A stretch of 64,000 nucleotides of DNA, taken from a virus (lineage: Duplodnaviria > Caudoviricetes). The stretch spans positions 124 through 64,123 of the IMG/VR virus record IMGVR_UViG_3300025898_000005. One strand, written 5' to 3'. The translations under genes were made by a program, and so were the position numbers. Positions 1 to 64,000 of the stretch are shown here, one piece after another (the first letter of the stretch is position 1; the number at the start of each line of letters is the position of its first letter). The notes under the pieces are model-generated. The model searched no databases. It was given only the letters and a program-made list of their open reading frames with translations, and was not told where the DNA came from.

Positions 1-246
1 AAGTGGGATCAGTTCAGTCTGGAAACCCAGCAGGCGATCATGGCATATCTACCCGGCTATAAACTGGCCCAGCCGAACAAAAAATATCGTAAGGACCCGG
101 CCACATTTTTTAACAATTCATCCTGGCAGGATGAACTAATTTTTTCAAACGATGCAGGAAAAACACATTTCGGAGGTCATCAAAGCCCTACCGCTGGCGG
201 ACAAGATCCCACAAGAATCGAACGTGAAGGCATTGGAGAGTTATGA
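1..246 (+). CDS. Phage replication initiator, C-terminal part
   Basis: KWDQFSLETQQAIMAYL...KYRKDPATFFNNSSWQDE, a typical initiator C-terminal motif (P.TffN...W.DE). Confidence 0.8.
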   Translation, partial: KWDQFSLETQQAIMAYLPGYKLAQPNKKYRKDPATFFNNSSWQDELIFSNDAGKTHFGGHQSPTAGGQDPTRIEREGIGEL

Positions 247-1006
247 CCATATCACGCTGACGGAAGAGGAAACCGCCGGCGCTCTCCTGGAAGCCAAAAG
301 ACGCAAACAGTTGATCCTGGATGAAGAGCGGCGCCGGGAAATGGAGGAAAGTAACCGCCGTTTCCTTTTCGGGAACTGGGATGTTACCCTTACCCGAAAT
401 TACATGCTGGCCAGGGCGGAAAAGATATTCAAAGGGGCTTTCCGGGTGGATGCAGAGAATCAGGCTTTTGTCGAACTGATGTGCCTATACTTCGCAAAGG
501 ACCCGATTTTCGTGGATGCTGCAGCCCAATGCGGCATAAAGGACCCCAGTCTGGAAAAAGGGTTATTGCTGGGCGGCGCGGTCGGGGTAGGTAAAACCTG
601 GTTGATGCAGTTGTTCTCCCGAAACCGCCGGCAGGTTTACTTCATCCGATCTGCGAAACTGATCGCCGATGCCTTTGGTAAGGATGGCGAAGAAGGAATG
701 GGCCCCTTCACTTTCCTGAACAAATTACCTGTGAATGACATGGATAATTTCTATCATCCGAATGCCGGGCTTTGTATCGATGATATCGGAACGGAGGAAT
801 TAAAAATCCATTACGGCAACCGTAAGAACGTGATCGGGGATCTTATCGAAAAACGGTATGAACTTGGGAATACCGGCACCCTGCTGCACATGACCACTAA
901 TCTGACCATGGACCAAGTAAAGGAATTCTATGGGGTTCGGGTCGGTAGTCGGCTTCGGGAAACGATGAACATCATCCTACAAAAGGGAAGAGATAGAAGG
1001 AAGTAA
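152..1006 (+). CDS. DnaC/IstB-like AAA+ ATPase (helicase loader)
   Basis: Walker A GAVGVGKT, Walker B LCIDDIG, TTNL, and YGxRVGSRLRE motifs; follows the initiator. Confidence 0.85.
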   Translation: MQEKHISEVIKALPLADKIPQESNVKALESYDHITLTEEETAGALLEAKRRKQLILDEERRREMEESNRRFLFGNWDVTLTRNYMLARAEKIFKGAFRVDAENQAFVELMCLYFAKDPIFVDAAAQCGIKDPSLEKGLLLGGAVGVGKTWLMQLFSRNRRQVYFIRSAKLIADAFGKDGEEGMGPFTFLNKLPVNDMDNFYHPNAGLCIDDIGTEELKIHYGNRKNVIGDLIEKRYELGNTGTLLHMTTNLTMDQVKEFYGVRVGSRLRETMNIILQKGRDRRK

Positions 1007-1025
1007 ACTTTTAAAAATCAATCAA

Positions 1026-1406
1026 ATGTCAAAACCAATTAAAGTATCCATTGACCTGACCCTGCTGGGAGAAATCGCCAAAACAGGGCATTCGGCCATC
1101 AAAAGGGCGGGGAAGAATAATCATGCCTATGCCAGCATCGATGTATGGGTAAATGACCGGACGGACAATTATGGGAATGATGTATCCATTACCCTGTCAT
1201 CGACCAAAGCCGGCCGGGACAGTGGGGAAAAGAAGGTATACATCGGCAACGGGAAGAGCGGTGCCCAGAACAATGCGGCCAGCGGCTGGGGACAAACGAA
1301 CAATCCGGCCCCGGCCCCAGGGCACAACAATGCCAATAATACCCCACCTGCTTGGCCACCGCAGGACTGGAATCCCAATCAGGGTGATGAAGGCCTTCCA
1401 TTTTAA
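1026..1406 (+). CDS. Probable single-stranded DNA-binding protein
   Basis: Small beta-rich core, low-complexity N/P/G linker and acidic C-terminal DEGLPF tail. Confidence 0.65.
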   Translation: MSKPIKVSIDLTLLGEIAKTGHSAIKRAGKNNHAYASIDVWVNDRTDNYGNDVSITLSSTKAGRDSGEKKVYIGNGKSGAQNNAASGWGQTNNPAPAPGHNNANNTPPAWPPQDWNPNQGDEGLPF

Positions 1407-1478
1407 ATATGTTTAAAGGAAATTAGGAATTTTAAATAATGAATTGTACTTTTACGATATTCATAAATCGCCAGCCAT

Positions 1479-1973
1479 ATGAGATTTACCATTAAGGATC
1501 TTATGGCTATGAAGGATTCCGGCAAGATCAAAGGTTACATTGTGATCGGCGGCCGGGGTCATTCAAAGCAAGGTATGCTACCTGGCAGGGTGGTCGCAAA
1601 GGCCTGGAAGAACGCCGTCCATCCTCAAAAGACCTGGGTGTGCGAATTTTTGCTGGGTTGGTGCGGCCATCGATATGTTCGCCTATGGGAAGAATTCCGC
1701 TTTCATCCGACCCGGAAATGGCGTTTCGACTGGGCAATACCGGACCTGATGATCGCCATCGAATATGAAGGACTGGCTTTCAAAAAGACTGGTCACACGG
1801 AAAGCAAGGGGTATTCCGACAATACCGACAAGTACAACGAAGCCGCCGCCATGGGATGGACGGTTTTCCGCATTACATACCTGAATTATGGAACAATAGA
1901 AAAAAGACTGAACGATTTCGAAAAACTTAAAAATCAATCAAATGTCACAAAAACCCTCCCGCCAGATCGGTAA
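1479..1973 (+). CDS. PD-(D/E)XK / Vsr-like endonuclease
   Basis: EFRFHPTRKWRFDWA...IAIEYEG...H...DKYNEAAAMGW motif set. Confidence 0.8.
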   Translation: MRFTIKDLMAMKDSGKIKGYIVIGGRGHSKQGMLPGRVVAKAWKNAVHPQKTWVCEFLLGWCGHRYVRLWEEFRFHPTRKWRFDWAIPDLMIAIEYEGLAFKKTGHTESKGYSDNTDKYNEAAAMGWTVFRITYLNYGTIEKRLNDFEKLKNQSNVTKTLPPDR

Positions 1974-2247
1974 AGAAGAGGATCAGACCTTCTTTAAAGA
2001 AAATGCTGGCGATCACACCGTAAAAGAATGGTCTGACATTTTTGGGATCAGCATCGCCTTCATAAAGAAAAAGGGCGATGAATGGCGCCTTACCTTCAAA
2101 AAGGCACCCCGAAAGGAATACGTCATGACGGCCCGCTATCCGGAGGGCCGGAAGTATGAAAAGACCATGGCGCCGGTGGCCCCGCAGCGCCCTCCCGCCG
2201 AATATTCCAATCATAGCCCTATGGGGGTTGCTGATAAACTTCGCTAA
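1942..2247 (+). CDS. Hypothetical protein, possibly HTH-like
   Basis: A-rich start context; helical N-terminus. Confidence 0.55.
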   Translation: MSQKPSRQIGKEEDQTFFKENAGDHTVKEWSDIFGISIAFIKKKGDEWRLTFKKAPRKEYVMTARYPEGRKYEKTMAPVAPQRPPAEYSNHSPMGVADKLR

Positions 2248-2260
2248 AATCCTCAACCAT

Positions 2261-2482
2261 ATGCGTAAATACGATTTACTGAAAGCCCTGTGGGCCATTC
2301 CCGGTAATCCTGTTGTTGCCCTGCTGGATGTAGTTGCCAATATGAAAGCCGACGATGGCGATGGCAGTTCCGCCGGCGTTTATGTGGACTACTCCGTCTT
2401 TCTGATGAAGGGCGAAAATGTCCCAGATGGTGCCCGGCCATGGATTTCTATTCAGTTCACCCCTGATCCCCCTGAAGCATGA
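2261..2482 (+). CDS. Hypothetical protein
   Basis: ATG at 2261 fills the gap; stop overlaps the next start. Confidence 0.55.
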   Translation: MRKYDLLKALWAIPGNPVVALLDVVANMKADDGDGSSAGVYVDYSVFLMKGENVPDGARPWISIQFTPDPPEA

Positions 2483-2814
2483 AAGTCATAAAATGGGTCA
2501 GTTGGGAAGAGGCCGAAAAGATGGAACCCAGCATCGACACGACGGGTGGTTATTTTGAAGATGGCATGCGGTGGCCGGATTATCGCTATCCTACGGAACT
2601 TTCCCGCCCCTATATCGATGCTCTTCGCGCCGAAATTATAGAAAAGAACATCCGATGGACTGGCGTTGAACATCAAAATTTTCCGGTAGGAGTGCCAGTA
2701 TTTGAAGACAATTCGGTTGCAACCTTCAGTTATCGGGGATGGGGTGATCTGCTGGCGGCTATCTGGGCCACCGAAGAGAATAAGGATTATAATTATATGG
2801 ATTTTTATTGTTAA
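2479..2814 (+). CDS. Hypothetical protein
   Basis: Translationally coupled ORF. Confidence 0.65.
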   Translation: MKVIKWVSWEEAEKMEPSIDTTGGYFEDGMRWPDYRYPTELSRPYIDALRAEIIEKNIRWTGVEHQNFPVGVPVFEDNSVATFSYRGWGDLLAAIWATEENKDYNYMDFYC

Positions 2815-2829
2815 AAAGGAGGACTTTTA

Positions 2830-3228
2830 ATGATCAACCCCAAAGAATTTAGGATCGGCAATCTGGTCAACCATTACCATCCTGGCCGGAAGATGATCCA
2901 CATGATCTATCCGACCGTGGGGACCGTCACCCGCATAGACAAGAATGACATCACCATCGATCACGGTATCCCTGGCAAGCAATATAGGGCCGAACCCCTT
3001 CCGACAACTTTGGAAATATTGCCAAAATTAGGATTTGTGGAAAGTACCCTTTCTGCGAAGTGCCCTATTTATTATTTTGTAGATAAAGGATTTGTAATCA
3101 TTAAATTAAGCGATGGATTCAGGTTGGACAGCCATTGTTTTCGTGTTTACCTTCCTTACGTCCACCAGCTGCAAAACCTTTTTTTCGCCCTCACCGGTGA
3201 CGAACTAAAATTTACACCATGTTCCTAA
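2830..3228 (+). CDS. Conserved Bacteroidota-phage hypothetical protein
   Basis: EFRIGNLV...YVHQLQNLFFALTGDEL termini are typical of this family. Confidence 0.7.
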   Translation: MINPKEFRIGNLVNHYHPGRKMIHMIYPTVGTVTRIDKNDITIDHGIPGKQYRAEPLPTTLEILPKLGFVESTLSAKCPIYYFVDKGFVIIKLSDGFRLDSHCFRVYLPYVHQLQNLFFALTGDELKFTPCS

Positions 3229-3545
3229 CGGACAAAATAACGGACCAGATTTTGGACATCCTGGGTTTTAATGAATATTGGGACAAGGGTGGCACGACGT
3301 GTGATATCGGCTACCGTTTTATTGCATTGAATGATGAAGGTAATAGGGGATATAGGATTTGGATAGTTGGGGAACAGGAGGCCGGCAGTTATTGGGGATA
3401 TGAAATAGAGGCGCGGCCGGGTCATTTTGCGACTTCAGATTTTGATCATATTGAAACGCTGGAAGATCTAATCAACGATATAAAGATAAAATGCCCTGTG
3501 GATCAATTTAAAAAATTTATGGATTTGATAACTGAAAAATTATGA
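3219..3545 (+). CDS. Hypothetical protein
   Basis: Coupled ORF. Confidence 0.6.
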   Translation: MFLTDKITDQILDILGFNEYWDKGGTTCDIGYRFIALNDEGNRGYRIWIVGEQEAGSYWGYEIEARPGHFATSDFDHIETLEDLINDIKIKCPVDQFKKFMDLITEKL

Positions 3546-5338
3546 ACTACTTCGATATCGGCACGGTAATGAACCGCCTCATTCTTTTGAAGACCCGGCT
3601 CCTGGTCACTGGCGGCAGCGGATCAGGAAAATCCTACCTTCTTCGAAAGATCATGGAAGAGAATAGCGGGCAGGTCCCCATGATCATCATGGACATCGAA
3701 GGGGAATTCGTCACCCTCCGGGAGGAATTCCCCTTCGCCCTGGTGGCGGTCAGTGACGGGGATCTTCCCCTTTCCGTCCAATACGCCGACATCCTGGCCC
3801 GGAAGATCATCGAAACCCGGCTTTCCGTTATCATCGATCTTTACGACCTCCTTTCCCACGAACGGGCCCAGTTTGTGGATAAGTTCCTGAAGGCACTGAT
3901 GAACCTGCCGAAGACTTTATGGTTGGACACCCTGATCTTCATCGATGAAGCCCATTTATTTTGCCCCCAGACCGATAAGGCGCTGTCCGGGAACGCCGTC
4001 ATTGATGTGATGACCCGGGGCCGGAAGCGGGGCCTTGCCGGCATCCTTTCCACCCAGCGACTGGCCAAGCTCCACAAGGATGCCGCCGCCGAATGCCAAA
4101 ACAAGATGATCGGCAAAACCAGCCTGACGATGGATATGGAACGGTCTGCCGATGAACTGGGTCTGTCCCGTAAGGTCATCGGCCCCATGCTGCGGGCCCT
4201 GCAACCTGGTCAATTCCTTGCCCATGGTCCTGCCTTCATCAATGAACTGGAACAGGAAACGGATGGGAAAATCGAAGTTACTCCCGTAAAGACCAGCCAC
4301 GAAAAAAGGACCGGTGGGCAATCGATGCCGTCGACTCCCCCTTCTATTCGGGACATCCTGGCCAGCCTTCAGGACATCCCCCAGGAAGCGGAAAAGGAAT
4401 TGAAGACCGTTGAAGAACTACGGATTGAAGTTTCCAGTCTCCGGGAGCGGCTTAAAAAATGGGGCGCCGGAATCCCCCCGAATGATAAGGAAGCCGGCCT
4501 GATCACCCGATACCAGAACAATCTGGCGGCGATCAGCAAAGAACGGAACCGATATAAGGAGGACTGGCTCGTAACACAGAAACAGTTGGTGGAATTGGCG
4601 GTGATCGTTGACAAACAGCGAAAGGTGATTATATCCATCCTGGATATTACCCGGGATCATCTGGGAGCGGAAAAAAGCAATGTTCACATTTATAACGGCA
4701 GTCCCGGCAATGTTTCCGATGCCGAATTTGAAAAATCCGTTGAATTCGAAATGCACCTGCAGGATGACGTTCATCCCGAACGCAATGGCAATTATCTGGC
4801 AAAGGAAACCAACCTGGGCCCCGGGAAGGCTCGGGTGGAATTGAAACCTATCGAAGGACCTGCCAAATTGGGCCGGTGTGAAAGGACCGTGCTTTCCTGG
4901 TTATCCGGGTTCGACCGCGCCTTCACAAAATACCAGATAGCCATGGCCACGGGATATTCCCAGACCTCCGGCGGTTTCAAGAATGCCCTGTCTATCCTGC
5001 GGACCGAACAATTGATCGAAGGCAAAGACCTGATCAAAGCCGTCAATGAAGATAAATTCGAAAATTATGGCATGATCCCGCTTATAAAAGGGAAAGTAAC
5101 CGTCCATACCTACCGCAGCCGCCCGGGTCTTTGTGAACGGACTATCCTGGATTTCCTGGCCGATCATCCCAAAGTCCTTTACACTAAGGCAGAACTGGCT
5201 GAAATTACTGGTTATTCGGCTACTTCCGGGGGCTTTAAAAATGCCCTTTCAATATTGCATAGTCTGGAAATGGTTAAAAAGACAGCCATCGGCTTTGAAA
5301 TTCATCCATCTTTGCCTATCAATAAAAAATCATCATGA
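3542..5338 (+). CDS. HerA/FtsK-family ATPase with coiled coil and two C-terminal winged-helix-like repeats
   Basis: GGSGSGKS, DIEGEF, FIDEAHLF, RGRKRG, STQR motifs; duplicated GYSxTSGGFKNALSIL. Confidence 0.8.
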   Translation: MNYFDIGTVMNRLILLKTRLLVTGGSGSGKSYLLRKIMEENSGQVPMIIMDIEGEFVTLREEFPFALVAVSDGDLPLSVQYADILARKIIETRLSVIIDLYDLLSHERAQFVDKFLKALMNLPKTLWLDTLIFIDEAHLFCPQTDKALSGNAVIDVMTRGRKRGLAGILSTQRLAKLHKDAAAECQNKMIGKTSLTMDMERSADELGLSRKVIGPMLRALQPGQFLAHGPAFINELEQETDGKIEVTPVKTSHEKRTGGQSMPSTPPSIRDILASLQDIPQEAEKELKTVEELRIEVSSLRERLKKWGAGIPPNDKEAGLITRYQNNLAAISKERNRYKEDWLVTQKQLVELAVIVDKQRKVIISILDITRDHLGAEKSNVHIYNGSPGNVSDAEFEKSVEFEMHLQDDVHPERNGNYLAKETNLGPGKARVELKPIEGPAKLGRCERTVLSWLSGFDRAFTKYQIAMATGYSQTSGGFKNALSILRTEQLIEGKDLIKAVNEDKFENYGMIPLIKGKVTVHTYRSRPGLCERTILDFLADHPKVLYTKAELAEITGYSATSGGFKNALSILHSLEMVKKTAIGFEIHPSLPINKKSS

Positions 5339-6561
5339 AAACGAAAATTATCCTTTACCTCTTCTACAGCGTATTGGCCTTTCATTCATCCAATACCTTA
5401 TATGTGACAGCCTTCGGAGCTACCGGCAACGGGATCACCGATGACACCAACGCCATCAATACCGCCCTGGCGGCCGCCGCCTCCCAGCAGAAAACCTTGG
5501 TCTTCCCGGCAGGTACCTACCTTTGCAACAAGGTGGATGGGTCCGGAAATATCCTTTCCTTCGCAGCTGGTGGCCTGACCAGTCCCGCGATCGTCGGCCA
5601 GAACGCCATCATAAAAACCACTAAGGATTCTGCCTGCACCCAGCTTTATATCTACGCCTTTTCGGGCTGCAGCGGACTGGCAATCAGTGGTATCTTCTTC
5701 CAGAATACCCACGGCAAGATCACGGGAATAACGGATGCCATCTTTATGACAGGGACTGGCGGCCAGTTGCTGACCAACGTATATGTCCAAAACTGCCGCT
5801 TTGAAGGATTTAGTCAGGCAGTCGCTGGGCAGGGTATTACTGGATGGTATATTCAGAATAATACTTTCGGCGCCCCCCAGGGACATGATAACGGCCAGCA
5901 AACCACTGATCCCTGCGTTGGCATCTGGCTTTTCGATAATAGTAACGGAGTCTGCCGTTCAGTCTTCATCCAACGAAACAAGGCCAGCGGATATACGGGC
6001 ACCTTTCCAATGGCCTGCAAAAGACCGCTGGATGGCTTTGTCTATGGCAGCGGCTACGGCCTTCACATCGATCATAATCAGACCGATTATTATTCCGAAG
6101 AGCATTTCATGATCAACCCCCAGACCGCGGCTACCGATTCCGTCACCAATATTTCCAATAATGAAATAAATTGCCGCCTGCCTGCGGGATCCCAGAATGA
6201 CGACAATTCCCCGCATGTCATCAACTACGGCATCCGGGCGGATGTTTCCAATGCCTATATCGGCGGCAACAACATCACCAGTTATACCTATGGCATCATG
6301 TTCCGCGGCATCGATTACCCCACCACCACTTTCACCAACCTGGAATATGATGGAAACCAGTTGTATGCTCCCACCGACACGGTGGCATATTCCATTCAAA
6401 AGGCCATTACCATCACTGGCAGCACAGGCCACCCTGTAACGGGAATAAAGGTCCACGGTACAACCACCCGGTTTATTGATGCCCAGCCCATTGAACTGAT
6501 CAATACGACCGGTGCCCAATCCTTCAGTAATAATTTCTATCCTTTCAATTTCATACAGTAA
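5335..6561 (+). CDS. Right-handed beta-helix (pectate-lyase-3-like) protein with N-terminal hydrophobic signal
   Basis: VTAFGATGNGITDDTNAINTAL...FPAGTY motif; Asn ladders; hydrophobic N-terminus. Confidence 0.8.
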   Translation: MKTKIILYLFYSVLAFHSSNTLYVTAFGATGNGITDDTNAINTALAAAASQQKTLVFPAGTYLCNKVDGSGNILSFAAGGLTSPAIVGQNAIIKTTKDSACTQLYIYAFSGCSGLAISGIFFQNTHGKITGITDAIFMTGTGGQLLTNVYVQNCRFEGFSQAVAGQGITGWYIQNNTFGAPQGHDNGQQTTDPCVGIWLFDNSNGVCRSVFIQRNKASGYTGTFPMACKRPLDGFVYGSGYGLHIDHNQTDYYSEEHFMINPQTAATDSVTNISNNEINCRLPAGSQNDDNSPHVINYGIRADVSNAYIGGNNITSYTYGIMFRGIDYPTTTFTNLEYDGNQLYAPTDTVAYSIQKAITITGSTGHPVTGIKVHGTTTRFIDAQPIELINTTGAQSFSNNFYPFNFIQ

Positions 6562-6580
6562 TCAATTAAAAACCAATCAT

Positions 6581-7552
6581 ATGTACGACAAATTAGATTA
6601 CAAATCACAGAAAACATTCGCGGCGACCGGAAACAAAAATGGTCCCGCTTCAGATTTTGTATTCCCTTCCGAAGGGGCGGGCGATGAAGTTCTTCTTCTT
6701 CACAGAATTGTAAACTGCTGGGGAAATGCCTTATATCCGCTTCCCACGATGGTCGAATGGCTTACCGATTATGCGGCAAATTCCCAGACCGATGTGGAAA
6801 ACTTCACCATTTCCATCATGCGGAAGCGGCTAAAGGAATTAAATGAAGCAAATCGCCATCTACGCCAGCAGAAAGAAGTTCTGATCCAGGAAAAGAATCA
6901 TTGTGAAAAAATGCACAAGCTGGCCCTGGATAAGATAGAAGAGATCACCGAAGAACGGGATGCCGCCAGGGCGGACGTAAAAGCCTGGGAAGATAACTGG
7001 AACCGTGACAATGGAGCGCCGGACAATACCCGTGCGGTCATTAAAAACCTTCGTAATTCCATCAATGAGATAAAGGACCGGCTGGCTTTATTGGAAAAAA
7101 AGCCGGTCGCCATAGTACAGATGGAAAAAATCCGTGACATTCAGCAGGAATCTTTCCTGGGCGCCGCCCAGCGCCACCAAGCTGAAGAAGAAAAGCGGGA
7201 AGGACCCAACCTGGATTATCGGAGTCTCTACCACCAAGGCGTTCAGGATCTTTACATTTCAAAAAGCCTGCTGACCCAGTTGACGGAATCCAATGCTGCA
7301 GTCAGGAAAGGACTGGCTGAAGAAAAATTGATCAATTCCCGATATAATGCCAGAATTTCCAAATTGGAGGCAATTATTTCGGAATTGGGATATGCCGCCG
7401 GTCTGCCATCCCCCGCTGCACAGATAATGACTTCCGACAGTATTGTGGAATTTCTTTTGCAAACCCTAAATAAATTAGCCCATGATGCTGGAAAAACTTC
7501 AAACACTGGAACGGCTGACGGAACGCGATCGGTTGATCCTGGAAAGGCATAG
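6581..7552 (+). CDS. Coiled-coil hypothetical protein
   Basis: ATG at 6581 in A-rich context; heptad-rich sequence. Confidence 0.65.
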   Translation: MYDKLDYKSQKTFAATGNKNGPASDFVFPSEGAGDEVLLLHRIVNCWGNALYPLPTMVEWLTDYAANSQTDVENFTISIMRKRLKELNEANRHLRQQKEVLIQEKNHCEKMHKLALDKIEEITEERDAARADVKAWEDNWNRDNGAPDNTRAVIKNLRNSINEIKDRLALLEKKPVAIVQMEKIRDIQQESFLGAAQRHQAEEEKREGPNLDYRSLYHQGVQDLYISKSLLTQLTESNAAVRKGLAEEKLINSRYNARISKLEAIISELGYAAGLPSPAAQIMTSDSIVEFLLQTLNKLAHDAGKTSNTGTADGTRSVDPGKA

Positions 7553-7673
7553 GCTTATTGAAGAGCATCGGCAGGCCCTGATCTGCGAACAGGCCAAGAT
7601 AAAACCCGGCGAACGCCCCCTGATCGTCACCATCGGCAACAAAGCATTTTTTAACTTCTTTTAAATCAACTAA

Positions 7674-7997
7674 ATGAAAAAGATCATCCCGCTGCTGATC
7701 ATCGCCTGCCTGGGTGCCTGCAAACGCCCACTAACCAATCATCAGCTATTTTGGAAATATCAGGACAGCACTAATAAATATATGGCGCTGCAGATTGACA
7801 TGCAGTGTTTTGAAATCGATGCCGTCATAGCCAATAAGCGGGATGATTATTTTTATTATGATCGGATGGCAACGATGGCAGGAGAAGAAGCAACCAGATA
7901 TCAGGACAGCGTGGATAAATACTTCCAGGCTTTCGAACGAGATCAGGCGGCAACCTATCTACAACAACGCGCATTTTCTCACCAAAAACCAAAATAA
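7674..7997 (+). CDS. Predicted lipoprotein
   Basis: MKKIIPLLIIACLGA-C lipobox; DST and DSV sequons. Confidence 0.65.
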   Translation: MKKIIPLLIIACLGACKRPLTNHQLFWKYQDSTNKYMALQIDMQCFEIDAVIANKRDDYFYYDRMATMAGEEATRYQDSVDKYFQAFERDQAATYLQQRAFSHQKPK

Positions 7998-8243
7998 ATG
8001 AAAGAAGAGAGCCCAGCCCCATTAACAGCAGCCGGCAAGGAATACAATTCCGAAGGCGAACGCCGCGTGCGCATCCATTTCAATGTCGGGGGCGACAGCA
8101 TCGTGGACGCGATCAAACAGAAAACAGCCGAATTGATCAATCTATCCCTTTCCCTCAAAGACAAAGATCCACGGGCAGCAGCGGAAGCCGCTACTTGTTA
8201 TGAGACCGCCGGCATGTATGCCGTGAAAGCAGCAACGGCGTAA
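7998..8243 (+). CDS. Acb2/Tad1-like helical hairpin protein (candidate signalling-nucleotide sponge)
   Basis: GERRVRIHFN...VDAIKQKTAELI...DPRAAAEAATCYETAGMYAVKAAT pattern. Confidence 0.55.
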   Translation: MKEESPAPLTAAGKEYNSEGERRVRIHFNVGGDSIVDAIKQKTAELINLSLSLKDKDPRAAAEAATCYETAGMYAVKAATA

Positions 8244-8275
8244 GAGTTTACCAAAAGTAAAGGTGGCGCACCTGC

Positions 8276-8300
8276 AAAACCCCCGTAACTGGGGGTTTTC
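8276..8300 (+). terminator. Intrinsic terminator at the end of the early region
   Basis: AAAACCCCC-gtaact-GGGGGTTTT. Confidence 0.7.
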
Positions 8301-8355
8301 TCATTTATGTGTACATTTATCCTATAAAAGGCCCCTAAAAACCCTTTTCACTGCT

Positions 8356-8868
8356 ATGAACATGATAAAATTGTCCACCCTTAAACCATTGGGCGACAAA
8401 AACCCCCGGATCATCAAAGATCCAAAGTTCGAAGCCCTCAAACGCTCCATCCAGGATTTTCCCCAGATGATGGAATTGCGCCCCATGGTCATCGATAAGA
8501 CCAATATCATCATCGCCGGCAATATGAAATACCGCGTCCTGCTGGCATTGAAGTACGAAGAGGTTCCAGCTTCCTGGGTAAAAAAGGCCCACAACCTGAC
8601 CGAAGAACAGCGCGACCGGTTCATCATCGTGGATAACGACCATTCCGGCGAATGGGATTACGATGCCCTGGCCAACGGATGGGACAGCACCCTGCTGACA
8701 GATTGGGGTCTATCCATCCCCGATTTCAATGAAGAAAGGACTGTCACTTTCAATGCCCGCAAGATCAAAAAGGGCTGTCTGGTCAAAGTAATATGTGACA
8801 CCACCGACCAGGCCGATCTACTTTGTGAACGCCTTATTAAAGAAGGACATCAGGTGGAGATAAAATAA
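8356..8868 (+). CDS. ParB/Srx-like domain protein
   Basis: NPRIIKD..F..LKRSI...RPMVID...IIAGNMKYR...DNDHSGEWDYDAL; sits before terminase. Confidence 0.8.
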   Translation: MNMIKLSTLKPLGDKNPRIIKDPKFEALKRSIQDFPQMMELRPMVIDKTNIIIAGNMKYRVLLALKYEEVPASWVKKAHNLTEEQRDRFIIVDNDHSGEWDYDALANGWDSTLLTDWGLSIPDFNEERTVTFNARKIKKGCLVKVICDTTDQADLLCERLIKEGHQVEIK

Positions 8869-8912
8869 GTATTAGTAATCAATTAGTTATAAAATGGTAA
8901 TTTGATAATTTT

Positions 8913-9293
8913 ATGGAAGAAGAAAATAATTCGCCCGAAATCCCAAAAGACAAACGCCTGCAGAATTTACGACCTGCCCGCCCTGGTGAGGTACGCAACC
9001 CGAATGGTCGGCCGAAAGGCAGCATGAATCTGAAGACCGTCTTCAATAAATTCCTGAAGATAAAGGAGCCGACAACCAACCCGATCACAAAGCGGGCCTG
9101 CAACTTATCCCAGATTGAGATCATGGCCCTGGCGATGATAAAGGAAGCCAGGAATGGGAACGTGCAGGCTTTCAATGCCATCGCCGACCGCTTGGAAGGC
9201 AAGCCGGAGCAAAAACAGATCAATGCCTTTGAGGAAGGAACAGAGATATCCGTAACCATCGGTAAGCCGCGGGACATGCAGCAAGATGCCTAA
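8913..9293 (+). CDS. Terminase small subunit
   Basis: NLRP...GEVRNPNGRPKGS and DRLEGKP motifs; precedes the large subunit. Confidence 0.75.
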   Translation: MEEENNSPEIPKDKRLQNLRPARPGEVRNPNGRPKGSMNLKTVFNKFLKIKEPTTNPITKRACNLSQIEIMALAMIKEARNGNVQAFNAIADRLEGKPEQKQINAFEEGTEISVTIGKPRDMQQDA

Positions 9294-10770
9294 GATCAAT
9301 GTCGATATTGACCCCGATAATTTCCTACCCGTTTATCAGCCCACCATCGGCAGTACAAACGACATTGAATTTCTATATGGTTCCCGGGACAGCGGCAAAT
9401 CCCGCCACATCGCCCAGATCCTGGTCACCATCTGCCTGGCACTGCCGAAGTTCAAGTGCCCGCTTATCAGGAAGGTGCAGAACACCGTGAAGGATAGCCA
9501 GTGGACCATGATCAAAGAAGTGGTGGAGGAATGGAAACTGGATCACCTGTTCAAGTTCACTACGAGCCCGCTGGAAATAAAATGTAAATCGGGCGGCGTA
9601 TTCCTGGCCCGGGGGCTGGATGATGCCAAAAAGATAAAATCCCTGACCAACCCCAGCCATGCCTGGATAGAAGAGGGCGCCGACATTACCAGCGATGACT
9701 GGACCATCATCACCACTTCCCTGCGGTCGAACCATTACAAGACCCAGATATGGTTCAGTTTCAACCCGGATATACCTGGCATCTATGAAGATTTCTGGCT
9801 TTACCAGCGGTATTTTGCCCATCATAAGGAATTGACCTTTACCGATAAGATCACCGAAACCTTGCAGGATGGTGAAGAAGTAAACATCACCTACCGGGCG
9901 ACACACAGTACTTTTTATGATAACCGATATTGCCCGGGAACACGGAAAGCCTATTACGAAGGACTTGCTAAAACGTCTGAATATGAACATCGTGTATACT
10001 GTCTTGGCCTCTGGGGGGTCCGAAAGACCGGCGGGGAATTCCTCAAAAGGTTCCAGTCGAACATCCATGTCAATCGCCGGCTGCAGTACAATCCTATGTT
10101 TCCCCTGTTTTTTTCGCTGGATAACAACGTCTACCCCTATTGTGCGGTGGGAGTATGGCAACTGATCCCCGAAGAAATTGATGGGGGAACGATATGGTTT
10201 GCCCGACAGATAGCGGAACTGCCAGCGGTGGATCCTGATAACAGTGCGGCCGGGGCGGCAAAACTGATCATCAAATACCTGCACCAGCTCAAATACTACG
10301 AAATGACCGTCCATATCTGTGGGGACCGGTCCACAAAGAACCAATCCACCATTGATCCGCTGAAAAGATCCTTCTTCCAGATCGTCAACGAAGCCGTCAC
10401 TTCCGCTGACTTCCGTACAAAGGATTGCTTCCTGGCCTATTCACCGGCGCCGCCAGGGATAGCCGACTTCGCAAATGCCATCTTCAATAATGAGATTCCC
10501 GGCCTGCAGATAGAAATCGGTAATTGCCCGGAATCCATAAAGGACTATATCATCACGAAGGCCGACCGTAATGGTAATATCCTGAAGATCAATAAGGCGG
10601 ACTATGAGGGTGGCCCATCTTACCAGCACAATGGCCACTTCACCGATACGCTGAAGGATATGATCGTGCAGGCCTTCTATGATCAGTACATTGCCTATAC
10701 CAACCGGCATAAAACCATCCAGCCAGGGGGTGTCTCTAAAGTGAATCGCGTTTCAAATATTACCGGATAA
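9286..10770 (+). CDS. terL: Terminase large subunit, PBSX family
   Basis: YGSRDSGKS, RKVQNTVKDSQW, GLDDAKKIKS, WIEEG, SFNP, VYCLGLWG motifs. Confidence 0.9.
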   Translation: MPKINVDIDPDNFLPVYQPTIGSTNDIEFLYGSRDSGKSRHIAQILVTICLALPKFKCPLIRKVQNTVKDSQWTMIKEVVEEWKLDHLFKFTTSPLEIKCKSGGVFLARGLDDAKKIKSLTNPSHAWIEEGADITSDDWTIITTSLRSNHYKTQIWFSFNPDIPGIYEDFWLYQRYFAHHKELTFTDKITETLQDGEEVNITYRATHSTFYDNRYCPGTRKAYYEGLAKTSEYEHRVYCLGLWGVRKTGGEFLKRFQSNIHVNRRLQYNPMFPLFFSLDNNVYPYCAVGVWQLIPEEIDGGTIWFARQIAELPAVDPDNSAAGAAKLIIKYLHQLKYYEMTVHICGDRSTKNQSTIDPLKRSFFQIVNEAVTSADFRTKDCFLAYSPAPPGIADFANAIFNNEIPGLQIEIGNCPESIKDYIITKADRNGNILKINKADYEGGPSYQHNGHFTDTLKDMIVQAFYDQYIAYTNRHKTIQPGGVSKVNRVSNITG

Positions 10771-10795
10771 TCAAAAAAAGTATAACTTTATCCTC

Positions 10796-11272
10796 ATGGC
10801 CCTTACCATCGATCAGCTAAAAGCCCTGCCTTTAGGATATCTCACCGGAAAAGACCTGGTGGCGTGGTGCCCTTATCAAATATTGAACACGGTCTATTCC
10901 ACCGACCCGGACCGCCTGCAGGAGGGATGCACAACGGCGTATGGGGAAATAACCAGCGCGGCCAACAACCGATATGATATCGCCACCGAACTGGCCCAGA
11001 CCGACCCGACCAAAAGATCCACCTATCTGGTAAAGATCATCACCCTGCTGGCCGTTCGTAATGCGATGGGATCGATGCAGGGCATCAGTGAAAAGATGGC
11101 TGCTGATTTTAAATGGCTGGAAAAGACAATGCTGGATATCCGCAATGCCCAGGCAAATCTGCCACTTCACCCGGTTCCTTCCCAAGGCACTGATCCACTC
11201 ACCAACCAACCATTACCACCACCGAACAGTCGGCCGGAATTGGTTTGTTCAAACTTCCGCACCCGTGGGTAA
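10796..11272 (+). CDS. Mu gp36-like head-tail connector
   Basis: RYDIATEL...LAVRN...WLEK..LDIR; position between terL and portal. Confidence 0.6.
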   Translation: MALTIDQLKALPLGYLTGKDLVAWCPYQILNTVYSTDPDRLQEGCTTAYGEITSAANNRYDIATELAQTDPTKRSTYLVKIITLLAVRNAMGSMQGISEKMAADFKWLEKTMLDIRNAQANLPLHPVPSQGTDPLTNQPLPPPNSRPELVCSNFRTRG

Positions 11273-12878
11273 ACATCGAAGTGAACGCCGCAATAACGAC
11301 CCCGCTGTCCTGGCAAAACGCCAGCAATTCTATTCCATTCCCAGCCAAGGGATCACCTTGCCCAATTCCGGCGCCAACAACACGGCCCCAGGTGCCCCCT
11401 TCGGCAATCTTCCGCTGGTAGCTCCGAACACTGGCGGTTATGGCAACCTGGGTGGCGGCAGCGTAGTATGGGGAAACAACAAGGATGCCGGCGGCTGGGG
11501 CGTAGGACTACCCGGCGCCAAACCTGCCAGCGGGCAGGCCCCATCTGCAAATCCTTACATTACCCCGAAGGCGACTGGTTTGACCAGGATCACCCAAACC
11601 TATCCATCCAACTATTTCCAGGTATACGATATCAGCACATGGCGCTATGCATGTGATCAGGCCACCAATATGGGGGACACCCGGCAACTGGCGGCGATGT
11701 ATATCTGGTGTTATACCAGCAGCGCCTTCGTCCAAGGCCTCTTTGAAAAACTGGGTGATGCCATAGATGCCATCGATTTTAAGATTGTGGATAAGTCGGG
11801 CAATAAGATTGATTCCATGCAGGAAGAATTTTGTGACCGGCCATGGCAAAAGACCGTGCGAAAGGAAATCCTTTGGGCTTTTTTCTGGGGTTTTACCGGT
11901 CTTAACTTCGATCCCCCCACCCGGAAGGTCTACAAATATCCCCAGCAGCAGATTGACCCCATCAATAGGTTCCTAAAAAACACCACTTTCAGCCCTTATG
12001 ATGGCGTGAATTTCTCTGATCTGGATAATGTATTGTTCATCCAGCATTCCACCAATATTGAAAACCAACTGGGATGGATGCAACCTATATGCCGGTCTTT
12101 CATCCAGATCAACCAGTCGAAAAATAACTGGCTGGCTGCCGGCCGTCGACTGGCTTATCCGATCATGACGGTTGGATATCCTCAAAACGACAACGCCATC
12201 ACCCTGACCAACGGGCAGCAGGTCAACCAGTATAAAGTGCAAGCGGAAGAAATAGCCTCCGAAGTAGATCCTTCCAAAGGGTTCGTCTATCCTTATACCG
12301 TGGTCCCTGGTGGTGAGATTCAAAAAAGCATTGAAATCGACTTCGCTGAAACGAAGGCCGGCCAGAATATGTACAAGGTCTATTCTGAATTCAATGATGA
12401 TGAAAAGAATGAAATCCGGGAATGGTTGCTGGGCGGCACCTTGGCCAGCAGTGCCAGCAAGTCCGGCAGCGGCTCCAGGTCCTTGGGCGAAGTGCATGAA
12501 CGTATGTTTAAGGCCGTAGTAAAATCCAAACTGCCCCGGGTGCTGGCGGTTCTTAATGATGACTATGTGCCGAAACTGGCAAAGTTTTATACCGGCCTGC
12601 CGGCTTATTGGGCCTATGACTATGATAAGGCCGAACAACTGACATTTGAAGAGATGACCAGCCTGTCATCCGTGGTCACCGCCAATGGCAAACGGCTGAC
12701 CAATGAGTTTTTTGAGGCCAACGGCGTGGCCCGGGAATATATCGAAGATGCTCCCGAACCCGTCGTGGCACCAAAGCCCGGGACAGAAAAGCCTACAAAA
12801 GATCCTGATCCTCAGTCAAACAGCAGCGGCCTGCATTATGCTATACCGAAGGGCTTTCAAAAAAAAAAATACTGGTAG
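11265..12878 (+). CDS. Portal protein (Mu gp29 / DUF935-like) with Gly/Pro/Asn-rich N-terminal extension
   Basis: GTG start overlapping the upstream stop; DISTWRYA, FWGFTGL, LLGGTL...SGSRSLGEVHER motifs. Confidence 0.8.
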   Translation: MGKHRSERRNNDPAVLAKRQQFYSIPSQGITLPNSGANNTAPGAPFGNLPLVAPNTGGYGNLGGGSVVWGNNKDAGGWGVGLPGAKPASGQAPSANPYITPKATGLTRITQTYPSNYFQVYDISTWRYACDQATNMGDTRQLAAMYIWCYTSSAFVQGLFEKLGDAIDAIDFKIVDKSGNKIDSMQEEFCDRPWQKTVRKEILWAFFWGFTGLNFDPPTRKVYKYPQQQIDPINRFLKNTTFSPYDGVNFSDLDNVLFIQHSTNIENQLGWMQPICRSFIQINQSKNNWLAAGRRLAYPIMTVGYPQNDNAITLTNGQQVNQYKVQAEEIASEVDPSKGFVYPYTVVPGGEIQKSIEIDFAETKAGQNMYKVYSEFNDDEKNEIREWLLGGTLASSASKSGSGSRSLGEVHERMFKAVVKSKLPRVLAVLNDDYVPKLAKFYTGLPAYWAYDYDKAEQLTFEEMTSLSSVVTANGKRLTNEFFEANGVAREYIEDAPEPVVAPKPGTEKPTKDPDPQSNSSGLHYAIPKGFQKKKYW

Positions 12879-12961
12879 GCGTTGAATATGCTACCCTGAA
12901 GCCACGGCCCCGCCTTCCCAATCCCAAACGCCTGATCCCGGATTCCCTCACCGAAGAGGAA

Positions 12962-14116
12962 ATGAAGTACATCTACCGCAACCGGAAGGGGAAAACCATC
13001 TTCACCCCGCTGTACAAAAAGTATACTGACCTGTTCTTCCAGGAGATTCTGGCCGAAACCACCATCCGCCATACGTTTGAATCCTTCGAACCTACCAACC
13101 TGGTCGAACGCTACCTGCTGAACGCCGCCCAGTTCTCTGCCGCAAAGAACGATGCCGAAGTAAAACTGATGCAGCAGCAGGTCTTTAATGAAAAAGGGGT
13201 GCTGAAGGGCTACCAGCAATTTCGCCAGGACGTAGAACCCATTGCCCAGGTTCAACAGGAAACATGGCTTCGGGTGGAATATGAGACTGCCCGCCGGCAG
13301 GCTGGCGCCATCGAACAGTTCACCCGCATGCAGAAAGATGCCGACCTGTATCCCTACTGGATATACAAAGGGGTCATGGATAGCCGGGAGCGCCCGGAGC
13401 ATGTGGAAATGGAAGACCGGGTATTTCAGATCGGCGATGCTGATAGCGATTCCTGTTTCCCCCCACTGGACTGGAACTGCAGGTGTAAGGGTGAACCCAT
13501 CGATGGGATGTTCGTGGAGGAAAACGGTCTGAAGGTATCCACGCCGGCGGATGCCAAGCAATACCTGGAAGATAATGTGGATCCCCAGTTCCGGTTCAAC
13601 CCGGCGGTTCAGGGTGCCATGCCCAACGATCACAGTTATTTTCAGGGTTTCCCCAGCGCCAACGAAGGGGATGCCGGGACGTTCGGCCTGCCATCTGCCA
13701 AGGACCTTGGAGGGGATAAGGAACTGACCGGGCTGGCGGCGAAGCCATTCCACCAGCTGGTGGAAACCATACACGGATGGAAATCCCTGTACCACAATGA
13801 TCACCGGGGCAATATAGTCTTCCAGAACAAGGAAACGCTGGCCAATGTCCGCCTGGGGGACGGCGCCATCCATACCATCCAGAAACATCAGCGCGGTTTT
13901 GAAAATATCCCCCGCTGCATCGAAAAACCTACGGAAATATGGGGGAAGTGGGAAAATGTGGGAACGCAAAAAGTGGTGCTGCGGGCTTACCTGCTGATCG
14001 GCCGGACTTCATATGCTGTCCTTACCCGGGATGGGCACATTACGGATGCCTTCGCCTTCAGCAACGGGTCGGAGAATAAATTACGGAACGGCCTAATTAT
14101 AGGAGGAAATGAGTAA
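12962..14116 (+). CDS. MuF (gpF/gp7-like) minor head protein with C-terminal PBECR-like nuclease domain
   Basis: WLRVEYETA, DSRERPEH, PPLDWNCRC, FRFNPA; C-terminal IEKPTEIW; frame is open upstream to 12809. Confidence 0.8.
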   Translation: MKYIYRNRKGKTIFTPLYKKYTDLFFQEILAETTIRHTFESFEPTNLVERYLLNAAQFSAAKNDAEVKLMQQQVFNEKGVLKGYQQFRQDVEPIAQVQQETWLRVEYETARRQAGAIEQFTRMQKDADLYPYWIYKGVMDSRERPEHVEMEDRVFQIGDADSDSCFPPLDWNCRCKGEPIDGMFVEENGLKVSTPADAKQYLEDNVDPQFRFNPAVQGAMPNDHSYFQGFPSANEGDAGTFGLPSAKDLGGDKELTGLAAKPFHQLVETIHGWKSLYHNDHRGNIVFQNKETLANVRLGDGAIHTIQKHQRGFENIPRCIEKPTEIWGKWENVGTQKVVLRAYLLIGRTSYAVLTRDGHITDAFAFSNGSENKLRNGLIIGGNE

Positions 14117-14125
14117 TTTTAATCG

Positions 14126-14659
14126 ATGGCTCAAAAAAACCTGAATGATCTCCTGAAAGACTGGCGGGGAACCGAAACCGAGATGCAAACCTTAGTGAAG
14201 GCGCTGCCCCGGATTGTCGGTAGTGAAGCGGTGAAATCCGTGAAGGACAATTTCCGGCTGCAGGGATATGATTCCGGGACCGGCGTGGTGAAGTGGAAGG
14301 AACGGTCGGCCGCTACCCAGTCGCTATACGACAAACGGGTATGGGTCAAAGGGTCGGTCTATTCCTCTACCCGCAAACTGCTGGAACAGACCATGGCCCT
14401 GTTCAATGGCATAAAGTATGATCAGATCGGCACCGGCCGGGTCAGGATAGGGGTGGATATCAACCTGGTTCCTTATGCCCAGTACATGAATGAAGGGGTG
14501 ACGGATGGCAGCATGGGCCCCCACCATATCCATACCGAAATCCCACCCAGGCAGTTTATGCCCAGGCCGGGAGAGCCGCCCAACCCGAAGATCATGGCAG
14601 CGGTGGAAAAGAAAGTGATCTACGAACGGGACAAAGCATTACAAACCTTTAAAAAATAA
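14126..14659 (+). CDS. Virion morphogenesis protein (Mu gpG / tail-completion-like)
   Basis: NFRLQG...W..R, VPYAQYMNEG, IPPRQFM motifs. Confidence 0.75.
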   Translation: MAQKNLNDLLKDWRGTETEMQTLVKALPRIVGSEAVKSVKDNFRLQGYDSGTGVVKWKERSAATQSLYDKRVWVKGSVYSSTRKLLEQTMALFNGIKYDQIGTGRVRIGVDINLVPYAQYMNEGVTDGSMGPHHIHTEIPPRQFMPRPGEPPNPKIMAAVEKKVIYERDKALQTFKK

Positions 14660-14665
14660 CGCTAT

Positions 14666-14863
14666 ATGCAGGACAGCATTCCGATGAAACCGATAACCTG
14701 TTATGTTTGCGATGGGACAGGCATGATAAATACGACTGAGAATATGCCAACCCTGAACACATTCGTAAAGTGCCCGAACTGCAAAGGTCGGGGCACCGTT
14801 GTAACGAATGCTATCCCCGGCGGCGTAGACCCGGGAACCCCCAAACCCAAAACACTGCTATGA
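14666..14863 (+). CDS. Small DnaJ-type zinc-finger protein
   Basis: CYVCDGTG and CPNCKGRG. Confidence 0.6.
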   Translation: MQDSIPMKPITCYVCDGTGMINTTENMPTLNTFVKCPNCKGRGTVVTNAIPGGVDPGTPKPKTLL

Positions 14864-15063
14864 AATCTACCACGTTTTTAGTGGCATTTGAAATAGGGGA
14901 ATTGGTATACGTAAAGACGGATACCGAACAAAAACAGCGCATTGTTGTCGCCTTATTTGTTCAACAAGGGTCCATAAAATATCTGGTCGCCTGCGGGACG
15001 GAAGATAGATATTACTTTGATTTTGAATTAGCCGAAATTAAAAACGAACTAATAAAATTATAA
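14860..15063 (+). CDS. Small SH3-like hypothetical protein
   Basis: FEIGELVYVKTD..Q..RIV; coupled at both ends. Confidence 0.6.
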   Translation: MKSTTFLVAFEIGELVYVKTDTEQKQRIVVALFVQQGSIKYLVACGTEDRYYFDFELAEIKNELIKL

Positions 15064-15623
15064 TGCCCATCGATACCATCACCCCGGCCATCATTACCGC
15101 CTGCCGCCAGGAGGCCGAAGCCTTTTCTAAACAGAACGGCGATTTCATCGGCCAAGTCATCCTGAAGACCGACTTCAAAGATTCCGAAGCTGTTACCTAC
15201 CAGTTTCCCCTGGCGATGATTGAAATGATCGATGATACCGAACTATCCCAGTGGTGCGGGGGATCCACGCGGGTCAGCTGGACCTGGGGTTTCAACCTTT
15301 ACAACTATGAACCGAACGCATACGGGGATGATGTGACCGGAGAATCCGAAGCCACCCTGGCGTGGTGCGATCTGGTACGGGTTCATTTTACCACCCGCCA
15401 ATGGCTGACCCAGGGCATGCTGGATATAGAATCCAAATATGGTTACCGGTTCACCCTGACCGGCGCCCATAAGGCCGATGCCCTGAAATATCGGGAGGGC
15501 CTATGCATGGGCTGGCGGTTCATGCTGGAAAGTGTGGCGATCGATGATAGCACCGACAGCGTTCAATATATATCAGGGGCCGATCTAAAAACCATTGTTG
15601 CCACCCCGCCGGATAATTCGTAA
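15063..15623 (+). CDS. Probable tail terminator (Mu gp37-like)
   Basis: Position, size and FPLAMIEM beta-strand pattern. Confidence 0.5.
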   Translation: MPIDTITPAIITACRQEAEAFSKQNGDFIGQVILKTDFKDSEAVTYQFPLAMIEMIDDTELSQWCGGSTRVSWTWGFNLYNYEPNAYGDDVTGESEATLAWCDLVRVHFTTRQWLTQGMLDIESKYGYRFTLTGAHKADALKYREGLCMGWRFMLESVAIDDSTDSVQYISGADLKTIVATPPDNS

Positions 15624-15665
15624 ATTTATATTGAGTTTCATAGATATTAGATTCATTTTTGTTTT

Positions 15666-15702
15666 TCCCTGCATGTCCATGCGGGGATTTTTTTTATATT
15701 TG
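15666..15702 (+). promoter_or_regulatory. Terminator overlapping a Bacteroidota -7 promoter (TATATTTG at 15695-15702)
   Basis: TCCCTGCATG..CATGCGGGGA hairpin plus T run, then TAnnTTTG. Confidence 0.7.
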
Positions 15703-15706
15703 CTTT

Positions 15707-15928
15707 ATGGAGCCGGGACCATATGGGCAACCATTCAGAGAAAGCCACGGAGGTCGAAGCTGGACCGTTTGACGTGGGGTATGCCGTCTCCTGATTGATA
15801 ACAACCCCCTAAATAATAGCTGCGGTGCAGCCCGTTGAGGCCCAATGTTTGAGCCGATGACGCGGAGATACCACCAAAAGACGAAGCAAAATGAAATCCC
15901 TGGCATGCTGCAGCCGGGGATTTTTTTT
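15707..15928 (+). ncRNA. Candidate structured ncRNA of about 220 nt with its own promoter and terminator
   Basis: Bounded by TAnnTTTG and a terminator at 15894-15928; only a 21-codon ORF inside; imperfect long stem. Confidence 0.45.
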
Positions 15929-16016
15929 GCCTTTATGGGAACCCGTAAGAAATTGATAGACAGCGTTTTTATATTTGTTCAACAACCGGGAACGGGGCAG
16001 CCGAACATTTTATATT

Positions 16017-16268
16017 ATGGAAAATATTACGCCAATAACAGATTTTTATGAAGCCGCAACCATGATCGGCGATGAATGTCTATTCGCATTAAACAGCCAG
16101 ATGGCACCTTTGAAGTGCGTCATAACCGGCGTAGATTGCACGCGCGGCAATATTTTATTTACTATCAGCCTGAACCTTGACCCTAATGTCGGAGAGTTTC
16201 AGGAAGATGAAACATGGCTTTCCAGGGTAAGTCCTAAATTTCTTTTTAAGCCGGAGGTTAAGGGATAA
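16017..16268 (+). CDS. Moron hypothetical protein
   Basis: Own promoter TATATTTG at 15970-15977 and terminator at 16289-16318. Confidence 0.65.
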   Translation: MENITPITDFYEAATMIGDECLFALNSQMAPLKCVITGVDCTRGNILFTISLNLDPNVGEFQEDETWLSRVSPKFLFKPEVKG

Positions 16269-16369
16269 TTTGCATGCGTTTAAAGTCGAACCCCGGAGTA
16301 GCAAGCCGGGGTTTTTTTGTATCTTGCCGTCACTAAAACATTCATTAACCCCATGTAATTATGTAACTC

Positions 16370-16612
16370 ATGAGCCTACGGATAAAAGCGAAATTTCGCT
16401 GTAACTCCATAACGGACAATGGTTATAATAAGAGCGCCAACCTGACGGCGGTCTATGGAAAAGACGGCGAAAATGCCGATTACTCCAAAGCAACCCCGAC
16501 CGGTTCCTTGACGATCGCCATCGACAAGGATACCAAGGCCTCTGACTTTTTTGTGCCGCAAAAGGAATACTACCTGTATTTTGAGGAAGTTCCTGCTGAA
16601 GCGGCCCCATAG
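16370..16612 (+). CDS. Widespread small phage hypothetical protein (moron)
   Basis: AKFRC...AVY...ENA.YSKATPTG...YYLYF pattern. Confidence 0.7.
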   Translation: MSLRIKAKFRCNSITDNGYNKSANLTAVYGKDGENADYSKATPTGSLTIAIDKDTKASDFFVPQKEYYLYFEEVPAEAAP

Positions 16613-16635
16613 ACCATTAAGCCGAACCGAAAAAG

Positions 16636-16664
16636 AAAAGCCCCACAGCAATGCGGGGCTTTTT
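16636..16664. terminator. Bidirectional terminator
   Basis: AAAAGCCCC...GGGGCTTTT between convergent genes. Confidence 0.8.
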
Positions 16665-16683
16665 ACGTGAGTAGGGCCTTATC

Positions 16684-17007
16684 TCATATATGCAGTTGGA
16701 TGGGGTTTTTCAGAAAGGCAAAGTATTCTTTGTCAAAGGTCTTTTGATTCTCTTCGCTGAACTGGATCCGCTGGCCCCCGCCTTCCACATTCAGGATGAT
16801 GACATTGTTTAAGTCATCCCGGTCCGCCAGCCGCTCCACCAATTCCTTATAATAATTCTGAAATAATTTTATCCGAACGTCATTGGCCTTATAGAAGGCA
16901 TCAATCTTCGTGCGGTTGAATATTCCCCAGGTTATTGAATTGCGGCCCTGAGCTTCCATATCGGCCAGGATCAGCATCAATTCATGGTACGTAGTCGATT
17001 TTGTCAT
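16684..17007 (-). CDS. Hypothetical protein
   Basis: Coupled to the upstream XRE gene. Confidence 0.65.
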   Translation of the reverse strand: MTKSTTYHELMLILADMEAQGRNSITWGIFNRTKIDAFYKANDVRIKLFQNYYKELVERLADRDDLNNVIILNVEGGGQRIQFSEENQKTFDKEYFAFLKNPIQLHI

Positions 17008-17219
17008 AACACAGTTAATTGATTAAGAGCGGTTTCGTAAATAATTTGGCTGTCAATATCCCAGGCACCTTCCCTTCCATTTTCCATCCTCCGGATAGTT
17101 CGGACATTTAGCCCCGACCTTTCGGCCAGCGCCGCCTGGCTGATGTTCAGTTCCTTCCGGGCAGTACGCAATCTATCGGATATCCGCTTTCTTCCTTCTT
17201 CTAATTCGGTTGGGCTCAT
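17004..17219 (-). CDS. XRE-family HTH regulator
   Basis: LRTARKELNISQAALAERSGLNVRTIRRMENG. Confidence 0.85.
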   Translation of the reverse strand: MSPTELEEGRKRISDRLRTARKELNISQAALAERSGLNVRTIRRMENGREGAWDIDSQIIYETALNQLTVL

Positions 17220-17299
17220 GCTGTTAATAGGTTACTCTAAGATAGGCAACTTATTGCCTGTCAGCCAAAATAAAATTTAAACACTTTACTTTTAGTCCC

Positions 17300-19975
17300 A
17301 TGGAAGGTAAAAGAATCGTTTTCACCACGGCCACGCCGAACGATCAGGGTGGAGTGATCCCGAACGATTCCCTAAATTTTGCCCGTTTTAGTCTTAACCC
17401 TGTAGTTCTTTGTCAGCATGATTGGAATGCCCCCCCGCTGGGAATAATGACCGACATCAAAAAGGATAAGGCTGGTAACTGGACCGGTATCCCGGTCTTC
17501 CACGGGATCACCAAAGAAAGCCAGGAATATAAGGCCATGTATGAAGGTGGCTGGATCCGGGCCTGCAGCATTGGTGGTGAAGCCGAATGGAAAACAAACA
17601 CCGCCGGCCAGACGGTGCTGGATGCCCAGGGAAACAAAGTGTGTGAGAAGTTCAACTTATATGAAATTTCCATTGTCACACTTCCTTCCAATCATGAAGC
17701 GGTTACCACGGATGCCCAACTGGCCGCTAAGATTTACGAGAAGACCGAACTGCAAAGTATTGCAAATCAAATTGTCTCACTTTCTTCACAATATAAAATT
17801 TCTGCAATGAAATTGTCCCCCTGGCAGGTAAAGCTGAAAGCCCTACAGACAGCCCTGGCGGCTGCAAAGGCCGAAGCCACTCCCAACGCCGAAACCATCG
17901 CCGTATTAACCACTGCCGTAGAAGAGGCGGAAGCCCTTGTCGCTGGCGAAACGGCCCGACTGGCTGCTGCTGGCGGAGGTGGTAACCAATCCCCTGCTGA
18001 TCCCAGCAATTCCCAGCTTCCCGGAGTGATCCAGGAAATTGTGAAGAACAATACATCCCTGATGGCAACTGTCCTTCAGTTCTTCATGGGAGGCAAAAAG
18101 GCTGACGGCACCAAACTGGAAGCCCCCGCACAAACCGGTCAACCATCTTCATCCATAAAGGATCCCACACAACCCCAACCCGGCCCAACCGGACTGGAAG
18201 CTGCCCGCGCTGCTGCAAAAAGTAAGGCTGAAAAAGCCACTGAGGCTGCACAAGCCGCCGTTGCCGCCGCCGCTTCCGCGAAGGAAAAAGCCGAAAAGGA
18301 AGGCGCTTCGAAAGAAGACCAGGATGCATATGCATCTGCGTACGCTGCTGCTGAAAAAGCATGCAATGACGCATTGGAGGCTGAAACTGCCTACAAATCC
18401 TGTATGGAAACGGACGACACTGACGAGATGAAGACAAAGAACGCTGCCAATCTGGAAGCGGCCAAGGTTCTGCTGGCTGCCGGCGGGTATAAGGTTACCC
18501 CTCCTGAAAAAGGAACCGATCAGACCACCATCGCGCTGAAAACGCCCGAACAACTGAAGGCCGCCAATCTCAAACTGGCCCCACAACCCGAATTAAAAAT
18601 CGTTATGAACAAACACAAAGGCGTTTCCTTCACGGAACTGACTTCCGCGAAGAATGAAGAAGGCCAGCGTATCCTGGGCAGGGTCATGACAAATGATGAT
18701 GGGAAAGAAATTTCCGATTACGCGGTCATCCTGCAATCCATCATGGAAGATGGGCGCCTTTCTGCAGTGGTCGAAAAGACCCGGATCATTGCCAACATCA
18801 ACCAGGGCGAATATGATTCCGCCCGCTCCCGCTCCGTGAATAAGAGTCGCGGCGGCATGACACTGCATTCCCTTTTAAACCAGTTGCAGTCCGGGCACGT
18901 TGAAGCCCTGGGCCGCGACAATACCGTCAGGACCATCACTTCCCTGGGCTCGAAAGGCCGGGAAATGTTGAAACTGAATTCCACCGACAACGCGCTGGCC
19001 GCTCCCGCGCTGACAACCATCGAATGGCTGTCCCTTGCAATCTTTACCCTGTTCCCGACCACATCGTGGAAGTCGAAAATCCCAATGTTTGGCGCTGAAA
19101 TGACCAGTGGAAACACCGGTCTGATCTGGGCAAACGTTGCGGCTGATCCCACCATCACCTTCGGTACTCAACCGGTCAGCCCGGCCGATTACCAGGTAGA
19201 TGATACCGCTGTATCGCTCACCCTGATCCCTAGCTGGTTACAACCTATGCTCTGGACCCCGTTGACGCTGCATCAGTTACGGTATGATAAAATGGCCGTA
19301 CAATGGGCCCAGGCGTTCGCTAAGTGGGGTGCAGCTTATGATGACAAACTGATCTTTACGCTGGCTTCCACGGTACCGGCCGGTTCGATCATCCAGACTA
19401 TCGGACAAAAATCCGGTACACCTCCGAATGGTTCCTTTACCCTTACCGGTGCGAATGATCCGAATGCCTTCTTCTACAATCCGACCCTGCTGACGGCGCT
19501 GGCTACTCCTGCGTACAATGACATCACCCGGATTGAACAGATTTACAACAAACAAAATTTCCAACTGGAAAATGAAGAACCTGTGCTGGTCATTGATCCC
19601 ACCCAGGAAGCCTTCATTTCTCTGGACCCCGATACGAAGAGCCTGCTGACCCGCTGGATTGAATCCAACAAGGCCGATCTGCTGCGTATCAAACATACGG
19701 TCTTAAATCAACGTAGCCGGGTAGCCATTTACGATCCGGCCACTGGACAGGTGAAAGATCCTTCCGGTATCATCCCGGCGACCGCCGTTTCTGCTGGCAT
19801 CGGCTTCATCCCCAACCAGGTCGGTATCGGCCTGGGTATGCTGGATGTGTTCATGATCCAGGACCCGACCGCCTACGGTTACCGGATGTCGGCCGACATG
19901 CGTCAGGGTATTGTCCCCCTCCGTGCGAATTTCAACGGTACCACGCTGTACACTTACGGTACCCCGAACGTATAA
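17300..19975 (+). CDS. Fused HK97-type prohead protease - scaffold - major capsid protein
   Basis: NPVVLCQHDW, ACSIG, LYEISIVTLPSN protease motifs; Ala/Glu/Lys-rich middle; capsid-like C-terminus; no separate capsid gene seen. Confidence 0.8.
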   Translation: MEGKRIVFTTATPNDQGGVIPNDSLNFARFSLNPVVLCQHDWNAPPLGIMTDIKKDKAGNWTGIPVFHGITKESQEYKAMYEGGWIRACSIGGEAEWKTNTAGQTVLDAQGNKVCEKFNLYEISIVTLPSNHEAVTTDAQLAAKIYEKTELQSIANQIVSLSSQYKISAMKLSPWQVKLKALQTALAAAKAEATPNAETIAVLTTAVEEAEALVAGETARLAAAGGGGNQSPADPSNSQLPGVIQEIVKNNTSLMATVLQFFMGGKKADGTKLEAPAQTGQPSSSIKDPTQPQPGPTGLEAARAAAKSKAEKATEAAQAAVAAAASAKEKAEKEGASKEDQDAYASAYAAAEKACNDALEAETAYKSCMETDDTDEMKTKNAANLEAAKVLLAAGGYKVTPPEKGTDQTTIALKTPEQLKAANLKLAPQPELKIVMNKHKGVSFTELTSAKNEEGQRILGRVMTNDDGKEISDYAVILQSIMEDGRLSAVVEKTRIIANINQGEYDSARSRSVNKSRGGMTLHSLLNQLQSGHVEALGRDNTVRTITSLGSKGREMLKLNSTDNALAAPALTTIEWLSLAIFTLFPTTSWKSKIPMFGAEMTSGNTGLIWANVAADPTITFGTQPVSPADYQVDDTAVSLTLIPSWLQPMLWTPLTLHQLRYDKMAVQWAQAFAKWGAAYDDKLIFTLASTVPAGSIIQTIGQKSGTPPNGSFTLTGANDPNAFFYNPTLLTALATPAYNDITRIEQIYNKQNFQLENEEPVLVIDPTQEAFISLDPDTKSLLTRWIESNKADLLRIKHTVLNQRSRVAIYDPATGQVKDPSGIIPATAVSAGIGFIPNQVGIGLGMLDVFMIQDPTAYGYRMSADMRQGIVPLRANFNGTTLYTYGTPNV

Positions 19976-20034
19976 TTTTAACCCCGGATGGGCTGCTGAC
20001 CAAACTTAGGCGGTCCATCCTCAATACTTTTCAG

Positions 20035-20538
20035 ATGAAAAAGTTTCTCGTTCTCTCTTTTTTGGTGATCGGCTTCATTGCCAGCACTTTCGCCCAGACC
20101 CGGGTGGTAAATACCGGCGTATTGACCCAGGGACAGTTCCTGGATTTCGGTGGCACCTACCCCAATGGCGGAACCCTGAATCCTTCGGATTCCCTGCAGG
20201 TATCGGATTCCATCGCGTATTTTATCCCGGTGCAGCATACGAATAATTTATCACCATACCTTACCTGGTATTGGAATAAGATCGGCGCTGGCACGGCGAC
20301 CATTACGTTGACCTTTTTGCAGTCCAATGATAACGTCAACTGGTTCGCGGTACCGAAGGGCGCCGCTCAATCTGCCTATTCCAAATCCTACACATTGTCC
20401 GCAAATACGTGGAGCAACGTATCTTTTAAACAGGATACGGCTATTTTTGAGGGGCGATATCTGAAGGTCTACTTCATTACCTCTTCCACCGCCAGCGTAA
20501 AAGGCAAACTTTTCAACCGGCTCAAAACCTCCTTTTAA
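20035..20538 (+). CDS. Signal-peptide beta-sandwich protein at the head-decoration position
   Basis: MKKFLVLSFLVIGFIASTFA|Q; LQSNDNVNW...GRYLKV; DSL, DSI, DTA sequons. Confidence 0.7.
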   Translation: MKKFLVLSFLVIGFIASTFAQTRVVNTGVLTQGQFLDFGGTYPNGGTLNPSDSLQVSDSIAYFIPVQHTNNLSPYLTWYWNKIGAGTATITLTFLQSNDNVNWFAVPKGAAQSAYSKSYTLSANTWSNVSFKQDTAIFEGRYLKVYFITSSTASVKGKLFNRLKTSF

Positions 20539-20573
20539 TAACCCGGGCCGGGATAGGCCATAAAACTGCGTAT

Positions 20574-21173
20574 ATGATTTTCAAGACCCATGCGTACAAC
20601 ATTCCCCAGATAGCCGCTGCCCTGAGAAAGCACGATGCTGTCTGGTTCCACGGAGATGGTAATATGTATCCTACGGACAAGGAATCCCTGAACCACCGGA
20701 ATTTCGTCAATCCCAAACAGGAAGAGGCGACTTACCGGTATAAGTTTACCAGTGCCAGACAGTTGCCGCCATTCATAAATGGCAGCACAATGGAAGAAAC
20801 GGAGCGATTGAACGCGGATTCGGTGGATAAACTGAATGAAATGCTGATGTCTTCCAGGAACACAGAAATACGGGATGAACGTAAATCGGTACAAACGTCC
20901 AATATTCTCAGCATGGATATGCATGAGGATCTGCAACCGAAGGGGAAGGCGGCGCAACCTGAAGAGGTAAAGGAGAAAGGCCCCGCCCCCTTACAGATTG
21001 ATCCCAATGCCCTGCTGGCTGAAAAGATGAAGGCTTTGGACGATAAGATGGCCCTTTTGGAAAGCAGGAGCAAAGAACTGGAAAAAAGATCGGCGGAAAT
21101 CGATAAGAAGGCCGCTGAATTGAATAAAAAGGCCGGAAAGGGTACTGCAGCTGGTGAAGACTCGCAGGCATAA
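20574..21173 (+). CDS. Hypothetical protein with C-terminal coiled coil
   Basis: Lies between the head genes and the sheath. Confidence 0.65.
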   Translation: MIFKTHAYNIPQIAAALRKHDAVWFHGDGNMYPTDKESLNHRNFVNPKQEEATYRYKFTSARQLPPFINGSTMEETERLNADSVDKLNEMLMSSRNTEIRDERKSVQTSNILSMDMHEDLQPKGKAAQPEEVKEKGPAPLQIDPNALLAEKMKALDDKMALLESRSKELEKRSAEIDKKAAELNKKAGKGTAAGEDSQA

Positions 21174-21198
21174 CCCTGGATAGGCACAAAACTTTTAC

Positions 21199-22587
21199 AT
21201 GGATCACCCTATTTCCATATCGATCATCAATAATTCAGTCGGGATTCCCCAAAGTTCCGATGGGATCATGATGATCTTTGCCCAGGCAGTTGCGGTCACT
21301 TCCACCTTTTCCCTCAATACGCCCTACCTGATTACAGGTCTGACGGATTTGACGGCGTTGGGGATCACGGCGGCTTATGATGCTACCAATGGCACAGCGG
21401 TATATCAACAGGTCAGTGATTTCTATCTGACCGGCGGCGATGGAACGCTGCTATGGCTGGTAGGGGTGCCAACAAATACGGCCTATGCCACCTATGTAGC
21501 GGCCACGCTATTTGATACCCTTGTCCGGTTCACGGCCCAGGCCGATCCCAACAACCGGGTGAAAATGCTGGGGCTTACCTACGCGCCGCCGACCACCCTG
21601 ATGACGGCCACGGACTTCCCGGCAGATGTGCCGGCGGCAGTCACCGCCCTGCAGACGAAGCAAATCGCTTTATTCCAGTTGGGGTATCAATTCAGTGCCA
21701 TCGTGGACGGCTATAATATGTCCTCTACGGTAACACCTTCCACCATCGGCACCCAGGCCACCAATTCGGCCTATGCAATATCGCTTTGTATTACCGGATC
21801 CCGGCCAAATGGAACATCCGGCGTGGGGCTGGCCTTGGGCCGCTTCGCACGGATCAGTATCGGCCATGGTTTGGGGGCAGTAAATGATGGCGCCGTTCCT
21901 ATCAGTGCGGCCTACCTGACCAACAGCGTGCAAACGACGACCGCTTCCACCCTGGTGGTAGGGCATATTTATACAGTGCTGGGCGGGACGGTGACTTACA
22001 ATGCTGTCACCTATCCACTGGGGGCACAATTCACTGCAGTAACCGGCCATACCACCTATACTACCGCCGATACCGGCTTTCTGGTGGACAATATCACGCC
22101 CATCGGAAATATCAATGGCACGACCCTTACCGGTCTTTCGCCGGCCGATATTACCAGCCTTGGCCAAAAGCAGTTCATGTTCCTGCGGACCTGGTTCGGG
22201 CAGGCCGGATATTTCTGGAATGATGCAGCCACCTGCAATCCCAGCACCAAGGCCTTATCTTCCCAGGAATACAACCGAGTGGCCAACCATCTGGCGGCTG
22301 CCGCGCTGGCCTTCTTTACGGTACAGATGGGTGCTAACCTGCCTATCGATACGGCCACTGGGTCGGTCGCCCAGGGCTGGCTGTCCACCATCACCCAGCA
22401 GTTTACCGAACAGTTCATCGATCCGATATCGGAAAATACCGGTACGGGCGATATCTCCGGAGCTACGTTGACGGTGACCGGCGCCAACTTCCTGGCCACA
22501 AAGACGCTCGTTTTCTCATTAAAGATAGTGCCCACTGTTATCCTGGGCGGGGTAACCGGCACCATTCAATTCACCGCAACACTGTAA
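21199..22587 (+). CDS. Contractile tail sheath protein (DUF2586-like)
   Basis: VYQQVSDFY, GLALGR, FMFLRTW.GQAGYFWND..T, EYNRVAN motifs. Confidence 0.8.
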   Translation: MDHPISISIINNSVGIPQSSDGIMMIFAQAVAVTSTFSLNTPYLITGLTDLTALGITAAYDATNGTAVYQQVSDFYLTGGDGTLLWLVGVPTNTAYATYVAATLFDTLVRFTAQADPNNRVKMLGLTYAPPTTLMTATDFPADVPAAVTALQTKQIALFQLGYQFSAIVDGYNMSSTVTPSTIGTQATNSAYAISLCITGSRPNGTSGVGLALGRFARISIGHGLGAVNDGAVPISAAYLTNSVQTTTASTLVVGHIYTVLGGTVTYNAVTYPLGAQFTAVTGHTTYTTADTGFLVDNITPIGNINGTTLTGLSPADITSLGQKQFMFLRTWFGQAGYFWNDAATCNPSTKALSSQEYNRVANHLAAAALAFFTVQMGANLPIDTATGSVAQGWLSTITQQFTEQFIDPISENTGTGDISGATLTVTGANFLATKTLVFSLKIVPTVILGGVTGTIQFTATL

Positions 22588-22590
22588 GCC

Positions 22591-23007
22591 ATGCCAGATT
22601 ATAATCAACTCATATTAACCGGCGCCGATTACAAGTTCACCCTGGCGATCAATGGGGGCGGTGTCTATCCGCTGCGGACGGTGGACAGCGTGAGCATGGA
22701 TATTAAAGCGGAAGAAGAACTGATCTATGCCACCGGTGAACAAGATCCCATCGGCAATAAGCAGAATGCTAATTCCTATGGGGGAAAGATCACGATGCAG
22801 GCCGGGGAATTGAATCCTATCCTGCTGATCGAAGGTCTTAAAAAAGCCATCGATATAAAAGGCGCCACCTTTGCCGCCACCGCTATCCGTGGCGGCCTGA
22901 ACTGGATTTTTAAAGGCGTAAATATTAACTCTCAAACGACATCCGTTAAGAGAAAGGATAAAGAAACGTTGTCCGATATGAATTTCACATCCATCGGATT
23001 GGTGTAA
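22591..23007 (+). CDS. Tail tube protein
   Basis: Follows the sheath; EELIYATGEQDPIG...SYGGKITM. Confidence 0.7.
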   Translation: MPDYNQLILTGADYKFTLAINGGGVYPLRTVDSVSMDIKAEEELIYATGEQDPIGNKQNANSYGGKITMQAGELNPILLIEGLKKAIDIKGATFAATAIRGGLNWIFKGVNINSQTTSVKRKDKETLSDMNFTSIGLV

Positions 23008-23028
23008 ACTGCTAAACTGTAAGTCTAT

Positions 23029-23454
23029 ATGAGCGATCAACAAACATTTTCCAGGGAAGTGACCTATTTAACTGCGGGATTTGATGGAACAAATCATGTG
23101 GTCACCCCCGTCACCAAAATAGTCACCTTTAAAGAATTGGATTCCAGAGATCAGGATCAGCATAAACTGCATTTCAAGATCATGTCCTTGTATACCAGCC
23201 AGCCGGATCAGGAAGATGGCGAACCTGTCATTAAAGATGGTAAACGCCATGTGGATGTGGATACCGATAAGATATACGAACTGACCGTGGCGGCTATCAG
23301 GAAATTGGTGATCACCGATGATACTGAATTTACCAAGATCGATAAACAGGAGTTTCTGGCGGATTCAAAGGCCCTGCTGCCCTTCGGCATGTGGTTCCTG
23401 ACGGAAAAGGCGTTCCCTTTTTTTCACGACACGACGCCGAACTCGAAGACTTAA
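23029..23454 (+). CDS. Tail assembly chaperone (G-like)
   Basis: Between tube and tape measure; slippery CCCTTTTTTT at 23415-23424. Confidence 0.7.
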   Translation: MSDQQTFSREVTYLTAGFDGTNHVVTPVTKIVTFKELDSRDQDQHKLHFKIMSLYTSQPDQEDGEPVIKDGKRHVDVDTDKIYELTVAAIRKLVITDDTEFTKIDKQEFLADSKALLPFGMWFLTEKAFPFFHDTTPNSKT

Positions 23455-23648
23455 AAGAACAGCCCGTGGAGGCTTTAAATCGGCTTATCGCCCGGGACAA
23501 TGTTTTTTATAAAAAAGCATTATTCCGGGCTTTTTTTGGCATGGGTAAAAAGGAATTGGACCGGCTGACAATGCGGCAATACATTGATTATAATATTGTT
23601 CTCCGGGATGTGCTGAATTTATGGCATGCCCCGTTTCAAAAAGACTGA
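23415..23648 (+). CDS. Tail assembly chaperone -1 frameshift extension (T-like)
   Basis: The -1 frame is open from the slippery site to 23648. Confidence 0.7.
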   Translation, partial: PFFSRHDAELEDLKEQPVEALNRLIARDNVFYKKALFRAFFGMGKKELDRLTMRQYIDYNIVLRDVLNLWHAPFQKD

Positions 23649-23650
23649 TC

Positions 23651-25462
23651 ATGGCAACATATGGGTTCGATATAAATATGGGGGGGCAGATCCTGGAACA
23701 GATGAAGAAGGTCGAAAAGGCCATGGAATCCATGTCCAACAAGGTCAGCCATGAAACCCAAAAGATCGGTCAGCAGTTTAAGGAAATGGAAGAGCGGGTC
23801 CAGTCCGTTGGCCGCTATATCGTAGAGGCCTTCGCTGTAGAAAGGCTTTACGAATTCGGAAAGGAAATCCTGCAGTTGACGGCAGAATTCGAAGGATATC
23901 GCAACGTGATCAAATATGCCAGCATCAATTCCTATGATGCCGGGCAAAACCTGGAATATGTGGAAGGCGCCGTGAAGCGGCTGCACCTTCCGATAAAGGA
24001 AGCCATTGAATCTTTCAGCGAAATGCAGGCGGGGTTCTATGGGACCGGCATCGAAGGGGATCGCCTTCGGAAGGTGTTCGAAGGTGTGTCAACGGCCGCG
24101 ACCGTCTTGCATCTGTCCGCCTACCGGTTCGGGAATGTCACCTTCGCCCTGAAGGAAATCGGAGAACTGGGCACCTTGCAGGCCAGGCAAATGCGGATGC
24201 TGGCCTTCTCTCTCCCTGGTGCGATGGAACTGGCGGCCAAGTCCATGAAAATGAGCGAAGAGCAATTTCACGGAGCGATGAAACGGGGGCAAATATCCTC
24301 TGGGCAGTTCCTGATGAACTTTTCCGCCCAACTGCAGCAGCACTTCGAACGGGGACTGGCCAATGCGGGCAATTCCCTGATCGCAAAGATGAACGATACG
24401 AAGAATGCCTTTACCGAAAAACTCCTGGATATGGGGGAACGCCTCCGGCCGACATTTATTTCTATCATGAACGGGATCATATCTGTTCTGGATAGTGCCC
24501 CCGTGCAGGCCTTCATCAATAACCTGGAAGGCATTGTCCGGGTGCTGGGCAAGATTCTGCCGATGTGGCTGATCTATAAAGGCACCATGCTTAGTATATC
24601 AGCAGCGACCACGGCCTTCCGTTGGTCCCAGATGCTGCTGGCGGCAACGATGGGGGAAACTACCGTGGTGATCAATGGGGCGACCGTGGCCGTGGAGGGG
24701 TTTGAAACGGCCCTGCTGTCCACGGGGGTCGGTGCCTTCGCCGTGATCCTGGGCTTCCTTATTGAGAAGATGAACGAAATGGACACTAAGTTTGAAGGGA
24801 TTATTGAAAAACTGGGTCATCTGAAGGAAGCAACGAATGGCCTAAATGATGCCCAGAAATCCTATGAACGTATCCAAGGGGCTTTCAATAATCGGGAAAG
24901 TCCTGATATGACCGGGGCCGATAAGGGGATGATGCTGAACGAAGCCCAGACCAATTTCCAGGCGATTGGTAAATTAATAAGCCAGCAGACGGAGGCCCAG
25001 CTTGCCGATGCTAAAAATAATCTTGCCCGGATTACCCATGAATATAATTTGCGCCCGGAAAGCCAGCGGGATGAAAAGAACGCCTTTCTGTTTGATAAAG
25101 AAAGGAACGCCCTTATTAACAGCATCAACGGCTTAACCGATGCCCTGACGGCTGAAAAGAAAATACAGGCGGGTTATGCGGGGATCATCAATACCTTGGG
25201 CAGCGAAGGGATCAAAGGGTATAAGGCGCCCCCCCTGCCGGCGGGTTCCGGATCCCAAAACGAAGCCCTTTCAACGGTGAACCTATCCGGAGCGAAGGGC
25301 GGCCTGGGGGAGGCGAAGACCATTATCATCCATTTCCATGATGCCCTGCAAAAGGTGACTGTCGGCGTGCCTGGTAACATAAAGGAAGCCGGCCAGCAGG
25401 CGGTGGAAGTGATCCTTCGGGCGCTCAATAATCTTGCCTATCAACAATCCAGAACCATGTAA
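23651..25462 (+). CDS. Tape measure protein
   Basis: Helical tape-measure domain (ALKEIGELGTLQARQMR...LPGAMELAAKSM) and hydrophobic segments. Confidence 0.85.
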   Translation: MATYGFDINMGGQILEQMKKVEKAMESMSNKVSHETQKIGQQFKEMEERVQSVGRYIVEAFAVERLYEFGKEILQLTAEFEGYRNVIKYASINSYDAGQNLEYVEGAVKRLHLPIKEAIESFSEMQAGFYGTGIEGDRLRKVFEGVSTAATVLHLSAYRFGNVTFALKEIGELGTLQARQMRMLAFSLPGAMELAAKSMKMSEEQFHGAMKRGQISSGQFLMNFSAQLQQHFERGLANAGNSLIAKMNDTKNAFTEKLLDMGERLRPTFISIMNGIISVLDSAPVQAFINNLEGIVRVLGKILPMWLIYKGTMLSISAATTAFRWSQMLLAATMGETTVVINGATVAVEGFETALLSTGVGAFAVILGFLIEKMNEMDTKFEGIIEKLGHLKEATNGLNDAQKSYERIQGAFNNRESPDMTGADKGMMLNEAQTNFQAIGKLISQQTEAQLADAKNNLARITHEYNLRPESQRDEKNAFLFDKERNALINSINGLTDALTAEKKIQAGYAGIINTLGSEGIKGYKAPPLPAGSGSQNEALSTVNLSGAKGGLGEAKTIIIHFHDALQKVTVGVPGNIKEAGQQAVEVILRALNNLAYQQSRTM

Positions 25463-25465
25463 CCA

Positions 25466-26089
25466 ATGGCATTCATTCATATAAATACCGTCGACGTCCG
25501 TTATCATGGGAAGATATTACCCCGCGATGCTGCCCCGCTGAAGGTGTTCGTACCTGATCCCAACGTGGATTATGCAAATAATACTTTGCCGGGAGGTGCC
25601 CCGCCGCCATTGATCCCTTTCACAGATCCTACCAACAATCCTAAGTATCTGGTCATCGGTCCGGTAGTATTGCCGCCGGACAGTAAGATTGAAATAACCA
25701 ATAAGAAGATTGTGGTGCTGACCCACATCTTGGATGGGCCCAGCGTATTTGAAAGGATCAGCAGAGAACCGGCAGATATTGAAATAGAATGCGTTCTGCG
25801 GATGCAAAACCAGGGGGGAGTCACTTTTTACAATACCAACAACCAGCCGCCAGGGCTGGCAGGACCGGTGGCGGATATATTTCCCGTGCAGTATATGGAA
25901 GATATCTGGAACCAGATATGGCTGCCGGATTCCGTGCAGACGGTCAACAATAGTTATTTAAACAAGCTAAATATCAGCCAGTTAGTGATCGAACACATTT
26001 CAGCCCATGTACAGCGGGGATCCACCAATATCCTGCTGCATCTGAAATGTTTCGAAAATGTACCTGGTCAAAGCCTTATAATCGGATAG
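25466..26089 (+). CDS. Tail initiator / distal-tail-like protein
   Basis: KKIVVLT..LDG.SVFE.IS...IEIEC...VNNSYLNKLNISQLVI; follows the tape measure. Confidence 0.6.
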   Translation: MAFIHINTVDVRYHGKILPRDAAPLKVFVPDPNVDYANNTLPGGAPPPLIPFTDPTNNPKYLVIGPVVLPPDSKIEITNKKIVVLTHILDGPSVFERISREPADIEIECVLRMQNQGGVTFYNTNNQPPGLAGPVADIFPVQYMEDIWNQIWLPDSVQTVNNSYLNKLNISQLVIEHISAHVQRGSTNILLHLKCFENVPGQSLIIG

Positions 26090-27148
26090 ATGTATTTTAA
26101 CGGGAAAATATCGGTTACGATCACAAACCAAACTACCGGCAGGGTGGCCCAGTTGCAGACTGTCCATTCCGTGCATACTAAAAATGACAGTAAGGAGATA
26201 GGAGCTTCCTGTGATATCGTTGTTCCCCTGGCTACCCGGGTACAATATCAGGACGGTGCCCATGATTACCTTACGGCGATCACTAAGACCCTTTTTTCCA
26301 CAGGGGATGCAGTGCTGGTCAAAGCCCACTATGAGACAAATGAAAACGGATTTTTGGAAATCCTTCCTGAAATTGAAGTTTTCAACGGCTTCGTCTATGA
26401 GTTTATTGAGGCCACCCCGATGAAGATTCGGTGCCTGGACAATATCTTCATGCTCAATCAGTCCGTTATCAACCTGAATAAGGGATCGATAAAACTGAAG
26501 GACCTGCTGAACCTGGTGCTCAAAGGGACGGGGATCGACCTGCAATTGCCGACCCTGGACCTTTCCCTGGTCAATATTACATTCCGCCTTATGAGCCCGG
26601 CTGCCATTCTGGAATGGATCAAAAAGGAACTGGGCCTGAATATTAGCCTGCATGGCCGCACCCTTTATTGCAATATTGCCAGCAACACGCTGAACGTGGT
26701 CAATTTCGATACCCGGCGCAACGTGATCAAAAGCAACCTGCAAAAGCCGGAAGCGGTATACCTGAAGATTCAAGTGAAATGCTGGTTTATTATGGAAAAC
26801 GGGAAGAAGGCCAGCCTGGAAGTGGGGGAGCCCGGGGGGGAAATCCGGGAAGTATTCTTTTACCGGATACCGTTTGACCTGGCGAAATATGAGCAACTGG
26901 CCAAAGAAGCCCTTATCAAATATAAGCAGTTCAAGTACAGCGGAAATATTGAGACTTATCTATATCCCGACTGCCATCTATTCGATAAGGTAGTGTATTT
27001 AGATGCCCGGTACCCGGACAGGAATGGGAATTACACGGTGGTGGCGATCAATCACGAAATTGATGATAAAGGCTACCACCGGAAGATAAAACTGGCCTAT
27101 CTGTCTGACATTCCATCACCCCCCACCATAATACCCACATCAAATTGA
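26090..27148 (+). CDS. Baseplate hub (late control D / gp44-like)
   Basis: Position, size, EVFNGFV and YPDRNGNY.V motifs. Confidence 0.7.
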   Translation: MYFNGKISVTITNQTTGRVAQLQTVHSVHTKNDSKEIGASCDIVVPLATRVQYQDGAHDYLTAITKTLFSTGDAVLVKAHYETNENGFLEILPEIEVFNGFVYEFIEATPMKIRCLDNIFMLNQSVINLNKGSIKLKDLLNLVLKGTGIDLQLPTLDLSLVNITFRLMSPAAILEWIKKELGLNISLHGRTLYCNIASNTLNVVNFDTRRNVIKSNLQKPEAVYLKIQVKCWFIMENGKKASLEVGEPGGEIREVFFYRIPFDLAKYEQLAKEALIKYKQFKYSGNIETYLYPDCHLFDKVVYLDARYPDRNGNYTVVAINHEIDDKGYHRKIKLAYLSDIPSPPTIIPTSN

Positions 27149-27711
27149 ACGAAGAAATCGAAATACAGGACGCGGTGGAACTGGCCATTAAATCGATCAT
27201 GCGGAACTGCGTGACGGTGGAAGGAACGATCACGAAAGTGAATAATGACTTTACCGTCGATGTGACAGTGGGAAAGGATGAAGTGGATGGGGGCAGCACT
27301 TTTTATTCCGTTCCTATGATGTGCCTGCCGGCGGTACAGGCTTCCGTTATCCAGATTCCGAAACTGAATTCGGACTGCCATATTTCCTTCCTGGATAATA
27401 CGCTGGAACGTCCCCAGCTGGTGCGGGTCAATGAGGTAACGGATTATCTGATCGGCACCCAGGCGGGACAGGTAAATATAAAAGTGAACGGGGGAACGCT
27501 GGGGGGCATACCGAAGGCGAAGGAAATTCAAACCCAAAGCAATTTGGATAAAGCCATCCTGCAGGCATTCCTTCAGATCATCAATGGACCGCCAATCGAT
27601 GAACCAGGGAATGGTGCCCCATCTGCCCTGCAGATTGCCCTGAAGGCGGCACTGGCTGGCAAACAACCGGGGACCTGGGATAATCTTGAAAACCCAAAAT
27701 TTACGCAATGA
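27145..27711 (+). CDS. Baseplate spike (gpV-like)
   Basis: OB-fold N-terminus; NGGTLGGIPK...LENPKFTQ; TTG start. Confidence 0.65.
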   Translation: MNEEIEIQDAVELAIKSIMRNCVTVEGTITKVNNDFTVDVTVGKDEVDGGSTFYSVPMMCLPAVQASVIQIPKLNSDCHISFLDNTLERPQLVRVNEVTDYLIGTQAGQVNIKVNGGTLGGIPKAKEIQTQSNLDKAILQAFLQIINGPPIDEPGNGAPSALQIALKAALAGKQPGTWDNLENPKFTQ

Positions 27712-28022
27712 TCAACTGCATAAAATTCGATCCCGTCACCCGGGAAGTGGTAAGAAAAAATAATGACTTCGTGCTGACAACGAACCCATCGGATCAGAAT
27801 GCAGGCATCATCCTATTTTCAAAGGGGGCTTTCCCGTTAACTCCGATGCTGGGGATCGGGTTGGTTCCGCAGGTGATCAATGGGCCGGTCCCTGTTTTCA
27901 CCTTTGAAATGAACCGGTGGCAATTTCAGATGATCAATGACGGTGCCACCTTTGCCCGGTGGTCCAACCGGTTTTTAGCCAATCAGATTGCAGACATAAA
28001 CATTCAAGCAAGTTATTTATGA
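27708..28022 (+). CDS. Baseplate wedge (gp25-like)
   Basis: SDQNAGIIL..KGAF...PMLGIGL. Confidence 0.6.
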   Translation: MINCIKFDPVTREVVRKNNDFVLTTNPSDQNAGIILFSKGAFPLTPMLGIGLVPQVINGPVPVFTFEMNRWQFQMINDGATFARWSNRFLANQIADINIQASYL

Positions 28023-28366
28023 GCAGTATCTATACAGTAAAGCCGGGGGAAACCATTGTGGATGTATGTGAAAACAGCACCGGGAGCTTGGTGAACCTGG
28101 ATGCTATTCTGGCGGCGAACGATTTTGATTCCTGGACCCCGGACCTGCTGGCCGGTCAGCAGATCATCATCCCGGATGGCATTCAGAATGATGCTAATGC
28201 ATTGCGGCAACTTATTACCTATCCCATCTGCAACAACTCCGTCAGTAATATAGATGACCAGATTAACGCGATATTTGGAGAACTAGCGGGGAATTGGATA
28301 TTAAAAGACGGTTTCTGGAACGACAACGGGATATGGATCGATACGGCACAATGGCAGGATTCATAA
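28019..28366 (+). CDS. LysM-domain baseplate protein
   Basis: YTVKPGETIVDV...ILAAN...LLAGQQIIIP. Confidence 0.75.
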   Translation: MSSIYTVKPGETIVDVCENSTGSLVNLDAILAANDFDSWTPDLLAGQQIIIPDGIQNDANALRQLITYPICNNSVSNIDDQINAIFGELAGNWILKDGFWNDNGIWIDTAQWQDS

Positions 28367-28375
28367 AACTAAACT

Positions 28376-28744
28376 ATGCAGCAAATTATCGCAAATCTGG
28401 AAAGTGGCTTAAATGCCCGGAATGCCATCAACGGTAATTTCACGGAACTATATAATAGCCTGATCCTTCCTATCAAACTGCAGGGCGTAGGGTTTAATAC
28501 GAACGTGCCCATACCGGCCAATACCATGGTCCTGGAATTAGCTCTGATCGCTACTTCCGGTACCCCGACCGTCCGCATAGGGAAAACCCCGAACGGGCAG
28601 GAATATCTTGCTGACAAAGTGATCACCGGAACCATTTTGCCGATCACCATTCAGGATTATTTCCAGGGTGCCGGGTTCATTTATATCACCACCGGTACCG
28701 GAGCGATCAGCGTACGGATCGATGTGAAATATAATTATTTTTAA
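28376..28744 (+). CDS. Structural hypothetical protein
   Basis: ESGLNARNAINGNFTELY, a phage fibre-type N-terminal motif. Confidence 0.6.
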   Translation: MQQIIANLESGLNARNAINGNFTELYNSLILPIKLQGVGFNTNVPIPANTMVLELALIATSGTPTVRIGKTPNGQEYLADKVITGTILPITIQDYFQGAGFIYITTGTGAISVRIDVKYNYF

Positions 28745-29533
28745 ATGGGTACTACCCGTGATCTCATATTATCCAATCTTATCGCCCTGGGTCTTAATAA
28801 TCCAAGCGATTCTGCCGTTGAAAATAAGATAGCGGATGCCATTGGCATCCCCGTTGACAATACGATCACGGAAATGACCAATTCCGAAAATCGTATCCTT
28901 TCGATCATTACATCCAAAAATTACGGAAAATCCGGCTATTATACAGCCGCTGCCCTGGCCTTCCAATATGGTGACAACCTGATCATCGATCCGGTCACCT
29001 TGGAACTGGTATATGCTACGCCGGACCCGGAAGCCCAGATCATCGCCCAGGCGGCCTTCGAAGAAATTGTATCCGGTAATTCCGCCCAGTTATTCCTGAA
29101 GGTGGCAGCCATCGACAAACTGACCGGATTCCTTCGGCAGTTATCCGCGGCTGAACTGGCTGCCTTTACCAATTACTTCGTCAATTACGAACTGCCTGGC
29201 CTGCCCATTTCCATCATATCCCTGCCGGCCAATATCATCAACTTCGTGGCTAACATGACCTACTTCGCCACCTATGACCTGACCGCCCTGATGGCATCGG
29301 TCGCTGTGGCGATGACCACCTTTGCCCAGTCTTTTAAATTCAATGGGGAGTTTTTCAATGGGGATCTTTCCGATTATCTGAAGGCCCAGGTGCCCGGGAT
29401 CAGGGATGCCTATTTTTATAACACGACGATCGACGGAATACCCTTTTCCGGTTCGAAGAACCTGCCGGCGGGATATTTCAATTATGATCCCAATATTGCA
29501 ACAAACCTAAATTATGTCCCGATAAATGGCTAA
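28745..29533 (+). CDS. Baseplate J-like protein
   Basis: YYTAAALAFQYGD...LFLKVA...FNGEF...AGYF. Confidence 0.7.
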   Translation: MGTTRDLILSNLIALGLNNPSDSAVENKIADAIGIPVDNTITEMTNSENRILSIITSKNYGKSGYYTAAALAFQYGDNLIIDPVTLELVYATPDPEAQIIAQAAFEEIVSGNSAQLFLKVAAIDKLTGFLRQLSAAELAAFTNYFVNYELPGLPISIISLPANIINFVANMTYFATYDLTALMASVAVAMTTFAQSFKFNGEFFNGDLSDYLKAQVPGIRDAYFYNTTIDGIPFSGSKNLPAGYFNYDPNIATNLNYVPING

Positions 29534-30020
29534 TAACTTCCGAAATATCGATTATGGCAAGATGCTTTATGAGGCGTTAAGGAATTATTTTTCCGTCAAT
29601 TCGGATGGGCAGATCACCGTTTTATATAAATATTGCGCCTGTTTTCTTCAGCCGTTGCAACTGCCCTTCAATAATTATGATGCTGCCCGACAGATCAATG
29701 CCCTGGTCGCTCAGTGTAGATGGCAGATCGGCCAGTTGACCAACGTGCTGAATTTCCTTTTTGATACCATTCAGAAAAGGATATTCATCACCCAGGCAAA
29801 GACCAGCGTTTTGTCAGCCCCCTCCTTTCCTTATAATACCCCGGTGCAGGTCAGGGGTTTCGGTTCGCCGGCCCAGGCCCAGGCCAGGGGGTTTGGCGAT
29901 AATACATCGACCAGCAAAGTTGTGTTTAATGTGCCGGTGGGGGTGAACATCAGCAATATCACGGCGATCATAGAACAAATCCGTATCCAGGGCATCCCGT
30001 ACGTAATTCAAACTTTTTAA
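29526..30020 (+). CDS. Baseplate wedge (gpI-like)
   Basis: QIGQLTNVLNFLFD...RIFI; follows J. Confidence 0.6.
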   Translation: MANNFRNIDYGKMLYEALRNYFSVNSDGQITVLYKYCACFLQPLQLPFNNYDAARQINALVAQCRWQIGQLTNVLNFLFDTIQKRIFITQAKTSVLSAPSFPYNTPVQVRGFGSPAQAQARGFGDNTSTSKVVFNVPVGVNISNITAIIEQIRIQGIPYVIQTF

Positions 30021-30956
30021 ATGGCAGATTTAATACAGGCACCCGCTGAACGAATAGTATATGATGGAATTGACAATCCCATCTATGACCAGGATCTTGT
30101 GGTGGCCACCCAGAATGCCATCAGCCTGGTCCTGGCCTTGTCGGGAGCGGATGGGGGCGATTTCTTTATCATTTCGGGTCTTTATTATGTCCCGGGCGTT
30201 CCCAATACGTACACGCCGGGCTTTTTTATATTGGGGCGCAAACTGTATGTCTGTACACAAAATTTTGTGGAAGGAAGTTATCTGGGTCCAAACGTTCAGC
30301 CTACTCAGAATGAAGGCTTTAATGATGGTACATCCAGAAATATTTATCAGTCCTATGGATCATTGATATCACCCACCCCGGACCCGACCTATTCCCCCCA
30401 GTTCGAAGGGAATATGAATCAGTACCGGATTGGGAATAAATATCTGGGGCTTTCGGTAATATCCCTGCTGGCCACGCAGGCCAGCCTGGGAAATGCTTCC
30501 ACTAAGAATGTCGGCACTACGGCCGGGACGGTCGCCGCCGGCGATGATCCCCGGATGCCTTATACAGCGGCCCAACTGGCGGCCCTGTTCGTCATGCCGC
30601 CCGAAGTAATCCTGAAGGGGGATACAAATGCCTATACACCAGCTGGGCCCAATGATCCGGTAAATAAAAATTATACGGATACCAACTTCATAAAGAAACT
30701 GGCTTCCGGAAATGCGGCCGTGGGGGATGTTCCATCTGGGGGTAAATCGGTGGCGTTGGCCTTCGGTGTTACTCTCCCGGATACTAATTATATTGTTCTG
30801 GTCAGCGTGGTATCTGCCGGCGTTCCAGGAAATGATGCCAGCCTTCATACGCCAGTTATAGTTAACAAAACAACTGCTGGATGTAGTGTTCAACTAAATG
30901 AAGGGGTCGGTACCGTGCAAAATGTTAGTTTGGATTGGATCGTGCTTTCTAAATAA
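30021..30956 (+). CDS. Proximal tail fibre / adaptor (no signal peptide)
   Basis: LGNASTKNVGTTAGTVAAGDDPR fibre motif; C-terminal H-type-lectin-like segment. Confidence 0.75.
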   Translation: MADLIQAPAERIVYDGIDNPIYDQDLVVATQNAISLVLALSGADGGDFFIISGLYYVPGVPNTYTPGFFILGRKLYVCTQNFVEGSYLGPNVQPTQNEGFNDGTSRNIYQSYGSLISPTPDPTYSPQFEGNMNQYRIGNKYLGLSVISLLATQASLGNASTKNVGTTAGTVAAGDDPRMPYTAAQLAALFVMPPEVILKGDTNAYTPAGPNDPVNKNYTDTNFIKKLASGNAAVGDVPSGGKSVALAFGVTLPDTNYIVLVSVVSAGVPGNDASLHTPVIVNKTTAGCSVQLNEGVGTVQNVSLDWIVLSK

Positions 30957-33900
30957 ATGTATATGAGAAAAGTATTATTTCTGCTGTCTCTTCTTTATGC
31001 CGGCTATGCCCAGGCACAGATCCCGCAATGGATCAATCAGCCGTATATTTTCCTTAAATGGATCAATGTCCGGGACAGCATGCGTTGTCAAATCTACTTC
31101 CAGGGAACCAATGACACCCTGGCCACCCAGGCCTATGCCCGGGGACATGGCGGGGGAGGGAGCGGGAACCCGCTGCCGGGATATGGCATAAAGATCACTG
31201 GCGGCGACACGGTGAGCATCGACACGGCCAACTACCGAAAGATGGATAGTCTGTATGTGGTGACGGATTCCACTTTCATTGTAAAGATCAATGGCCGGGT
31301 TTATGCCTATAAAATGCGCGGGAACGTCTTTTCCTTCAACGGGCGCACCGCAGCCGTGGTCCCGCAGGATAACGATTATGCAGCCTTTTATCCGAAACTG
31401 GATAGTACCTATAATGACCCGTCTTTTATTTCTCACATATCCTTCCCGAAAATAACGTCATTACCCTATACGCTGGCGGGATACAATATCACCGATGCCG
31501 TTCGAAACGCCGGCGGGGTTCGAACCTGGCAGCAGGATGTTTATGCCAACCGGCCGGCATTCGGGAACCTGGGGGCATTCTTCTATGCCACGGATTCCAA
31601 TGCCATCTACTTCGATACGGGCGCCGGTTGGACAAAGGTGACCACGGCAACCAGCGGGGGGGGAACAGATTCGGCCGTATTAGCCGGTAACCTGCTGATC
31701 AAAACGGTCAGCGGGACCGCTATTACCCTGAAAGTGGATACCAATGGCCTGAAATCTTTCATCGGAACCTTGACCGGGATCACCCAACTTTTCAGCAAAC
31801 GGGGGGCGCTGATATCTGGCACCGACACGGTGGGGATTGATAGTTCCGTGGTCATTGCCTATACCGATACGCTATCCGGGGGCAAGATCGTCACCAAAAC
31901 CTTCCTTACCAATCGGGGATACCTGACATCGGAAACGGATCCCGTGGCCACGGCAAAGACGATCACCCTGACCCAGGTTGCGAACCGTGGGGTTATTATA
32001 GCGGGAACGGCGGGGCAAACGCTGGGATCAGGCCCTGCCTGGACTATAACGGCGGATACGGCCTTTCTGGCGACAAATACTTACGTCAATCGACAAGGAT
32101 TCATAAAGGCAAACCAGACCATTACGCTATCTGGTCAGGCATCAGGATCTGGAACTACGGCGATCACGGTTGCCCTGGCGACCAATACGGTGACTTATGC
32201 CCAGTTCCAGCAGGTAGCTGCCAGTTCCCTGGTGGGGAATCCGACCGGGTCCTTGGGGAATGCCCAGGCGATCGGTATACAGGCCCCGCTGATCTTCAGC
32301 AGCAGCGTACTAAAACTGGATACCACCGTTGTCCATAGTCTGGGTTTCAACGATGGCCGATACCTGACATTTGATTCCATCCGGGTGGTGGGAGTAGGAA
32401 CCGGCGGCGTATCCATTGGATATGCACAGGGTTCGGATACCCTTAACCTTGCCCGACTGATCTCTGGGTCAAATATCACCCTGACCAAAAATTCTGACAG
32501 TTCGATCACCATAGCAGCCGCCAGCGGCTTCAGCAATCCGATGACCACTTCTCAGGATTTGATCGTTGGCGGGACTGCCGGAGCGGCCGGGCGCCTGGGG
32601 GCGGGCGCAAATGGGACTTTCCTGGGGGTTCAATCCGGCGTGGTCGGATATTATACGCCACCTGGTGCGGTCAGTTCAGTGGCACCAGCAAATGGATCAT
32701 TGATCATAAGTCCTACTTCCGGCAGCGTACTGGCATCGCTCAATCCGGCCTTTACCGATAGTTTCACCGTTATCCAGAAATTCGCCGCCGGCATGAATAT
32801 AGGGGGAACCCTAACGCTTTTAAGTACAACATCCGCCGGGTCTGCCCTGAATACCAAACTGCAGGTCCTGGTGCAGGATACCAGCGCGGGACAGGGGATT
32901 GTTTATCGTAGATCCTTCCAGGGAATGGATACTACAGGCCTTGGTAAGAACCAGGGATGGATTCCCTACTATGATACGACCTGCCATTGCTGGAAGACGG
33001 AAGCAGCGCCCTCCGGCGGGGGAGGTTCGGGGAATACCAATTCCAATGTCGGGGGCGGTTACCGGTGGGCGATTCCCGGCACCAACAATGTAAAGACGGC
33101 CACGGTTGGCATAGGCCTTAGTGCGGATAGCATTGTCACCAATACGCTAAATTTTAAGGCTGATACTTCCTACCTGGTCACACTTGCTTCCGGTCAGAAT
33201 ATTACAGGGAATAAAAACTTAGGTGGCACCCTAACGCTTTCGGGTACCGGAGGGGCATCTTCCGCTTTGAATGGAAAACTAAAAATCCTGATGGCCGACA
33301 CGACCGCACAAAATACCGTTTATACCCGATCCTTTCAGGGAATGGACACGACCAATCTGGGTAAAAATCAGGGATGGACGAATTATTATGATACCACCTG
33401 TAAGTGCTGGAAGGTGCAAGCTCCCCCTGGGTTCGCCAATCCGATGACTTCGGCTGGCGACCTGATCGTGGGCGGTTCTGCAGGTGCGCCAACCCGGGCG
33501 GCTGGCAATAATACCACCACACCCCAGGTCCTATGGGGAACCGGTACCGGGAGTGCCGCCACGGCCCCGGTATGGCACACCCTGGTAAAAGGGGATATCG
33601 GACTGGGGAATGTTGAAAATACCGCATTATCGACCTGGGCGGGATCTTCATCCCTCACTACCCTGGGAACCATTGGGGCAGGCGTATGGCAGGGATCACC
33701 GGTAACGGGTCAGTTCGGTGGTACGGGGATCAACAATAGCGGAAAGACCATCACGCTGGGCGGAAGTTTTGCTACTTCCGGGGCCTTCCCGTTGACGTTT
33801 ACCCTATCTGGCTCTACGAATGTCACGCTTCCCGTCTCTGGGACGCTGGTCAATAGTTCGGTGACGACCCTTTCTTCCTTGGCGGGAGTGGGAACGATTA

Positions 33901-34649
33901 CATCGGGAACCTGGCAGGGCGGCATTGTCGGGCCGATATTTGGGGGTACCGGGGTGAACAATGGGATCAGCACCATCACCCTGGCCGGGCCGCTGGTAAC
34001 TACCGGGGCCTTTACCACGACATTGACCGCTACCGGAACCACGGCCGTGACGCTGCCGACATCCGGTACTTTATACGGTACGCAGGCGGGATCCATTACT
34101 TCGGCCCAGTTACTGGCATCTTTGACAGATGAAACAGGAACGGGTACGGCGGTCTTTTCTGCATCTCCGGCTTTGACGGGAACACCGACCGCCCCCACGG
34201 CAGCGCCAGGGACCAATACTACCCAGATTGCCACCATGGCCGCCATTCAGGCTGCAACGGGGGCTGCCATCCCTTCCGGTGGATTAGCTGCGGGAACCTA
34301 TACACCTACTCTTATTTCCACTTCTCTTGGTGGCATAGTTACGCCTGGTGTTTTCAAATATCAAAGAGTGGGGAATGTTGTCCATTACAGCGGGCCCGTT
34401 TCAATATCCGCTGAACCTGCCACAAATACGCAATACACGGTGGATATCTCCTTACCGATAAGTTCTACTTATTCCGCAGCAACGGATTTGAACGGGGTAT
34501 GCGTAACCACCGGATCCGGAGATGCCCCCGGTTGGGCCACTGCTTTAAACAATTCTGGAACCATTGTTTCCAGAAGTCGGATGTGGTCTACCATCAACGC
34601 GGGTAATGGGGTGACCATCATAATTGAAGGAACTTATATCGTACAATAA
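30957..34649 (+). CDS. Long tail-fibre-like protein with Sec signal peptide and dense D(S/T) sequons
   Basis: MRKVLFLLSLLYAGYAQA|Q; fibre motifs VFSFNGRTAAV, NPMTTxxDLIVGG, SPALTGTPTAPTAAPGTNTTQIAT, YQRVGNVVH. Confidence 0.8.
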   Translation: MYMRKVLFLLSLLYAGYAQAQIPQWINQPYIFLKWINVRDSMRCQIYFQGTNDTLATQAYARGHGGGGSGNPLPGYGIKITGGDTVSIDTANYRKMDSLYVVTDSTFIVKINGRVYAYKMRGNVFSFNGRTAAVVPQDNDYAAFYPKLDSTYNDPSFISHISFPKITSLPYTLAGYNITDAVRNAGGVRTWQQDVYANRPAFGNLGAFFYATDSNAIYFDTGAGWTKVTTATSGGGTDSAVLAGNLLIKTVSGTAITLKVDTNGLKSFIGTLTGITQLFSKRGALISGTDTVGIDSSVVIAYTDTLSGGKIVTKTFLTNRGYLTSETDPVATAKTITLTQVANRGVIIAGTAGQTLGSGPAWTITADTAFLATNTYVNRQGFIKANQTITLSGQASGSGTTAITVALATNTVTYAQFQQVAASSLVGNPTGSLGNAQAIGIQAPLIFSSSVLKLDTTVVHSLGFNDGRYLTFDSIRVVGVGTGGVSIGYAQGSDTLNLARLISGSNITLTKNSDSSITIAAASGFSNPMTTSQDLIVGGTAGAAGRLGAGANGTFLGVQSGVVGYYTPPGAVSSVAPANGSLIISPTSGSVLASLNPAFTDSFTVIQKFAAGMNIGGTLTLLSTTSAGSALNTKLQVLVQDTSAGQGIVYRRSFQGMDTTGLGKNQGWIPYYDTTCHCWKTEAAPSGGGGSGNTNSNVGGGYRWAIPGTNNVKTATVGIGLSADSIVTNTLNFKADTSYLVTLASGQNITGNKNLGGTLTLSGTGGASSALNGKLKILMADTTAQNTVYTRSFQGMDTTNLGKNQGWTNYYDTTCKCWKVQAPPGFANPMTSAGDLIVGGSAGAPTRAAGNNTTTPQVLWGTGTGSAATAPVWHTLVKGDIGLGNVENTALSTWAGSSSLTTLGTIGAGVWQGSPVTGQFGGTGINNSGKTITLGGSFATSGAFPLTFTLSGSTNVTLPVSGTLVNSSVTTLSSLAGVGTITSGTWQGGIVGPIFGGTGVNNGISTITLAGPLVTTGAFTTTLTATGTTAVTLPTSGTLYGTQAGSITSAQLLASLTDETGTGTAVFSASPALTGTPTAPTAAPGTNTTQIATMAAIQAATGAAIPSGGLAAGTYTPTLISTSLGGIVTPGVFKYQRVGNVVHYSGPVSISAEPATNTQYTVDISLPISSTYSAATDLNGVCVTTGSGDAPGWATALNNSGTIVSRSRMWSTINAGNGVTIIIEGTYIVQ

Positions 34650-34655
34650 TAAATT

Positions 34656-35675
34656 ATGAAAAAACTGCTATTTATCCTGCTATTCCCGATTCTCACCCAG
34701 GCCCAGACCAACCAGGGTGCATTCATGTATAACTATGGCGCTGCGGTGCCGGTGATCTTCGAAAGTGGTTCGCTGGCCCCGTTCACCACCGTATCGCCAG
34801 CGGCATCCACTCCGGCAAAAACATTCACCTTTACCGCCAGCAGTTTGACCGGTTCGGTGACCGCTACGGCCGATGCCCCGATGCAGGTCGCCCCGGATGG
34901 GTCAACCTTTGCCACCACGGCCGTTTTCGGTCAAACCCTGGGTATATCTTCAGGAACCGTTTCCGTACGAATAGCAGCTAGTACAGCGGTAGGTAGTTAT
35001 TCGGGTAAAATCCGGCTTACTTCTCCCGGCGCTGCCTTCGTGGATGTTCCCTTCACCGCGACCGTCACATCCGGAGCCACCTTAACCGTGGTAAAGTTCA
35101 ATATCTGGGATGCCAGTCAAACAAATGGGAAAGTATTGCAGTCTGGGTTTAATAACTGGAATCCATCGGATCTTCTTTTTGGCCAGACCACCACTTCCGG
35201 CGCCATGACAGATACGACCGGTGCCAGCACGGCCGTGACTATGACCTTATCGGCGGGACCTGAAGCGGATGTACAGGGATTTTATACCAACAATGGTGAA
35301 CCGTATGCTGCTGCCACCACGGCACCCTATCCAGATACTTTGTTTGAAATTCCTTACCTCTTCACGACCGGCGGGGAATCCTCCGGAACGGATTCCATTA
35401 TTTTCAATGTTCCTGGCATCACACCTTCATCGGGGGGGTTTAATATTGAACTAATCAGCAGCCGGTCGACAGGGACCAGCAGACCGCAAACTTTCACTTG
35501 TAATGGCACGACGATTCCACTGGATGCCCAAAATAACCTGAATAATCTTACCGGCGGGCGGGTGCCCCTTCACTGGGATAATGTTCCTGCAGTAGGGGGG
35601 CGGATTGTGGTGGTCATGAAATATACAGCCACTTTTGTCTATGCCAATGGCGGTAAAATATCGTGGATACCTTAA
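34656..35675 (+). CDS. Secreted beta-rich protein (Ig-like plus jelly-roll-like)
   Basis: MKKLLFILLFPILTQA|Q signal peptide. Confidence 0.7.
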   Translation: MKKLLFILLFPILTQAQTNQGAFMYNYGAAVPVIFESGSLAPFTTVSPAASTPAKTFTFTASSLTGSVTATADAPMQVAPDGSTFATTAVFGQTLGISSGTVSVRIAASTAVGSYSGKIRLTSPGAAFVDVPFTATVTSGATLTVVKFNIWDASQTNGKVLQSGFNNWNPSDLLFGQTTTSGAMTDTTGASTAVTMTLSAGPEADVQGFYTNNGEPYAAATTAPYPDTLFEIPYLFTTGGESSGTDSIIFNVPGITPSSGGFNIELISSRSTGTSRPQTFTCNGTTIPLDAQNNLNNLTGGRVPLHWDNVPAVGGRIVVVMKYTATFVYANGGKISWIP

Positions 35676-35686
35676 AACTTAACTAT

Positions 35687-36166
35687 ATGAGAATCATCAC
35701 CTTTTTATTGATCCTTTTTTCTTCCATCTGCCGGGCCCAGGATGTAACCGGGGATGTAAATAAGTTGATCAATGGCCAAATAAATACATTCAGTATGGGA
35801 CTGGATAGTATTATTGTTCACACACAACTTACTTCAGGGACTACCGCTGCCTTCGTGGATACCCTTCGACTGCCCATCAATACTACCTGTTTATATTCCA
35901 TTCACTTACAGGCGGAAAATATTAACACGCTGGAAACGGCCAGGGCTTACAAAGAGATAGAAATTAAAAACATCAATGGGGTCTATTCCTTTCCGGGATC
36001 CACCGATGTGGTCGCCTATCCCGGTCAATCGGCCACGACCAGCATTTCGAAAGCAACCTGGTCCATCCTATCCAGCGGTGGGATTTATGTCATCCGGGTG
36101 GCAGGAGTGGCTGGCGTAAATATGAAATGGACCATTACCCGAACGCAAATAATAACTGCATTATGA
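35687..36166 (+). CDS. Secreted small beta-sandwich protein
   Basis: MRIITFLLILFSSICRA|Q signal peptide. Confidence 0.7.
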   Translation: MRIITFLLILFSSICRAQDVTGDVNKLINGQINTFSMGLDSIIVHTQLTSGTTAAFVDTLRLPINTTCLYSIHLQAENINTLETARAYKEIEIKNINGVYSFPGSTDVVAYPGQSATTSISKATWSILSSGGIYVIRVAGVAGVNMKWTITRTQIITAL

Positions 36167-39100
36167 AGAAACTTATTTATTTCACAATTTTGGTATTCTT
36201 AGGACTTATCGGTAAGTCCCAGACGGCTGGGACCATCATCAATGTGCCTTATACCACGGCTTCTACGCCGACCTTCCAGGCATACCTGTATCTTCCCAAT
36301 GACTACGGGACCACCGGTTCCCAGCGGTATCCGCTTTTCATATTCCTGCATGGCTCCGGGGAATCCTGCCCACCAGTGTCGAACATATACAATTCCACTA
36401 CCGCCGGGGGACCGCTCTATTTTATCGAACATGGCCTGTGGCCAACTGGCGGATTTATGAATTACCGGACCGGAGCTACTGAAAAATATATTGTTCTGGG
36501 TCCACAATCCGCCTGTAATTCCTGGTCTACTTCCGGAGATCAACTAGCGAACATCAAAACGTACATGGTGCAGAATTACCGGGTGGATAGCAATCGGATC
36601 ATCGTTTCCGGTCTTTCTTCCGGTGGTGGTGGAACGGTAGAAAATACGGCCAATCTTAGCGGGAATGAAACGACCCAGACCTTCCCTTCCCGTTATAAGA
36701 ATGCCGCCGTGATCCCCATGAGCCCCGCCACGAACAATCCCCTGCAGGCTTGGGGGGCGCAATTCGTTACGGATTCCGTTCCCTCCTGGTTCTTCGGGGA
36801 TCAAAACAATGACACCTATGGGGAATATGCCTGGAACTTCGCCCGGCGCCTACCCACCCCCAACGCGACCACCAACGGCTTCATCAATGCCATAAAATTC
36901 GGATATGCCTATTTTACCGGCAACCCGGGGACAAATGGCGTTTCCACTTTTAACACCGGCCATGGACCTTGGAATACTTACTACAATCCTACCTTCCGGG
37001 TATCCTTTACTGATTCCACCATAAAGCCGGCGGTGACTGGGACCTTCAGCATTTATGAATGGGGGCTGATGCATGTGCGCAATTCGGTCGCCGTGACCAC
37101 GCCAACGGCCAACGCTGGCAGCAATCAGTCCATCACCCAGCCGACCAGCACGGTGACGCTAACAGGATCAGGAACGGCCGGCACTGGCCATAATATCCCG
37201 ACTTCAGGCGGATATGCCTGGACCCAGGTATCTGGGCCCACTTCAACGATCACTACGCCTACGTTATCTAGCACCACCGTGACCGGCATGACAACGGCCG
37301 GGGCCTATGTCTACCAGTTGAAAGTCACCAATGAGATAGGGGCCTTCGCTACCAGTCAGGTGACAATAACGGTGATCAGCAATGCCCCGCATGCGAATGC
37401 TGGACCTGATCAAACGATCACCCTGCCCATCAGTTCCGTCACGCTTGACGGTACAGGATCTTCTGGCGGGATTACTTCCTACGCCTGGTCCCAATTGACC
37501 GGACCCAATACCGGAAATATCAATTCCGCAACGGCCGCCACCACATCGGTGACTGCCCTGATCGCCGGGGTCTATACCTTTCAATTATCGCTGAATTCCG
37601 GGGCCAGCAAGGATACGGTGCAGATCACCGTGCAGCCGGTTCAGCCGTGCGGTCCTCACAACAAGATCATTCTGCATCCTTTTTCGGACAGCACTTATTT
37701 TATCAATAACGCCGTTTCCCATACCTTCCAGGCTGGTGACACGATTGTCTTTACCCATACAGATGTATGGAAAAGTGCCGTCTTCCAGAATATGAACGGC
37801 GCCCCGGGTTGCCCTATCGTGCTGCAAAACGATTCCGGTCCCATTCCTTTTACAAGTCCTCCGAATGGTCACCGGTCCGGTAATGATTACAGTGGAATGA
37901 AATTCGCGTCCTGTTCTCATATTCACCTGCAGGGGAATGCGGATCCTACCACCAAATATGGTTTCTTCTTCCAGTATGATCCGGTCTTCGTTTATCAGAC
38001 CACGCCGGCGCTGATCATCGATGACAAGTCTACCAACGTGGAAGTTAACAATGTATCTTTCCGGAATGTGGATATTGCGATCGTCGCGGAAGTAACGGAG
38101 AATTGTGACACGACCTTCAACTGGCCCAATTGGTTCATGGATAGTATCATCATCCATGATATAAAGGTTCGACGGACCTGGAATGAAGGGTTTTACCTGG
38201 GAAATACGAGTCCCGACAATGCCCTTTATGATCACCGGCCAACCGTTTGTGGGGTAGATACTTTTTATTATAAACCTGCCAAAAATGGATATACACAGGT
38301 TTATAACATTGATATGGATAGTACCGGCCGGAGTGGTATACAGTTGGCCAATGCGATCGTCAACCCAGCCGGGGCCCGGTCGGAAATCTTCAATTGTACG
38401 GTCAAACATGCTGGATTGAATGGCGATGATGCACAAGGGTGCGGTATCGATCCGGGACTTTATACCGTGGTCCGGATTCATGACAATGTGATCACCAATA
38501 CATATACTTTTGGCGTTGGCAGTTTGGGAGCCAATGGGACCAGTACACCGCTGGAAATCTATAATAACCGGATAGACAGTGCCGGATTTTTGAGAACGTT
38601 CAATAATGCCACCACGGATTCCGTTCGTTATAATCCTGAAACGGCGCCTACCTTCCGGGATAGCCTGACCTATCCTTATCCCATTTTTGTGACCACCAGA
38701 CCGATGTCCTTTACTACCGACAGCCTGCCAGGTACGGCCATCCATGGGCTGGATAGTCTCAATTTCATCATCAAAAATAATACCTTGGGTCTTTTTAAGG
38801 CGGCGACACGGCCGGACAGTAATGTCGTTGGTAACTCTACGGCTGCCATCCAGATTGAACAGGACAGCCGAAATACCACCATTCAAAAAAATGGGAATGT
38901 GATCTGCGGGAATACATTCTTCAATGATCAGCCGGCCACAGTCTTCACCGACAATCGGCAGGGAGTGATCAATTATTCAACGAACTGCGGGAATGCTATT
39001 AAAAGACTGATAGCCAGTATTGGGGATGCCGTAGATGCCCCCGCAATTGTGGCCGATACGCTGATCCTGCCGTTGGATTCCACTTTTATCGAAGGTTATG

Positions 39101-39402
39101 CCCTGGCCGATTCTTTGAATAATATTACAAATCTCACCATCACCCAAATAGGGGGGCCATCTTGTACCATTACGCAGCGCCTGAGAATACCAACCAGCGG
39201 GATAGGGCAATCCCTTATTATTGATTGGGATATTAAAAAAATGTTGACCCCGGGAATCTATTCCTTTTCCATAATAGGATTTTCCGATGCAGGAACCACT
39301 GCCAGTACTTCCGTATCGATCACCATCCTGGGGGCCTTACCCAATCCAAAAAATTACATGCCAGTTCATAAGTATAGTAAAAAACGTATATTGGGGCACT
39401 AA
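36163..39402 (+). CDS. Secreted alpha/beta-hydrolase - PKD-like repeats - right-handed beta-helix protein
   Basis: MKKLIYFTILVFLGLIGKS|Q; YPLFIFLHGSGE and GLSSGG nucleophile elbow; two ANAGxxQxITxP PKD-type repeats; beta-helix ladders. Confidence 0.8.
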   Translation: MKKLIYFTILVFLGLIGKSQTAGTIINVPYTTASTPTFQAYLYLPNDYGTTGSQRYPLFIFLHGSGESCPPVSNIYNSTTAGGPLYFIEHGLWPTGGFMNYRTGATEKYIVLGPQSACNSWSTSGDQLANIKTYMVQNYRVDSNRIIVSGLSSGGGGTVENTANLSGNETTQTFPSRYKNAAVIPMSPATNNPLQAWGAQFVTDSVPSWFFGDQNNDTYGEYAWNFARRLPTPNATTNGFINAIKFGYAYFTGNPGTNGVSTFNTGHGPWNTYYNPTFRVSFTDSTIKPAVTGTFSIYEWGLMHVRNSVAVTTPTANAGSNQSITQPTSTVTLTGSGTAGTGHNIPTSGGYAWTQVSGPTSTITTPTLSSTTVTGMTTAGAYVYQLKVTNEIGAFATSQVTITVISNAPHANAGPDQTITLPISSVTLDGTGSSGGITSYAWSQLTGPNTGNINSATAATTSVTALIAGVYTFQLSLNSGASKDTVQITVQPVQPCGPHNKIILHPFSDSTYFINNAVSHTFQAGDTIVFTHTDVWKSAVFQNMNGAPGCPIVLQNDSGPIPFTSPPNGHRSGNDYSGMKFASCSHIHLQGNADPTTKYGFFFQYDPVFVYQTTPALIIDDKSTNVEVNNVSFRNVDIAIVAEVTENCDTTFNWPNWFMDSIIIHDIKVRRTWNEGFYLGNTSPDNALYDHRPTVCGVDTFYYKPAKNGYTQVYNIDMDSTGRSGIQLANAIVNPAGARSEIFNCTVKHAGLNGDDAQGCGIDPGLYTVVRIHDNVITNTYTFGVGSLGANGTSTPLEIYNNRIDSAGFLRTFNNATTDSVRYNPETAPTFRDSLTYPYPIFVTTRPMSFTTDSLPGTAIHGLDSLNFIIKNNTLGLFKAATRPDSNVVGNSTAAIQIEQDSRNTTIQKNGNVICGNTFFNDQPATVFTDNRQGVINYSTNCGNAIKRLIASIGDAVDAPAIVADTLILPLDSTFIEGYALADSLNNITNLTITQIGGPSCTITQRLRIPTSGIGQSLIIDWDIKKMLTPGIYSFSIIGFSDAGTTASTSVSITILGALPNPKNYMPVHKYSKKRILGH

Positions 39403-39411
39403 AATTTTTAT

Positions 39412-39729
39412 ATGAAAAAATTACTGCTATTACTTAGTTTCTTATCAATCTGCCTGCTGACATTCAGCCAGGATCACCAGGTCAACCCATTGAAAAAGGA
39501 TACGGTGAAGGGAAAGATTCCGGCTGGTAAAAAGGTGATCGCCGCCAAAAAGGATACGATTCCGCCCCTATCCATTATCCCCCGGGAAAAGGCCTACGTG
39601 CTGATGTTGTCTGAAAATGAGATCCAGCGCCTTTATTCCATTGTACGCACTTCCGGCAAACTTACCGGCACGGAAATAGAGGATTATCTCATATTGCTGG
39701 ATCAGCGAAAAAAAGAGATAAAACAATAA
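39412..39729 (+). CDS. Small secreted protein
   Basis: MKKLLLLLSFLSICLLTFS|Q; KKDTV and KKDTI sequons. Confidence 0.65.
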   Translation: MKKLLLLLSFLSICLLTFSQDHQVNPLKKDTVKGKIPAGKKVIAAKKDTIPPLSIIPREKAYVLMLSENEIQRLYSIVRTSGKLTGTEIEDYLILLDQRKKEIKQ

Positions 39730-39733
39730 ATTT

Positions 39734-39925
39734 ATGCCTGACATGACAACCCCGACAAATCATATTGATGCCCCTGGATTAGCAATGATATTCTTCGGGC
39801 AGGGCTTTAATACGCTTGCTATGATAACCCGCACCGATGTAACCTATTTTCTTGGCCTCTTTTCGACATTATTGGCAATTGCCTATTATACCCTGAAGAT
39901 GTACAAAGAATGGAAAAGCAAATAA
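39734..39925 (+). CDS. Putative holin
   Basis: 63 aa, hydrophobic segments, basic C-terminus, near the endolysin. Confidence 0.55.
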   Translation: MPDMTTPTNHIDAPGLAMIFFGQGFNTLAMITRTDVTYFLGLFSTLLAIAYYTLKMYKEWKSK

Positions 39926-39951
39926 TCTTCAACCTTTTAAAAGTTAAGTAT

Positions 39952-40359
39952 ATGAAATCAACCAAGTTATCGCTCATTTTTGCTTTGGCCATCGGGGTGT
40001 CCTTCGTGGCCATTGGACAGAACCTGAAGGACAGTGCGGGCAGTCCGCCGATCAAAGATTCCACCCAGTACGTGGCTGACAGCGTTCAGATCGCCACCCA
40101 GATGCAGCCTACCATTGTCGGTTTGCCTGTATCGCGGCCAGTTCAATCAATCTTTATCGCGGTCATTACCGCCCTGGCTACGGTCCTGGGCGCTGTTCAG
40201 TATGTCTTGAAAAAGATACCTACCCCGGTCAGTGTAAAAATTGAAGGGGTTGTGGGGAAAATATTGGATGTGGCGACCTTCTTCCAGCCGGATAGAAGTA
40301 CCAATGGCGGCGTTCATGCGGATAAACCGGATCCACTAAGTGCGCCGAAGAAGCCCTGA
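39952..40359 (+). CDS. Signal peptide plus transmembrane protein in the lysis region
   Basis: MKSTKLSLIFALAIGVSFVAIG|Q; DSA, DST, DSV before the TM helix. Confidence 0.6.
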   Translation: MKSTKLSLIFALAIGVSFVAIGQNLKDSAGSPPIKDSTQYVADSVQIATQMQPTIVGLPVSRPVQSIFIAVITALATVLGAVQYVLKKIPTPVSVKIEGVVGKILDVATFFQPDRSTNGGVHADKPDPLSAPKKP

Positions 40360-40455
40360 TATTATTCTGATCAAAGCATACGTGGGGGCCGTGATCATTC
40401 TCATGGCCCTCTTTAAAATAGTCTCTTTATTTTTTAAACATTAAAAACTGTTATT

Positions 40456-40971
40456 ATGAGCATTTTCACAAAGATTTGGGGGGATGTCAAATGGCTGGGG
40501 AAAACCATTGGCCACCTGTTCGCTGCTGATATATTGCCCTTTGCAATTGAGGCCACCCAGAAAATCAACGAAGCCGTTAAGTCGGGGGAAGCCCAGCAGC
40601 TTGTCGATGTATTGAAAGGCCTTTATCCCGGTGCCGGTCAGATAGGGCAGGCTATTCTGGATGAAGCCCAGGTGCTGGGTCCAAAGGTGCTGTCCACCGA
40701 ATTGGGACTGCAGGCCTTGGAAACCAGCAATACCCCCCAGGCGGATATCGCCTTCGCCCAATCTGTTATTGATGCCTATGGATCGGCCGATCTGATCAAA
40801 CAATCGAAGACGTGGAATTCATTGGCCACCCAGTTAACTATCCTATACGACCAGGGAAAGACCCAGGATAAAACCTGGATGGATTGGGCTGGAACCGTTG
40901 AACAAGGATTCAAAGCCATCCAGCAGGCGATCGCCGATCAGAAAGCAGCTGACGATGCCGCCACTGAATAA
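40456..40971 (+). CDS. Helical hypothetical protein in the lysis region
   Basis: Good start context; amphipathic N-terminus. Confidence 0.65.
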   Translation: MSIFTKIWGDVKWLGKTIGHLFAADILPFAIEATQKINEAVKSGEAQQLVDVLKGLYPGAGQIGQAILDEAQVLGPKVLSTELGLQALETSNTPQADIAFAQSVIDAYGSADLIKQSKTWNSLATQLTILYDQGKTQDKTWMDWAGTVEQGFKAIQQAIADQKAADDAATE

Positions 40972-41070
40972 TGGCGCTGGCAAGATTCATAATCGAATTT
41001 ATCCTGATCCTCTTGGCCATCCGGCAGGGGATCAGGATTTTTAACCGCTGGATGGATAAATTTTACTGAC

Positions 41071-41706
41071 ATGCAAAAACCAGTTTTAGACCGGGAACAT
41101 GCCCTGCTGATCATGGGCGATCATTACGCAAAAGAAAAAGTGATCCTGCTGGGTATTCGCGGATTCTTTGATCCTGCCATGGGGAACAAACGGGGGGTTT
41201 ATGACGATGCCGTCTTCCTGATCACGGATGAAGGCATCGAAGGGTTCAATTTCAATACTGATCCTTCCATTGACCGGCCAGGAATTGCTGTCCTGCAGGA
41301 TGGCAAATATGACTATACCCAGGATCTTCATGGGGTCCATCACCTGAATCTTAAAGACATCAATGACAAGGTATTATATAATACTCTCATTGCTCACCAC
41401 AAGGATCTGACACCCATCCCCGGTAAAATACTTCCCTACTTTGCTTTCCGGCAGGCAGGACCGGTCCTGTTAAAACGGGATGGGGATTCCGATGCCGCCC
41501 TGGATGGATGGCCATCAGCACCTGCCTGGATAGATATCCACAAGGGTGGGGTAAATACGACCTCTTCCGAAGGCTGTCAGACGGTTTTCCCGGATCAATG
41601 GGAAGATTTTCGGGACAAAGGTTATGCCGGCATGGACAAAAATTCCATGCACAAAATATCCTATGTCCTGCTGACGAAAACGGCAGATATGGACATTACA
41701 TCGTAA
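41071..41706 (+). CDS. Putative endolysin (L,D-transpeptidase/YkuD-like Cys peptidase)
   Basis: LLGIRG...YDDA...TDPS...G.Y and DIHKGG...SSEGCQT motifs. Confidence 0.65.
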   Translation: MQKPVLDREHALLIMGDHYAKEKVILLGIRGFFDPAMGNKRGVYDDAVFLITDEGIEGFNFNTDPSIDRPGIAVLQDGKYDYTQDLHGVHHLNLKDINDKVLYNTLIAHHKDLTPIPGKILPYFAFRQAGPVLLKRDGDSDAALDGWPSAPAWIDIHKGGVNTTSSEGCQTVFPDQWEDFRDKGYAGMDKNSMHKISYVLLTKTADMDITS

Positions 41707-41716
41707 ATCCTTTTTT

Positions 41717-42223
41717 ATGATCGTTATATTAAAAGAACTCATAATCGTTGTCCGGGATTTGGAAAATGAACTGCACGGAATCCGGCATAGAATATGGGAA
41801 AGATATAAGCATCACGCACACTTCAGTCAGTTCACCTTTTTAATTAACAATTTAAACTTTTCAGCAATGAACAGTACATTAACGGTACCCTCCGGTACCC
41901 CGGTCGATGGCTTTAATGCCCCATTGGACGCAAAGAAGAATGTTTTGAAGGATTCGGCTTATAAACCGGGTTCCTGTAAGTACGGAGTAATCCCGGGACC
42001 CAGCGGCAACCCTCCCGGCTTCACGGTCGCACCGGGTGCCACCGAAGAAGATTTCACGGTCACGGAGAATACCGCCGGCGCTGCCAGTGACGGGATCATC
42101 ACCTTTGATGCCCAGGATGCCGAAGGCAATCAATTGCCCCAAAGTCAGGGCACATTGATCTTTACCGCCGTTACGCCGGTAGCCGTTGAAAGTGAATTCA
42201 ATTTCAATCAGACTTCTCACTAA
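41717..42223 (+). CDS. Hypothetical Ig-like protein (possible internal start at 41867)
   Basis: Beta-rich ORF followed by a terminator. Confidence 0.55.
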   Translation: MIVILKELIIVVRDLENELHGIRHRIWERYKHHAHFSQFTFLINNLNFSAMNSTLTVPSGTPVDGFNAPLDAKKNVLKDSAYKPGSCKYGVIPGPSGNPPGFTVAPGATEEDFTVTENTAGAASDGIITFDAQDAEGNQLPQSQGTLIFTAVTPVAVESEFNFNQTSH

Positions 42224-42250
42224 CTTCTATTTTCTCATATAGCAGTTAAT

Positions 42251-42291
42251 AAAGCAGCCGGGGTACTTTTGTACCGCCGGCTTTTTTCTTT
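42251..42291 (+). terminator. Intrinsic terminator
   Basis: AGCCGG...CCGGCT followed by a T-rich run. Confidence 0.6.
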
Positions 42292-42316
42292 GGAAAAAGG
42301 AAGTACCTTTATAAGC

Positions 42317-42695
42317 ATGCAGCCACAATCCCTGAATATTAGCCGGGCCGCGCTGGTCAATATCAATATCAATGACTATGATCAGATCCCGCTGACACTC
42401 ACCTATACCGACACAACTGACCCGATGGTACCGGTCCCCATCGATATACGGACATATGCCTTTTCCTTCGATCTGAAGGCTGGGAATACCAATCCGGTTG
42501 TAAAGAATTACCCGCTGGCCCCGGCCGGGTCTTCCGCTTTTCTCTCCGTGACCGGTGCTGATCATAATATCCTGGATATGTCCCTGATGTGGGCGGATAT
42601 AAAATCCATCATCACCTTCGATGGAGATTATCGCCTGATCCAGCTGGTGACCGATAACCTGGGCAATTCGTTCGTTCATGTGATATATACTATCA

Positions 42696-42712
<17 letters not shown>
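42317..42712 (+). CDS. Fibre adaptor (BppU-N-like) protein
   Basis: PIDIRTYAF...GDYRL; coupled to the collagen gene. Confidence 0.55.
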
Positions 42713-44480
<1,768 letters not shown>

Positions 44481-44499
44481 TCACTCAAAAAATAAAAAA

Positions 44500-44922
44500 A
44501 TGAAGACGTTTTTTGACTTTTATGCCGATGCAGGAAATATAGCTGGCGATGCAACGGATGTATTTGCCGGAAAAGTTACAGCCGGGAAAATGCCAGTTTG
44601 GGGGGATAAATTACAGGGTAAATATCTTGTAAATTCATCCATCTCCGATTTTTTAATCACTTTGCATCTTGGAAGTATTTCCATTGATTTAAGTGGTTTA
44701 CAATCAGGTGATAATGTTATAGAATTCCTTTTATTTAACAAAAACGGGAATAGTTCTTTATATTTTGGAACTGTTAATGGAGGGAATATATTTAAAGGCA
44801 CCTCTGATCCTTTTGCCAATGATGGAATCGTTAAACTTACTCTTCAGGATACTTCTGGTTCTCCGGCCGACAATACAGTGGTGGCCAAAATGGGAACTGT
44901 CCTTTTCATTCCTGCCGCTTAA
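44500..44922 (+). CDS. Beta-rich hypothetical protein (low GC)
   Basis: ORF after the collagen gene. Confidence 0.6.
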   Translation: MKTFFDFYADAGNIAGDATDVFAGKVTAGKMPVWGDKLQGKYLVNSSISDFLITLHLGSISIDLSGLQSGDNVIEFLLFNKNGNSSLYFGTVNGGNIFKGTSDPFANDGIVKLTLQDTSGSPADNTVVAKMGTVLFIPAA

Positions 44923-44943
44923 TTTAACAAAGGATGGTATGTT

Positions 44944-45996
44944 CTACGCATACCATCCTTTATCCCACAGGGTATAAAGATGATCAAAATAATGGTCATA
45001 GTGATAAGCCAGTTCGAGCATGGAAAATCTGTCGATTGCGCGATTTCTAATTTTTTCCCCTGGTTTCAGCATCCCATTTTCACACCAATGCATTGCTTGA
45101 ATGAAATCCTTAAAAGAGTGGCAGGTATATCCATCTACACCCGTTTTTATATTCTCCGAAAAGGTTCCCCACGGCGTGGCGATTACCGGCGTGCCAGATA
45201 AAAGGGCTTCCGCCATCACCCCACAAAACGGTTCAATATAGATGGATGGGCATAAAACGGCGACAGCATCCGCCAGCAGGTTGGCTTTTTGTTCTCCCGA
45301 TACCATCCCGACATATTCCCCATATCCATCGAACTGGCCAGGACCCGCCACAATTAACCGGGCCCTTATTTTTTCGCATGCCTGTTGGGCTATCCGCCAT
45401 CCTTTCCGATCAGTCAGGCGCCCCATATAAAGGAAATAGTCCCCCTTCTTTTTGGATACATGATATTGGGTATGGTCAAAGAAGTTGGGGATCACCCGGT
45501 CATAGAAGTTGCCATCGGCCCGGTCAGCGGATCCCGCCATCTGGCCATAAACGGTATGCATCCAGGCGTAGGATTCAAAGACTTTGAATTTTGCGAAGAC
45601 CCCGGCGTATCCTACCCCGAATTCCACTGCCATCAGGTAGGGCAGTTTTTCGGCCAGGACCTGCTGGCACCGGCCGGCGATCAGGCAAAGGAAGTCTTTA
45701 TCCTTCGCCCGAATGGTAATTTCTGCCCATGCTATATGATTCATGCGGACCCAATGATCCGCCTGGGGGTCGAAAGGAGCATCCAGGTATTCGGCCGGGG
45801 ACCACCGTTTATAATAGCAGGGGATGAATTCATCACATACCGCCTCATTTTCGGAGGACCCGTAAAGGAAGACCTTATGGCCCAGGTCCTTCATCATCTT
45901 ACAGAACTTTATGACTTTCTGGGTATAAGCACAGCAATTATATTCTGCCGTTGTCTGGGTATGGGGAAGCCCAACTATATGAAAAGTGTATTGCAT
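44944..45996 (-). CDS. Glycosyltransferase, GT4 (GT-B) family
   Basis: YFLYMGRL..RKG and EPFCGVMAEALLSGTPVIA (EX7E) motifs. Confidence 0.9.
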   Translation of the reverse strand: MQYTFHIVGLPHTQTTAEYNCCAYTQKVIKFCKMMKDLGHKVFLYGSSENEAVCDEFIPCYYKRWSPAEYLDAPFDPQADHWVRMNHIAWAEITIRAKDKDFLCLIAGRCQQVLAEKLPYLMAVEFGVGYAGVFAKFKVFESYAWMHTVYGQMAGSADRADGNFYDRVIPNFFDHTQYHVSKKKGDYFLYMGRLTDRKGWRIAQQACEKIRARLIVAGPGQFDGYGEYVGMVSGEQKANLLADAVAVLCPSIYIEPFCGVMAEALLSGTPVIATPWGTFSENIKTGVDGYTCHSFKDFIQAMHWCENGMLKPGEKIRNRAIDRFSMLELAYHYDHYFDHLYTLWDKGWYA

Positions 45997-46010
45997 ATTG
46001 ATTTATTTTT

Positions 46011-46063
46011 TACAAAAGTACTTTAAAATAAATTAGGATGTTTAAAATAAATTAGTATCTTTG
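46011..46063. promoter_or_regulatory. Divergent Bacteroidota promoters with a 15-bp direct repeat
   Basis: TACTTTTG on the minus strand (46013-46020 read in reverse), TATCTTTG at 46056-46063, TTTAAAATAAATTAG twice. Confidence 0.6.
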
Positions 46064-46092
46064 AATATCGTTTAACACTTAAAAACATATTT

Positions 46093-46794
46093 ATGAAAAA
46101 AGCAACCGAAGCCGATCTGCAAGTATCGGCCATCAAAACGAAGGAATCCATCGCTATCTTCTTGTATTTCTGCATGACAGAATTTAATCTTAGTCTGGAT
46201 ATGGATTTAGACTTCGCTGATTATGTGGACAAAAACGGCGACCCGGCTATTAAGACAGCCGCTTCCATCGAAGAACTGAATATATTGATGGATACCTGCC
46301 ATGATCTTTGCGATGCAAAGGGCTGGGATATCGCCGAAATCGCACTGACAGTAAAGCATGTCATTTTTCTGGAAGAATTTGGTGAGAAATGGGAAGCCGC
46401 TACCGATAAGGAAAATAATGATGCTGAAGTGGACCGCCTTACCGAAGAATATCAGAAATATTTGGCTCTTTACGGTCTTCCGCAAATGTCTGCCGATGAA
46501 CTACTTGCCAATCTGGAAAGGGATTTAAGCCGGGATGTGACGCTGGAACAGTTCAGGGCCGATAAGAAAATACTGAATGACAAGGTTTTGATCAGATCAT
46601 TTTTCACGGAACAGGATGGGGATGAAGAATATGCGAAAGATCAGGCGCAAAGGATATACGCCCTGCATGTTTATGGAGGTTCCTATTATATTCAGGAATA
46701 TGATCCCGGCAAGTTCTGTACCACCATCGAAAATAATTGCCCCGAAGGACCGCTGGAAGAACTAGAAGAGGCCTTATATAATTTCGCTTTTTAA
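46093..46794 (+). CDS. Acidic first early protein
   Basis: Directly behind the TAnnTTTG promoter; D/E-rich. Confidence 0.7.
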   Translation: MKKATEADLQVSAIKTKESIAIFLYFCMTEFNLSLDMDLDFADYVDKNGDPAIKTAASIEELNILMDTCHDLCDAKGWDIAEIALTVKHVIFLEEFGEKWEAATDKENNDAEVDRLTEEYQKYLALYGLPQMSADELLANLERDLSRDVTLEQFRADKKILNDKVLIRSFFTEQDGDEEYAKDQAQRIYALHVYGGSYYIQEYDPGKFCTTIENNCPEGPLEELEEALYNFAF

Positions 46795-47021
46795 ATAACT
46801 GCCTGGAATCTGCCGCGCACCATTACTGCAAGGCCCCACAGTTCCGCCGCCCCGCCCCAACAAGGCGGGGTTTGGTGGCAGAATCCGCAGTGTAGGGCGC
46901 CGGACGGGATTGGGATCACAGGAAAAACCTGCCCAACGAAAGCCGGAGAACGCTATCGAAGGCGGCAACAAGCTGGACAGCCGGTACTATATTCCGAAGT
47001 AGGGGACGCCCGAAAAAGAAG

Positions 47022-47288
47022 ATGGACCGGCCAAAGGCGGCAAAAGACGTTAATATGGCAAATAAGGACGGTAAAGGCGGCGCGGTGATGGTAGCCGACA
47101 CTATTTATGATGATGTCAAAACCCATCTGGAAGAGACGGGCGGCGCCATCGGAAAGTTTTTCGCACAGGCGGCAAAGGACAAGATGGCGATCATCAAAGC
47201 TCCCCCCGAACTTCGGGGCCGTATCGAAGAACTGGTAAAGGAAGCGCGGGCGCTCTTGGAATCCGGCCCAGCTATTGCACAGGAATAA
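47022..47288 (+). CDS. Small hypothetical protein, possibly ribbon-helix-helix-like
   Basis: Beta-alpha-alpha pattern; start uncertain. Confidence 0.45.
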   Translation: MDRPKAAKDVNMANKDGKGGAVMVADTIYDDVKTHLEETGGAIGKFFAQAAKDKMAIIKAPPELRGRIEELVKEARALLESGPAIAQE

Positions 47289-47301
47289 AAAACTGCAGGA
47301 T

Positions 47302-47595
47302 ATGGAATGTTTAACTTTTCACGGTATCGATGATGCCGTTCAAATCGATGCATCTGAATGGATGCTGCGTTTTACACAGGCCTTTGCTTTTCCGCTTCTT
47401 TTGGCTAACTTGTCTGAAGGAGCCCGGGAATGCCGGTTCATTATCAACGACCATACGAAGGGCGAAGCCTACTTCGCCAGGGCAAAGCGGATCATTGCCT
47501 GCCTTCGGATGCCGTTGGAACCCATCCTGAAGGTGGACAAGGTAGGAGGGCTCACTTACCAGACCCGCCTGATCGTTAAATATACTGGCCAATGA
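47302..47595 (+). CDS. Hypothetical protein
   Basis: ATG at 47302; coupled downstream. Confidence 0.55.
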   Translation: MECLTFHGIDDAVQIDASEWMLRFTQAFAFPLLLANLSEGARECRFIINDHTKGEAYFARAKRIIACLRMPLEPILKVDKVGGLTYQTRLIVKYTGQ

Positions 47596-47759
47596 GGACC
47601 CGCCAGTCACCGCCCCGGGAATATGCCGGCCTTCCGAATATGGTTTTCGTGAAGGTGGTCAGGGATTACAGCATCCCCAAAGGAATTGCCTTTCTGACCT
47701 GTTCCCAGCAATGGGTATGTTTCAGGGCCTATATCGATATCGCCAAGCAACTGAACTAA
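47592..47759 (+). CDS. Small hypothetical protein (55 aa)
   Basis: ATGA overlap with the upstream stop; below the ORF-track cutoff. Confidence 0.45.
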   Translation: MRTRQSPPREYAGLPNMVFVKVVRDYSIPKGIAFLTCSQQWVCFRAYIDIAKQLN

Positions 47760-48025
47760 TTATAAACCCTAAACATCTATTTATGGAATCGCTCATTTTT
47801 TGGGGGCTTTGTGCCAGCGCCTACATAGTGGCGGCAATCCCTTTCGTCTGCAGTTATATCGGTAAACGCCGGAATGGTAAACTGCACCGGCATCAAAAGA
47901 CTTTTTTCATTAAATAAATTTTGTTTTTTTTCATAAGTGTTAAAATCGCAATGGGACCATTTCTATGGTCCTAACGTTTTTTTTTTAATTATTTTACCTT
48001 ATAGTTGTCAACAAACCATTATTAT

Positions 48026-48160
48026 ATGACAGATTTATTTATTTTTGAACGCAACGAACTGGACCGGGAGAACTGGACGGCGGCTTTGGCGTTTAACCCT
48101 GGTCCGGATGAAGAAGAGGATGATGACGAATTCGGCCTGGATGATGATGACGAAGATTAA
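48026..48160 (+). CDS. Very acidic 44-aa peptide
   Basis: MTDLFIFERNELDRENWTAALAFNPGPDEEEDDDEFGLDDDDED; good start context; hairpin at 48166-48196 follows. Confidence 0.55.
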   Translation: MTDLFIFERNELDRENWTAALAFNPGPDEEEDDDEFGLDDDDED

Positions 48161-48225
48161 AAATCAATAGCCGGTAATAATCAGTTACCGGCTATTAAGA
48201 AATGAAGCATTAAAAACCAATCAAT

Positions 48226-49170
48226 ATGTCTGAAGCAAATCTACCTAAAAGGCAGGAAATTATCCAAATGATTATGGATACCCCGCCTGCCCAAATCGCT
48301 TCCCTTCCATTCGTGAAGGCGAAATTCATCGAAAATTATAATGCCTGCAACCGGTCGCCGGATGGCAAACCCGGGACCGAAGGGGAAATGATGTACCACC
48401 GGCAGCAGATTCACTTCGTTCAGATCATCATGGCAGATGATAAGACCGGGGCGGCACTACGGGGCTGCAATCCTTTTTCCCTTTATGCCTGTTTTGCAAC
48501 GGCGGCAGCCAATGGTTACAGCCTGGACCCGGCCGATAATGTGGTATACATGATCCCGAAGGGAGGGAAGGCATGTCTATGGCGCCAGGCGGGTGCCCAC
48601 GTTCATCGCCTGATCCGTACCAATCAGATACGGCATGCTGAACAGGTACAGCTGGTGTACCAAGGGGATGCATTCCGGGTATCGAAAGGTGCAGTCCTCA
48701 CCCATGAAAGCAATTTTGCCGGGGAAAAGATCATTGCCGCTTATCAGGAATTTGTCCTGCCAGATGGGAAAAGCCGATATTTCATATATCAGCCTTCCGA
48801 TTGGACTGCATGGCGTAGTAAATCCGATATGCCGAATGGGCCTAACTGGAATTCTGGTCCGCTGGGTCAGCCTGATCCCGGGTTCCTTCGGACAAAGATC
48901 ACCAAGCATGCCTGCATGGAAAAGGTCTGGGCAACCGGCATGAATCCCATCCAGGTCGAAACCTTTGAAGATGTGGAGATTGAAAGCGATGCCCTGATTG
49001 TCGGCGCTCCGGTACTTAGTGAAATCTATTCGGAAAAGATCACGGCGCCCGATCAAAAGAAATCGCCGGAGAAAGAACCTGCACCTGCGGGCATTGGGTC
49101 TACTATGACCACGCCCCGGGCCCAGGAAAAAAAGACGGAAGAGCCTGATGGCGACAATGAGGATTTTTAA
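48226..49170 (+). CDS. recT: RecT-family single-strand annealing protein
   Basis: SLYACF..AA.NGYSLDP...VYMIP, QLVYQGDAF, FLRTKITKHA motifs. Confidence 0.8.
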   Translation: MSEANLPKRQEIIQMIMDTPPAQIASLPFVKAKFIENYNACNRSPDGKPGTEGEMMYHRQQIHFVQIIMADDKTGAALRGCNPFSLYACFATAAANGYSLDPADNVVYMIPKGGKACLWRQAGAHVHRLIRTNQIRHAEQVQLVYQGDAFRVSKGAVLTHESNFAGEKIIAAYQEFVLPDGKSRYFIYQPSDWTAWRSKSDMPNGPNWNSGPLGQPDPGFLRTKITKHACMEKVWATGMNPIQVETFEDVEIESDALIVGAPVLSEIYSEKITAPDQKKSPEKEPAPAGIGSTMTTPRAQEKKTEEPDGDNEDF

Positions 49171-49199
49171 CCATTCCCTTCACCTTTCAATTTTAAATA

Positions 49200-50813
49200 A
49201 TGCTCTCTCTACAAGAAAAAGTTAACCGCCTTTCCATCATCGGCGTGGAATGGATGGGCGCCGAAGTGCAGTATGTCATCCAGAATAATTACGAATACCT
49301 CCCGGAAATTGAGGATATGACCGATGATGACTTCGAAAAGTTCATTTCCGATCTGGCCCCCCGGATGCCGACTGTTATCGATAAATCCCTGGAAGTGGTG
49401 AAATCTGGTTCGAAGCTCCTGCGGGAACATGAACGGATCAGTAGCAGGGCGATGGCGGTCGGCCGGAAGATTAAGGACGATGCCGATGCCGCCTATGCCA
49501 TTGAAGATCCTAAACTTCGCTTTGAGGCCTTGGCAAAGGTGGATGAACGGGCCAATAAGTTTCTGGTCAACTGCCGGACGCGCTCCACCGAAATGAAAGA
49601 AGCCCGGAGCGCCGTCACCCAGGTTTGTTCCAGGATCGTTACTATGTTCACAGAACTGGAAAATCCGCTGGACAATAAAACCGGCCCCATCCCGAAGTCC
49701 ATCCAGGAATTCCGCAACCGGTATGCGAAGGACTTGGTGGTGGAACAGGAACGCATAAAAAAGGAAGCCAAACTGGCGGCCGACAAAAAGATTGAAGCGG
49801 TGGATCTTCGGGCCTGGGTGAAGAATGCCATCGGGCAGGCCTTGGTAAACTATAAGGCTGCCAGGAAATTGGCCTGGACGGAATCCTTCAATGCCATCAC
49901 CTTGGATAATTATGAAGACAAGAAGGTAAAGATGGATGCCGTCAATACTGCCTTCCCTGCAGCGAAACTTCGGGAACTGATCATTATGAAGCCACCCTAC
50001 CCTGTTATAAAATATCTCACTCCCGAAGAAAACAACGCCATCATCAATGAAGAATGGGATGTCTATGACTTTTTCACCTTCTATACGGAGTATGGGCAGG
50101 AGATGTCCGACCTGAAAAAGGATCTGCAGGACAAACTTCCCAGCAAACTGGCCGAACTGCAGGAGGCAAAACGGATATCCGACAAGGCGGAAGAAGACCG
50201 GCTGGCCCTCATAGAATCTAATCGGATAGCGGAAGAGAACCGGCAGGCCGCCCTGCTGAAGGCAAAGGGGGAAAAGGAAAAAGAACGTCTTCGCCGTCTG
50301 GGGATTCAGCAACGCTGGGATGAACGCAAACGCCTGAACAAAATCCAGGCCGATGCTGATAAAGAAGCCGCCCGGCTCTTAAAGGAGAAAGAAACCCGGG
50401 AACAGGAACAGGCCCAACAATTGAAAAGTGAACAGGAAGCCGCCCAGACCAAAATATCCAGCGCCGCCGAATTGGGCCGGCAGGCGGGGCATACTGCCAC
50501 CCTTTTTGAAGAAATGTCCGCCACCGCCTCTTCCGGAAATGCCCCATCGGCTAAGAATGGTTTTGAAATAAAGGTGAAGAGCCCGGCCGGCTGGGTAGAA
50601 ATATTCGGCTTTTGGATGCAGCGGGAAGGGATGATGCTGATGCCGGACGATCTGGAGAAGAAAAGCCTGGGTCAGATGAAGAAGGCGGTGGAAGCCATCG
50701 CCGCCAAAGCCCAAAAGAATGGTAAAATAGATCAGATTGTCAGTGAGCATCTTATCTATGAAACGAAGATTACAGCCCGTAATGTGCGGGAAAAAGACGA
50801 AAAAACCGCATAA
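49200..50813 (+). CDS. Coiled-coil protein of the recombination module
   Basis: Long charged helices between RecT and the exonuclease. Confidence 0.7.
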   Translation: MLSLQEKVNRLSIIGVEWMGAEVQYVIQNNYEYLPEIEDMTDDDFEKFISDLAPRMPTVIDKSLEVVKSGSKLLREHERISSRAMAVGRKIKDDADAAYAIEDPKLRFEALAKVDERANKFLVNCRTRSTEMKEARSAVTQVCSRIVTMFTELENPLDNKTGPIPKSIQEFRNRYAKDLVVEQERIKKEAKLAADKKIEAVDLRAWVKNAIGQALVNYKAARKLAWTESFNAITLDNYEDKKVKMDAVNTAFPAAKLRELIIMKPPYPVIKYLTPEENNAIINEEWDVYDFFTFYTEYGQEMSDLKKDLQDKLPSKLAELQEAKRISDKAEEDRLALIESNRIAEENRQAALLKAKGEKEKERLRRLGIQQRWDERKRLNKIQADADKEAARLLKEKETREQEQAQQLKSEQEAAQTKISSAAELGRQAGHTATLFEEMSATASSGNAPSAKNGFEIKVKSPAGWVEIFGFWMQREGMMLMPDDLEKKSLGQMKKAVEAIAAKAQKNGKIDQIVSEHLIYETKITARNVREKDEKTA

Positions 50814-50822
50814 ATTACAGTT

Positions 50823-51506
50823 ATGGAATGGGTGAAGGATCCATATTATTCCCTGCCGGAATGCAGCAATTCAGACCTTTCCTGGATGCTATCCTTTTTT
50901 GAACCGGAGGATTTGAAATATGACAAGGAAAAGGCCTACGCCGCCGGGACCTTGCTGGATTGCTGCATTACGGAAGCCCACAAGGTGAACTATTTTAAAC
51001 ATACTTGTGCTGGGAATCAATATACAAAGGAGGATTTCGACCGGACGGCGAAGATGAAGGCTTCCTTTTGGCGGGACCCATACTGCCGGATGCTGGCAGA
51101 AAACAGCGATATGCAAAAGATCACCCGCTGCCAAGACTTCAAAATAACCTATGATGGTCTGACCTTTGTGCTGCCTTTCCGGATTAAATGGGATCTTTAC
51201 GCATGGCACACGATCAACCAGGGCGGCGATATCAAAAGTACCACAGCTAAGACATGGGCTGAATTTCTGGCTGCCTGTAAGCACTTTCAATATTTCCGCC
51301 AGCGGGCCCTTTATATGGATGTGGAGAGTGCCGCCCTGGGCCGATCCATCGATACGGATACCCTGATTGGGATCAGCAAGGTGAACTACCAGGTTTTCAA
51401 AGTTCCCATTGTCCGGGGCGGCGAATTGTACAATATCGGCCGGGAGCAATACAGCCGCCTGGGCTTCCAGTATGCATCACTATTTGGTAACATTAAAGCA
51501 GCATAA
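50823..51506 (+). CDS. PD-(D/E)XK exonuclease (RecE/ExoVIII-like)
   Basis: SNSDL, GTLLDCCITE, RIKWD...GDIKST...YFRQRALY. Confidence 0.75.
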   Translation: MEWVKDPYYSLPECSNSDLSWMLSFFEPEDLKYDKEKAYAAGTLLDCCITEAHKVNYFKHTCAGNQYTKEDFDRTAKMKASFWRDPYCRMLAENSDMQKITRCQDFKITYDGLTFVLPFRIKWDLYAWHTINQGGDIKSTTAKTWAEFLAACKHFQYFRQRALYMDVESAALGRSIDTDTLIGISKVNYQVFKVPIVRGGELYNIGREQYSRLGFQYASLFGNIKAA

Positions 51507-51516
51507 TATATCAACC

Positions 51517-52338
51517 ATGAACGATCAACTAGGAATACCCAAACAAGAGATACCGGCCGACTTTAAGAAATGGGCTGGACAATTAGCTATTAAGACTGCT
51601 AAAGAACAGGAGTTTAATTTCGGGCATAGTCGAATAGCTCATGTAGACGGATTTATCGAAGGAGCAATTAACACCTACCGTCATCTCCACTCCCAGCCCC
51701 CTTCTCATATACGCCTTCCTGATGGTTCATTTGCGGGTCCAGCATCATATCTTCTTCAAAAAAGGCTAAATGAGTTATACAACGGATTCAATATAACAAT
51801 GTTAGGGGAAAACGAATCCCGCCTGCGTAAGTTTATCAATGGACTGGTCAAAGATTTCGAAGAGTTGGATCAGAAATCCGTTTTCTCTATAGAAGAGACC
51901 GACCCTTGGTTTATTTTAAAGTATGTAAAAATAGTTTTAGAGCGCGGCTTTCCTCTCAAAGATGTTATTGAACTGATCCGGAAAAAGCTACATCAACATT
52001 CGAAAGTAACCCAGGAAGAGACAAAAAAATTAGATAGGAAGGAATATGAAAACTGGATAAGAAATACAATTCAGGACGTATTTTCCCCAGGCAACAATGA
52101 TTATTTAATCGAAAGGTTGGCATTTGAATTTGATGCCCATGTCAGTGCTGTATATGAAGGTGCTGAAGAATGGGAAAGTAAATATCTGGAATCGAATGCT
52201 AAAATTACTATCCTTACCCAGCAGCGTGATCAGGCCCGGGAAAGCCTTCAAAAGATGATCGATGTAGCCGATCAATATAAAAAAACGATAGAAGAACTTT
52301 CTGGCACTCCCAGAAAACCAGGAGGGCCCGTATCATGA
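51517..52338 (+). CDS. Hypothetical protein (low GC)
   Basis: ATG at 51517. Confidence 0.6.
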   Translation: MNDQLGIPKQEIPADFKKWAGQLAIKTAKEQEFNFGHSRIAHVDGFIEGAINTYRHLHSQPPSHIRLPDGSFAGPASYLLQKRLNELYNGFNITMLGENESRLRKFINGLVKDFEELDQKSVFSIEETDPWFILKYVKIVLERGFPLKDVIELIRKKLHQHSKVTQEETKKLDRKEYENWIRNTIQDVFSPGNNDYLIERLAFEFDAHVSAVYEGAEEWESKYLESNAKITILTQQRDQARESLQKMIDVADQYKKTIEELSGTPRKPGGPVS

Positions 52339-52718
52339 AGAATCTATCCGAACCACCTATCGGCATCCTGCTGACCATGGGCCAGAAAGTGATCGATGCC
52401 AATGGCGGCATCCGGCCCTTTCAGGAACATTTCACCAACTGCGTGAATAATGGCGGTCTTTGGCTGCAAAAGAGCCGGGCCGCTCCCCAGCACGATATCG
52501 CCCATATCTATCTGGTTTGCGAAAATTCCATCTGGGGGCGGGTATATTATGGCGGTTATTGCAAAGAGATCAACAAAACGGTCTTTATGCTGGATGGGGA
52601 GGAACGCCGGTTCCCGTGGCCCCATATGATGCTGGCCGGTCCGATGGATATGCCGCCCCATGATATCCCCATGCGGGGCTTTCAGGGATTTCGATATGTA
52701 TATAAAAACCTTTGGTAA
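52335..52718 (+). CDS. ASCH/PUA-like hypothetical protein
   Basis: C-terminal IPMRGFQGFRY motif. Confidence 0.5.
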   Translation: MKNLSEPPIGILLTMGQKVIDANGGIRPFQEHFTNCVNNGGLWLQKSRAAPQHDIAHIYLVCENSIWGRVYYGGYCKEINKTVFMLDGEERRFPWPHMMLAGPMDMPPHDIPMRGFQGFRYVYKNLW

Positions 52719-53263
52719 TGCTAAGATATAAAGGTAAAAAAAGAAGAGATTATCCCCAGGGTGTCATCCACCTGCCAATGGATATATGGGTAGATTTCAC
52801 CCATCACAATAATATAGAAGTGCTGCATAAGGTTGGGAAAATACTTTCTTTTCTTTATGATAATAGAACTGATTATCAATGGTGCAGGCACAGATTACCA
52901 AACCCAAAATCCAGGCAGGAACTTCATGAATTTTTTAAAAGGATACGTCCCAGGTTTCGCTATGAGCATGAATGGGCGGACCTTAGAAAGGAATTTACAT
53001 CCTTCTATTATGCCCCCCGTCCTAAATATTGGAATGAAGTGTTGCCTGATAAAGTGGTCCTATGGGCATCCAGGCGACTGGCGGCTCTTCAAGGAAAAGA
53101 AGCATGTGTCGATAATTTTCGGGTGGCGCGGGTCGGAAACACCTGCCAGGAACGCCGATATCGACGGCAGGTAAAAGATGGTTGTTGCGGCTTTATGGAT
53201 ATCATTGAAATTTGCCCGCACGATGGGCATGCATATCGCCTTGGATTTAACTATGGGCATTAA
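52712..53263 (+). CDS. Hypothetical protein
   Basis: CVDNFR...GCCGFMD...GFNYGH C-terminal domain. Confidence 0.55.
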   Translation: MVMLRYKGKKRRDYPQGVIHLPMDIWVDFTHHNNIEVLHKVGKILSFLYDNRTDYQWCRHRLPNPKSRQELHEFFKRIRPRFRYEHEWADLRKEFTSFYYAPRPKYWNEVLPDKVVLWASRRLAALQGKEACVDNFRVARVGNTCQERRYRRQVKDGCCGFMDIIEICPHDGHAYRLGFNYGH

Positions 53264-53288
53264 ACGGTAATCAATTAAATTAAACTAT

Positions 53289-53963
53289 ATGGCTAAACAG
53301 ACACCCCCTGAACTTTCGATGGATGATGTGCATGAAAATGCCCGGCTGGCAGATATCGGCGGTGCCGATAATTCCGGAAATTCCGATGATGATGAACCGA
53401 AAGAAAAAAGGAAACGCGGCCGACCACCCGGCAAAAAGGAACCGGAAGCTGCCGCCCCCCGCATGCGCAAACCGGTAGAGATCCGCGCCGGCGCCCTGAA
53501 GGACAAAATATTCTGTTCCTTCGCCTATGACCACAATCTTAGTCCGACCGCGACCAACGAAGTAAGGATAAAGTCGGAAGTCCCGGTCCATCCCGATATG
53601 GTGGAGGCCTTCAAAAAGTTCATCCCTCACATGGCCATCATCTTCCAGGGAATCCGTCAGGAGGACCTGGACGGTGATCTTCCCCAGGATGAACACGATC
53701 CCATCTTCATCAAACTGGCTTCCTACGATGTCACCGCCTTCAAATTGGAAGAGTACGATGACGCGGAAGCCATCATCTTGATCGGGTCGGAATCCCTGCC
53801 TACCGGCGAAGCCCGGCTGGAAACCCCGCCGATTAAATTCGCCAATTCAAAATATTCCAACGCCGGGGAACTGCGGATCGTAACCGATGACGTTCTTTTT
53901 GAGATTGAAGAATATTTGAATGGCCGGAAAAAGGCCGAAGATATCCAGACATCGCTTTTTTAG
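53289..53963 (+). CDS. Conserved Bacteroidota-phage protein with AT-hook-like segment
   Basis: KRGRPPGKK; PVHPDM...HMA; EIEEYL.GRK. Confidence 0.65.
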   Translation: MAKQTPPELSMDDVHENARLADIGGADNSGNSDDDEPKEKRKRGRPPGKKEPEAAAPRMRKPVEIRAGALKDKIFCSFAYDHNLSPTATNEVRIKSEVPVHPDMVEAFKKFIPHMAIIFQGIRQEDLDGDLPQDEHDPIFIKLASYDVTAFKLEEYDDAEAIILIGSESLPTGEARLETPPIKFANSKYSNAGELRIVTDDVLFEIEEYLNGRKKAEDIQTSLF

Positions 53964-54017
53964 TCGTAACCAAAACGGCCCCGCCAGCTGGTGGGGCTTA
54001 CTTTAAGATAAAATTCA

Positions 54018-55715
54018 ATGGTATATGGTTCAGTTTGTTCTGGGATAGAATGTGCCACGGTCGCATGGCATCCGCTTGGATGGACCCCGGCGTGGTTCAG
54101 TGAGATAGAACCCTTCCCTTGCCGGTTACTTGCCCATTATTACCCCACCGTGCCCAACCTGGGCGATATGCTCAAACTACATGAAAAAGAAATCTTCCAG
54201 CAATCAAACATCGATGTCCTGGTCGGAGGAACCCCCTGCCAATCCTTCAGCACCGCCGGCCTCCGGGCAGGACTTGACAGTCCTAATGGAAACCTGGCCC
54301 TGCAGTTTTGTAGAATTCTTACAATTAAGCGGCCGCGCTGGTTTGTTTGGGAGAACGTCCCCGGCGTTTTTTCATCTAAAAAAGGGGAAGACTTCCGATC
54401 AATCCTTTGCGGGTTTTCAGAATGCGGGTATAGTTGCGCCTGGCGGGTGCTGGACGCTAAGTTTTTCGGAGTACCCCAGCGCCGCCGTAGAGTCTTCGTT
54501 GTCGGATATCTTGGAAACGACTGGCGACCACCTGCAGCGGTACTATTTGAGCCCGAAGGCTTGCGAAGGGATATTGCGCCGGGCAGCGGCAAGGGGAAGG
54601 CAGTTGCCGCCCTTACTAAAACAGGCGTTGGAACATGTGGTGCAGATGACAACCAAGCCCAAGCCGGACACATTATCGTCGGAACCATAGACGCCAGCGA
54701 CGACGGGAAAAAGCAAAATTTGATCTGTTGGTCGATCATGCCGATGAACAGTTCAAAGGATTACAAGGCCAGAGAAGTAGAGGTTTCCCAGCCCATCACC
54801 ACCCAGCAGGGTATTTCAAATAATGGCGGCGATATCGTTCAGCAGTTCCCGCAAGGCTTTCAATCCAGCCAGTCCGACCTACGCCTTGTCGATACCCACG
54901 CCACGTTGGACGCCAACAATGGGCCGCGCCAGCATAACGGAATCATTAACGGATCGATCGTCAGGCGGTTGACGCCTTTGGAATGCGAACGCCTGCAAGG
55001 ATTCCCGGAAATTTTAAACGAAGTATTTATATGCGTGGACGAGAAACAAGAAAATGCATTATTTGCGGAACAGAATTTACTGCTCCTAAAGCAAAAAATA
55101 AAAGAACTTGTGGCCGTGCATGTGCAGACAAACTCCGTGCAATCAATTCTTCAAATACACAATGCAGAAAAATTACTATTATCTGTCAATGGTGCGGAAA
55201 AGGAAAAAAGGTTTCCCCTACCTATGGCAACCGCCGATTTTGTTCATCTCCTTGCGCTTATGCCTTCAATAGTGGACCGAACAATAAGTTATGGAAAGGA
55301 GGAATTACCCGATTGCATCAAACTTTTTTCACAAGCCTTGAATGGAAACGGGTTTGTCAGGTTATCTGGGCAAGATATCAAAGAGTTTGCCAGCGATGTG
55401 GAAAGCGGCATCGCCATGGTGAAAAGACTTTCGAAGTCCATCATGTCAGAAGTTGGGCTAAATATCCCAGTCTTAGAACAGTTCCTGAAAATCTGGTCCT
55501 CCTTTGTTACAACTGCCATAAATTCGTTCATTCCAGACGAAATAAAAAGCGTTGGTTCTTACTGGATTAGAGTATCTATACCTCATGGATATACTGCCAT
55601 CCCCGGCGCGGTGGATACGCCCAGATATGAGGCTATTGGTAATAGTATGGCCGTGCCGGTGATGTACTGGATTGGCCAACGGATTGATAAAGTAGATAAA
55701 ATATTCAACAAATGA
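54018..55715 (+). CDS. DNA (cytosine-5) methyltransferase with an in-frame insertion of about 192 codons
   Basis: SVCSGIE (I), GGTPCQSFS (IV), WENV (VI), PQRRRRVF (VIII), RRLTPLECERLQGFP (IX), RYEAIGNSMAVPV (X). Confidence 0.9.
   Translation: MVYGSVCSGIECATVAWHPLGWTPAWFSEIEPFPCRLLAHYYPTVPNLGDMLKLHEKEIFQQSNIDVLVGGTPCQSFSTAGLRAGLDSPNGNLALQFCRILTIKRPRWFVWENVPGVFSSKKGEDFRSILCGFSECGYSCAWRVLDAKFFGVPQRRRRVFVVGYLGNDWRPPAAVLFEPEGLRRDIAPGSGKGKAVAALTKTGVGTCGADDNQAQAGHIIVGTIDASDDGKKQNLICWSIMPMNSSKDYKAREVEVSQPITTQQGISNNGGDIVQQFPQGFQSSQSDLRLVDTHATLDANNGPRQHNGIINGSIVRRLTPLECERLQGFPEILNEVFICVDEKQENALFAEQNLLLLKQKIKELVAVHVQTNSVQSILQIHNAEKLLLSVNGAEKEKRFPLPMATADFVHLLALMPSIVDRTISYGKEELPDCIKLFSQALNGNGFVRLSGQDIKEFASDVESGIAMVKRLSKSIMSEVGLNIPVLEQFLKIWSSFVTTAINSFIPDEIKSVGSYWIRVSIPHGYTAIPGAVDTPRYEAIGNSMAVPVMYWIGQRIDKVDKIFNK
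54181..54690 (+). CDS. Overprinted +1-frame ORF inside the MTase (beta-subunit-like)
   Basis: SLSDILE...RYYLSPKACEGILRRA..RG..LP..L..AL motif; start uncertain. Confidence 0.6.
   Translation: MKKKSSSNQTSMSWSEEPPANPSAPPASGQDLTVLMETWPCSFVEFLQLSGRAGLFGRTSPAFFHLKKGKTSDQSFAGFQNAGIVAPGGCWTLSFSEYPSAAVESSLSDILETTGDHLQRYYLSPKACEGILRRAAARGRQLPPLLKQALEHVVQMTTKPKPDTLSSEP
55031..55570 (+). CDS. HNH endonuclease with Zn-ribbon repeats, nested in the MTase gene in the +2 frame
   Basis: CxxC repeats, N.LWKGG, CQRCG...EVHHV...NLVLLCYNCHKFVH; ATG in tatttatATG context. Confidence 0.85.
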   Translation: MRGRETRKCIICGTEFTAPKAKNKRTCGRACADKLRAINSSNTQCRKITIICQWCGKGKKVSPTYGNRRFCSSPCAYAFNSGPNNKLWKGGITRLHQTFFTSLEWKRVCQVIWARYQRVCQRCGKRHRHGEKTFEVHHVRSWAKYPSLRTVPENLVLLCYNCHKFVHSRRNKKRWFLLD

Positions 55716-55993
55716 CCCAGAATCAACAGGATACGCTAATCGATATGCTCCGGGGTGCCTATCTCATAAAGACCCGGGACAGCAATAAACGGCCCTGCTA
55801 TAAACTCTATACCGGAAACAACAGCCCGCTCCGGTATATCAAAAACAGCCATTTGCCTCCCTGGGATTGTTTAAAGGTATCGAAGTCCGATCCGAACAGA
55901 ATCGGACTGAGCCGGCGGACGATCCAGGGATATCACGGGAAATCCATTATTAAAAAATTGTACCTAAAATATCGGAAGGATGGAATTAAATAA
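55712..55993 (+). CDS. Basic hypothetical protein
   Basis: Coupled ORF. Confidence 0.55.
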   Translation: MTQNQQDTLIDMLRGAYLIKTRDSNKRPCYKLYTGNNSPLRYIKNSHLPPWDCLKVSKSDPNRIGLSRRTIQGYHGKSIIKKLYLKYRKDGIK

Positions 55994-56954
55994 ATTTACC
56001 CAGGGGGAGGCATTGGAGCAATTGCGGAAGATGCCGGATAATTTGGTCCACTGTATCGTAACATCGCCACCCTACTGGGGTCTTAGGAATTACGGGGTGG
56101 ATCAACAGTTGGGCATGGAGCATACCCCGGAAGGATATATCCAGAACATGGTGGACGTATTCCGGGAATGCCGGCGGCTTCTCCGGGATGACGGCACCCT
56201 GTGGCTGAACCTGGGCGATACCTATATGGGCGGCAAAGGGGCCAACGGTGCATCACAGGCCTACAGCCAGCATACGAACGCCATCAACCAGGTTGCCCTT
56301 CATACTACCGCACCGGGAGAATTCCGGCCGAATGATCGCCCCCACCCTTTTATAAAGGCAAAGGAACTGGTGGGGATACCCTGGCGGGTCGCGCTGGCGT
56401 TGCAGGCAGACGGATGGTATTTACGACAAGATATTATATGGCATAAGCCGAACCCCATGCCGGAATCGGTAACGGACCGGTGTACGAAGGCCCATGAATA
56501 CATCTTTCTTTTGACGAAGGGGAAAAAGTATTACTACAATGCTGCCGCCATTGCTGAAAAGGCTATCTACTCCAACGTGGCCGGCATGGATTCAACCGGG
56601 TATAAGGATGCGATGAAGTTCAATAAAAAGATGGCCGGCACCGGTCTACAGAGCAAAAGGAAAGATTACCCTGGCGCCGATATCGGCACCCGCAATAAAA
56701 GGTCAGTCTGGCCCATTGCCACGATTCCTTATAAGGATGCCCACTTTGCGACCTTCCCCGAAGAGCTACCCCGCCTTTGCCTGCTGGCCGGCTGTCCTGT
56801 AGGCGGGATCATGCTGGATCCTTTTTCCGGGGCTGGAACCGGCCCGATGGTGGCCCGGATGCTGGGGATCAACTTCTACGCCATCGAACTAAACCCGAAA
56901 TACATCAAACTGGCGGAACGCCGCCTGAAAAAAAGACTGGGACTTTTTATATGA
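55980..56954 (+). CDS. DNA N4-cytosine / N6-adenine methyltransferase (beta class)
   Basis: VTSPPYW, WLNLGD, IIWHKPNPMPES, HFATFP, LDPFSGAGT. Confidence 0.9.
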   Translation: MELNKFTQGEALEQLRKMPDNLVHCIVTSPPYWGLRNYGVDQQLGMEHTPEGYIQNMVDVFRECRRLLRDDGTLWLNLGDTYMGGKGANGASQAYSQHTNAINQVALHTTAPGEFRPNDRPHPFIKAKELVGIPWRVALALQADGWYLRQDIIWHKPNPMPESVTDRCTKAHEYIFLLTKGKKYYYNAAAIAEKAIYSNVAGMDSTGYKDAMKFNKKMAGTGLQSKRKDYPGADIGTRNKRSVWPIATIPYKDAHFATFPEELPRLCLLAGCPVGGIMLDPFSGAGTGPMVARMLGINFYAIELNPKYIKLAERRLKKRLGLFI

Positions 56955-57697
56955 AATATGATAATCAAAAGGTCGGACTGGGTCTTTCTGGCGGCATAAA
57001 TTCTATGGCTGTTCTTTGCTGGCTGATAGAAACCGGTGAGCAGCCGGCGGAATTACATATTTATTATGCCCATTTTGCCGAACACTCCCCGGATACTTTT
57101 CAATTTGTGGCTGACGGCATTAGGATGGCCAGGAAACATTTCAATAAGGTGGTGGTGAAAATTACCAGTAATAGCGTTCTGGCCTATTTCGAGAAGATAC
57201 GCATGATTCCCCACCCCAGGCAATCTCCTTGCACAGGGCATCTGAAGACTTTTCCGATGGAGGCATACTGGATAGATAACGGCGTTTCTATAGACCTTAT
57301 CGGGTATGTAAAGGAAGAGAAGAGAAGAATGGATAAAATACTGGCCAACGGATCTAATAACCTTTTTACCAGTAAGGATTTCCCCATCCATCTTTTTACC
57401 AATGAATGGTGTTTCGATATTGTGGATCGTATGCTGGGGTGGCATCCGGCTATTTATGACATTCGGGACGATAAGGGTAATCGGGTGTTTTCCCACAATA
57501 ATTGTCTCCCTTGTAAAAACATGTGGATCAAAGCCATGAAGGATGTACAAACATATTATCCACGATATATGCAGCGAGCGATTGCTACTTCCAATAAACT
57601 GAAATCTTACTGGGGACGAGAGGCGGATAAATATTATACGGAATTTGGCAGGGAGGATTTCGAACCGGGACAGTGCGCTGTTTGCGCTTTTGATTAA
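56951..57697 (+). CDS. PAPS-reductase-like PP-loop protein with Cys cluster
   Basis: GLSGGINS, PCTGHLK, IGYVKEE..R, HNNCLPCK, CAVC. Confidence 0.7.
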   Translation: MKYDNQKVGLGLSGGINSMAVLCWLIETGEQPAELHIYYAHFAEHSPDTFQFVADGIRMARKHFNKVVVKITSNSVLAYFEKIRMIPHPRQSPCTGHLKTFPMEAYWIDNGVSIDLIGYVKEEKRRMDKILANGSNNLFTSKDFPIHLFTNEWCFDIVDRMLGWHPAIYDIRDDKGNRVFSHNNCLPCKNMWIKAMKDVQTYYPRYMQRAIATSNKLKSYWGREADKYYTEFGREDFEPGQCAVCAFD

Positions 57698-57712
57698 CAA
57701 TGAAATTTTTAT

Positions 57713-59404
57713 ATGAGCGATATCATCACAGCTACAGAAACGAAAGCCGGCTTTCAGATCCGGTTCATATTCCGGGGAGATATTTACCGGGCCATCAAAG
57801 AGATAGATAAATCCTATTGGCTACCGAAAGAACGCGTCTGGGTAGTCCCTAAGCGCAAATCTGAAGAACTCAAACGGATAATGGCCCGCTTCAACAAGAC
57901 CGATTACGACAGTAATATGGTGGTCGGCGCCCAGATGGATATGATCGAGGAAGAAGCCTACATCGTGGATAAGACCATGCCGAAACTCACCATCGATATC
58001 CCCCTGCTGATGAAACTCCGACACTATCAGGAAGATGGGGTGGCCTATTCCCTGGAAAAACATAGTGTTTTGATGGGGGACCAGCAGGGCCTGGGGAAAT
58101 CTGGGACCGCCATCGCCACCGTGATCGCGGCCAATGCCTTTCCCTGCCTGATCATCTGCAAGTCCGCCCTGGCCACCAACTGGGAGAATGAAGTAAAACT
58201 TTGGAGTACGAAGAAGGCTGTCCGGTTCAATGATACCGTTAAACGGTCCTGGCCGGCACTCTTCCAGGTGGGATTTTGTGACTTCGGCATTGTATCTTAC
58301 GATTCCATAAAGAAATACTTCGTGCGGGGCATCCTGCCATACGACAAAACAAAGGAGGCTTTCCATACTAAACACATCGATCTTAGGCCGGAAGCCACCA
58401 TGTTTAAATCCGTGATCGTCGACGAAAGCCACCTTTGTAAAGATCCCACCACCCTGCGGACGAAGATGACTACCAAAATGTGCATGGGCCGCGATTATCG
58501 GTTCCTACTTTCAGGTACCCCTGTCCTGAATAATCCGGAAGAACTATTCCCCCAGCTGGTGATGCTGGGCAAAAGCCACCTTTTCGGAAAACCTGCGGAA
58601 TTCAAAGCCCTCTACGGGAAAGGGCCAAAGCAGCGGAAGGCGCTGCCTTACCTGAACCATCTACTACATAAACATTGCTATTTCCGGCGCCTGAAGTCGG
58701 AAGTGGCCAAAGAGATACCCCCGAAGACCAGGCAGGTGGTCCTGTGTGACATCGACAACCGGGAGGAATATGACGAAGCAAAGTACAACTTCCAGAAATT
58801 CCTGAAGGAACGCCTGAACATGACAGATGGAAAGATCGATAAGGCATTGAGGGCGGAAGCTCTTGTGCAAATAGGCCACCTGAAGCATCTGTCAGCCAAA
58901 GGGAAACTGCAGCATATTTACGAATGGATGGACAGCCTGGATGAAGAAGATGAAAAGGCGGTTATCTTTGCCTTTCATAAGGACATCCAGGAAGAACTTT
59001 ATCGGTATAAACCGGGGACCGTCCGGCTTTGCGGTACCGCCGCTCCGGACTTCCTGGCCAAAAGAAAGACGGCCTTCCAAACTGACCCGACCACAAAGCG
59101 GATCATCTGTAGTCTGATGGCGGATGCCGAAGGCCATACCCTGACAGCGGCCAGCAATCTGGCCATGTATGAACTACCCTGGCACTTCGGAAAGGCCGAA
59201 CAATGTGAAGACCGTATCCACCGTATCGGTACTATCTATCCGGTAACGATCAGTTACTTCCTGGGGGAAAATACCATCGATCGGAAGATTTATGATCTTA
59301 TTATGGAGAAAAAGGGCATACACGATGCCATTACCGGAACGGTAGATGATTCTGAAGAAAGTGTAAAAGACCTCCTTATAAACTCTTTATTTAACGAATT
59401 ATGA
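57713..59404 (+). CDS. SNF2-family DEAD/DEAH helicase
   Basis: DQQGLGKS, VDESH, LSGTP, EGHTLTAA, QCEDRIHRIG. Confidence 0.9.
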   Translation: MSDIITATETKAGFQIRFIFRGDIYRAIKEIDKSYWLPKERVWVVPKRKSEELKRIMARFNKTDYDSNMVVGAQMDMIEEEAYIVDKTMPKLTIDIPLLMKLRHYQEDGVAYSLEKHSVLMGDQQGLGKSGTAIATVIAANAFPCLIICKSALATNWENEVKLWSTKKAVRFNDTVKRSWPALFQVGFCDFGIVSYDSIKKYFVRGILPYDKTKEAFHTKHIDLRPEATMFKSVIVDESHLCKDPTTLRTKMTTKMCMGRDYRFLLSGTPVLNNPEELFPQLVMLGKSHLFGKPAEFKALYGKGPKQRKALPYLNHLLHKHCYFRRLKSEVAKEIPPKTRQVVLCDIDNREEYDEAKYNFQKFLKERLNMTDGKIDKALRAEALVQIGHLKHLSAKGKLQHIYEWMDSLDEEDEKAVIFAFHKDIQEELYRYKPGTVRLCGTAAPDFLAKRKTAFQTDPTTKRIICSLMADAEGHTLTAASNLAMYELPWHFGKAEQCEDRIHRIGTIYPVTISYFLGENTIDRKIYDLIMEKKGIHDAITGTVDDSEESVKDLLINSLFNEL

Positions 59405-59796
59405 AAGTCAACACCAAAGCATTGACAGCTTCCACCCGGGGAATCCGGGGGTTTATCGCAAAAAACAAACTCTACATTGACCGAGCCCGGGGATGGCTGG
59501 GTATTCCCCAGTACCTCATTCAAAGCCTCACCCTCATTGCGGCCGTTGGATATGCGGATTGGATAAAGCGGCATCCCCTCCTGGTCACGATCATAGGTAT
59601 GGGGATCATCCTGGCCCTGCTGATCATTGTAGGGTTGATCGAAAAGATCACCGGGATAGTGCAGGCCGAATACGGGAGGATATCCAGTTTGAGCCCCGTC
59701 TATCAGGACATTTTTTCGGAATTCGCTGAAATACGCAAACAGAATGAAGAAATAATTTCTTTACTTAAATCCCCCGCAGACAATGAAAAGAAATAA
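59401..59796 (+). CDS. Two-TM membrane protein
   Basis: Two hydrophobic segments. Confidence 0.6.
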   Translation: MKVNTKALTASTRGIRGFIAKNKLYIDRARGWLGIPQYLIQSLTLIAAVGYADWIKRHPLLVTIIGMGIILALLIIVGLIEKITGIVQAEYGRISSLSPVYQDIFSEFAEIRKQNEEIISLLKSPADNEKK

Positions 59797-59883
59797 ATTA
59801 TCCAAAGAATACCGGGATTTTAACTACGGTTGGATTCAAATAATTTTCGTGATCGCTCTTTTTTTAATTATTAAATATTTATT

Positions 59884-60213
59884 ATGAAACGATGCATTTT
59901 TGTTTTTGGGCTGGCCCTGGTGGTCGCCCCCGCTTTCTCCCAAGCCTTGGTGGCTCCGCACCCGGTCAAAAACTCCTGCACCGGCCAGTGGGCCATCCGC
60001 ATGGGCCCGCACACCTTCATGGGTAAGTTTCACTACCAAGGCACCAACAAGATGGATGCTGTCCACTACGGGCAGGAATTGAAGTTCCCCGATAGCGTGA
60101 CGGCCGCCAATGTGCTGAAGACAATCCCGGAACTGGTCGATTATGTCGCCGGCGCCCGGCATGAACGGGATCACCAGCATGACAGTATTCCCCATTGCCA
60201 CTATAACCAATAA
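59884..60213 (+). CDS. Small secreted protein
   Basis: MKRCIFVFGLALVVAPAFS|Q; DSV and DSI sequons. Confidence 0.6.
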   Translation: MKRCIFVFGLALVVAPAFSQALVAPHPVKNSCTGQWAIRMGPHTFMGKFHYQGTNKMDAVHYGQELKFPDSVTAANVLKTIPELVDYVAGARHERDHQHDSIPHCHYNQ

Positions 60214-60239
60214 CCCAGGAAACCACTAAATTAACTGCT

Positions 60240-60830
60240 ATGTACGATGACAACTACATCCATCCGTCCGCCATCATTGACCGGAATGTAAAACTGGGAT
60301 CCGGCAATCACATTGGGCCTTTTTGCGTGATAACCGGCAAAACCGTCATAGGGAATTGCAATCGCTTTGAAGGATTTTGTTCCATCGGCACGCCGCCGGA
60401 ACATCGGGAATACTGGGCCGGGAAATATGATGGCGGTGTGAAAATTGGGGATAACTGCACCATCCGGGAGTACGTCACGATCAATTCCGGGACCAAACAA
60501 GACACCATTGTCGGCGATGATGTGGTGATCCTCCGGGGCGCTCATGTAGGCCACGATGCCATCGTTTTAAGCAAAGCCACCATTTCCTGCAATGTATTGA
60601 TAGGGGGCCATGCGACAGTCGGCGCTCATGCTAATCTTGGCCTGGGCTGTATTATCCATCAAAACCAGACCATCGCCCGGGGCTGCATGATTGGGATGGG
60701 TGCCGTGGTCACGAAGAAACTGATCACCGAACCTTTTAAAACGTATGTGGGCAATCCTGCCCGCCTGCTGGGGGACAATACCAAACATCCGAATTACACC
60801 ATTTTCATGCAACAATACCCAGGCGAATGA
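60240..60830 (+). CDS. LpxA-like hexapeptide-repeat acyltransferase
   Basis: IHPSAII, IGPFCVI, IREYVTINSGT, AHVGHDA. Confidence 0.85.
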   Translation: MYDDNYIHPSAIIDRNVKLGSGNHIGPFCVITGKTVIGNCNRFEGFCSIGTPPEHREYWAGKYDGGVKIGDNCTIREYVTINSGTKQDTIVGDDVVILRGAHVGHDAIVLSKATISCNVLIGGHATVGAHANLGLGCIIHQNQTIARGCMIGMGAVVTKKLITEPFKTYVGNPARLLGDNTKHPNYTIFMQQYPGE

Positions 60831-61651
60831 GACCCCGCATAACTATATCGATGCCCTGCTATATGCGGCCCATCCGTACAGCAGCTGCGATTGAAAGCAT
60901 CCGCCGGCAGACGGTGGAGGATTTTGAAGCCTTCGTGATCGGGGACGGTTGTCCTTTCTACCGCAATACCTTGGGCGATGATCTCCGGTTCCGCTCCTTC
61001 AATACCGATGCAAATTATGGGGGGTGCGGCTATTATCAGACCAACTTTGCTATTCGGCATGCGACCGGCAAATACTTCGTCTTCCAGGGGAATGATGACC
61101 TGATCGACCCGAACCATTTCGAAAACTACCTTTCCGCCATCGAAGGGACGGACCTGGACTTCGTATGGTTTTCCCAGTACAAGGAAGCAGGCCAGGTCAA
61201 ACAGTTCAAACTAAAAAGCTGGAAGATTGGCCATTGCGCCCTGATCATCCGCACCGACTTCCTGAAGCAAATGCCGCCCCACGTTCCCGCCTATAACCAC
61301 GACTGGAACCTGATCGACAATATGATCAAAGCCGGCGCAAAGTACAAGCGGTGCGACAATAAGCCCACCTATCACTGCGATCCCTATAACTGGCGGTTCA
61401 CGGATATGGATGGGGATGCCGACAGCCGGGTACGAAAAAAGAAACACTTCCGGGAACGGATGCTGCAGAAACTGGGGGCATGCCTGGGAATCCTAATCGT
61501 AATCGGGCTGGCCCCGATCTGGATCCCGTTGAGTATTATTTTACTTTTTAAATCAATGTATTATGGGAAAGGAATGGATAATCTATATCGCCATCGTTAC
61601 ACCGATCGCGGGCGGTCTGATCTGGACACTTATAAAGAGAAAAACGGATGA
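60827..61651 (+). CDS. Glycosyltransferase, GT2 (GT-A) family, with C-terminal TM segment
   Basis: ISMPCY, SIRRQT, IGDG, ATGKYFVFQGNDD, HDW. Confidence 0.8.
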   Translation: MRPRITISMPCYMRPIRTAAAIESIRRQTVEDFEAFVIGDGCPFYRNTLGDDLRFRSFNTDANYGGCGYYQTNFAIRHATGKYFVFQGNDDLIDPNHFENYLSAIEGTDLDFVWFSQYKEAGQVKQFKLKSWKIGHCALIIRTDFLKQMPPHVPAYNHDWNLIDNMIKAGAKYKRCDNKPTYHCDPYNWRFTDMDGDADSRVRKKKHFRERMLQKLGACLGILIVIGLAPIWIPLSIILLFKSMYYGKGMDNLYRHRYTDRGRSDLDTYKEKNG

Positions 61652-61652
61652 A

Positions 61653-62231
61653 ATGAAAAATAAGATTCCCTTACTCCTGATCGCCATGTCTGCTATATTC
61701 ACGGCCCAGGGACAAACCAAAACCGATCAATGGATCAAAAAGATGGTCTTTGATGACTATTTCACGACAATCCAGCATACCGATAGCTTGGAAAAGAAAT
61801 TTAAACGGTTTCAGCGGATCATCCAGGATCAGGAATATATGCATCATAACCTGGAAAACGCTTTTTTTGAAGAACTGCTGGCCATTTATTCCAAAATAGA
61901 TAGCCTGGGAAAAAGGATAAAGGCCTTGGAGGACCGGCCTACCTTAATGTTTCACGAACCCAGTCTGATATTGCCGTCCTATCCGACCATCATCGGCAAG
62001 GACGCTTTATGGCTAAACCTGCAAAATACACTTTATTCGGTACCGCAGCCAACGACCATCTATTCCCTGGGCTTATCATCGGGTGGCGCTCCACCTACGT
62101 TGGATGGGCCCGCTTTTGCTCCTATCGGTTCAGGATATTGGATTCCGGCCGATACCATCGAATATAAATTCACTGACACCATCATGGGAGTGACCCGAAA
62201 GCCGGTCACGAAGTTAAAAAAGAAGAAGTGA
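61653..62231 (+). CDS. Secreted coiled-coil protein (may start at 61563)
   Basis: MKNKIPLLLIAMSAIFTAQG|Q; DSL twice and DTI twice. Confidence 0.55.
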   Translation: MKNKIPLLLIAMSAIFTAQGQTKTDQWIKKMVFDDYFTTIQHTDSLEKKFKRFQRIIQDQEYMHHNLENAFFEELLAIYSKIDSLGKRIKALEDRPTLMFHEPSLILPSYPTIIGKDALWLNLQNTLYSVPQPTTIYSLGLSSGGAPPTLDGPAFAPIGSGYWIPADTIEYKFTDTIMGVTRKPVTKLKKKK

Positions 62232-62352
62232 GGCGCCTGATCATTCCCGGCCTCCTGGTCCTGGCCACGGCCGGCGAATGCTGGTTCATCGGTGCGCCCA
62301 TCCTTTCCCTCTACGGGTGGGGTATTTATTTCCTTATTAAATTTCTGACGGC

Positions 62353-62670
62353 ATGAAAAAAGAAAAAAAGGAACCGGAAACAAAGATGGGGAAGCTCATG
62401 TGGTTTATCAATGAAATGGAAACCTTTCTGCATCCCCGGGTGGGCGAAGCCCTCAAAAAATATGTATGGGACGCCCGCACCGAAATGGCCCAGGAAGCAA
62501 AGGATCAGGTCTTCAGCAAGGAAATGCAGATCCTGGAACAGCTGCTGGAAAAATATCGGGCAGACATCCGATTATTTTACCGGGGGGGATATAATGGTCG
62601 ATTGTTATGGCACATGCGGCCCCTACTCAAAAAGATAATTGAACTGTATGGAGCCGATTCAGACCATTGA
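62353..62670 (+). CDS. Hypothetical protein
   Basis: Co-oriented ORF. Confidence 0.55.
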   Translation: MKKEKKEPETKMGKLMWFINEMETFLHPRVGEALKKYVWDARTEMAQEAKDQVFSKEMQILEQLLEKYRADIRLFYRGGYNGRLLWHMRPLLKKIIELYGADSDH

Positions 62671-62908
62671 ACAAATGCACCGGGAAACACTCCTGAAGGC
62701 CATAATTCGGGCCCGATCCATTCAGGAGATGTCCACCCTCATGGGCATCAGCACCCGTACCATAACCCGCTGGTTTCGCCGCTGGGGGATATCCTATGAC
62801 TGGGATCTTAAACAATATGTCATTATCGATAAAAACAAAAATATATGCCCTGTTCAAAGCCTAACTGCGATTGCGCCGCCCGACACGAAGCCGCCGGCGA
62901 AGATATGA
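62648..62908 (+). CDS. Fis-like HTH DNA-binding protein
   Basis: TIEQMHRETLLKAI...MGISTRTITRW. Confidence 0.65.
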   Translation: MEPIQTIEQMHRETLLKAIIRARSIQEMSTLMGISTRTITRWFRRWGISYDWDLKQYVIIDKNKNICPVQSLTAIAPPDTKPPAKI

Positions 62909-63207
62909 AAATCGGATATCCATGTCTTTATCCTGGCGACTGGCCACCAGCTGGTTTAACAAAATCAGATCCGCCAATGACCGGGAAGAAGGCCCTGGTG
63001 ATCCCGGAAAACTACCTGACCGCCGTCACGGAAATGCGCGAACTGCAGCGCCGGTTCTTCAATGGCGACCGGTCAGTGGTGGCCAGGGCAAAGAAATGTG
63101 AAGCCCAGGTCGATGCCCTAACCAATAAGATCCTTTCGGATGCCGGATGGACCCCCACCGAATGGGAACGACGGGCGCCGCCGGCCCAGCAGGGTGGACT
63201 TTTTTAA
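62905..63207 (+). CDS. Hypothetical protein
   Basis: VTEMRELQRRFF...AKKCEAQVD motif common in Bacteroidota phages. Confidence 0.6.
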   Translation: MKIGYPCLYPGDWPPAGLTKSDPPMTGKKALVIPENYLTAVTEMRELQRRFFNGDRSVVARAKKCEAQVDALTNKILSDAGWTPTEWERRAPPAQQGGLF

Positions 63208-63272
63208 TCCACAACCCGGGGAAATATTTGCACAGTTCGGACAGTTTCCGCATATTCGCAAATAATATACCC

Positions 63273-63370
63273 CCTCCGTATACATCGTGGCAGATGAATA
63301 CGGAGGTACTTTTCAGGACCCAAACCCTGAAATTACACCCCCGGTACTGCCACACTGGGGGTTTCCTTTT
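63273..63370 (+). promoter_or_regulatory. Three-hairpin leader / attenuator of the replication initiator with complementary loops
   Basis: Loops GTGGCA (63287-63292) and ACTGCCAC (63346-63353); the last hairpin is followed by a T-rich tract. Confidence 0.65.
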
Positions 63371-63386
63371 ACCCAATACCGATTAT

Positions 63387-64000
63387 ATGGCCCTCCGGGA
63401 TCAGCCCTACTTGCCGTTATTTATAAAGGATTTTGTCACCGATGAAAAGTTGATTCACTGTTCACCGGCCGCACACGGAATTATGATCCGGCTGATGTGT
63501 CTTTTGCATAAAGAAGAGGTCTATGGAAAACTTTTGCTGCATCAAAAATATAAGCAAAACGGCAGCAAAATAACCGCTTCATTTGCCCTTCAACTTGCCA
63601 AACATTTCCCCTTCGATTCAATCGATATTGAGGCAGGATTGGATGAACTGTTCGCGGCCGATGTAATTCAAATTCGGGGCAACGTACTAAGTCAAAAACG
63701 AATGGTCCGGGACGGCGATATCAGCGACAAACGGGCATCTGCGGGGAAAACAGGCGGCAAAAAGACTTCAGAAAAAAACAAAGAATTTGCTACACATTTT
63801 GCTACAGCAAAAACCCAAGCAAATACTGAAAGTGAAATTGAAAGTGGTATTACTGTATTAAATAATAAAGGAGGGACAAAAAAAACAGCGCCGGTCATCG
63901 AATTGGAATTCGACAAGAAAATCCCCTTTGAAAAATTTTGGACTACCTATGACAAAAAAGTGGGCGACAAGAAAAAACTGATGCCGAAGTGGGATCAGTT
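63387..64000 (+). CDS. Phage replication initiator, N-terminal part (continues at 1..246; about 281 aa in total)
   Basis: MALRDQPYLPLFIKDFVTDEKL...FEKFWTTYDKKVGDKKK; resembles phage replisome-organiser proteins; directly upstream of a DnaC-like ATPase. Confidence 0.8.
   Translation, partial: MALRDQPYLPLFIKDFVTDEKLIHCSPAAHGIMIRLMCLLHKEEVYGKLLLHQKYKQNGSKITASFALQLAKHFPFDSIDIEAGLDELFAADVIQIRGNVLSQKRMVRDGDISDKRASAGKTGGKKTSEKNKEFATHFATAKTQANTESEIESGITVLNNKGGTKKTAPVIELEFDKKIPFEKFWTTYDKKVGDKKKLMPKWDQ
63987..64000. repeat. Terminal overlap identical to bases 1-14 (AAGTGGGATCAGTT); circular or circularly permuted genome
   Basis: Exact 14-nt match to the window start, and the ORF from 63387 continues in frame into 1..246. 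Confidence 0.9.

Follow-up and report, generated by a model that had tools for sequence, protein, structure and literature searches.

Conserved leaders and O-glycosylation sequons suggest periplasmic maturation of fibre-like late proteins in a contractile-tailed phage of Bacteroidota

Tailed phages are thought to be built in the cytoplasm. In the 64-kb contractile-tailed phage of Bacteroidota analyzed here, however, a set of fibre-like and enzyme-like late gene products very probably matures in the periplasm instead. Judged from sequence, export of the leader-bearing proteins is strongly supported, and their periplasmic glycosylation, read from sequons, is well supported, because the leaders are conserved and the sequon excess is limited to leader-bearing proteins. 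An earlier note on this DNA had described five genes, starting at 30957, 34656, 35687, 36163 and 39412, with a basic start, a hydrophobic core and an A/Q or S/Q cleavage site. All five open reading frames were found at these positions in the window (the whole stretch of 64,000 nucleotides; Table 1), and their N-termini have this layout (slash, predicted cut): B, MYMRKVLFLLSLLYAGYAQA/QIPQ; C, MKKLLFILLFPILTQA/QTNQ; D, MRIITFLLILFSSICRA/QDVT; E, MKKLIYFTILVFLGLIGKS/QTAG; and F, MKKLLLLLSFLSICLLTFS/QDHQ. The four fibre motifs quoted from B, including VFSFNGRT, were also located in its translation. Beyond this span, two further genes combine a leader with Gln at +1, namely 20035 (TFA/Q) and 39952 (AIG/Q), while 7674 encodes a lipoprotein with the lipobox LGAC and 5335 a protein with a leader-like start lacking the Gln.

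Table 1. Leader-bearing genes, their neighbours and other genes of interest in the window.
Label	Product	Coordinates	Strand	Features
	408-aa pectate-lyase/tailspike-like protein	5335..6561	+	PF12708; tail-spike PHROGs; leader-like N-terminus, no Gln at +1
	107-aa predicted lipoprotein	7674..7997	+	MKKIIPLLIIACLGAC...
	167-aa protein	20035..20538	+	leader 1-20, Gln21; between capsid/protease gene and sheath gene
A	311-aa leaderless fibre-like protein	30021..30956	+	last gene of conserved baseplate module; proposed docking site
B	1230-aa fibre-like protein	30957..34649	+	leader 1-20 (30957-31016), Gln21 at +1; conserved N-terminal ~430 aa, variable C-terminal part
C	339-aa protein	34656..35675	+	leader 1-16, Gln17; putative Ig-like N-terminal domain and beta-sandwich
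D	159-aa beta-rich protein	35687..36166	+	leader 1-17, Gln18
E	1079-aa enzyme-like protein	36163..39402	+	leader 1-19, Gln20; N-terminal esterase-like domain, two PKD, long C-terminal part, basic tail
F	105-aa protein	39412..39729	+	leader or signal-anchor 1-19, Gln20; first gene of probable lysis region
G	63-aa protein	39734..39925	+	two moderately hydrophobic stretches; holin-like from size and position alone
H	135-aa protein	39952..40359	+	leader 1-22, Gln23; one transmembrane segment at 64-82
	Collagen-like fibre	42696..44480
	GT1	44944..45996	-
	Hexapeptide acyltransferase	60240..60830
	GT2	60827..61651

Leaders were called with a purpose-built heuristic, not a trained predictor, which required a basic n-region, an uncharged hydrophobic core of 8-16 residues and small residues at -3/-1. 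In a set of 85 greedily called reading frames it found nine leader-like N-termini, and seven of these have Gln at +1. The comparison set, 329 overlapping and mostly spurious frames, yielded 16, of which a single one had Gln at this position (Fisher p 8e-5 for the Gln class and 0.07 for any leader). With a stricter variant, 34656 was lost owing to a Pro in its hydrophobic core. Of the seven Gln-type leaders, six fall within eight consecutive genes (30957-40359), a clustering matched by a fraction of 7.5e-5 of 200,000 random placements.

The leaders are also retained in relatives of the phage. A syntenic IMG/VR genome (L001), with 31-56% identity in the tail and baseplate proteins, carries five leader-bearing genes at the equivalent place after the baseplate, all of them with Gln at +1. 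The N-terminal part of B is 50% identical to its counterpart there and the N-terminal 145 residues of C share 33% identity with the gene found in the corresponding position, while the positions of D and F are occupied by non-homologous leader-bearing genes (106 aa at the F position). In the B family, the leader and Gln were present in 10 of 10 close homologues and in 21 of 21 further 50%-identity clusters with its N-terminal domain, so that this domain was always found behind a leader and Gln (31/31 clusters); among C homologues the figure was seven of nine. The leaders are, on this sequence record, under selection, because they are kept where the adjoining sequences have diverged or been replaced.

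The Bacteroidota O-glycosylation motif, D-[ST]-[AILMTV], was counted in each protein and compared with residue shuffles that keep composition. The nine leader-bearing proteins contain 55 sequons versus 13.4 expected (z 11.9), or about fourfold, whereas 61 other reading frames have 35 versus 37.0 expected; five control motifs showed no excess. Most of these sites are in B (20 vs 4.7 expected, z 7.5) and E (16 vs 4.1), and the remaining products have fewer: C (3 vs 1.2), D (3 vs 0.7), F (2 vs 0.3), H (3 vs 0.4), 20035 (3 vs 0.4, z 4.2), 7674 (2 vs 0.3) and 5335 (3 vs 1.2). In H, the three sequons are all placed after the leader and ahead of the membrane segment, in the stretch predicted to face the periplasm. 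Enrichment holds for each of the 31 B-family clusters (z 3.4-16.4) and for the B and E homologues in L001 (21 vs 6.0 and 17 vs 2.7 expected, respectively), but for none of 14 leaderless fibre matches. Six sequon columns of B, at 40, 53, 97, 104, 304 and 367, are conserved, being present in 9-11 of the 11 homologues; their third residue differs between homologues but stays within the allowed set. In Bacteroidota, the motif D-S/T-A/L/V/I/M/T is enriched in non-cytoplasmic proteins and glycans are transferred in the periplasm (PMC12871550). The available text of that review makes no mention of phages, and the proteins described here are putative O-glycoproteins, judged by motif; the link between the sequon and leader-bearing phage proteins, drawn from sequence, is new here.

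Several features give B a fibre-like character. Its residues 99-181 match a tail fibre that is annotated in Leeuwenhoekiella phage Arctus_1 and lacks a leader. Among its other matches are proteins bearing PF13884, PF03406 and collagen domains as well as one named 'tail fiber' by its source, and its inner modules turn up again in 122 further representative proteins. When 11 homologues are aligned, conservation extends over the first ~430 residues, beyond which no alignment is possible. Since B carries a leader, as do all 31 relatives with its N-terminal domain, its sequence marks it as something other than an ordinary tail fibre. When 50,697 phage records were searched by tblastn, B gave one partial match, and C and E gave no match. 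The preceding gene product, A, has no leader, no sequons and no match in Pfam or PHROG; it shares 35% identity with its positional counterpart in L001 and, over its C-terminal 70 residues, 30% identity with the same-position gene of Flavobacterium phage fF4. With a complete leaderless A and a collagen-like fibre both encoded, B is not needed as a receptor-binding protein.

Spacing, composition and expression signals were examined with morons in mind, accessory genes that have a promoter and terminator of their own. The genes of the block are separated by gaps of 0-10 bases, and its GC content is 0.50-0.56 compared to ~0.49 overall. In a scan for sigma-70 type sites, as distinct from Bacteroidota promoters, promoter-like and terminator-like sites did not exceed shuffles. 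At D and E in-frame starts are also present upstream. In smaller cultured relatives of the baseplate module (pippi8-1 and fF4) the A-type gene is followed almost directly by lysis genes, with no leader-bearing fibre genes; therefore, B to E are an insertion in a place that often carries accessory genes. At the other end of the block, the small leader-bearing genes F and H sit beside holin-like G and the product of 41071, a candidate lysin assigned to phrog_3000, a PHROG of unknown function. This position would suit a spanin or another lysis protein. Neither F nor H has a family match, nor do G and the 20035 product, and F may be a lysis protein instead of a member of the fibre set.

Domain assignments for the remaining proteins are mostly leads. 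For C, an Atlas feature and structures gave an Ig-like N-terminal part and lectin-like or beta-sandwich look-alikes, all below the bars of the tools. For D, the Atlas model is similar to portions of viral proteins (TM 0.69-0.79), which is a lead; a separate predicted fold was of poor quality, and a structure search with it gave no match. E contains PF22352 twice and has weak esterase matches. Bacterial T9SS cargo enzymes containing esterase, PKD and beta-helix parts (from Chitinophaga, Puia, Fulvivirga and others) align with 40-65% of E at 30-45% identity, and some of them are equally sequon-rich, such as a Puia protein with 28 sequons versus 6.1 expected. These bacterial homologues have the sorting domain PF18962, whereas E and its relatives of ~1000-1450 aa lack it and end in a very basic tail. 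As kin of bacterial secreted enzymes, E could act free. T9SS sorting domains (PF18962, TIGR04183 and type B) were absent from B, C, D, E and F at Pfam E 0.01 and NCBIfam E 1. T9SS cargo status was considered for B to F and rejected, as no C-terminal sorting domain was found.

Cultured Cellulophaga phages offer a parallel. In phi10:1 (gp091-gp094) and phi18:3 (gp085-gp087), each product has a leader and Gln as in the window, and gp095 also has a leader; these runs of three to five consecutive leader genes end the tail module directly before lysis-type genes. Their products are annotated as pectate lyase, tail fibre or structural, and gp091-gp094 and gp085-gp087 as virion proteins 'based on experimental MS/MS proteomics analysis'. 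In contrast, nine other MS-annotated phi18:3 proteins that we translated are leaderless, as are phi10:1 gp088 and gp090. Across several genera of Cellulophaga phages the leader and the first 118 residues form a conserved module before differing C-terminal parts. The MS detection could reflect co-purifying material, and it does not reveal the N-terminus of the detected proteins. The likeness is one of arrangement: the Cellulophaga proteins have no homology to the window proteins (no match at E 0.01) and, unlike them, no sequon excess (0-3 vs 1.4-4.2 expected). They also belong to a podovirus and a siphovirus of Flavobacteriia hosts, whereas the present phage is a myovirus. Our literature search found no mention of leaders on these Cellulophaga proteins, nor any description of an export-then-attach route for tailed-phage parts, and we know of no tailed phage that adds exported parts after lysis. 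Lambda lom, T5 llp and cor are leader-bearing accessory genes beside receptor-binding or fibre genes. They encode small outer-membrane proteins or lipoproteins, often with their own expression signals, whereas the exported proteins of the window are large and fibre- or enzyme-like, and their genes are packed tightly within the late operon. Gln at +1 marks Sec/signal peptidase I substrates of Bacteroidota that follow the Q-rule (PMC5837995, PMC10653852). Seven window genes share this leader layout, but here the predicted substrates are late proteins of a phage, including one composed of tail-fibre modules. Q-rule leader genes of Porphyromonas gingivalis prophages have been read as use of host secretion and as membrane modifiers (PMC10367356). 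As far as the available text of that study goes, the set comprises five genes from temperate phages, all of unknown function, and includes neither a fibre-like protein nor a sequon analysis (PMC10367356).

We propose that the host would handle B, C, D and E, together with the products of 39412, 39952 and 20035, like its own secreted proteins, and that these would be made late with the baseplate genes. Sec would export them, signal peptidase I would cut before the Gln, and the host would cyclise this residue to pyroglutamate according to the Q-rule. In the periplasm, the general O-glycosylation system of the host would then add glycans at D-[ST]-[AILMTV]; cleavage, pyroglutamate formation and actual glycosylation are all steps that we infer. 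Without a known signal for crossing the outer membrane, the proteins would stay in the periplasm up to the opening of the inner membrane by the holin. Fibre-like B would then attach to finished particles by means of its conserved N-terminal domain, perhaps along with its neighbours, as glycan-coated appendages. The earlier note had likewise proposed that fibre subunits are exported, matured and joined to the particle. Its export part is upheld by the conservation of leaders and Gln and by the sequon enrichment, while joining of the particle rests on the fibre-like modules, the late-operon position and the Cellulophaga analogy. We consider attachment to the virion, as a step by itself, slightly favoured, and the account as a whole, from export through the Q-rule and glycosylation to attachment after holin action, to have an even chance of being the best explanation.

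Other readings share much of this evidence. B to E may be exported and glycosylated but never bound to particles, being freed at lysis as stable proteins (through a pyroglutamate N-terminus, glycans and possibly disulfides) that degrade or bind polysaccharide of neighbours or debris and so aid the progeny. An esterase-like E with PKD domains, homologous to T9SS cargo enzymes yet devoid of the sorting domain, would suit this role, as would the lead to an Ig-like and lectin-like C, the cysteines of the mature proteins (six in B and 12 in E) and the leaderless fibre candidates already in the phage. Such proteins have no need, however, for a B N-terminal domain as conserved as the baseplate proteins before a variable C-terminal part, and virion preparations of the cultured Cellulophaga phages contained their leader-bearing proteins; we regard this reading as unlikely, though the strongest of the competitors. 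Less probable still is the alternative of the earlier note, that the surface of the infected cell is remodelled. In the form considered here, the exported proteins would act in the periplasm or on the envelope of that cell and alter surface polysaccharide or receptors, blocking adsorption of other phages, or of progeny on debris. The phage does encode GT1, GT2 and a hexapeptide acyltransferase, a periplasmic esterase could modify polysaccharide in transit, lambda lom and T5 llp set a precedent of leader-bearing accessory genes by fibre genes, and the P. gingivalis phage proteins were read as membrane modifiers (PMC10367356). Against this, B to E lack both a T9SS sorting domain and a lipid anchor and thus have no known way to the cell surface; their genes are packed without gaps against baseplate genes and so are probably late, when exclusion is of little use; no integrase was found among the proteins scanned, a subset of the reading frames; and a fibre of 1000-1900 aa with shuffled receptor-binding-type ends would be an odd tool for the purpose.

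The textbook route, requiring no new step, would have the N-terminal stretch serve not for export, or only for a side fraction, but perhaps as an assembly or membrane-tethering helix, with the fibres joining the particle in the cytoplasm. It is compatible with leader calls from a heuristic in place of a trained predictor and with Cellulophaga MS data that do not tell which N-terminus was present. We nevertheless judge it improbable, since neither the Gln at +1 throughout the B family nor a fourfold sequon excess limited to leader-bearing proteins makes sense unless these proteins reach the periplasm, and the sequons of H all face the predicted periplasmic side. That the pattern is an artefact of chance hydrophobic N-termini or wrong starts, with a sequon excess due to fibre composition, is very improbable. 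Spurious frames are flagged by the heuristic too (16/329), and upstream starts exist at 35687 and 36163, but just one of the 329 has Gln at +1 and the leaders are kept across homologues. The shuffles preserve composition, fibres that contain the same modules but lack a leader are not enriched, and small non-fibre leader proteins are enriched as well.

Returning to export followed by attachment, we extend it to the host group only tentatively and with rather less than even confidence. Tailed phages of Bacteroidota may possess a second assembly compartment, in which receptor-binding fibres or depolymerase-type appendages, exported, pyroglutamate-trimmed and O-glycan-coated, would join particles completed beforehand in the cytoplasm only at the holin breach. 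In this phage the route would serve the cassette B-E, perhaps with the 20035 product, in addition to a conventional leaderless fibre; the glycosyltransferases and acyltransferase of the phage may retailor the glycan, and the leaderless 30021 product may capture the glycosylated parts.

Translation of the five consecutive ORFs starting at 30957, 34656, 35687, 36163 and 39412 bore out what the earlier note had claimed of their N-termini: each begins with a Sec-type signal peptide-like leader followed by Gln at +1, as in the Q-rule of Bacteroidota. The products are designated here B (1230 aa, fibre-like), C (339 aa), D (159 aa), E (1079 aa, enzyme-like, 36163-39402) and F (105 aa), and the leaderless fibre-like protein encoded ahead of B is referred to as the 30021 product. 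Leaders were called by a heuristic rule of our own rather than by a trained predictor. It requires 8-16 uncharged residues as the core (mean hydropathy at least 1.9), a basic residue preceding them, and small residues at -1 and -3; one Pro was allowed in the core, as occurs in C. By this rule 9 of the 85 greedily called ORFs are positive, seven of them with Gln at +1, compared with 16 of 329 overlapping, mostly spurious ORFs, one with Gln. When called ORFs are compared with spurious ones, Fisher's test gives p 8e-5 for Gln-type leaders and no better than 0.07 for leaders of every kind, so that Gln is the signal-bearing feature. Gln-type leaders beyond the five belong to 20035 and 39952, and 7674 has a lipoprotein-type N-terminus. 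Six of the seven Gln-type leaders fall within eight consecutive genes, with random placements doing equally well at a frequency of 7.5e-5. The 167-aa product of 20035, whose gene separates the capsid/protease and sheath genes within the head-tail module, had no family matches and could serve, if exported, as a decoration or accessory protein. The pectate-lyase/tailspike-like protein 5335, encoded far from the tail module and directly downstream of a HerA/Zot-like ATPase gene, has a leader-like N-terminus without Gln.

Features of the window, with O-glycosylation sequons found and expected where counted
Feature	Position	Strand	Sequons (found vs expected)	z	Basis
HerA/Zot-like ATPase gene	3542-5338
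Pectate-lyase/tailspike-like protein	5335-6561		3 vs 1.2	1.8
Protein 7674	7674		2 vs 0.3	3.6
Large terminase	9286				PHROG match
Portal	11061				PHROG match
Minus-strand gene	16684-17007	-
Minus-strand gene	17004-17219	-
Capsid/protease-type protein	17300				PHROG match
Protein 20035	20035-20538		3 vs 0.4	4.2
Tail sheath	21199				PHROG match
Tape measure	23621				PHROG match
Baseplate hub	26090				PHROG match
B	30957		20 vs 4.7	7.5
C	34656		3 vs 1.2	1.8
D	35687		3 vs 0.7	3.1
E	36163		16 vs 4.1	5.9
F	39412		2 vs 0.3	3.7
Protein 39952	39952		3 vs 0.4	4.2
Candidate lysin	41071-41706				phrog_3000
Shadow ORF	42227-43387	opposite to collagen-repeat gene
Collagen-repeat protein	42696-44480				Pfam
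GT1 glycosyltransferase	44944-45996	-
Hexapeptide-repeat acyltransferase	60240-60830	+
GT2 glycosyltransferase	60827-61651	+

The window comprises the whole of a 64,123-base virus record minus 123 bases, with nearly all genes on the plus strand, and its PHROG matches, including tail sheath, tape measure and baseplate hub, identify a contractile-tailed phage. The evidence points to a Bacteroidota host, which is favoured by the hub-related proteins of cultured phages (19 records at 24-28% identity, only from Flavobacterium and Winogradskyella phages), by the named bacterial homologues of E (mostly Chitinophaga, Puia, Fulvivirga and other Bacteroidota) and by A-rich regions upstream of genes, where no Shine-Dalgarno motif was seen by eye. 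No tRNA was found in the window, no integrase among 20 of its proteins scanned with Pfam, and no megablast match between 24.9 kb of it and phage records; a metagenome scan returned partial relatives only. A profile search of genome contigs with the B alignment gave 12 pattern matches, none confirmed, so that it yielded neither a prophage copy nor a direct assignment of the host. Two minus-strand genes, one of which resembles an XRE-type helix-turn-helix protein when read by eye, break the plus-strand structural run directly ahead of the capsid gene. The two glycosyltransferases and the acyltransferase could change the host surface polysaccharide or the O-glycan placed on exported phage proteins.

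The syntenic IMG/VR relative L001 aligns with the window from sheath to fibre, at identities of 44% for both sheath and hub, 31-56% for other tail and baseplate genes and 35% for the 30021-type gene. The latter is followed by five genes, all starting with a leader and Gln. Gene 1 is a homologue of B, gene 2 of C and gene 4 of E, with partial alignments at 50%, 33% and 26% identity respectively, whereas genes 3 and 5 have no detectable homology to D and F; the export signal thus survives gene replacement. In a search of 5.8 billion proteins, all ten sharing the N-terminal part of B have a leader with Gln, as do all 21 further clusters matched from residue 1 when a profile of B residues 1-440 was run against 1.84 billion representatives. 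The other 122 matches listed share inner modules only, with a leader-like start present in 39 and absent in 83. Among the clusters found, the N-terminal domain of B never occurs without a leader. Leader and Gln were also found in seven of nine homologues of C, the remaining two appearing truncated or different, and in at least 22 of 28 N-termini, read by eye, of E relatives without a sorting domain, where most of the exceptions seem N-terminally shortened. A phage-like metagenome contig of 22,248 bases, which encodes a ClpP-type protease and a glycosyltransferase, has leader and Gln at the start of six ORFs; the product of one is 2320 aa long, with 43 sequons where 16.7 are expected, and that of another, of 1082 aa, matches tail-fibre PHROGs.

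Bacteroidota are described as O-glycosylating non-cytoplasmic proteins at the sequon D-S/T-A/L/V/I/M/T, a motif enriched in such proteins of the phylum, with transfer in the periplasm and sites usually near-fully occupied (PMC12871550). We counted sequons in all called ORFs against 300 shuffles of each protein's own residues. The nine leader proteins together contain 55 versus 13.4 expected (z 11.9), compared with 35 versus 37.0 in 61 other ORFs, a set that includes some doubtful small ORFs and excludes minus-strand ORFs judged spurious, save three. Enrichment is weak in C and 5335, as their z values indicate, and only one further ORF, of 88 residues with a single site, exceeds z 2.5. None of the control motifs (reversed; Glu or Asn for Asp; a non-allowed third residue; Ala/Gly for Ser/Thr) is enriched in the leader set. 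All three sequons of 39952 lie between its leader and its single membrane segment.

The excess recurs in ten close homologues of B (15-53 sequons vs 4-9 expected, z 5.5-16.4) and in the 21 further clusters of its family (z 3.4-14.4). For 14 leaderless fibre matches z was never above 1.3, and six of the 122 listed inner-module matches exceed 3, one of them with a leader behind a mis-called start. In L001, 21 sequons versus 6.0 expected were counted for the B homologue and 17 versus 2.7 for that of E; its eight leaderless structural proteins show no excess except the tape measure (4 vs 1.6). The B sequons at positions 40, 53, 97, 104, 304 and 367 are conserved in 9-11 of 11 sequences with a third residue that varies within the allowed set (M/I/V, L/M/A, L/V/T/A), as would be expected if selection acted on the sequon rather than on a fold. 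We conclude from these motif counts that the leader proteins are probably exposed to the periplasm and selected for glycosylation there. The excess also provides a cheap computational marker for exported phage proteins of this kind.

In phage pippi8-1 and Flavobacterium phage fF4, two small cultured phages with a related baseplate module, at most a few genes separate the 30021 equivalent from the lysis genes or from the end of the genome. Their fibre-position genes are leaderless, like the fibre of Leeuwenhoekiella phage Arctus_1. By this comparison B to E are a clade-specific insertion, flanked on one side by a conventional fibre-like gene that lacks a leader and on the other by the lysis genes. 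Intergenic gaps from B to E are 0-10 bases. Promoter-like and terminator-like sites at the cassette were not above shuffles in a scan that does not model Bacteroidota promoters, nor were Bacteroidota-type promoter motifs above chance. In fF4 a lipoprotein-type gene (8987-9490) adjoins the baseplate hub gene downstream, and the last gene of pippi8-1 (15606-16016), after the endolysin, encodes a leader ending in SS before the Q; exported small proteins hence also occur in these two cultured phages, but not on their fibre genes.

B consists of modules common to many phage fibres. Over residues 99-181 it matches an Arctus_1 protein that is annotated as a tail fibre and has no leader, and other matches bear S74 chaperone, phage-fibre or collagen domains. 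The first ~430 residues are conserved and the remainder is shuffled among homologues, a pattern that marks B as a putative receptor-binding protein. A PDB sequence search with B gave no matches, and an AlphaFold2 model of residues 1-440 (29-row alignment) was unusable, with pLDDT 50 and pTM 0.19. The 30021 and 30957 genes share a frame, with only one TAA between them and the ATG immediately after it (30954-30959); read-through or fusion was rejected and the arrangement considered coincidental, since the L001 genes lie in different frames and stop-codon use is ordinary. Likeness of the 30021 C-terminal domain to H-type lectins was supported by no tool and is not claimed. Downstream of the lysis region, a leaderless 594-aa protein with five Pfam collagen stretches and a globular C-terminal part is a candidate for a second conventional fibre; a long shadow ORF lies opposite its gene.

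E contains two PKD domains and an esterase-like N-terminal domain, by weak matches far under curated cut-offs, and a PDB sequence search likewise gave esterase and PKD matches. Its relatives split into two sets, one of 900-1450 aa that lacks a sorting domain and one of longer bacterial proteins with the T9SS domain PF18962. The ratio of found to expected sequons is 2.50 in 14 proteins and 2.12 in another 14 of the former set, versus 1.10 over 22 of the latter, which are very mixed (from 0 vs 14 expected to 28 vs 6.1, in Puia). Where the bacterial proteins have the T9SS domain, 23 of 28 sorting-domain-free relatives have a basic tail, with at least four Lys/Arg and at most one acidic residue in the last 20, in some cases directly preceded by a CxC motif. 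This tail could be a docking or retention peptide. Neither a T9SS domain nor a lipobox was found in B to F, so that by known routes these proteins would remain periplasmic.

The remaining leader proteins gave few matches. C has only weak Ig-like and beta-sandwich look-alikes, all under search thresholds, and a single chance-level match in a PDB sequence search. D is a small beta protein whose Atlas model resembles parts of viral proteins at TM 0.69-0.79, which we regard as a lead; its single-sequence fold reached pLDDT 53.5, and a BFVD search gave no matches at E 0.001 and TM of at most 0.40. Pfam, PHROGs and NCBIfam returned nothing for the 30021 product, B, C, D and F apart from a glycerate kinase entry of NCBIfam that F matched far under the cut-off. 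The small membrane or exported proteins 39412, 39734 and 39952 precede 41071, whose 211-aa product has a function-unknown family as its sole PHROG match and no Pfam or PDB matches. A His...Ser-x-Gly-Cys stretch noticed in it by eye presumably recalls L,D-transpeptidase-type active sites, and the protein is a lysin candidate. These genes are probably the lysis region, so F may be a lysis gene rather than a member of the fibre set.

A parallel exists in cultured Cellulophaga phages. In phi18:3, gp085 ('virion structural protein'), gp086 ('structural protein') and gp087 ('tail protein'), encoded a few genes ahead of the endolysin, are annotated in RefSeq 'based on experimental MS/MS proteomics analysis'; all three have a leader with Gln, in contrast to none of nine other translated MS-annotated proteins. 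Homologues of gp086 (25 records from cultured Cellulophaga and Maribacter phages) keep the leader and first 118 residues at 82-83% identity before differing C-terminal parts. In the siphovirus phi10:1, leader, Gln and MS annotation coincide on gp091-gp094, including a 'pectate lyase' (gp093) and a 'tail fiber protein' (gp094); gp095 also has a leader but no MS annotation, and small proteins of membrane type come after it. The layout is that of the window, and these proteins are experimentally present in virion preparations, which is not proof of attachment. However, they have neither sequence similarity to the window proteins nor a sequon excess.

Taken together, export and glycosylation of the leader proteins are very probable on the evidence of N-termini and motifs. 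The leader with Gln and the sequon excess are two independent marks of export; use of the N-terminus inside the cytoplasm is quite improbable, and an artefact hardly credible. As to the fate of the exported proteins, we favour, at somewhat better than even chances, that at least B would attach to particles once the inner membrane is breached, since its N-terminal domain is conserved at the level of baseplate proteins and it undergoes shuffling of the receptor-binding type; late co-expression and the Cellulophaga parallel argue in the same direction. That the proteins are merely released free by lysis is unlikely for the set, E being the one that this would fit best. Remodelling of the envelope or exclusion would suit the GT1, GT2 and acyltransferase genes of the phage, but the proteins have no known route to the cell surface, and we consider it improbable.

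Assembly of tailed phages is taught as purely cytoplasmic. Our literature searches found no description of export signals on tailed-phage fibres or of O-glycosylation of Bacteroidota phage proteins. The nearest paper concerns P. gingivalis phages, in which five function-unknown Q-rule proteins are interpreted as membrane modifiers (PMC10367356), and absence of a signal peptide has been counted in favour of DGR targets being of phage origin (PMC6199706), an argument that suggests a prevailing assumption of phage proteins without signal peptides. The window adds a contractile-tailed case, the leaderless fibre alongside, an E that has lost the T9SS domain, and a family, at least 31 clusters strong, whose members invariably combine leader, Gln and sequons. 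A direct experimental system is available in the cultured Cellulophaga phages. Should fibres and tailspike-like enzymes indeed travel through the periplasm and acquire host glycans, fibres produced recombinantly in E. coli would be without their natural modifications, and annotation pipelines that count a signal peptide against a structural role would mislabel receptor-binding proteins across the phages of a phylum. Bacteroidota phages, gut and environmental ones included, would then depend on the secretion and glycosylation machinery of the host for their host range, stability and immune visibility.

What the first reader, a model, noticed from the sequence alone, without database searches (positions are those of the whole stretch)
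30957..33430. Strong enrichment of the Bacteroidota O-glycosylation sequon D-(S/T)-x in the exported phage proteins
Seen (manual count): in the 1230-aa fibre, 28 of about 42 Asp are followed by S or T, all within the first ~820 aa, and 20 match D(S/T)(A/I/L/V/M/T). In the 36163 protein about 22 of 49 Asp are followed by S/T (16 canonical). Each small signal-peptide protein also has 2-4 sequons (20035: DSL, DSI, DTA; 39412: DTV, DTI; 39952: DSA, DST, DSV; 61653: DSL x2, DTI x2; 59884; 7674). The S/T-rich last ~400 aa of the fibre has none, so composition alone is unlikely to explain it. Established: this sequon is used by the phylum-wide general O-glycosylation system acting on extracytoplasmic proteins. 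Inference: the phage routes structural proteins through the periplasm to be coated with host glycan, for shielding, stiffness, adhesion or camouflage, leaving the distal tip bare.
Basis: partly seen in the sequence, partly recalled or inferred. Interest (0 to 1): 0.9.

Follow-up and report, generated by a model that had tools for sequence, protein, structure and literature searches.

The report
Exported, sequon-packed phage fibre proteins
A 64-kb contractile-tailed phage of Bacteroidota puts its host's secretion signal on a 1230-residue fibre and about ten other proteins, and packs just these with four times the chance number of the host's sugar-attachment motif. They are therefore very probably exported and glycosylated outside the cytoplasm, which is not how tailed-phage parts are known to be made.

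Summary
In the fibre (30957-34649), 28 of 42 Asp are followed by S/T and 20 match D[ST][AILVMT], against 4.6 expected. The 36163 protein has 22 of 49 and 16 canonical.

Pooled, 11 signal-peptide proteins (4030 aa) carry 60 sequons against 14.1 expected (z about 13). The 55 signal-less ORFs carry 35 against 35.7.

Only Asp at position 1 is enriched. D[ST] followed by a non-allowed residue, the reversed motif and the other reading frames are not.

The signal repeats elsewhere:
- All 26 database representatives that share the fibre's signal peptide and N-domain are enriched.
- So is a syntenic viral contig.

It is absent from a signal-less Bacteroidota phage fibre. It is also absent from ordinary exported proteins of three Bacteroidota genome samples.

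The fibre ends in a knob like viral receptor-binding heads (Z 9.3). That tip is sequon-poor across the family.

Export plus host O-glycosylation is well supported (about 0.85). Whether the fibre joins the virion is open (about 0.45).

Five literature searches on this question found no description. This scan has noted similar cases on at least 13 other genomes.

The parts
30957..31016 (+). Signal peptide of the fibre (aa 1-20; predicted cleavage AQA|Q, leaving Gln at +1)
   Evidence: Sequence. The leader is conserved in all 26 family representatives. Gln after the cut fits the Bacteroidetes Q-rule (PMC5837995, listing and abstract).
31017..33428 (+). Conserved N-domain (to about aa 235) and sequon-rich shaft of the fibre: 28 D[ST] sites, 20 of them canonical
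   Evidence: Sequon columns D40, D53, D97, D104 and D304 are canonical in 10 of 10 aligned homologues, with S/T swaps and swaps at the third position.
33429..34646 (+). Sequon-free distal part of the fibre. The last ~120 aa (34281-34646) form a knob-like beta-sandwich.
   Evidence: 0 of 6 Asp are followed by S/T. AF2 model of the last 205 aa: mean pLDDT 64.7, and 70-88 over much of the knob. VIA-align: reovirus sigmaC head Z 9.3 (rmsd 3.0, 115 aligned), Det7 tailspike C-domain Z 9.1, then other viral fibre heads.
34656..35675 (+). 339-aa signal-peptide protein (TQA|Q), 3 sequons against 1.1 expected
   Evidence: No Pfam, NCBIfam or PHROG hit.
35687..36166 (+). 159-aa signal-peptide protein (CRA|Q)
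   Evidence: 2 sequons against 0.5 from this start.
36163..39402 (+). 1079-aa exported enzyme-like protein: esterase-like N-domain, two K319L-type PKD domains, beta-helix region. 16 sequons against 4.1 expected.
   Evidence: 13 full-length homologues that lack the T9SS tail carry 108 against 44.3.
39412..39729 (+). 105-aa signal-peptide protein, 2 sequons against 0.3 expected
39952..40359 (+). 135-aa protein with a signal peptide and an internal hydrophobic stretch, 3 sequons against 0.5 expected
20035..20538 (+). 167-aa signal-peptide protein encoded right after the protease/capsid gene, 3 sequons against 0.4 expected
7674..7997 (+). 107-aa predicted lipoprotein (LGAC lipobox), 2 sequons against 0.2 expected
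5335..6561 (+). 408-aa pectate-lyase-fold protein with a possible signal peptide, 3 sequons against 1.4 expected
   Evidence: The signal peptide is uncertain.
59884..60213 (+). 109-aa signal-peptide protein (AFS|Q), 2 sequons
61653..62231 (+). 192-aa signal-peptide protein, 4 sequons
30021..30956 (+). Context: signal-less 311-aa fibre-like protein directly upstream. Its stop codon abuts the fibre's ATG. 0 sequons against 1.1 expected.
   Evidence: Of the 54 homologues, weak local hits include phage tail proteins carrying PF12571 and PF03406.
42696..44480 (+). Context: signal-less collagen-repeat protein, a second candidate for a fibre assembled in the cytoplasm
   Evidence: Pfam Collagen, E 1.9e-32. 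PHROG tail-fibre families, best E 7.8e-50. 3 sequons against 1.2 expected.

Best explanation
SHOWN FROM SEQUENCE.
- The window is nearly a whole 64-kb contractile-tailed phage genome whose kin infect Bacteroidota.
- Its 1230-aa fibre, a 1079-aa esterase/PKD/beta-helix protein and about nine smaller proteins begin with Bacteroidota-type Sec signal peptides, with Gln after the predicted cut; one is a lipoprotein.
- Only these proteins are packed with D-(S/T)-(A/I/L/V/M/T): 1.5 per 100 aa, which is 4.3 times chance.

INFERRED, ABOUT 0.85.
- They are exported through Sec. In the periplasm the host's general O-glycosylation system glycosylates them at many of these sites: up to 20 on the fibre and about 60 in the phage.
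- The density is far above that of ordinary exported Bacteroidota proteins, so dense glycosylation is selected for. Protection or solubility of proteins that must work outside the cell is the most likely reason.
- The receptor-binding knob is kept free of glycan.

INFERRED, ABOUT 0.45.
- The fibre is a receptor-binding appendage of the particle. It trimerises and matures in the periplasm.
- It meets the particles, which are built in the cytoplasm, only once the inner membrane is breached at lysis. It docks through its conserved N-domain.
- The esterase/beta-helix enzyme is released with it and acts on surface polysaccharide.
For: PHAGE IDENTITY AND HOST PHYLUM.
- G000 is one contig of 64123 b.
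- PHROG hits: terminase, portal, protease, sheath, tape measure and baseplate hub.
- Relatives of the hub: 19 of 19 matching phage records are Flavobacterium (13), Winogradskyella (2) or uncultured (4).
- Named homologues of the 1079-aa protein come from Chitinophaga, Puia, Fulvivirga and Chitinophagaceae.

ENRICHMENT AND COMPARTMENT.
- Signal-peptide set 60 against 14.1; signal-less set 35 against 35.7.
- An automatic signal-peptide rule gives 54 against 13.2 and 37 against 37.8.

MOTIF SPECIFICITY.
- Of the 20 possible first residues, only Asp is enriched (z 12.8).
- D[ST][non-AILVMT] 15 against 19.1; reversed motif 14 against 13.8.
- Third residues are T16, L14, V11, I11, A7 and S4 of 75. 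This matches the preference described in review PMC12871550 (passages).
- The sites use 2 Asp codons, 8 Ser/Thr codons and 17 third-position codons. The other frames show 2 against 3.4, 7 against 4.0 and 6 against 6.9.

REPLICATION.
- 12 of 12 close homologues are enriched.
- 26 of 26 representatives with leader plus N-domain are enriched, z 3.5-15.2.
- 27 family proteins: 722 against 152.4.
- Syntenic contig L003: 4 signal-peptide proteins after the baseplate carry 42 against 10.9; its other ORFs 10 against 11.2.

CONSERVATION. The sequon columns keep Asp while S/T and the third residue swap within the allowed set.

CONTRASTS.
- The signal-less fibre of Leeuwenhoekiella phage Arctus_1, which shares a module with this fibre, has 3 against 4.3.
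- Signal-peptide proteins of three Bacteroidota genome samples have 40 against 43.7, 23 against 17.5 and 7 against 13.0.

FIBRE NATURE.
- The gene abuts the baseplate module.
- The N-domain is conserved and the distal part varies.
- The tip has a knob fold and is sequon-poor.

PRECEDENT FOR LEADER-BEARING PROTEINS IN VIRIONS.
- Cellulophaga phage phi18:3 gp085-087 begin with such leaders.
- Its record labels them structural 'based on experimental MS/MS proteomics analysis'.

ESTABLISHED KNOWLEDGE (review PMC12871550, passages).
- The system acts only on non-cytoplasmic proteins.
- Motifs are nearly fully occupied.
- An engineered motif is glycosylated.
Against: - No glycan, cleavage or localisation has been measured.
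- Signal peptides were called without SignalP.
- The host is unknown. The family has no relative in 185,579 species genomes.
- Export alone does not give enrichment: ordinary exported proteins sit at chance.
- The leader-bearing virion proteins of phi18:3 are sequon-poor: 1 against 3.7, 1 against 3.0 and 1 against 2.8.
- Against the virion step:
  - The phage has a signal-less 311-aa fibre-like protein next to the baseplate and a signal-less collagen-like fibre protein. These could be its real fibres.
  - No docking mechanism is known.
  - Exported fibre adhesins that are not virion parts exist in bacteria (PMC10769870).
- The fibre has no Pfam or PHROG hit, and the N-domain model was poor (pLDDT 51.9).
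- The knob match (Z 9.3) is only a little above the usual best Z of 7-8 for unrelated models (note).
Confidence: 0.5

Rival explanations
1. The proteins are exported and glycosylated but never become part of the particle. They act in the envelope of the infected cell or as free proteins after lysis. Possible roles are a free polysaccharide esterase/depolymerase, a fibre-like adhesin or receptor blocker that keeps progeny off debris or excludes other phages, and lysis helpers. The signal-less 311-aa and collagen-like proteins would then be the virion fibres.
For: - Two signal-less fibre-like proteins are encoded.
- The signal-peptide cluster lies between the baseplate module and the candidate lysis region.
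- Bdellovibrio MAT fibres have the same build: signal peptide, conserved N-domain, shaft, variable tip. They sit on a cell surface, not on a virion (PMC10769870, passages).
- Many hits to the fibre's shared module are large secreted bacterial proteins.
- Bacterial homologues of the 1079-aa protein are secreted T9SS cargo.
- P. gingivalis phages encode Q-rule signal-peptide proteins, which that paper takes to modify the host envelope (PMC10367356, passages).
Against: - No T9SS C-terminal domain or other route across the outer membrane was found on the fibre or the enzyme.
- No integrase was found, and no relative lies in bacterial genomes. A lysogenic-conversion role is therefore unlikely.
- The fibre abuts the baseplate genes in two phages.
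- The build (conserved N-domain, variable distal part, knob) is what virion fibres show.
- Leader-bearing proteins are recorded in phi18:3 virions.
- The knob shows no sequence likeness to the signal-less fibres, so a decoy with the same tip is not supported.
Confidence: 0.33
2. The D-(S/T)-hydrophobic excess is a structural habit of these folds, for example capping of strands in fibre repeats. It has nothing to do with glycosylation.
For: - Much of the count lies in repeated shaft units, such as GTDTxxVDTT.
- Exported Bacteroidota proteins in general are not enriched, so the compartment alone does not explain the excess.
- phi18:3's leader-bearing virion proteins lack it.
Against: - The excess appears in at least eight proteins of this phage that have no detected family in common: 24 against 5.2 without the two large ones.
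- It also appears in the esterase/PKD/beta-helix protein.
- Non-allowed third residues are not enriched.
- Signal-less proteins that share the fibre module show 401 against 504.2 (89 proteins), and the signal-less Arctus_1 fibre 3 against 4.3.
- Fibre-module proteins with leaders unlike the Bacteroidota type are mostly at or below chance.
Confidence: 0.08
3. The N-terminal hydrophobic stretches are not working signal peptides. They could be wrong start codons, membrane anchors or assembly tags, and the proteins would stay in the cytoplasm.
For: No dedicated predictor and no experiment was available. Start codons are uncertain for 35663, 36127 and 39910.
Against: - The leader is aligned and conserved from residue 1 in 26 of 26 representatives. 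Each has the usual basic start, hydrophobic core and small-x-small cut followed by Gln.
- The sequon excess tracks these leaders and nothing else. This is hard to explain for cytoplasmic proteins.
Confidence: 0.04

Closest known systems
Substrates of the general protein O-glycosylation system of Bacteroidota (review PMC12871550, passages read)
   Same: - Sec or lipoprotein leader.
- The same D-(S/T)-(hydrophobic, T or A) motif.
- The same third-residue preference.
- Modification is expected in the periplasm.
   Different: - The substrates are phage-encoded; the review has 0 occurrences of 'phage'.
- Sequon density is about 6 times that of ordinary exported proteins in my samples: 1.49 against 0.23 per 100 aa.
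- No glycan has been measured here.
Leader-bearing virion proteins gp085, gp086 and gp087 of the cultured Cellulophaga phage phi18:3 (NC_021794.1)
   Same: - A Bacteroidota phage.
- Large proteins with a leader and Gln at the predicted cut.
- Encoded ahead of the endolysin gene; one is labelled 'tail protein'.
- The record calls them structural on MS/MS evidence.
   Different: - phi18:3 is a podovirus of another family.
- No sequence relation was found.
- Its three proteins are sequon-poor (1 each against 2.8-3.7 expected).
- I did not read the proteomics paper; I relied on the record's notes.
Mosaic adhesive trimer (MAT) fibres of Bdellovibrio bacteriovorus (PMC10769870, passages read)
   Same: - Signal peptide, then a conserved beta-rich N-domain, a trimeric phage-like shaft and a variable adhesive tip.
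- Many secreted bacterial proteins share the fibre's module at aa ~120-228.
   Different: - MATs are chromosomal genes of a predator and sit on its cell surface.
- No S74 chaperone-protease domain was found in this phage.
- The fibre-module proteins with leaders unlike the Bacteroidota type show no sequon excess.
Q-rule signal-peptide proteins of Porphyromonas gingivalis phages (PMC10367356, passages read)
   Same: Phage genes of Bacteroidota whose products have SPI leaders with Gln at +1. That paper reads them as use of the host's secretion system.
   Different: - They are genes of unknown function in prophages, not fibres.
- The paper has 0 occurrences of 'glycosyl'.
Glycosylated virions of mycobacteriophages, and Sec-exported coat proteins of filamentous phages (both recalled, not read here)
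   Same: They are precedents for sugar-coated virion proteins and for virion proteins that pass through Sec.
   Different: - As I recall, mycobacteriophage glycosylation uses phage-encoded transferases in the cytoplasm.
- Filamentous phages assemble at the membrane and have no tail.
- Neither uses a host periplasmic, sequon-directed system on tail fibres.

Membership tests
Substrate of the Bacteroidota general O-glycosylation system | The producing cell belongs to Bacteroidota | tested here: met
   The evidence is indirect.
- Baseplate-hub relatives occur only in Flavobacterium or Winogradskyella phages (15 of 19 records) and uncultured phages (4 of 19).
- Named homologues of the 1079-aa protein are from Chitinophagaceae and kin.
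- The leaders follow the Q-rule.
The host itself is not identified.
Substrate of the Bacteroidota general O-glycosylation system | The protein leaves the cytoplasm (Sec/SPI or SPII leader, or periplasmic loop) | tested here: met
   The leaders were seen by eye and by my own rule and are conserved in 26 of 26 representatives. No dedicated predictor was run.
Substrate of the Bacteroidota general O-glycosylation system | Carries D-(S/T)-(A/I/L/V/M/T) | tested here: met
   60 sites in 11 proteins against 14.1 expected. Only this motif is enriched.
Substrate of the Bacteroidota general O-glycosylation system | A glycan is attached at the motif's Ser or Thr | not testable with these tools
   This needs glycoproteomics or a mass-shift assay.
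Tailed-phage tail fibre / receptor-binding protein | Encoded in the tail module next to the baseplate genes | tested here: met
   The ATG at 30957 abuts the stop codon of the 311-aa gene that follows the baseplate genes. L003 has the same order.
Tailed-phage tail fibre / receptor-binding protein | Fibre build: conserved proximal domain, long shaft, distal receptor-binding head | tested here: met
   - The N-domain is conserved and the distal part varies.
- The knob matches reovirus sigmaC (Z 9.3), Det7 tailspike (9.1), adenovirus and reovirus heads, PSA RBP and pyocin fibres (Z 7-7.7).
- Foldseek alone was not significant: best E 0.016.
Tailed-phage tail fibre / receptor-binding protein | Sequence homology to a known fibre family | tested here: inconclusive
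   - No Pfam or PHROG hit.
- One 83-aa module is 42% identical to the annotated fibre of Leeuwenhoekiella phage Arctus_1.
- The same module also occurs in secreted bacterial proteins.
Tailed-phage tail fibre / receptor-binding protein | Present on the particle, which is assembled in the cytoplasm | not testable with these tools
   The leader argues against assembly in the cytoplasm. Presence on particles needs virion proteomics.
Type IX secretion cargo | C-terminal sorting domain (TIGR04183 / PF18962) | tested here: not met
   - No NCBIfam hit at E <= 0.1 on the fibre or the 1079-aa protein.
- No hit in the whole record; however, that search's controls did not ring either.
- 65 bacterial homologues of the 1079-aa protein carry the domain, while the 13 full-length homologues picked as phage-like were chosen for lacking it.
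MAT-type exported fibre adhesins | Signal peptide, then a conserved N-domain, a trimeric shaft and a variable tip. In 13 of the 21 B. bacteriovorus MATs there is also an S74 chaperone-protease. | tested here: inconclusive
   The build is alike. No S74 domain is present in the record. The N-domains were not shown to be related: bacterial hits match only aa ~120-228.

The most novel reading that the evidence does not exclude
A contractile-tailed phage builds its particle in two compartments. Head, tail and baseplate form in the cytoplasm. The receptor-binding fibre matures in the periplasm, and so perhaps does the small protein encoded beside the capsid gene. There the host's own O-glycosylation machinery coats the shaft with some 20 glycans per chain and leaves the knob bare. 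The parts join only when the inner membrane is breached at lysis. The phage's own glycosyltransferases and acyltransferase may edit the glycan that it receives.
Probability: 0.4. Interest if true: 0.92.

Novelty: new variant of a known kind. Interest (0 to 1): 0.8.

Why it matters
Tailed-phage particles are taken to be assembled wholly in the cytoplasm. Virion glycosylation is known only from a few cases that use phage enzymes.

Here a phage family appears to hand its host-recognition gear to the host's Sec pathway and periplasmic O-glycosylation system, at a sequon density well above that of host proteins. If true, several things follow.
- It changes how receptor-binding proteins of Bacteroidota phages should be expressed and studied. 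E. coli cytoplasm would give unglycosylated, perhaps misfolded fibres.
- It predicts that host glycosylation mutants alter phage stability or host range.
- It gives the still poorly understood function of Bacteroidota O-glycosylation a sharp test case.
- It gives a simple sequence signature (leader plus sequon excess) for finding such phages and assigning them to Bacteroidota hosts.

Tried and rejected
- Complex prediction of the 311-aa protein with fibre residues 22-235: no answer, score 0.00. This is no evidence either way.
- AF2 model of fibre residues 21-330: mean pLDDT 51.9, too poor to search with.
- Foldseek of the knob model against PDB: no match at E <= 0.001, best E 0.016. VIA-align was used instead.
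- The search for related loci in genome contigs, with the fibre alignment and with the 1079-aa protein: no relative. No prophage copy and no host could therefore be named.
- The viral-contig scan with the single fibre gave only a chance 18-residue match in a high-GC phage, L001, which I dropped.
I took the host-phylum baseline from three 'plasmid' records instead.
- The T9SS family search of the phage's own record found nothing, but its controls did not ring.
- The look-up of sequencing runs listed no RNA holder. The one DNA holder, X1 (labelled a rhizosphere metagenome), may be the source of this DNA.
- BLASTP of the fibre's last 205 residues (knob included) against the collagen-like protein, and of the whole fibre against the 311-aa and 339-aa proteins: nothing significant.
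- Protein atlas look-alikes of the N-domain are viral clusters, but all score below 0.9. They are a lead only.
- Pfam, NCBIfam and PHROGs left the fibre, the small signal-peptide proteins and the candidate lysis genes unnamed. No holin, endolysin or spanin could be placed.
- Literature searches on glycosylation or export of Bacteroidota phage proteins found no paper on O-glycosylation of such proteins or on exported tail fibres of tailed phages. The library holds only open-access papers and bioRxiv.
- Supplements are closed. The signal-peptide gene lists of PMC10367356 and any virion proteome tables could not be seen.
Full report
WHAT THE WINDOW IS

The window is all but 123 bases of a single 64,123-base virus record. 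CheckV's completeness estimate, as the tool shows it, is about 90%. Nearly all long ORFs lie on the plus strand.

PHROG profiles name these genes:
- a large terminase (9286)
- a portal (11061)
- a protease-containing 891-aa head protein (17300)
- a tail sheath (21199, E 2.5e-6)
- a tape measure (23621)
- a baseplate hub (26090, E 2.7e-37)

It is therefore a contractile-tailed phage. The hub protein finds 19 phage records: 13 Flavobacterium phages, 2 Winogradskyella phages and 4 uncultured ones. No tyrosine integrase was found.

THE OBSERVATION

The counts reproduce exactly.
- Fibre (30957-34649, 1230 aa): 42 Asp, 28 followed by Ser/Thr, 20 in D[ST][AILVMT]. Shuffles of the same protein expect 10.1 and 4.6, and 0 of 1000 reach the observed values. 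Shuffling within 40-residue blocks, which keeps local composition, gives 20 against 4.4. Dropping one copy of an internal repeat leaves 17 against 4.4.
- Protein from 36163: 49 Asp, 22 D[ST], 16 canonical against 4.1.
- The triplets listed for the small proteins are all present.

IS IT TIED TO EXPORT?

I split the plus-strand ORFs into two sets.
- 11 with an N-terminal leader: 5335 (doubtful), 7674 (lipobox LGAC), 20035, 30957, 34656, 35687, 36163, 39412, 39952, 59884 and 61653.
- 55 without a leader.

The ORFs that my greedy pick placed on the minus strand were left out of this count.

Results:
- Leader set: 60 sequons against 14.1 expected, z 12.6, 0 of 2000 shuffles.
- The nine smaller leader proteins alone: 24 against 5.2.
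- Leaderless set: 35 against 35.7.

An automatic leader rule applied to ORFs on both strands gave 54 against 13.2 and 37 against 37.8. It also picked two short ORFs that are probably spurious. Removing the first 25 residues does not change the result: 60 against 13.6.

IS IT THE SEQUON, OR SOMETHING LOOSER?
- Among all 20 residues placed before [ST][AILVMT], only Asp is enriched: z 12.8 in the leader set and 0.0 in the other.
- D[ST] followed by a residue outside the allowed set is not enriched: 15 against 19.1.
- Nor are the reversed motif (14 against 13.8), D-x-[ST] or D[AG][AILVMT].
- Third residues are T, L, V, I, A and S in 63 of 75 D[ST] sites. This is the preference that the review of the system describes (PMC12871550, passages).
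- The sites use both Asp codons, 8 Ser/Thr codons and 17 third codons. The two other sense frames and the antisense frame show nothing. The signal is therefore at the protein level.

REPLICATION IN RELATIVES
- All 12 closer homologues of the fibre start with a leader of the same type (one is truncated at the start) and are enriched, z 2.5-14.5.
- A full HMMER search with residues 1-230 found 707 proteins at E <= 0.001.
- 26 of the 150 listed proteins align from their first residues, that is, leader plus N-domain. All 26 have the leader and all are enriched, z 3.5-15.2.
- 27 family proteins together carry 722 sequons against 152.4 expected.
- In the alignment, the sequon columns at D40, D53, D97, D104 and D304 are canonical in 10 of 10 homologues. 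Ser/Thr and the third residue swap within the allowed set, for example DSM, DSI, DSV, DTM and DSL.
- A syntenic viral contig (L003) has sheath, tape measure and baseplate genes without leaders (all its leaderless ORFs together: 10 against 11.2). Four leader-bearing proteins follow, of 1362, 441, 146 and 903 aa, with 42 against 10.9.
- 13 full-length homologues of the 1079-aa protein lack a T9SS tail and show 108 against 44.3.

CONTRASTS
- The other hits share only a module at fibre residues ~120-228. Over all 155 proteins examined, the 89 without a leader have 401 against 504.2. Leader-bearing ones that looked non-Bacteroidota by their N-termini are at or below chance.
- The annotated tail fibre of Leeuwenhoekiella phage Arctus_1, a Bacteroidota phage, shares that module. 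It has no leader and has 3 against 4.3.
- Two cultured relatives by baseplate hub, Flavobacterium phage pippi8-1 and Winogradskyella phage Peternella_1, have no leader on any large tail protein.
- Ordinary exported proteins of Bacteroidota are not enriched by this test:
  - 39 leader proteins in 200 kb of a Parabacteroides distasonis record: 40 against 43.7 (0.23 per 100 aa).
  - 5 in 50 kb of Chondrinema: 23 against 17.5.
  - 10 in 50 kb of Hymenobacter: 7 against 13.0.
  These samples are small, and my leader rule makes some false calls in them.
- 65 bacterial homologues of the 1079-aa protein that carry a T9SS tail average 450 against 444.3. They range from 28 against 6.5 (a Puia dinghuensis protein) to 0 against about 15.

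The phage's density of 1.49 per 100 aa is therefore not a passive by-product of export. It looks selected.

WHAT THE PROTEINS ARE

The fibre has four parts:
- a 20-residue leader with Gln after the predicted cut
- a conserved N-domain
- a long Gly/Ser/Thr-rich shaft with repeated units
- a distal part that differs between relatives

The last ~120 residues fold, at moderate confidence, into a beta-sandwich. Its best structural matches among 48,161 chains are viral attachment heads:
- avian reovirus sigmaC: Z 9.3, rmsd 3.0, 115 aligned
- Det7 tailspike C-domain: Z 9.1
- reovirus sigma1: Z 7.7
- a mouse adenovirus fibre head: Z 7.6
- Listeria phage PSA receptor-binding protein: Z 7.4
- R-pyocin fibres: Z 7.0

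The tool warns that Z 7-8 is common for unrelated models. I weigh the theme of the list more than the score.

The tip is sequon-poor.
- In this fibre, 0 of 6 Asp against 28 of 36 upstream, Fisher p 0.0006.
- Across 22 long family members, 0.62 against 2.44 per 100 aa, and 10 of 22 have none in their last 300 aa.

The 1079-aa protein has:
- an esterase-like N-domain: PHB-depolymerase/carboxylesterase hits at E 1e-5 to 3e-6, below the curated cut-offs
- two K319L-type PKD domains, E 4e-38
- a region that aligns to right-handed beta-helix proteins

This is the build of a polysaccharide-acting enzyme.

The 20035 protein sits directly after the head gene.

The phage also encodes:
- a signal-less 311-aa protein just upstream of the fibre, with weak local likeness to phage tail fibre proteins
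- a signal-less collagen-repeat protein that hits PHROG tail-fibre families
- a GT2 and a GT1 glycosyltransferase and a hexapeptide acyltransferase

HOW IT MOST LIKELY WORKS

Established, from the review (passages):
- The Bacteroidota system assembles a glycan on undecaprenyl phosphate, flips it to the periplasm and transfers it to Ser/Thr in this motif.
- It acts on non-cytoplasmic proteins only.
- Motifs are nearly fully occupied.
- Engineered motifs are glycosylated, and glycosylation works across species.

Established, from PMC5837995 (listing and abstract): Gln after the signal-peptidase cut is a hallmark of the phylum.

Inferred:
- These phage proteins are exported and glycosylated at many sites.
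- The density is selected, probably to protect or solubilise proteins that must work outside the cell.
- The knob stays bare so that binding is not blocked.

More speculative: the fibre joins the cytoplasm-built particle only after the inner membrane is breached at lysis.

The one piece of outside evidence for leader-bearing proteins in virions is the record of the cultured Cellulophaga phage phi18:3.
- gp085, gp086 and gp087 carry such leaders.
- The record annotates them as structural 'based on experimental MS/MS proteomics analysis'.
- They are not sequon-rich, so export and dense glycosylation are separable traits.

RIVALS

The main rival is that the exported set never sits on the particle. 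It would act as free enzyme and adhesin, receptor blocker or lysis helper, and the signal-less fibre-like proteins would serve as the virion fibres. Bdellovibrio MAT fibres show that leader-bearing, phage-like trimeric fibres can be cell-surface adhesins (PMC10769870).

A purely structural origin of the motif, or non-functional leaders, fits the controls poorly.

KNOWN OR NEW?
- Five searches aimed at this question found no paper on O-glycosylation of Bacteroidota phage proteins or on exported tail fibres of tailed phages. Passages read in papers they listed added nothing either.
- A sixth search, for the Q-rule, led to the nearest paper. It notes Q-rule leaders on unknown genes of P. gingivalis phages and does not mention glycosylation (PMC10367356).
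- Earlier notes of this scan report leader-bearing, sequon-rich fibres at about three times chance on at least 13 other genomes, mostly crAss-like and other short-tailed phages. From them I took the phi18:3 and MAT leads and checked both myself.
- This window adds a contractile-tailed family, a stronger excess (4.3 times; 4.7 times for the fibre family) and the host-phylum baselines.

LIMITS
- No signal-peptide predictor was available.
- No host was identified.
- Nothing was measured for glycan, cleavage or localisation.
- The baselines are small.
- One structural model is of moderate confidence.
- Supplements and the phi18:3 proteomics paper were not seen.

Noticed in passing
window 60240-61651 (+) and 44944-45996 (-): The phage encodes a hexapeptide-repeat acyltransferase (60240-60830), a GT2 glycosyltransferase (60827-61651) and a GT1 glycosyltransferase (44944-45996). 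They could modify host surface polysaccharide or the O-glycan that the exported phage proteins would receive. Two small signal-peptide proteins (59884, 61653) flank the first pair.
   Followed up: partly
window 42696-44480 (+): A 594-aa collagen-repeat protein without a leader, in a local GC peak of 59%. It hits PHROG tail-fibre families and lies downstream of the signal-peptide cluster, apart from the baseplate module.
   Followed up: partly
proteins P0250, P0259, P0269, P0277 (bacterial homologues of the 36163 protein): Four ~1500-1800-aa proteins with a T9SS tail have 0 sequons against 14-15 expected, z about -4 to -4.6. A source names two of them 'gliding motility-associated-like'. Such strong avoidance of the motif in exported proteins is unexplained.
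   Followed up: no
L013 (Cellulophaga phage phi18:3) 2892-8584: The three leader-bearing proteins that the record calls structural on MS/MS evidence are sequon-poor. The six leader-type ORFs of this 41-kb stretch together have 3 sequons against 10.5 expected, z -2.7.
   Followed up: partly
window 32970-33000 and 33390-33420 (fibre aa ~672-681 and ~811-820): The fibre carries two copies of a ~60-aa repeat that ends in YYDTTC(H/K)CWK. This gives a paired-cysteine CxC motif, which fits a protein that folds in an oxidising compartment or binds a metal.
   Followed up: no
window 3542-6561 (+): A HerA/FtsK-like ATPase with a weak Zot-domain hit (3542-5338) is followed, with overlapping stop and start codons, by the pectate-lyase-fold protein with a possible leader (5335-6561). 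This is an odd pair at the left end, ahead of the terminase.
   Followed up: no
window 54018-56954 (+): Two DNA methyltransferases, C5-cytosine (54018-55715) and N6/N4 (55980-56954), lie near a RecT protein (48226-49170) and an SNF2 helicase (57713-59404).
   Followed up: no
window 17300-19975 (+): An 891-aa head protein whose first ~380 residues match head-maturation protease profiles. It may be a protease-capsid fusion. The 167-aa signal-peptide protein follows it directly.
   Followed up: no

What the first reader, a model, noticed from the sequence alone, without database searches (positions are those of the whole stretch)
55005..55586. HNH endonuclease nested in a methyltransferase with no intron or intein, while the host frame stays open
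Seen: motif IX (...LQGFP) and the run-up to motif X (HGYTAIPG...RYEAIGNS), normally adjacent as GFPxGYT, are separated by an AT-richer insert of about 576 nt. The insert encodes a complete 179-aa HNH nuclease in the +2 frame (55031-55570). Only ~20 nt precede its ATG and ~15 nt follow its stop, leaving no room for a group I intron core, and the host-frame translation has no intein motifs. Yet the MTase frame has no stop for ~192 codons and rejoins in phase; at roughly 5% stops per codon this is about 1e-4 by chance (rough estimate). Inference: a homing element that avoids killing its host gene by overprinting, with the insert tolerated as a loop, cleaved, or skipped by ribosomal bypass.
Basis: partly seen in the sequence, partly recalled or inferred. 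Interest (0 to 1): 0.8.

Follow-up and report, generated by a model that had tools for sequence, protein, structure and literature searches.

The report
Hidden HNH nuclease inside phage methylase
A selfish DNA-cutting enzyme gene sits inside a phage cytosine methyltransferase gene in a different reading frame, and the host frame is kept free of stop codons so the methylase is probably still made; this arrangement was first described in 2025 in another class of phage methylase.

Summary
A 576-nt, AT-richer insert (55011-55586) splits motifs IX and X of a 565-aa C5 DNA methyltransferase. It carries a complete 179-aa HNH gene (55031-55570) in the -1 frame, and the methylase frame runs through it without a stop.

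This is not chance. All 14 distinct related loci fetched through the HNH protein alone have 0 host-frame stops across the HNH match (about 165-177 codons). In 103 free-standing relatives, 4.25% of codons in that frame are stops.

A profile of the read-through peptide finds 479 protein clusters; 44 of 45 sampled are C5 methylases. The window's methylase sits among 40 insert-less relatives, and an AU test rejects a single origin of the insert-bearing methylases (p 2.5e-78).

No intron (Rfam, fold z -0.57) and no intein signature was found.

Best reading: a homing HNH element, tolerated because the host protein is translated through it as a surface excursion.

The kind is already published as the "ShiLan domain" (Arsenault et al. 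2025, Genes 16:178). That case is in an N6/N4 methylase and has a barely related HNH. This is therefore a new member of the kind: a large family in C5 methylases. No paper found in the library searches describes this arrangement in C5 methylases.

Splicing, protein size, methylase activity and cleavage remain untested.

The parts
54018..55715 (+). C5 DNA methyltransferase ORF read through the insert (565 aa)
   Evidence: ORF; PF00145, E 1.2e-50. Motifs PCQ, ENV, QRR, RLQGFP and GNS are all at invariant columns of A1/A4.
54018..55010 (+). 5' part of the methylase (motifs I to IX, ending ...ECERLQGFPE)
55011..55586 (+). Inserted element: 576 nt = 192 host-frame codons, AT-richer than its flanks
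   Evidence: Boundaries come from insert-less relatives. GC profile. The host-frame peptide has no Pfam family.
55011..55030 (+). 20-nt AT-rich leader before the HNH start; no Shine-Dalgarno. In the host frame it encodes the first predicted beta strand of the insert.
55013..55019 (+). T_TTA_AAC heptamer in the host frame. A -1 slip here would enter the HNH frame. It is not conserved in relatives and is probably incidental.
   Evidence: Read. In one search the HNH frame is open across the junction in only 5 of 13 loci.
55031..55570 (+). HNH endonuclease gene (179 aa plus TAG) in the -1 frame relative to the methylase: two Cys4 zinc modules and an HNH core
   Evidence: PF01844, E 1e-11; phrog_1271 HNH endonuclease, E 1.6e-21; all invariant Cys/His/Asn present.
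55571..55586 (+). 16-nt 3' tail of the element. In the host frame it is part of the last predicted beta strand (...RVSIPH).
55587..55715 (+). 3' part of the methylase (GYTAIPG...RYEAIGNSMAVPV, motif X), in phase with the 5' part
   Evidence: R536, Y537, G541, N542 and S543 are invariant in A4.

Best explanation
The insert is a mobile homing-type HNH endonuclease gene that has invaded the conserved motif IX / motif X junction of a phage C5 cytosine methyltransferase gene. It carries no ribozyme and no protein-splicing domain. Instead its length is a multiple of three, and the methylase frame (+1 relative to the HNH codons) is kept free of stop codons. Ribosomes that start at the methylase ATG therefore read through the element and make a 565-aa methylase with a 192-residue excursion between motifs IX and X. 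The excursion begins and ends with short strands encoded mostly outside the HNH ORF. The HNH protein is made separately from its own ATG, without a Shine-Dalgarno sequence, from an AT-rich and weakly structured leader. The route could be internal initiation or a leaderless transcript. The HNH is presumed to cut insert-less alleles near ...GARTGYGARCGnYTnCARGGnTTYCCnGAY | RRnTAYAC..., and recombinational repair then copies the element in. Shown here: the gene anatomy, selection for an open host frame, selection on the HNH frame, patchy distribution across methylase lineages, and absence of intron and intein signatures. Inferred: read-through translation, retained methylase activity, endonuclease activity and target, and the route of HNH expression.
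For: 1. Anatomy.
2. Open host frame. All 14 distinct loci fetched through HNH similarity alone have 0 host-frame stops over the HNH match, against 5-33 stops in the third frame. They are the window, 12 metagenome or viral loci and one Bacteroidales MAG, with 37-57% HNH identity to the window and GC 25-56%.
3. Control. 103 distinct free-standing relatives have 4.25% stops in that frame. Of the 14 with matches of at least 120 codons, 13 have 3-15 stops.
4. Conservative permutation test. Shuffling synonymous codons within each gene gives P(0 stops) of 0.002-0.51 per locus, with 0.56-3.9 stops expected.
5. The HNH frame is the selected frame. Amino-acid identity is 50% in the HNH frame and 30% in the host frame. 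Nucleotide identity at HNH codon positions 1/2/3 is 0.59/0.64/0.45. All catalytic and zinc residues are invariant.
6. Prevalence. A profile of the read-through peptide finds 479 cluster representatives (305 at E<=1e-30) in 1.84 billion proteins, each as an internal segment. 44 of 45 sampled are PF00145.
7. Mobility. The window's methylase lies in a 41-row clade in which the other 40 rows lack the insert. At least 7 gains or losses are needed on the tree, and an AU test rejects a single clade of the insert-bearing rows (delta lnL 293, p 2.5e-78).
8. The 3' exon stays conserved and in phase in all insert-bearing rows.
9. No intron: Rfam found nothing in the window or in 12 related loci, and the fold z-score is -0.57. 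No Hint or intein family.
10. AF2 model: the methylase core is confident. The insert has strands 331-341 and 514-524 with block-mean pLDDT of about 77-87, helices between them, and a middle part below 50.
11. Start region. The leader is more AT-rich than the ORF in 14 of 14 loci, and the start window is less structured than the ORF in 11 of 14.
12. Precedent: the ShiLan element.
Against: No experiment and no RNA data exist for this element: no RNA run is listed. Splicing by an unrecognised ribozyme cannot be formally excluded. The AF2 model of the insert is of low to middling confidence, and I could not inspect its coordinates, so the pairing of the two terminal strands is inferred. No ribosome-binding site or proven promoter precedes the HNH ATG, so its expression route is unknown. 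The 14 loci are related by descent and are not independent trials. The protein-based count is biased towards open frames, because broken alleles would be called as fragments. Whether a methylase with 192 extra residues next to motif X is active is unknown.
Confidence: 0.77

Rival explanations
1. The insert is a group I (or other self-splicing) intron carrying an HNH ORF and is removed from the mRNA. The open host frame would then be irrelevant.
For: HNH genes are common in phage group I introns (established knowledge). The insert lies at a conserved site, as introns do. No RNA data are available to exclude splicing.
Against: Only 20 + 16 nt lie outside the ORF. Rfam with permissive thresholds finds no intron in the window or in 12 related loci. 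The insert RNA folds no better than shuffles (z -0.57). A spliced intron would have no need of an open, in-phase host frame, yet 14 of 14 loci keep one.
Confidence: 0.05
2. The host-frame peptide is removed after translation, by a non-canonical intein or a protease site.
For: It is translated in frame like an intein, and inteins with out-of-frame endonucleases exist (preprint 10.1101/2025.01.02.630785, passages read; side loci).
Against: No Hint or intein family appears even at E<=10. The insert starts with Ile/Val/Leu/Met/Thr, not Cys/Ser. It ends with varied residues and no conserved Asn, and the next residue is Gly or Asp, not Cys/Ser/Thr.
Confidence: 0.04
3. The two frames are linked by recoding. 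Either a -1 frameshift at T_TTA_AAC (55013-55019) makes a methylase-HNH fusion, or ribosomes bypass the insert.
For: The heptamer sits in the right phase at the junction, and the HNH frame is open from 54950 in the window. The HNH is in the -1 phase here, in ShiLan and in the intein-borne side cases.
Against: The HNH frame is closed between the junction and the ATG in 8 of 13 loci, and the heptamer is not conserved. Bypass is unnecessary when the frame is open, and no stop follows the junction. The shared phase has a simpler explanation: this is the cheaper frame to keep open (4.25% against 10.5% stops in controls).
Confidence: 0.04
4. The read-through peptide has been recruited and now serves the methylase, for example as a DNA-binding or regulatory domain, so the open frame is kept for a function rather than for mere tolerance.
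For: Host-frame identity exceeds a synonymous-resampling null: 0.270 against 0.229 (sd 0.004) in 59 divergent pairs. Synonymous codons are shared more often than the null predicts: 0.467 against 0.399. The terminal strands are conserved in pattern.
Against: The closest relatives of the window's methylase do without the insert. The peptide matches no known family and is modelled poorly. The excess is small, and the null ignores site-specific codon bias.
Confidence: 0.07
5. The methylase is a dead gene and the open frame is a coincidence of composition.
For: Phage methylases are dispensable (argued for ShiLan).
Against: 0 stops in 14 of 14 loci, against about 5e-4 per locus expected from controls. 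All catalytic motifs, including the 3' exon, are invariant.
Confidence: 0.02

Closest known systems
ShiLan domain / hidden HNH in mycobacteriophage ShiLan gp65 (Arsenault, Gosselin, Gogarten 2025, Genes 16:178, PMC11855218; Gosselin et al. 2023, PMC9957025)
   Same: An out-of-frame HNH gene sits inside a phage DNA methylase gene. The host frame has no stops. The start codon lies about 18-20 nt into the insert and the stop falls within the last nucleotides. There is no detectable RBS, intron or intein. Distribution is patchy, with an AU test against monophyly. AlphaFold suggests an extruded hairpin-like excursion. The relative phase is the same: the HNH starts at L169:6516 and gp65 at 4786, an offset of 3n+2.
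   Different: The host is an N6/N4 methylase (PF01555), not a C5 methylase (PF00145), so the gene family and the insertion site differ. The HNH proteins share only 21% identity over the zinc-finger modules (pairwise E 3e-5). ShiLan starts with GTG; this family starts with ATG in 14 of 14 loci. The ShiLan set is about ten actinophages; this family has 479 cluster representatives across GC 25-56%.
Pacc40 gp60 insertion (same 2025 paper, section 3.6)
   Same: A second, unrelated out-of-frame nuclease-like ORF inside a methylase, read through in the host frame.
   Different: It lies in a helicase-methylase fusion, and its HNH assignment is uncertain according to the authors. I did not compare sequences.
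[quoted passage not shown]
   Same: The endonuclease is overprinted on a translated host frame. My side loci L146, L153 and L135 show an HNH_3 ORF in the -1 phase inside a terminase intein.
   Different: There the read-through peptide is removed by protein splicing. Here no splicing domain exists.
Free-standing homing endonuclease that splits a gene into pieces (mobE in Aeromonas phage Aeh1 nrdA; recalled, not looked up)
   Same: An endonuclease gene without intron or intein sits inside a conserved gene, and the host function is retained.
   Different: There the host gene is broken into two separately translated halves. Here no stop ends the upstream half and no start codon opens the 43-codon downstream part in frame.
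Group I intron-encoded HNH endonucleases such as I-HmuI (recalled; 1U3E is cited in the 2025 paper)
   Same: An HNH homing enzyme with extra DNA-binding modules, targeting a conserved coding site.
   Different: No ribozyme core.

Membership tests
Hidden out-of-frame HNH insertion elements in phage methylases (ShiLan kind) | Insertion at a conserved site of a DNA methylase gene, with patchy distribution among relatives | tested here: met
   (site); 7 changes on the tree, and the window's clade is 40 of 41 insert-less. AU test p 2.5e-78.
Hidden out-of-frame HNH insertion elements in phage methylases (ShiLan kind) | Host frame runs through the insert without a stop and rejoins in phase | tested here: met
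   14 of 14 distinct loci. Insert lengths are 192-228 codons.
Hidden out-of-frame HNH insertion elements in phage methylases (ShiLan kind) | Complete HNH ORF in the third frame, filling nearly the whole insert | tested here: met
   The phase is the same as in ShiLan.
Hidden out-of-frame HNH insertion elements in phage methylases (ShiLan kind) | No intron and no intein signature | tested here: met
ShiLan domain as a sequence family | Homology of the insert and of the host gene to ShiLan gp65 | tested here: not met
   Host gene is PF01555 against PF00145. HNH identity is 21% over the zinc modules only. None of the 30 listed rows (of 64 records) is a Mycobacterium phage, and Mycobacterium is not among the ten named organism groups.
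HNH endonuclease (PF01844) | His-Asn-His catalytic residues and the flanking Cys pairs | tested here: met
   (45 bits against a cut-off of 21.4). H137, H138, N154, H163, H167, C120, C123, C159 and C162 are invariant. Activity was not tested.
C5 DNA methyltransferase (PF00145) | Motifs I, IV (PCQ), VI (ENV), VIII (QRR), IX and X (GNS) | tested here: met
   Activity was not tested.
Group I intron with HEG | Conserved ribozyme core detectable by covariance models, with room for it outside the ORF | tested here: not met
   Only 36 nt lie outside the ORF.
Intein | Hint fold blocks; N-terminal Cys/Ser; C-terminal Asn followed by Cys/Ser/Thr; endonuclease in frame | tested here: not met
Translational bypass (T4 gene 60 type) | Matched take-off and landing codons, with a stop just after take-off | tested here: not met
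   No stop anywhere in the host frame of the insert. Take-off and landing codons were not searched for.

The most novel reading that the evidence does not exclude
Out-of-frame nesting may be a general, evolved third way, beside introns and inteins, for HNH homing genes to live inside essential or useful genes. It would have rules of its own. (a) The nuclease always sits in the -1 phase, where host-frame stops need only NTA/NTG codons to be avoided. (b) The element brings its own short strand-forming ends, encoded outside the nuclease ORF, that extrude the read-through peptide from the host fold. (c) There is an AT-rich leader, in some loci with an extended -10 box placed to give a leaderless mRNA. 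(d) Both frames leave a measurable mark on synonymous sites. The same design would then recur in C5 methylases, N6/N4 methylases and terminase inteins.
Probability: 0.35. Interest if true: 0.6.

Novelty: new member of a known kind. Interest (0 to 1): 0.5.

Why it matters
Homing endonucleases are thought to need a ribozyme or a protein-splicing domain to persist inside genes. The 2025 ShiLan report suggested a third route, resting on about ten actinophage sequences. This window shows the same design in an unrelated methylase class. It belongs to a family large and diverse enough (479 clusters, GC 25-56%) to give what the first report lacked: a clean statistical demonstration that the host frame is held open by selection, while free-standing relatives of the same nuclease are not.

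There are practical consequences too. Gene callers hide these nucleases: only 1 homologue of the HNH was found among 5.8 billion predicted proteins. They also annotate the hosts as plain, over-long methyltransferases. Finally, the family offers candidate site-specific HNH enzymes with a predictable target, and a natural example of a long insertion tolerated next to motif X of C5 methylases.

Tried and rejected
RNA evidence: no RNA holder is listed for 54600-55900. Laying the one DNA run gave a single contig identical to the window and no insert-less allele or joint.

Searching predicted proteins with the HNH gave only one homologue, because nested ORFs are not called.

I therefore could not collect loci independently of HNH intactness, and cannot say how often the HNH decays while the host frame stays open.

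-1 frameshift idea: the window has T_TTA_AAC at the junction, but the HNH frame is closed upstream of the ATG in 8 of 13 loci. I dropped it as a general mechanism.

Leaderless-promoter idea: matches to TATAAT peak at -12 from the ATG, with a mean of 3.2 of 6. Only 4 of 13 loci match well, two of them with TGn in front, and the window itself does not. I kept it as a hint only.

An accession recalled from memory for phage ShiLan was wrong: it was WIVsmall, which has no PF00145. The right accession came from a paper.

No deposited phage covers 80% or more of the window's methylase: 0 of 1413 records. Earlier notes of this scan: none.

I did not see the GitHub repository or supplements of the 2025 paper. 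Its abstract mentions 'several' similar elements in other phages and prokaryotes, and some of these could be C5-methylase cases.
Full report
**1. What is in the window**

The window is nearly all of a 64,123-base virus record that CheckV rates about 90% complete. It is a tailed phage with terminase, tail fibre and helicase genes. The one DNA run that holds it is a rhizosphere metagenome.

- ORF 54018..55715 (+) encodes 565 aa without a stop.
- It is a C5 DNA methyltransferase (PF00145, E 1.2e-50). The Pfam match stops at residue 332, which is motif IX.
- A second ORF lies inside it, in the frame offset by +2 (= -1). Its ATG is at 55031 and its TAG at 55568-55570. It encodes a 179-aa HNH endonuclease (PF01844, E 1e-11; phrog_1271, E 1.6e-21).
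- Insert-less relatives join ...ECERLQGFPD directly to GYT.IP...RY..GNS (77 of 80 insert-less DNA loci).
- The insert is therefore 55011-55586: 576 nt or 192 codons, with 20 nt before the HNH ATG and 16 nt after its stop.
- GC falls from 0.50-0.59 upstream to 0.37-0.46 inside the insert.

**2. Is the open host frame more than chance?**

I fetched DNA through the HNH protein only, so the sample does not depend on the state of the host frame.

- 167 loci had a tblastn match. Eighteen are close, full-length relatives (one of them partial).
- After removing duplicates, and adding the window and one Bacteroidales MAG (L251), there are 14 distinct loci. HNH identity to the window is 37-57% and GC is 25-56%.
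- In all 14 the HNH lies at the same site of a C5 methylase, in the same phase.
- All 14 have 0 host-frame stops over the HNH match (about 165-177 codons), against 5-33 stops in the third frame.

For the control I set aside 8 intein-borne and 4 ambiguous loci (see section 9). The remaining 103 distinct free-standing relatives gave these figures:

| Measure | Result |
|---|---|
| Stops in the corresponding frame | 364 in 8562 codons (4.25%) |
| Stops in the other frame | 10.5% |
| Matches of at least 120 codons | 13 of 14 have 3-15 stops |
| Chance of 175 open codons at this rate | about 5e-4 per locus |

A deliberately conservative test shuffled synonymous codons within each gene, which keeps its already depleted NTA/NTG codons. 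It still expects 0.56-3.9 stops, and P(0) is 0.002-0.51 per locus.

The loci share ancestry and are not independent trials. At about 50% protein identity, however, synonymous sites have largely turned over, so the frame has been held open.

**3. Which frame is selected for sequence?**

- Over 78 pairs, amino-acid identity is 50.1% in the HNH frame and 30.1% in the host frame.
- Nucleotide identity at HNH codon positions 1/2/3 is 0.59/0.64/0.45. This is the pattern of a gene read in the HNH frame.
- All zinc-binding Cys and the His/Asn of the HNH core are invariant.
- The window's HNH lacks the first of three zinc modules, about 29 residues that are present in the other 12 aligned sequences. 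Hits starting at profile position 36-40 show that this short form recurs.

The host-frame peptide is a little more conserved than a null in which synonymous codons are redrawn with the frame kept open. In the 59 pairs below 55% HNH identity the figures are:

| Measure | Observed | Null |
|---|---|---|
| Host-frame amino-acid identity | 0.270 | 0.229 (sd 0.004) |
| Same codon, given the same amino acid | 0.467 | 0.399 (sd 0.008) |

This hints at a second constraint. The null ignores site-specific codon bias, so I treat it as a lead only.

**4. How common is it, and in what hosts?**

- A profile of 12 read-through peptides (A5) finds 479 cluster representatives at E<=0.001 among 1.84 billion (404 at 1e-10, 305 at 1e-30). 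In all of the best 150 it is a single stretch of the protein, internal wherever the protein is not cut short at an end.
- I sampled 45 of the longer representatives from the 150 listed. Of these, 44 are PF00145, and one also carries an intein.
- This count is biased towards open frames, because broken alleles would be called as fragments. It measures prevalence and is not a test.
- One representative is annotated by NCBI as a cytosine-5 methyltransferase of a Thalassospira strain (P0093).
- No deposited phage covers 80% or more of the window's methylase: 0 of 1413 matching records.

**5. Mobility**

I built a tree from 67 of the 120 best methylase homologues listed. The set was the window's own methylase, all 19 others that cover at least 99% of the query, and 47 of the other 100, picked down the ranking without a rule. 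The insert columns were removed (318 columns kept).

- The window's methylase falls in a 41-row clade (SH-aLRT 99) whose other 40 rows lack the insert.
- The 19 other insert-bearing rows sit in the opposite clade, mixed with 7 insert-less rows.
- At least 7 gains or losses are needed, of which 3 are forced by well-supported branches.
- An AU test rejects one clade of insert-bearing rows (delta lnL 293, p 2.5e-78).
- The hosts of the 14 DNA loci have very different C-terminal motifs (GNSMAVP, GNAVTVNV, GNAFNVDV, GNGVVSAV).

The element has moved between distant C5 methylase genes and always landed at the same junction. The empty site has the consensus GAaTGcGAacG.tTgCAaGG.TTtCCtGAt | aatTACAC.

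**6. Not an intron, not an intein**

- Rfam with permissive thresholds gives only two chance-level snoRNA matches in 54700-55900 (E 2.1 and 6.5).
- In 12 related loci it gives nothing but an unrelated tRNA.
- The insert RNA folds no better than shuffles (z -0.57).
- The host-frame peptide hits no Pfam family, with a best E of 0.09.
- It starts with Ile/Val/Leu/Met/Thr and ends with varied residues. The next residue is Gly or Asp. None of this fits protein splicing.

**7. Fate of the host protein (inferred)**

- All catalytic motifs are at invariant alignment columns. This includes the 43-codon 3' exon (R536, Y537, G541, N542, S543). That argues the exon is still translated in frame.
- In the AlphaFold2 model (67-row alignment, mean pLDDT 65) the methylase core is confident.
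- The insert is modelled as strand 331-341, helices and short strands, a poorly modelled middle (residues 421-480, pLDDT about 30-46), and strand 514-524. The two terminal strands have block-mean pLDDT of about 77-87.
- These two strands are encoded largely outside the HNH ORF. They keep an alternating hydrophobic pattern in all relatives.
- I could not inspect coordinates, so their pairing into a stalk is an inference. It matches the 'hairpin-like' picture published for ShiLan.

**8. Expression of the HNH (open)**

- No Shine-Dalgarno sequence precedes the ATG in most loci.
- The 25 nt upstream are more AT-rich than the ORF in 14 of 14 loci (mean 72% against 58%). The start window is less structured than ORF windows in 11 of 14.
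- Matches to TATAAT peak exactly at -12 from the ATG. Four of 13 loci match well, two of them with TGn in front, which would give a leaderless mRNA. The window itself does not match.
- The window has T_TTA_AAC at 55013-55019 in the host frame, from which a -1 slip would enter the HNH frame. The HNH frame is closed upstream of the ATG in 8 of 13 loci, so frameshifting is not a family trait.

**9. Comparison with what is known**

The library searches show that the kind is already published.

- Arsenault, Gosselin and Gogarten (Genes 2025;16:178, PMC11855218). I read the abstract, the introduction, methods, results and discussion (paper sections 1-4), and the figure legends.
- They describe the 'ShiLan domain'. 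It is a 202-aa insertion in a mycobacteriophage DNA methylase with no host-frame stops. It hides a 195-aa HNH in the third frame, starts 18 nt into the insert and ends in its last four bases. It has no detectable intron, intein or RBS, and it is patchily distributed (Gosselin et al. 2023, PMC9957025, passages only).

I fetched ShiLan (NC_041988.1) and compared it with the window.

| Feature | ShiLan | This window |
|---|---|---|
| Host gene | gp65, N6/N4 methylase PF01555 | C5 methylase PF00145 |
| HNH phase relative to host | offset 3n+2 | the same |
| HNH similarity between the two | 21% identity, limited to the zinc modules, pairwise E 3e-5 | |

The window therefore works like ShiLan, but it is not a sequence relative at the same site. 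None of the papers returned describes this arrangement in C5 methylases. I could not see the repository or supplements of the 2025 paper, which may list further cases.

The shared -1 phase has a simple reason. In this phase a host-frame stop needs an NTA or NTG codon (Leu, Ile, Val, Met) followed by a purine. That is rarer and cheaper to avoid than the other phase (4.25% against 10.5% stops in controls).

**10. Verdict**

It is a new member of a recently described kind: a large, previously hidden family in C5 methylases. Read-through translation, methylase activity, nuclease activity and target, and the route of HNH expression all await experiment.

Noticed in passing
L153:443-2839 with L153:2029-2718; L135:794-3337 with L135:2434-3123; L146:989-3463 with L146:2653-3252 (also L154, L157, L158, L159, L160): A 200-230-aa HNH_3 ORF (E 1e-12 to 1e-16) lies in the -1 phase inside what looks like an intein of a terminase large subunit. 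The intein signs are a Cys start, a TxNHKV block, an ...SNC or ...QNC end, and Hint/Intein_splicing matches at E about 1e-4, below the curated cut-offs. The intein frame is open through the ORF (798-848 aa). [quoted passage not shown]
   Followed up: partly
L125:534-2383 (also L102, L112, L126): An HNH related to the C-terminal half of the window's HNH sits between the two halves of an N6/N4 methylase. Its +1 frame is open for about 190 codons with 0 stops. That frame is not continuous with the upstream half, and a stop directly precedes the ATG of the downstream half. This could be a split gene, a recently broken read-through, or a recoding case.
   Followed up: partly
L095:1-660: The HNH frame is continuous with the N-terminal motif of an N6/N4 methylase (...LPDESVQ...) at the contig start. 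The nuclease appears fused in frame to the 5' exon, as in some intron ORFs.
   Followed up: no
L138:385-837: A distant HNH relative (24% identity) has 0 stops in the +1 frame over 151 codons. It is the only one of 14 long free-standing matches to do so. The flanks were not examined.
   Followed up: no
window 55980-56954 and 56945-57697: An intact N6/N4 methylase (PF01555, E 1.9e-45) and a PAPS-reductase-like gene (phrog_424) lie directly downstream of the invaded C5 methylase. Phage ShiLan has the same neighbourhood of methylases plus a PAPS reductase.
   Followed up: no
window 3542-5338 and 9286-10770: Two separate ORFs both match terminase large subunit families (phrog_2666, E 1e-20; phrog_3717, E 3e-43). 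The first also matches a Zot-like family weakly.
   Followed up: no
window 55031-55570 compared with A7: The window's HNH lacks the first of three Cys4 zinc modules (about 29 residues) that the other 12 aligned relatives have. Hits that begin at profile position 36-40 show this short form is a recurrent sub-type.
   Followed up: partly
alignment A6: One of 45 sampled C5 methylases carrying the read-through peptide also contains an intein (Intein_splicing, E 7.5e-12). Two kinds of selfish insert can therefore share one methylase gene, as in ShiLan gp65.
   Followed up: no
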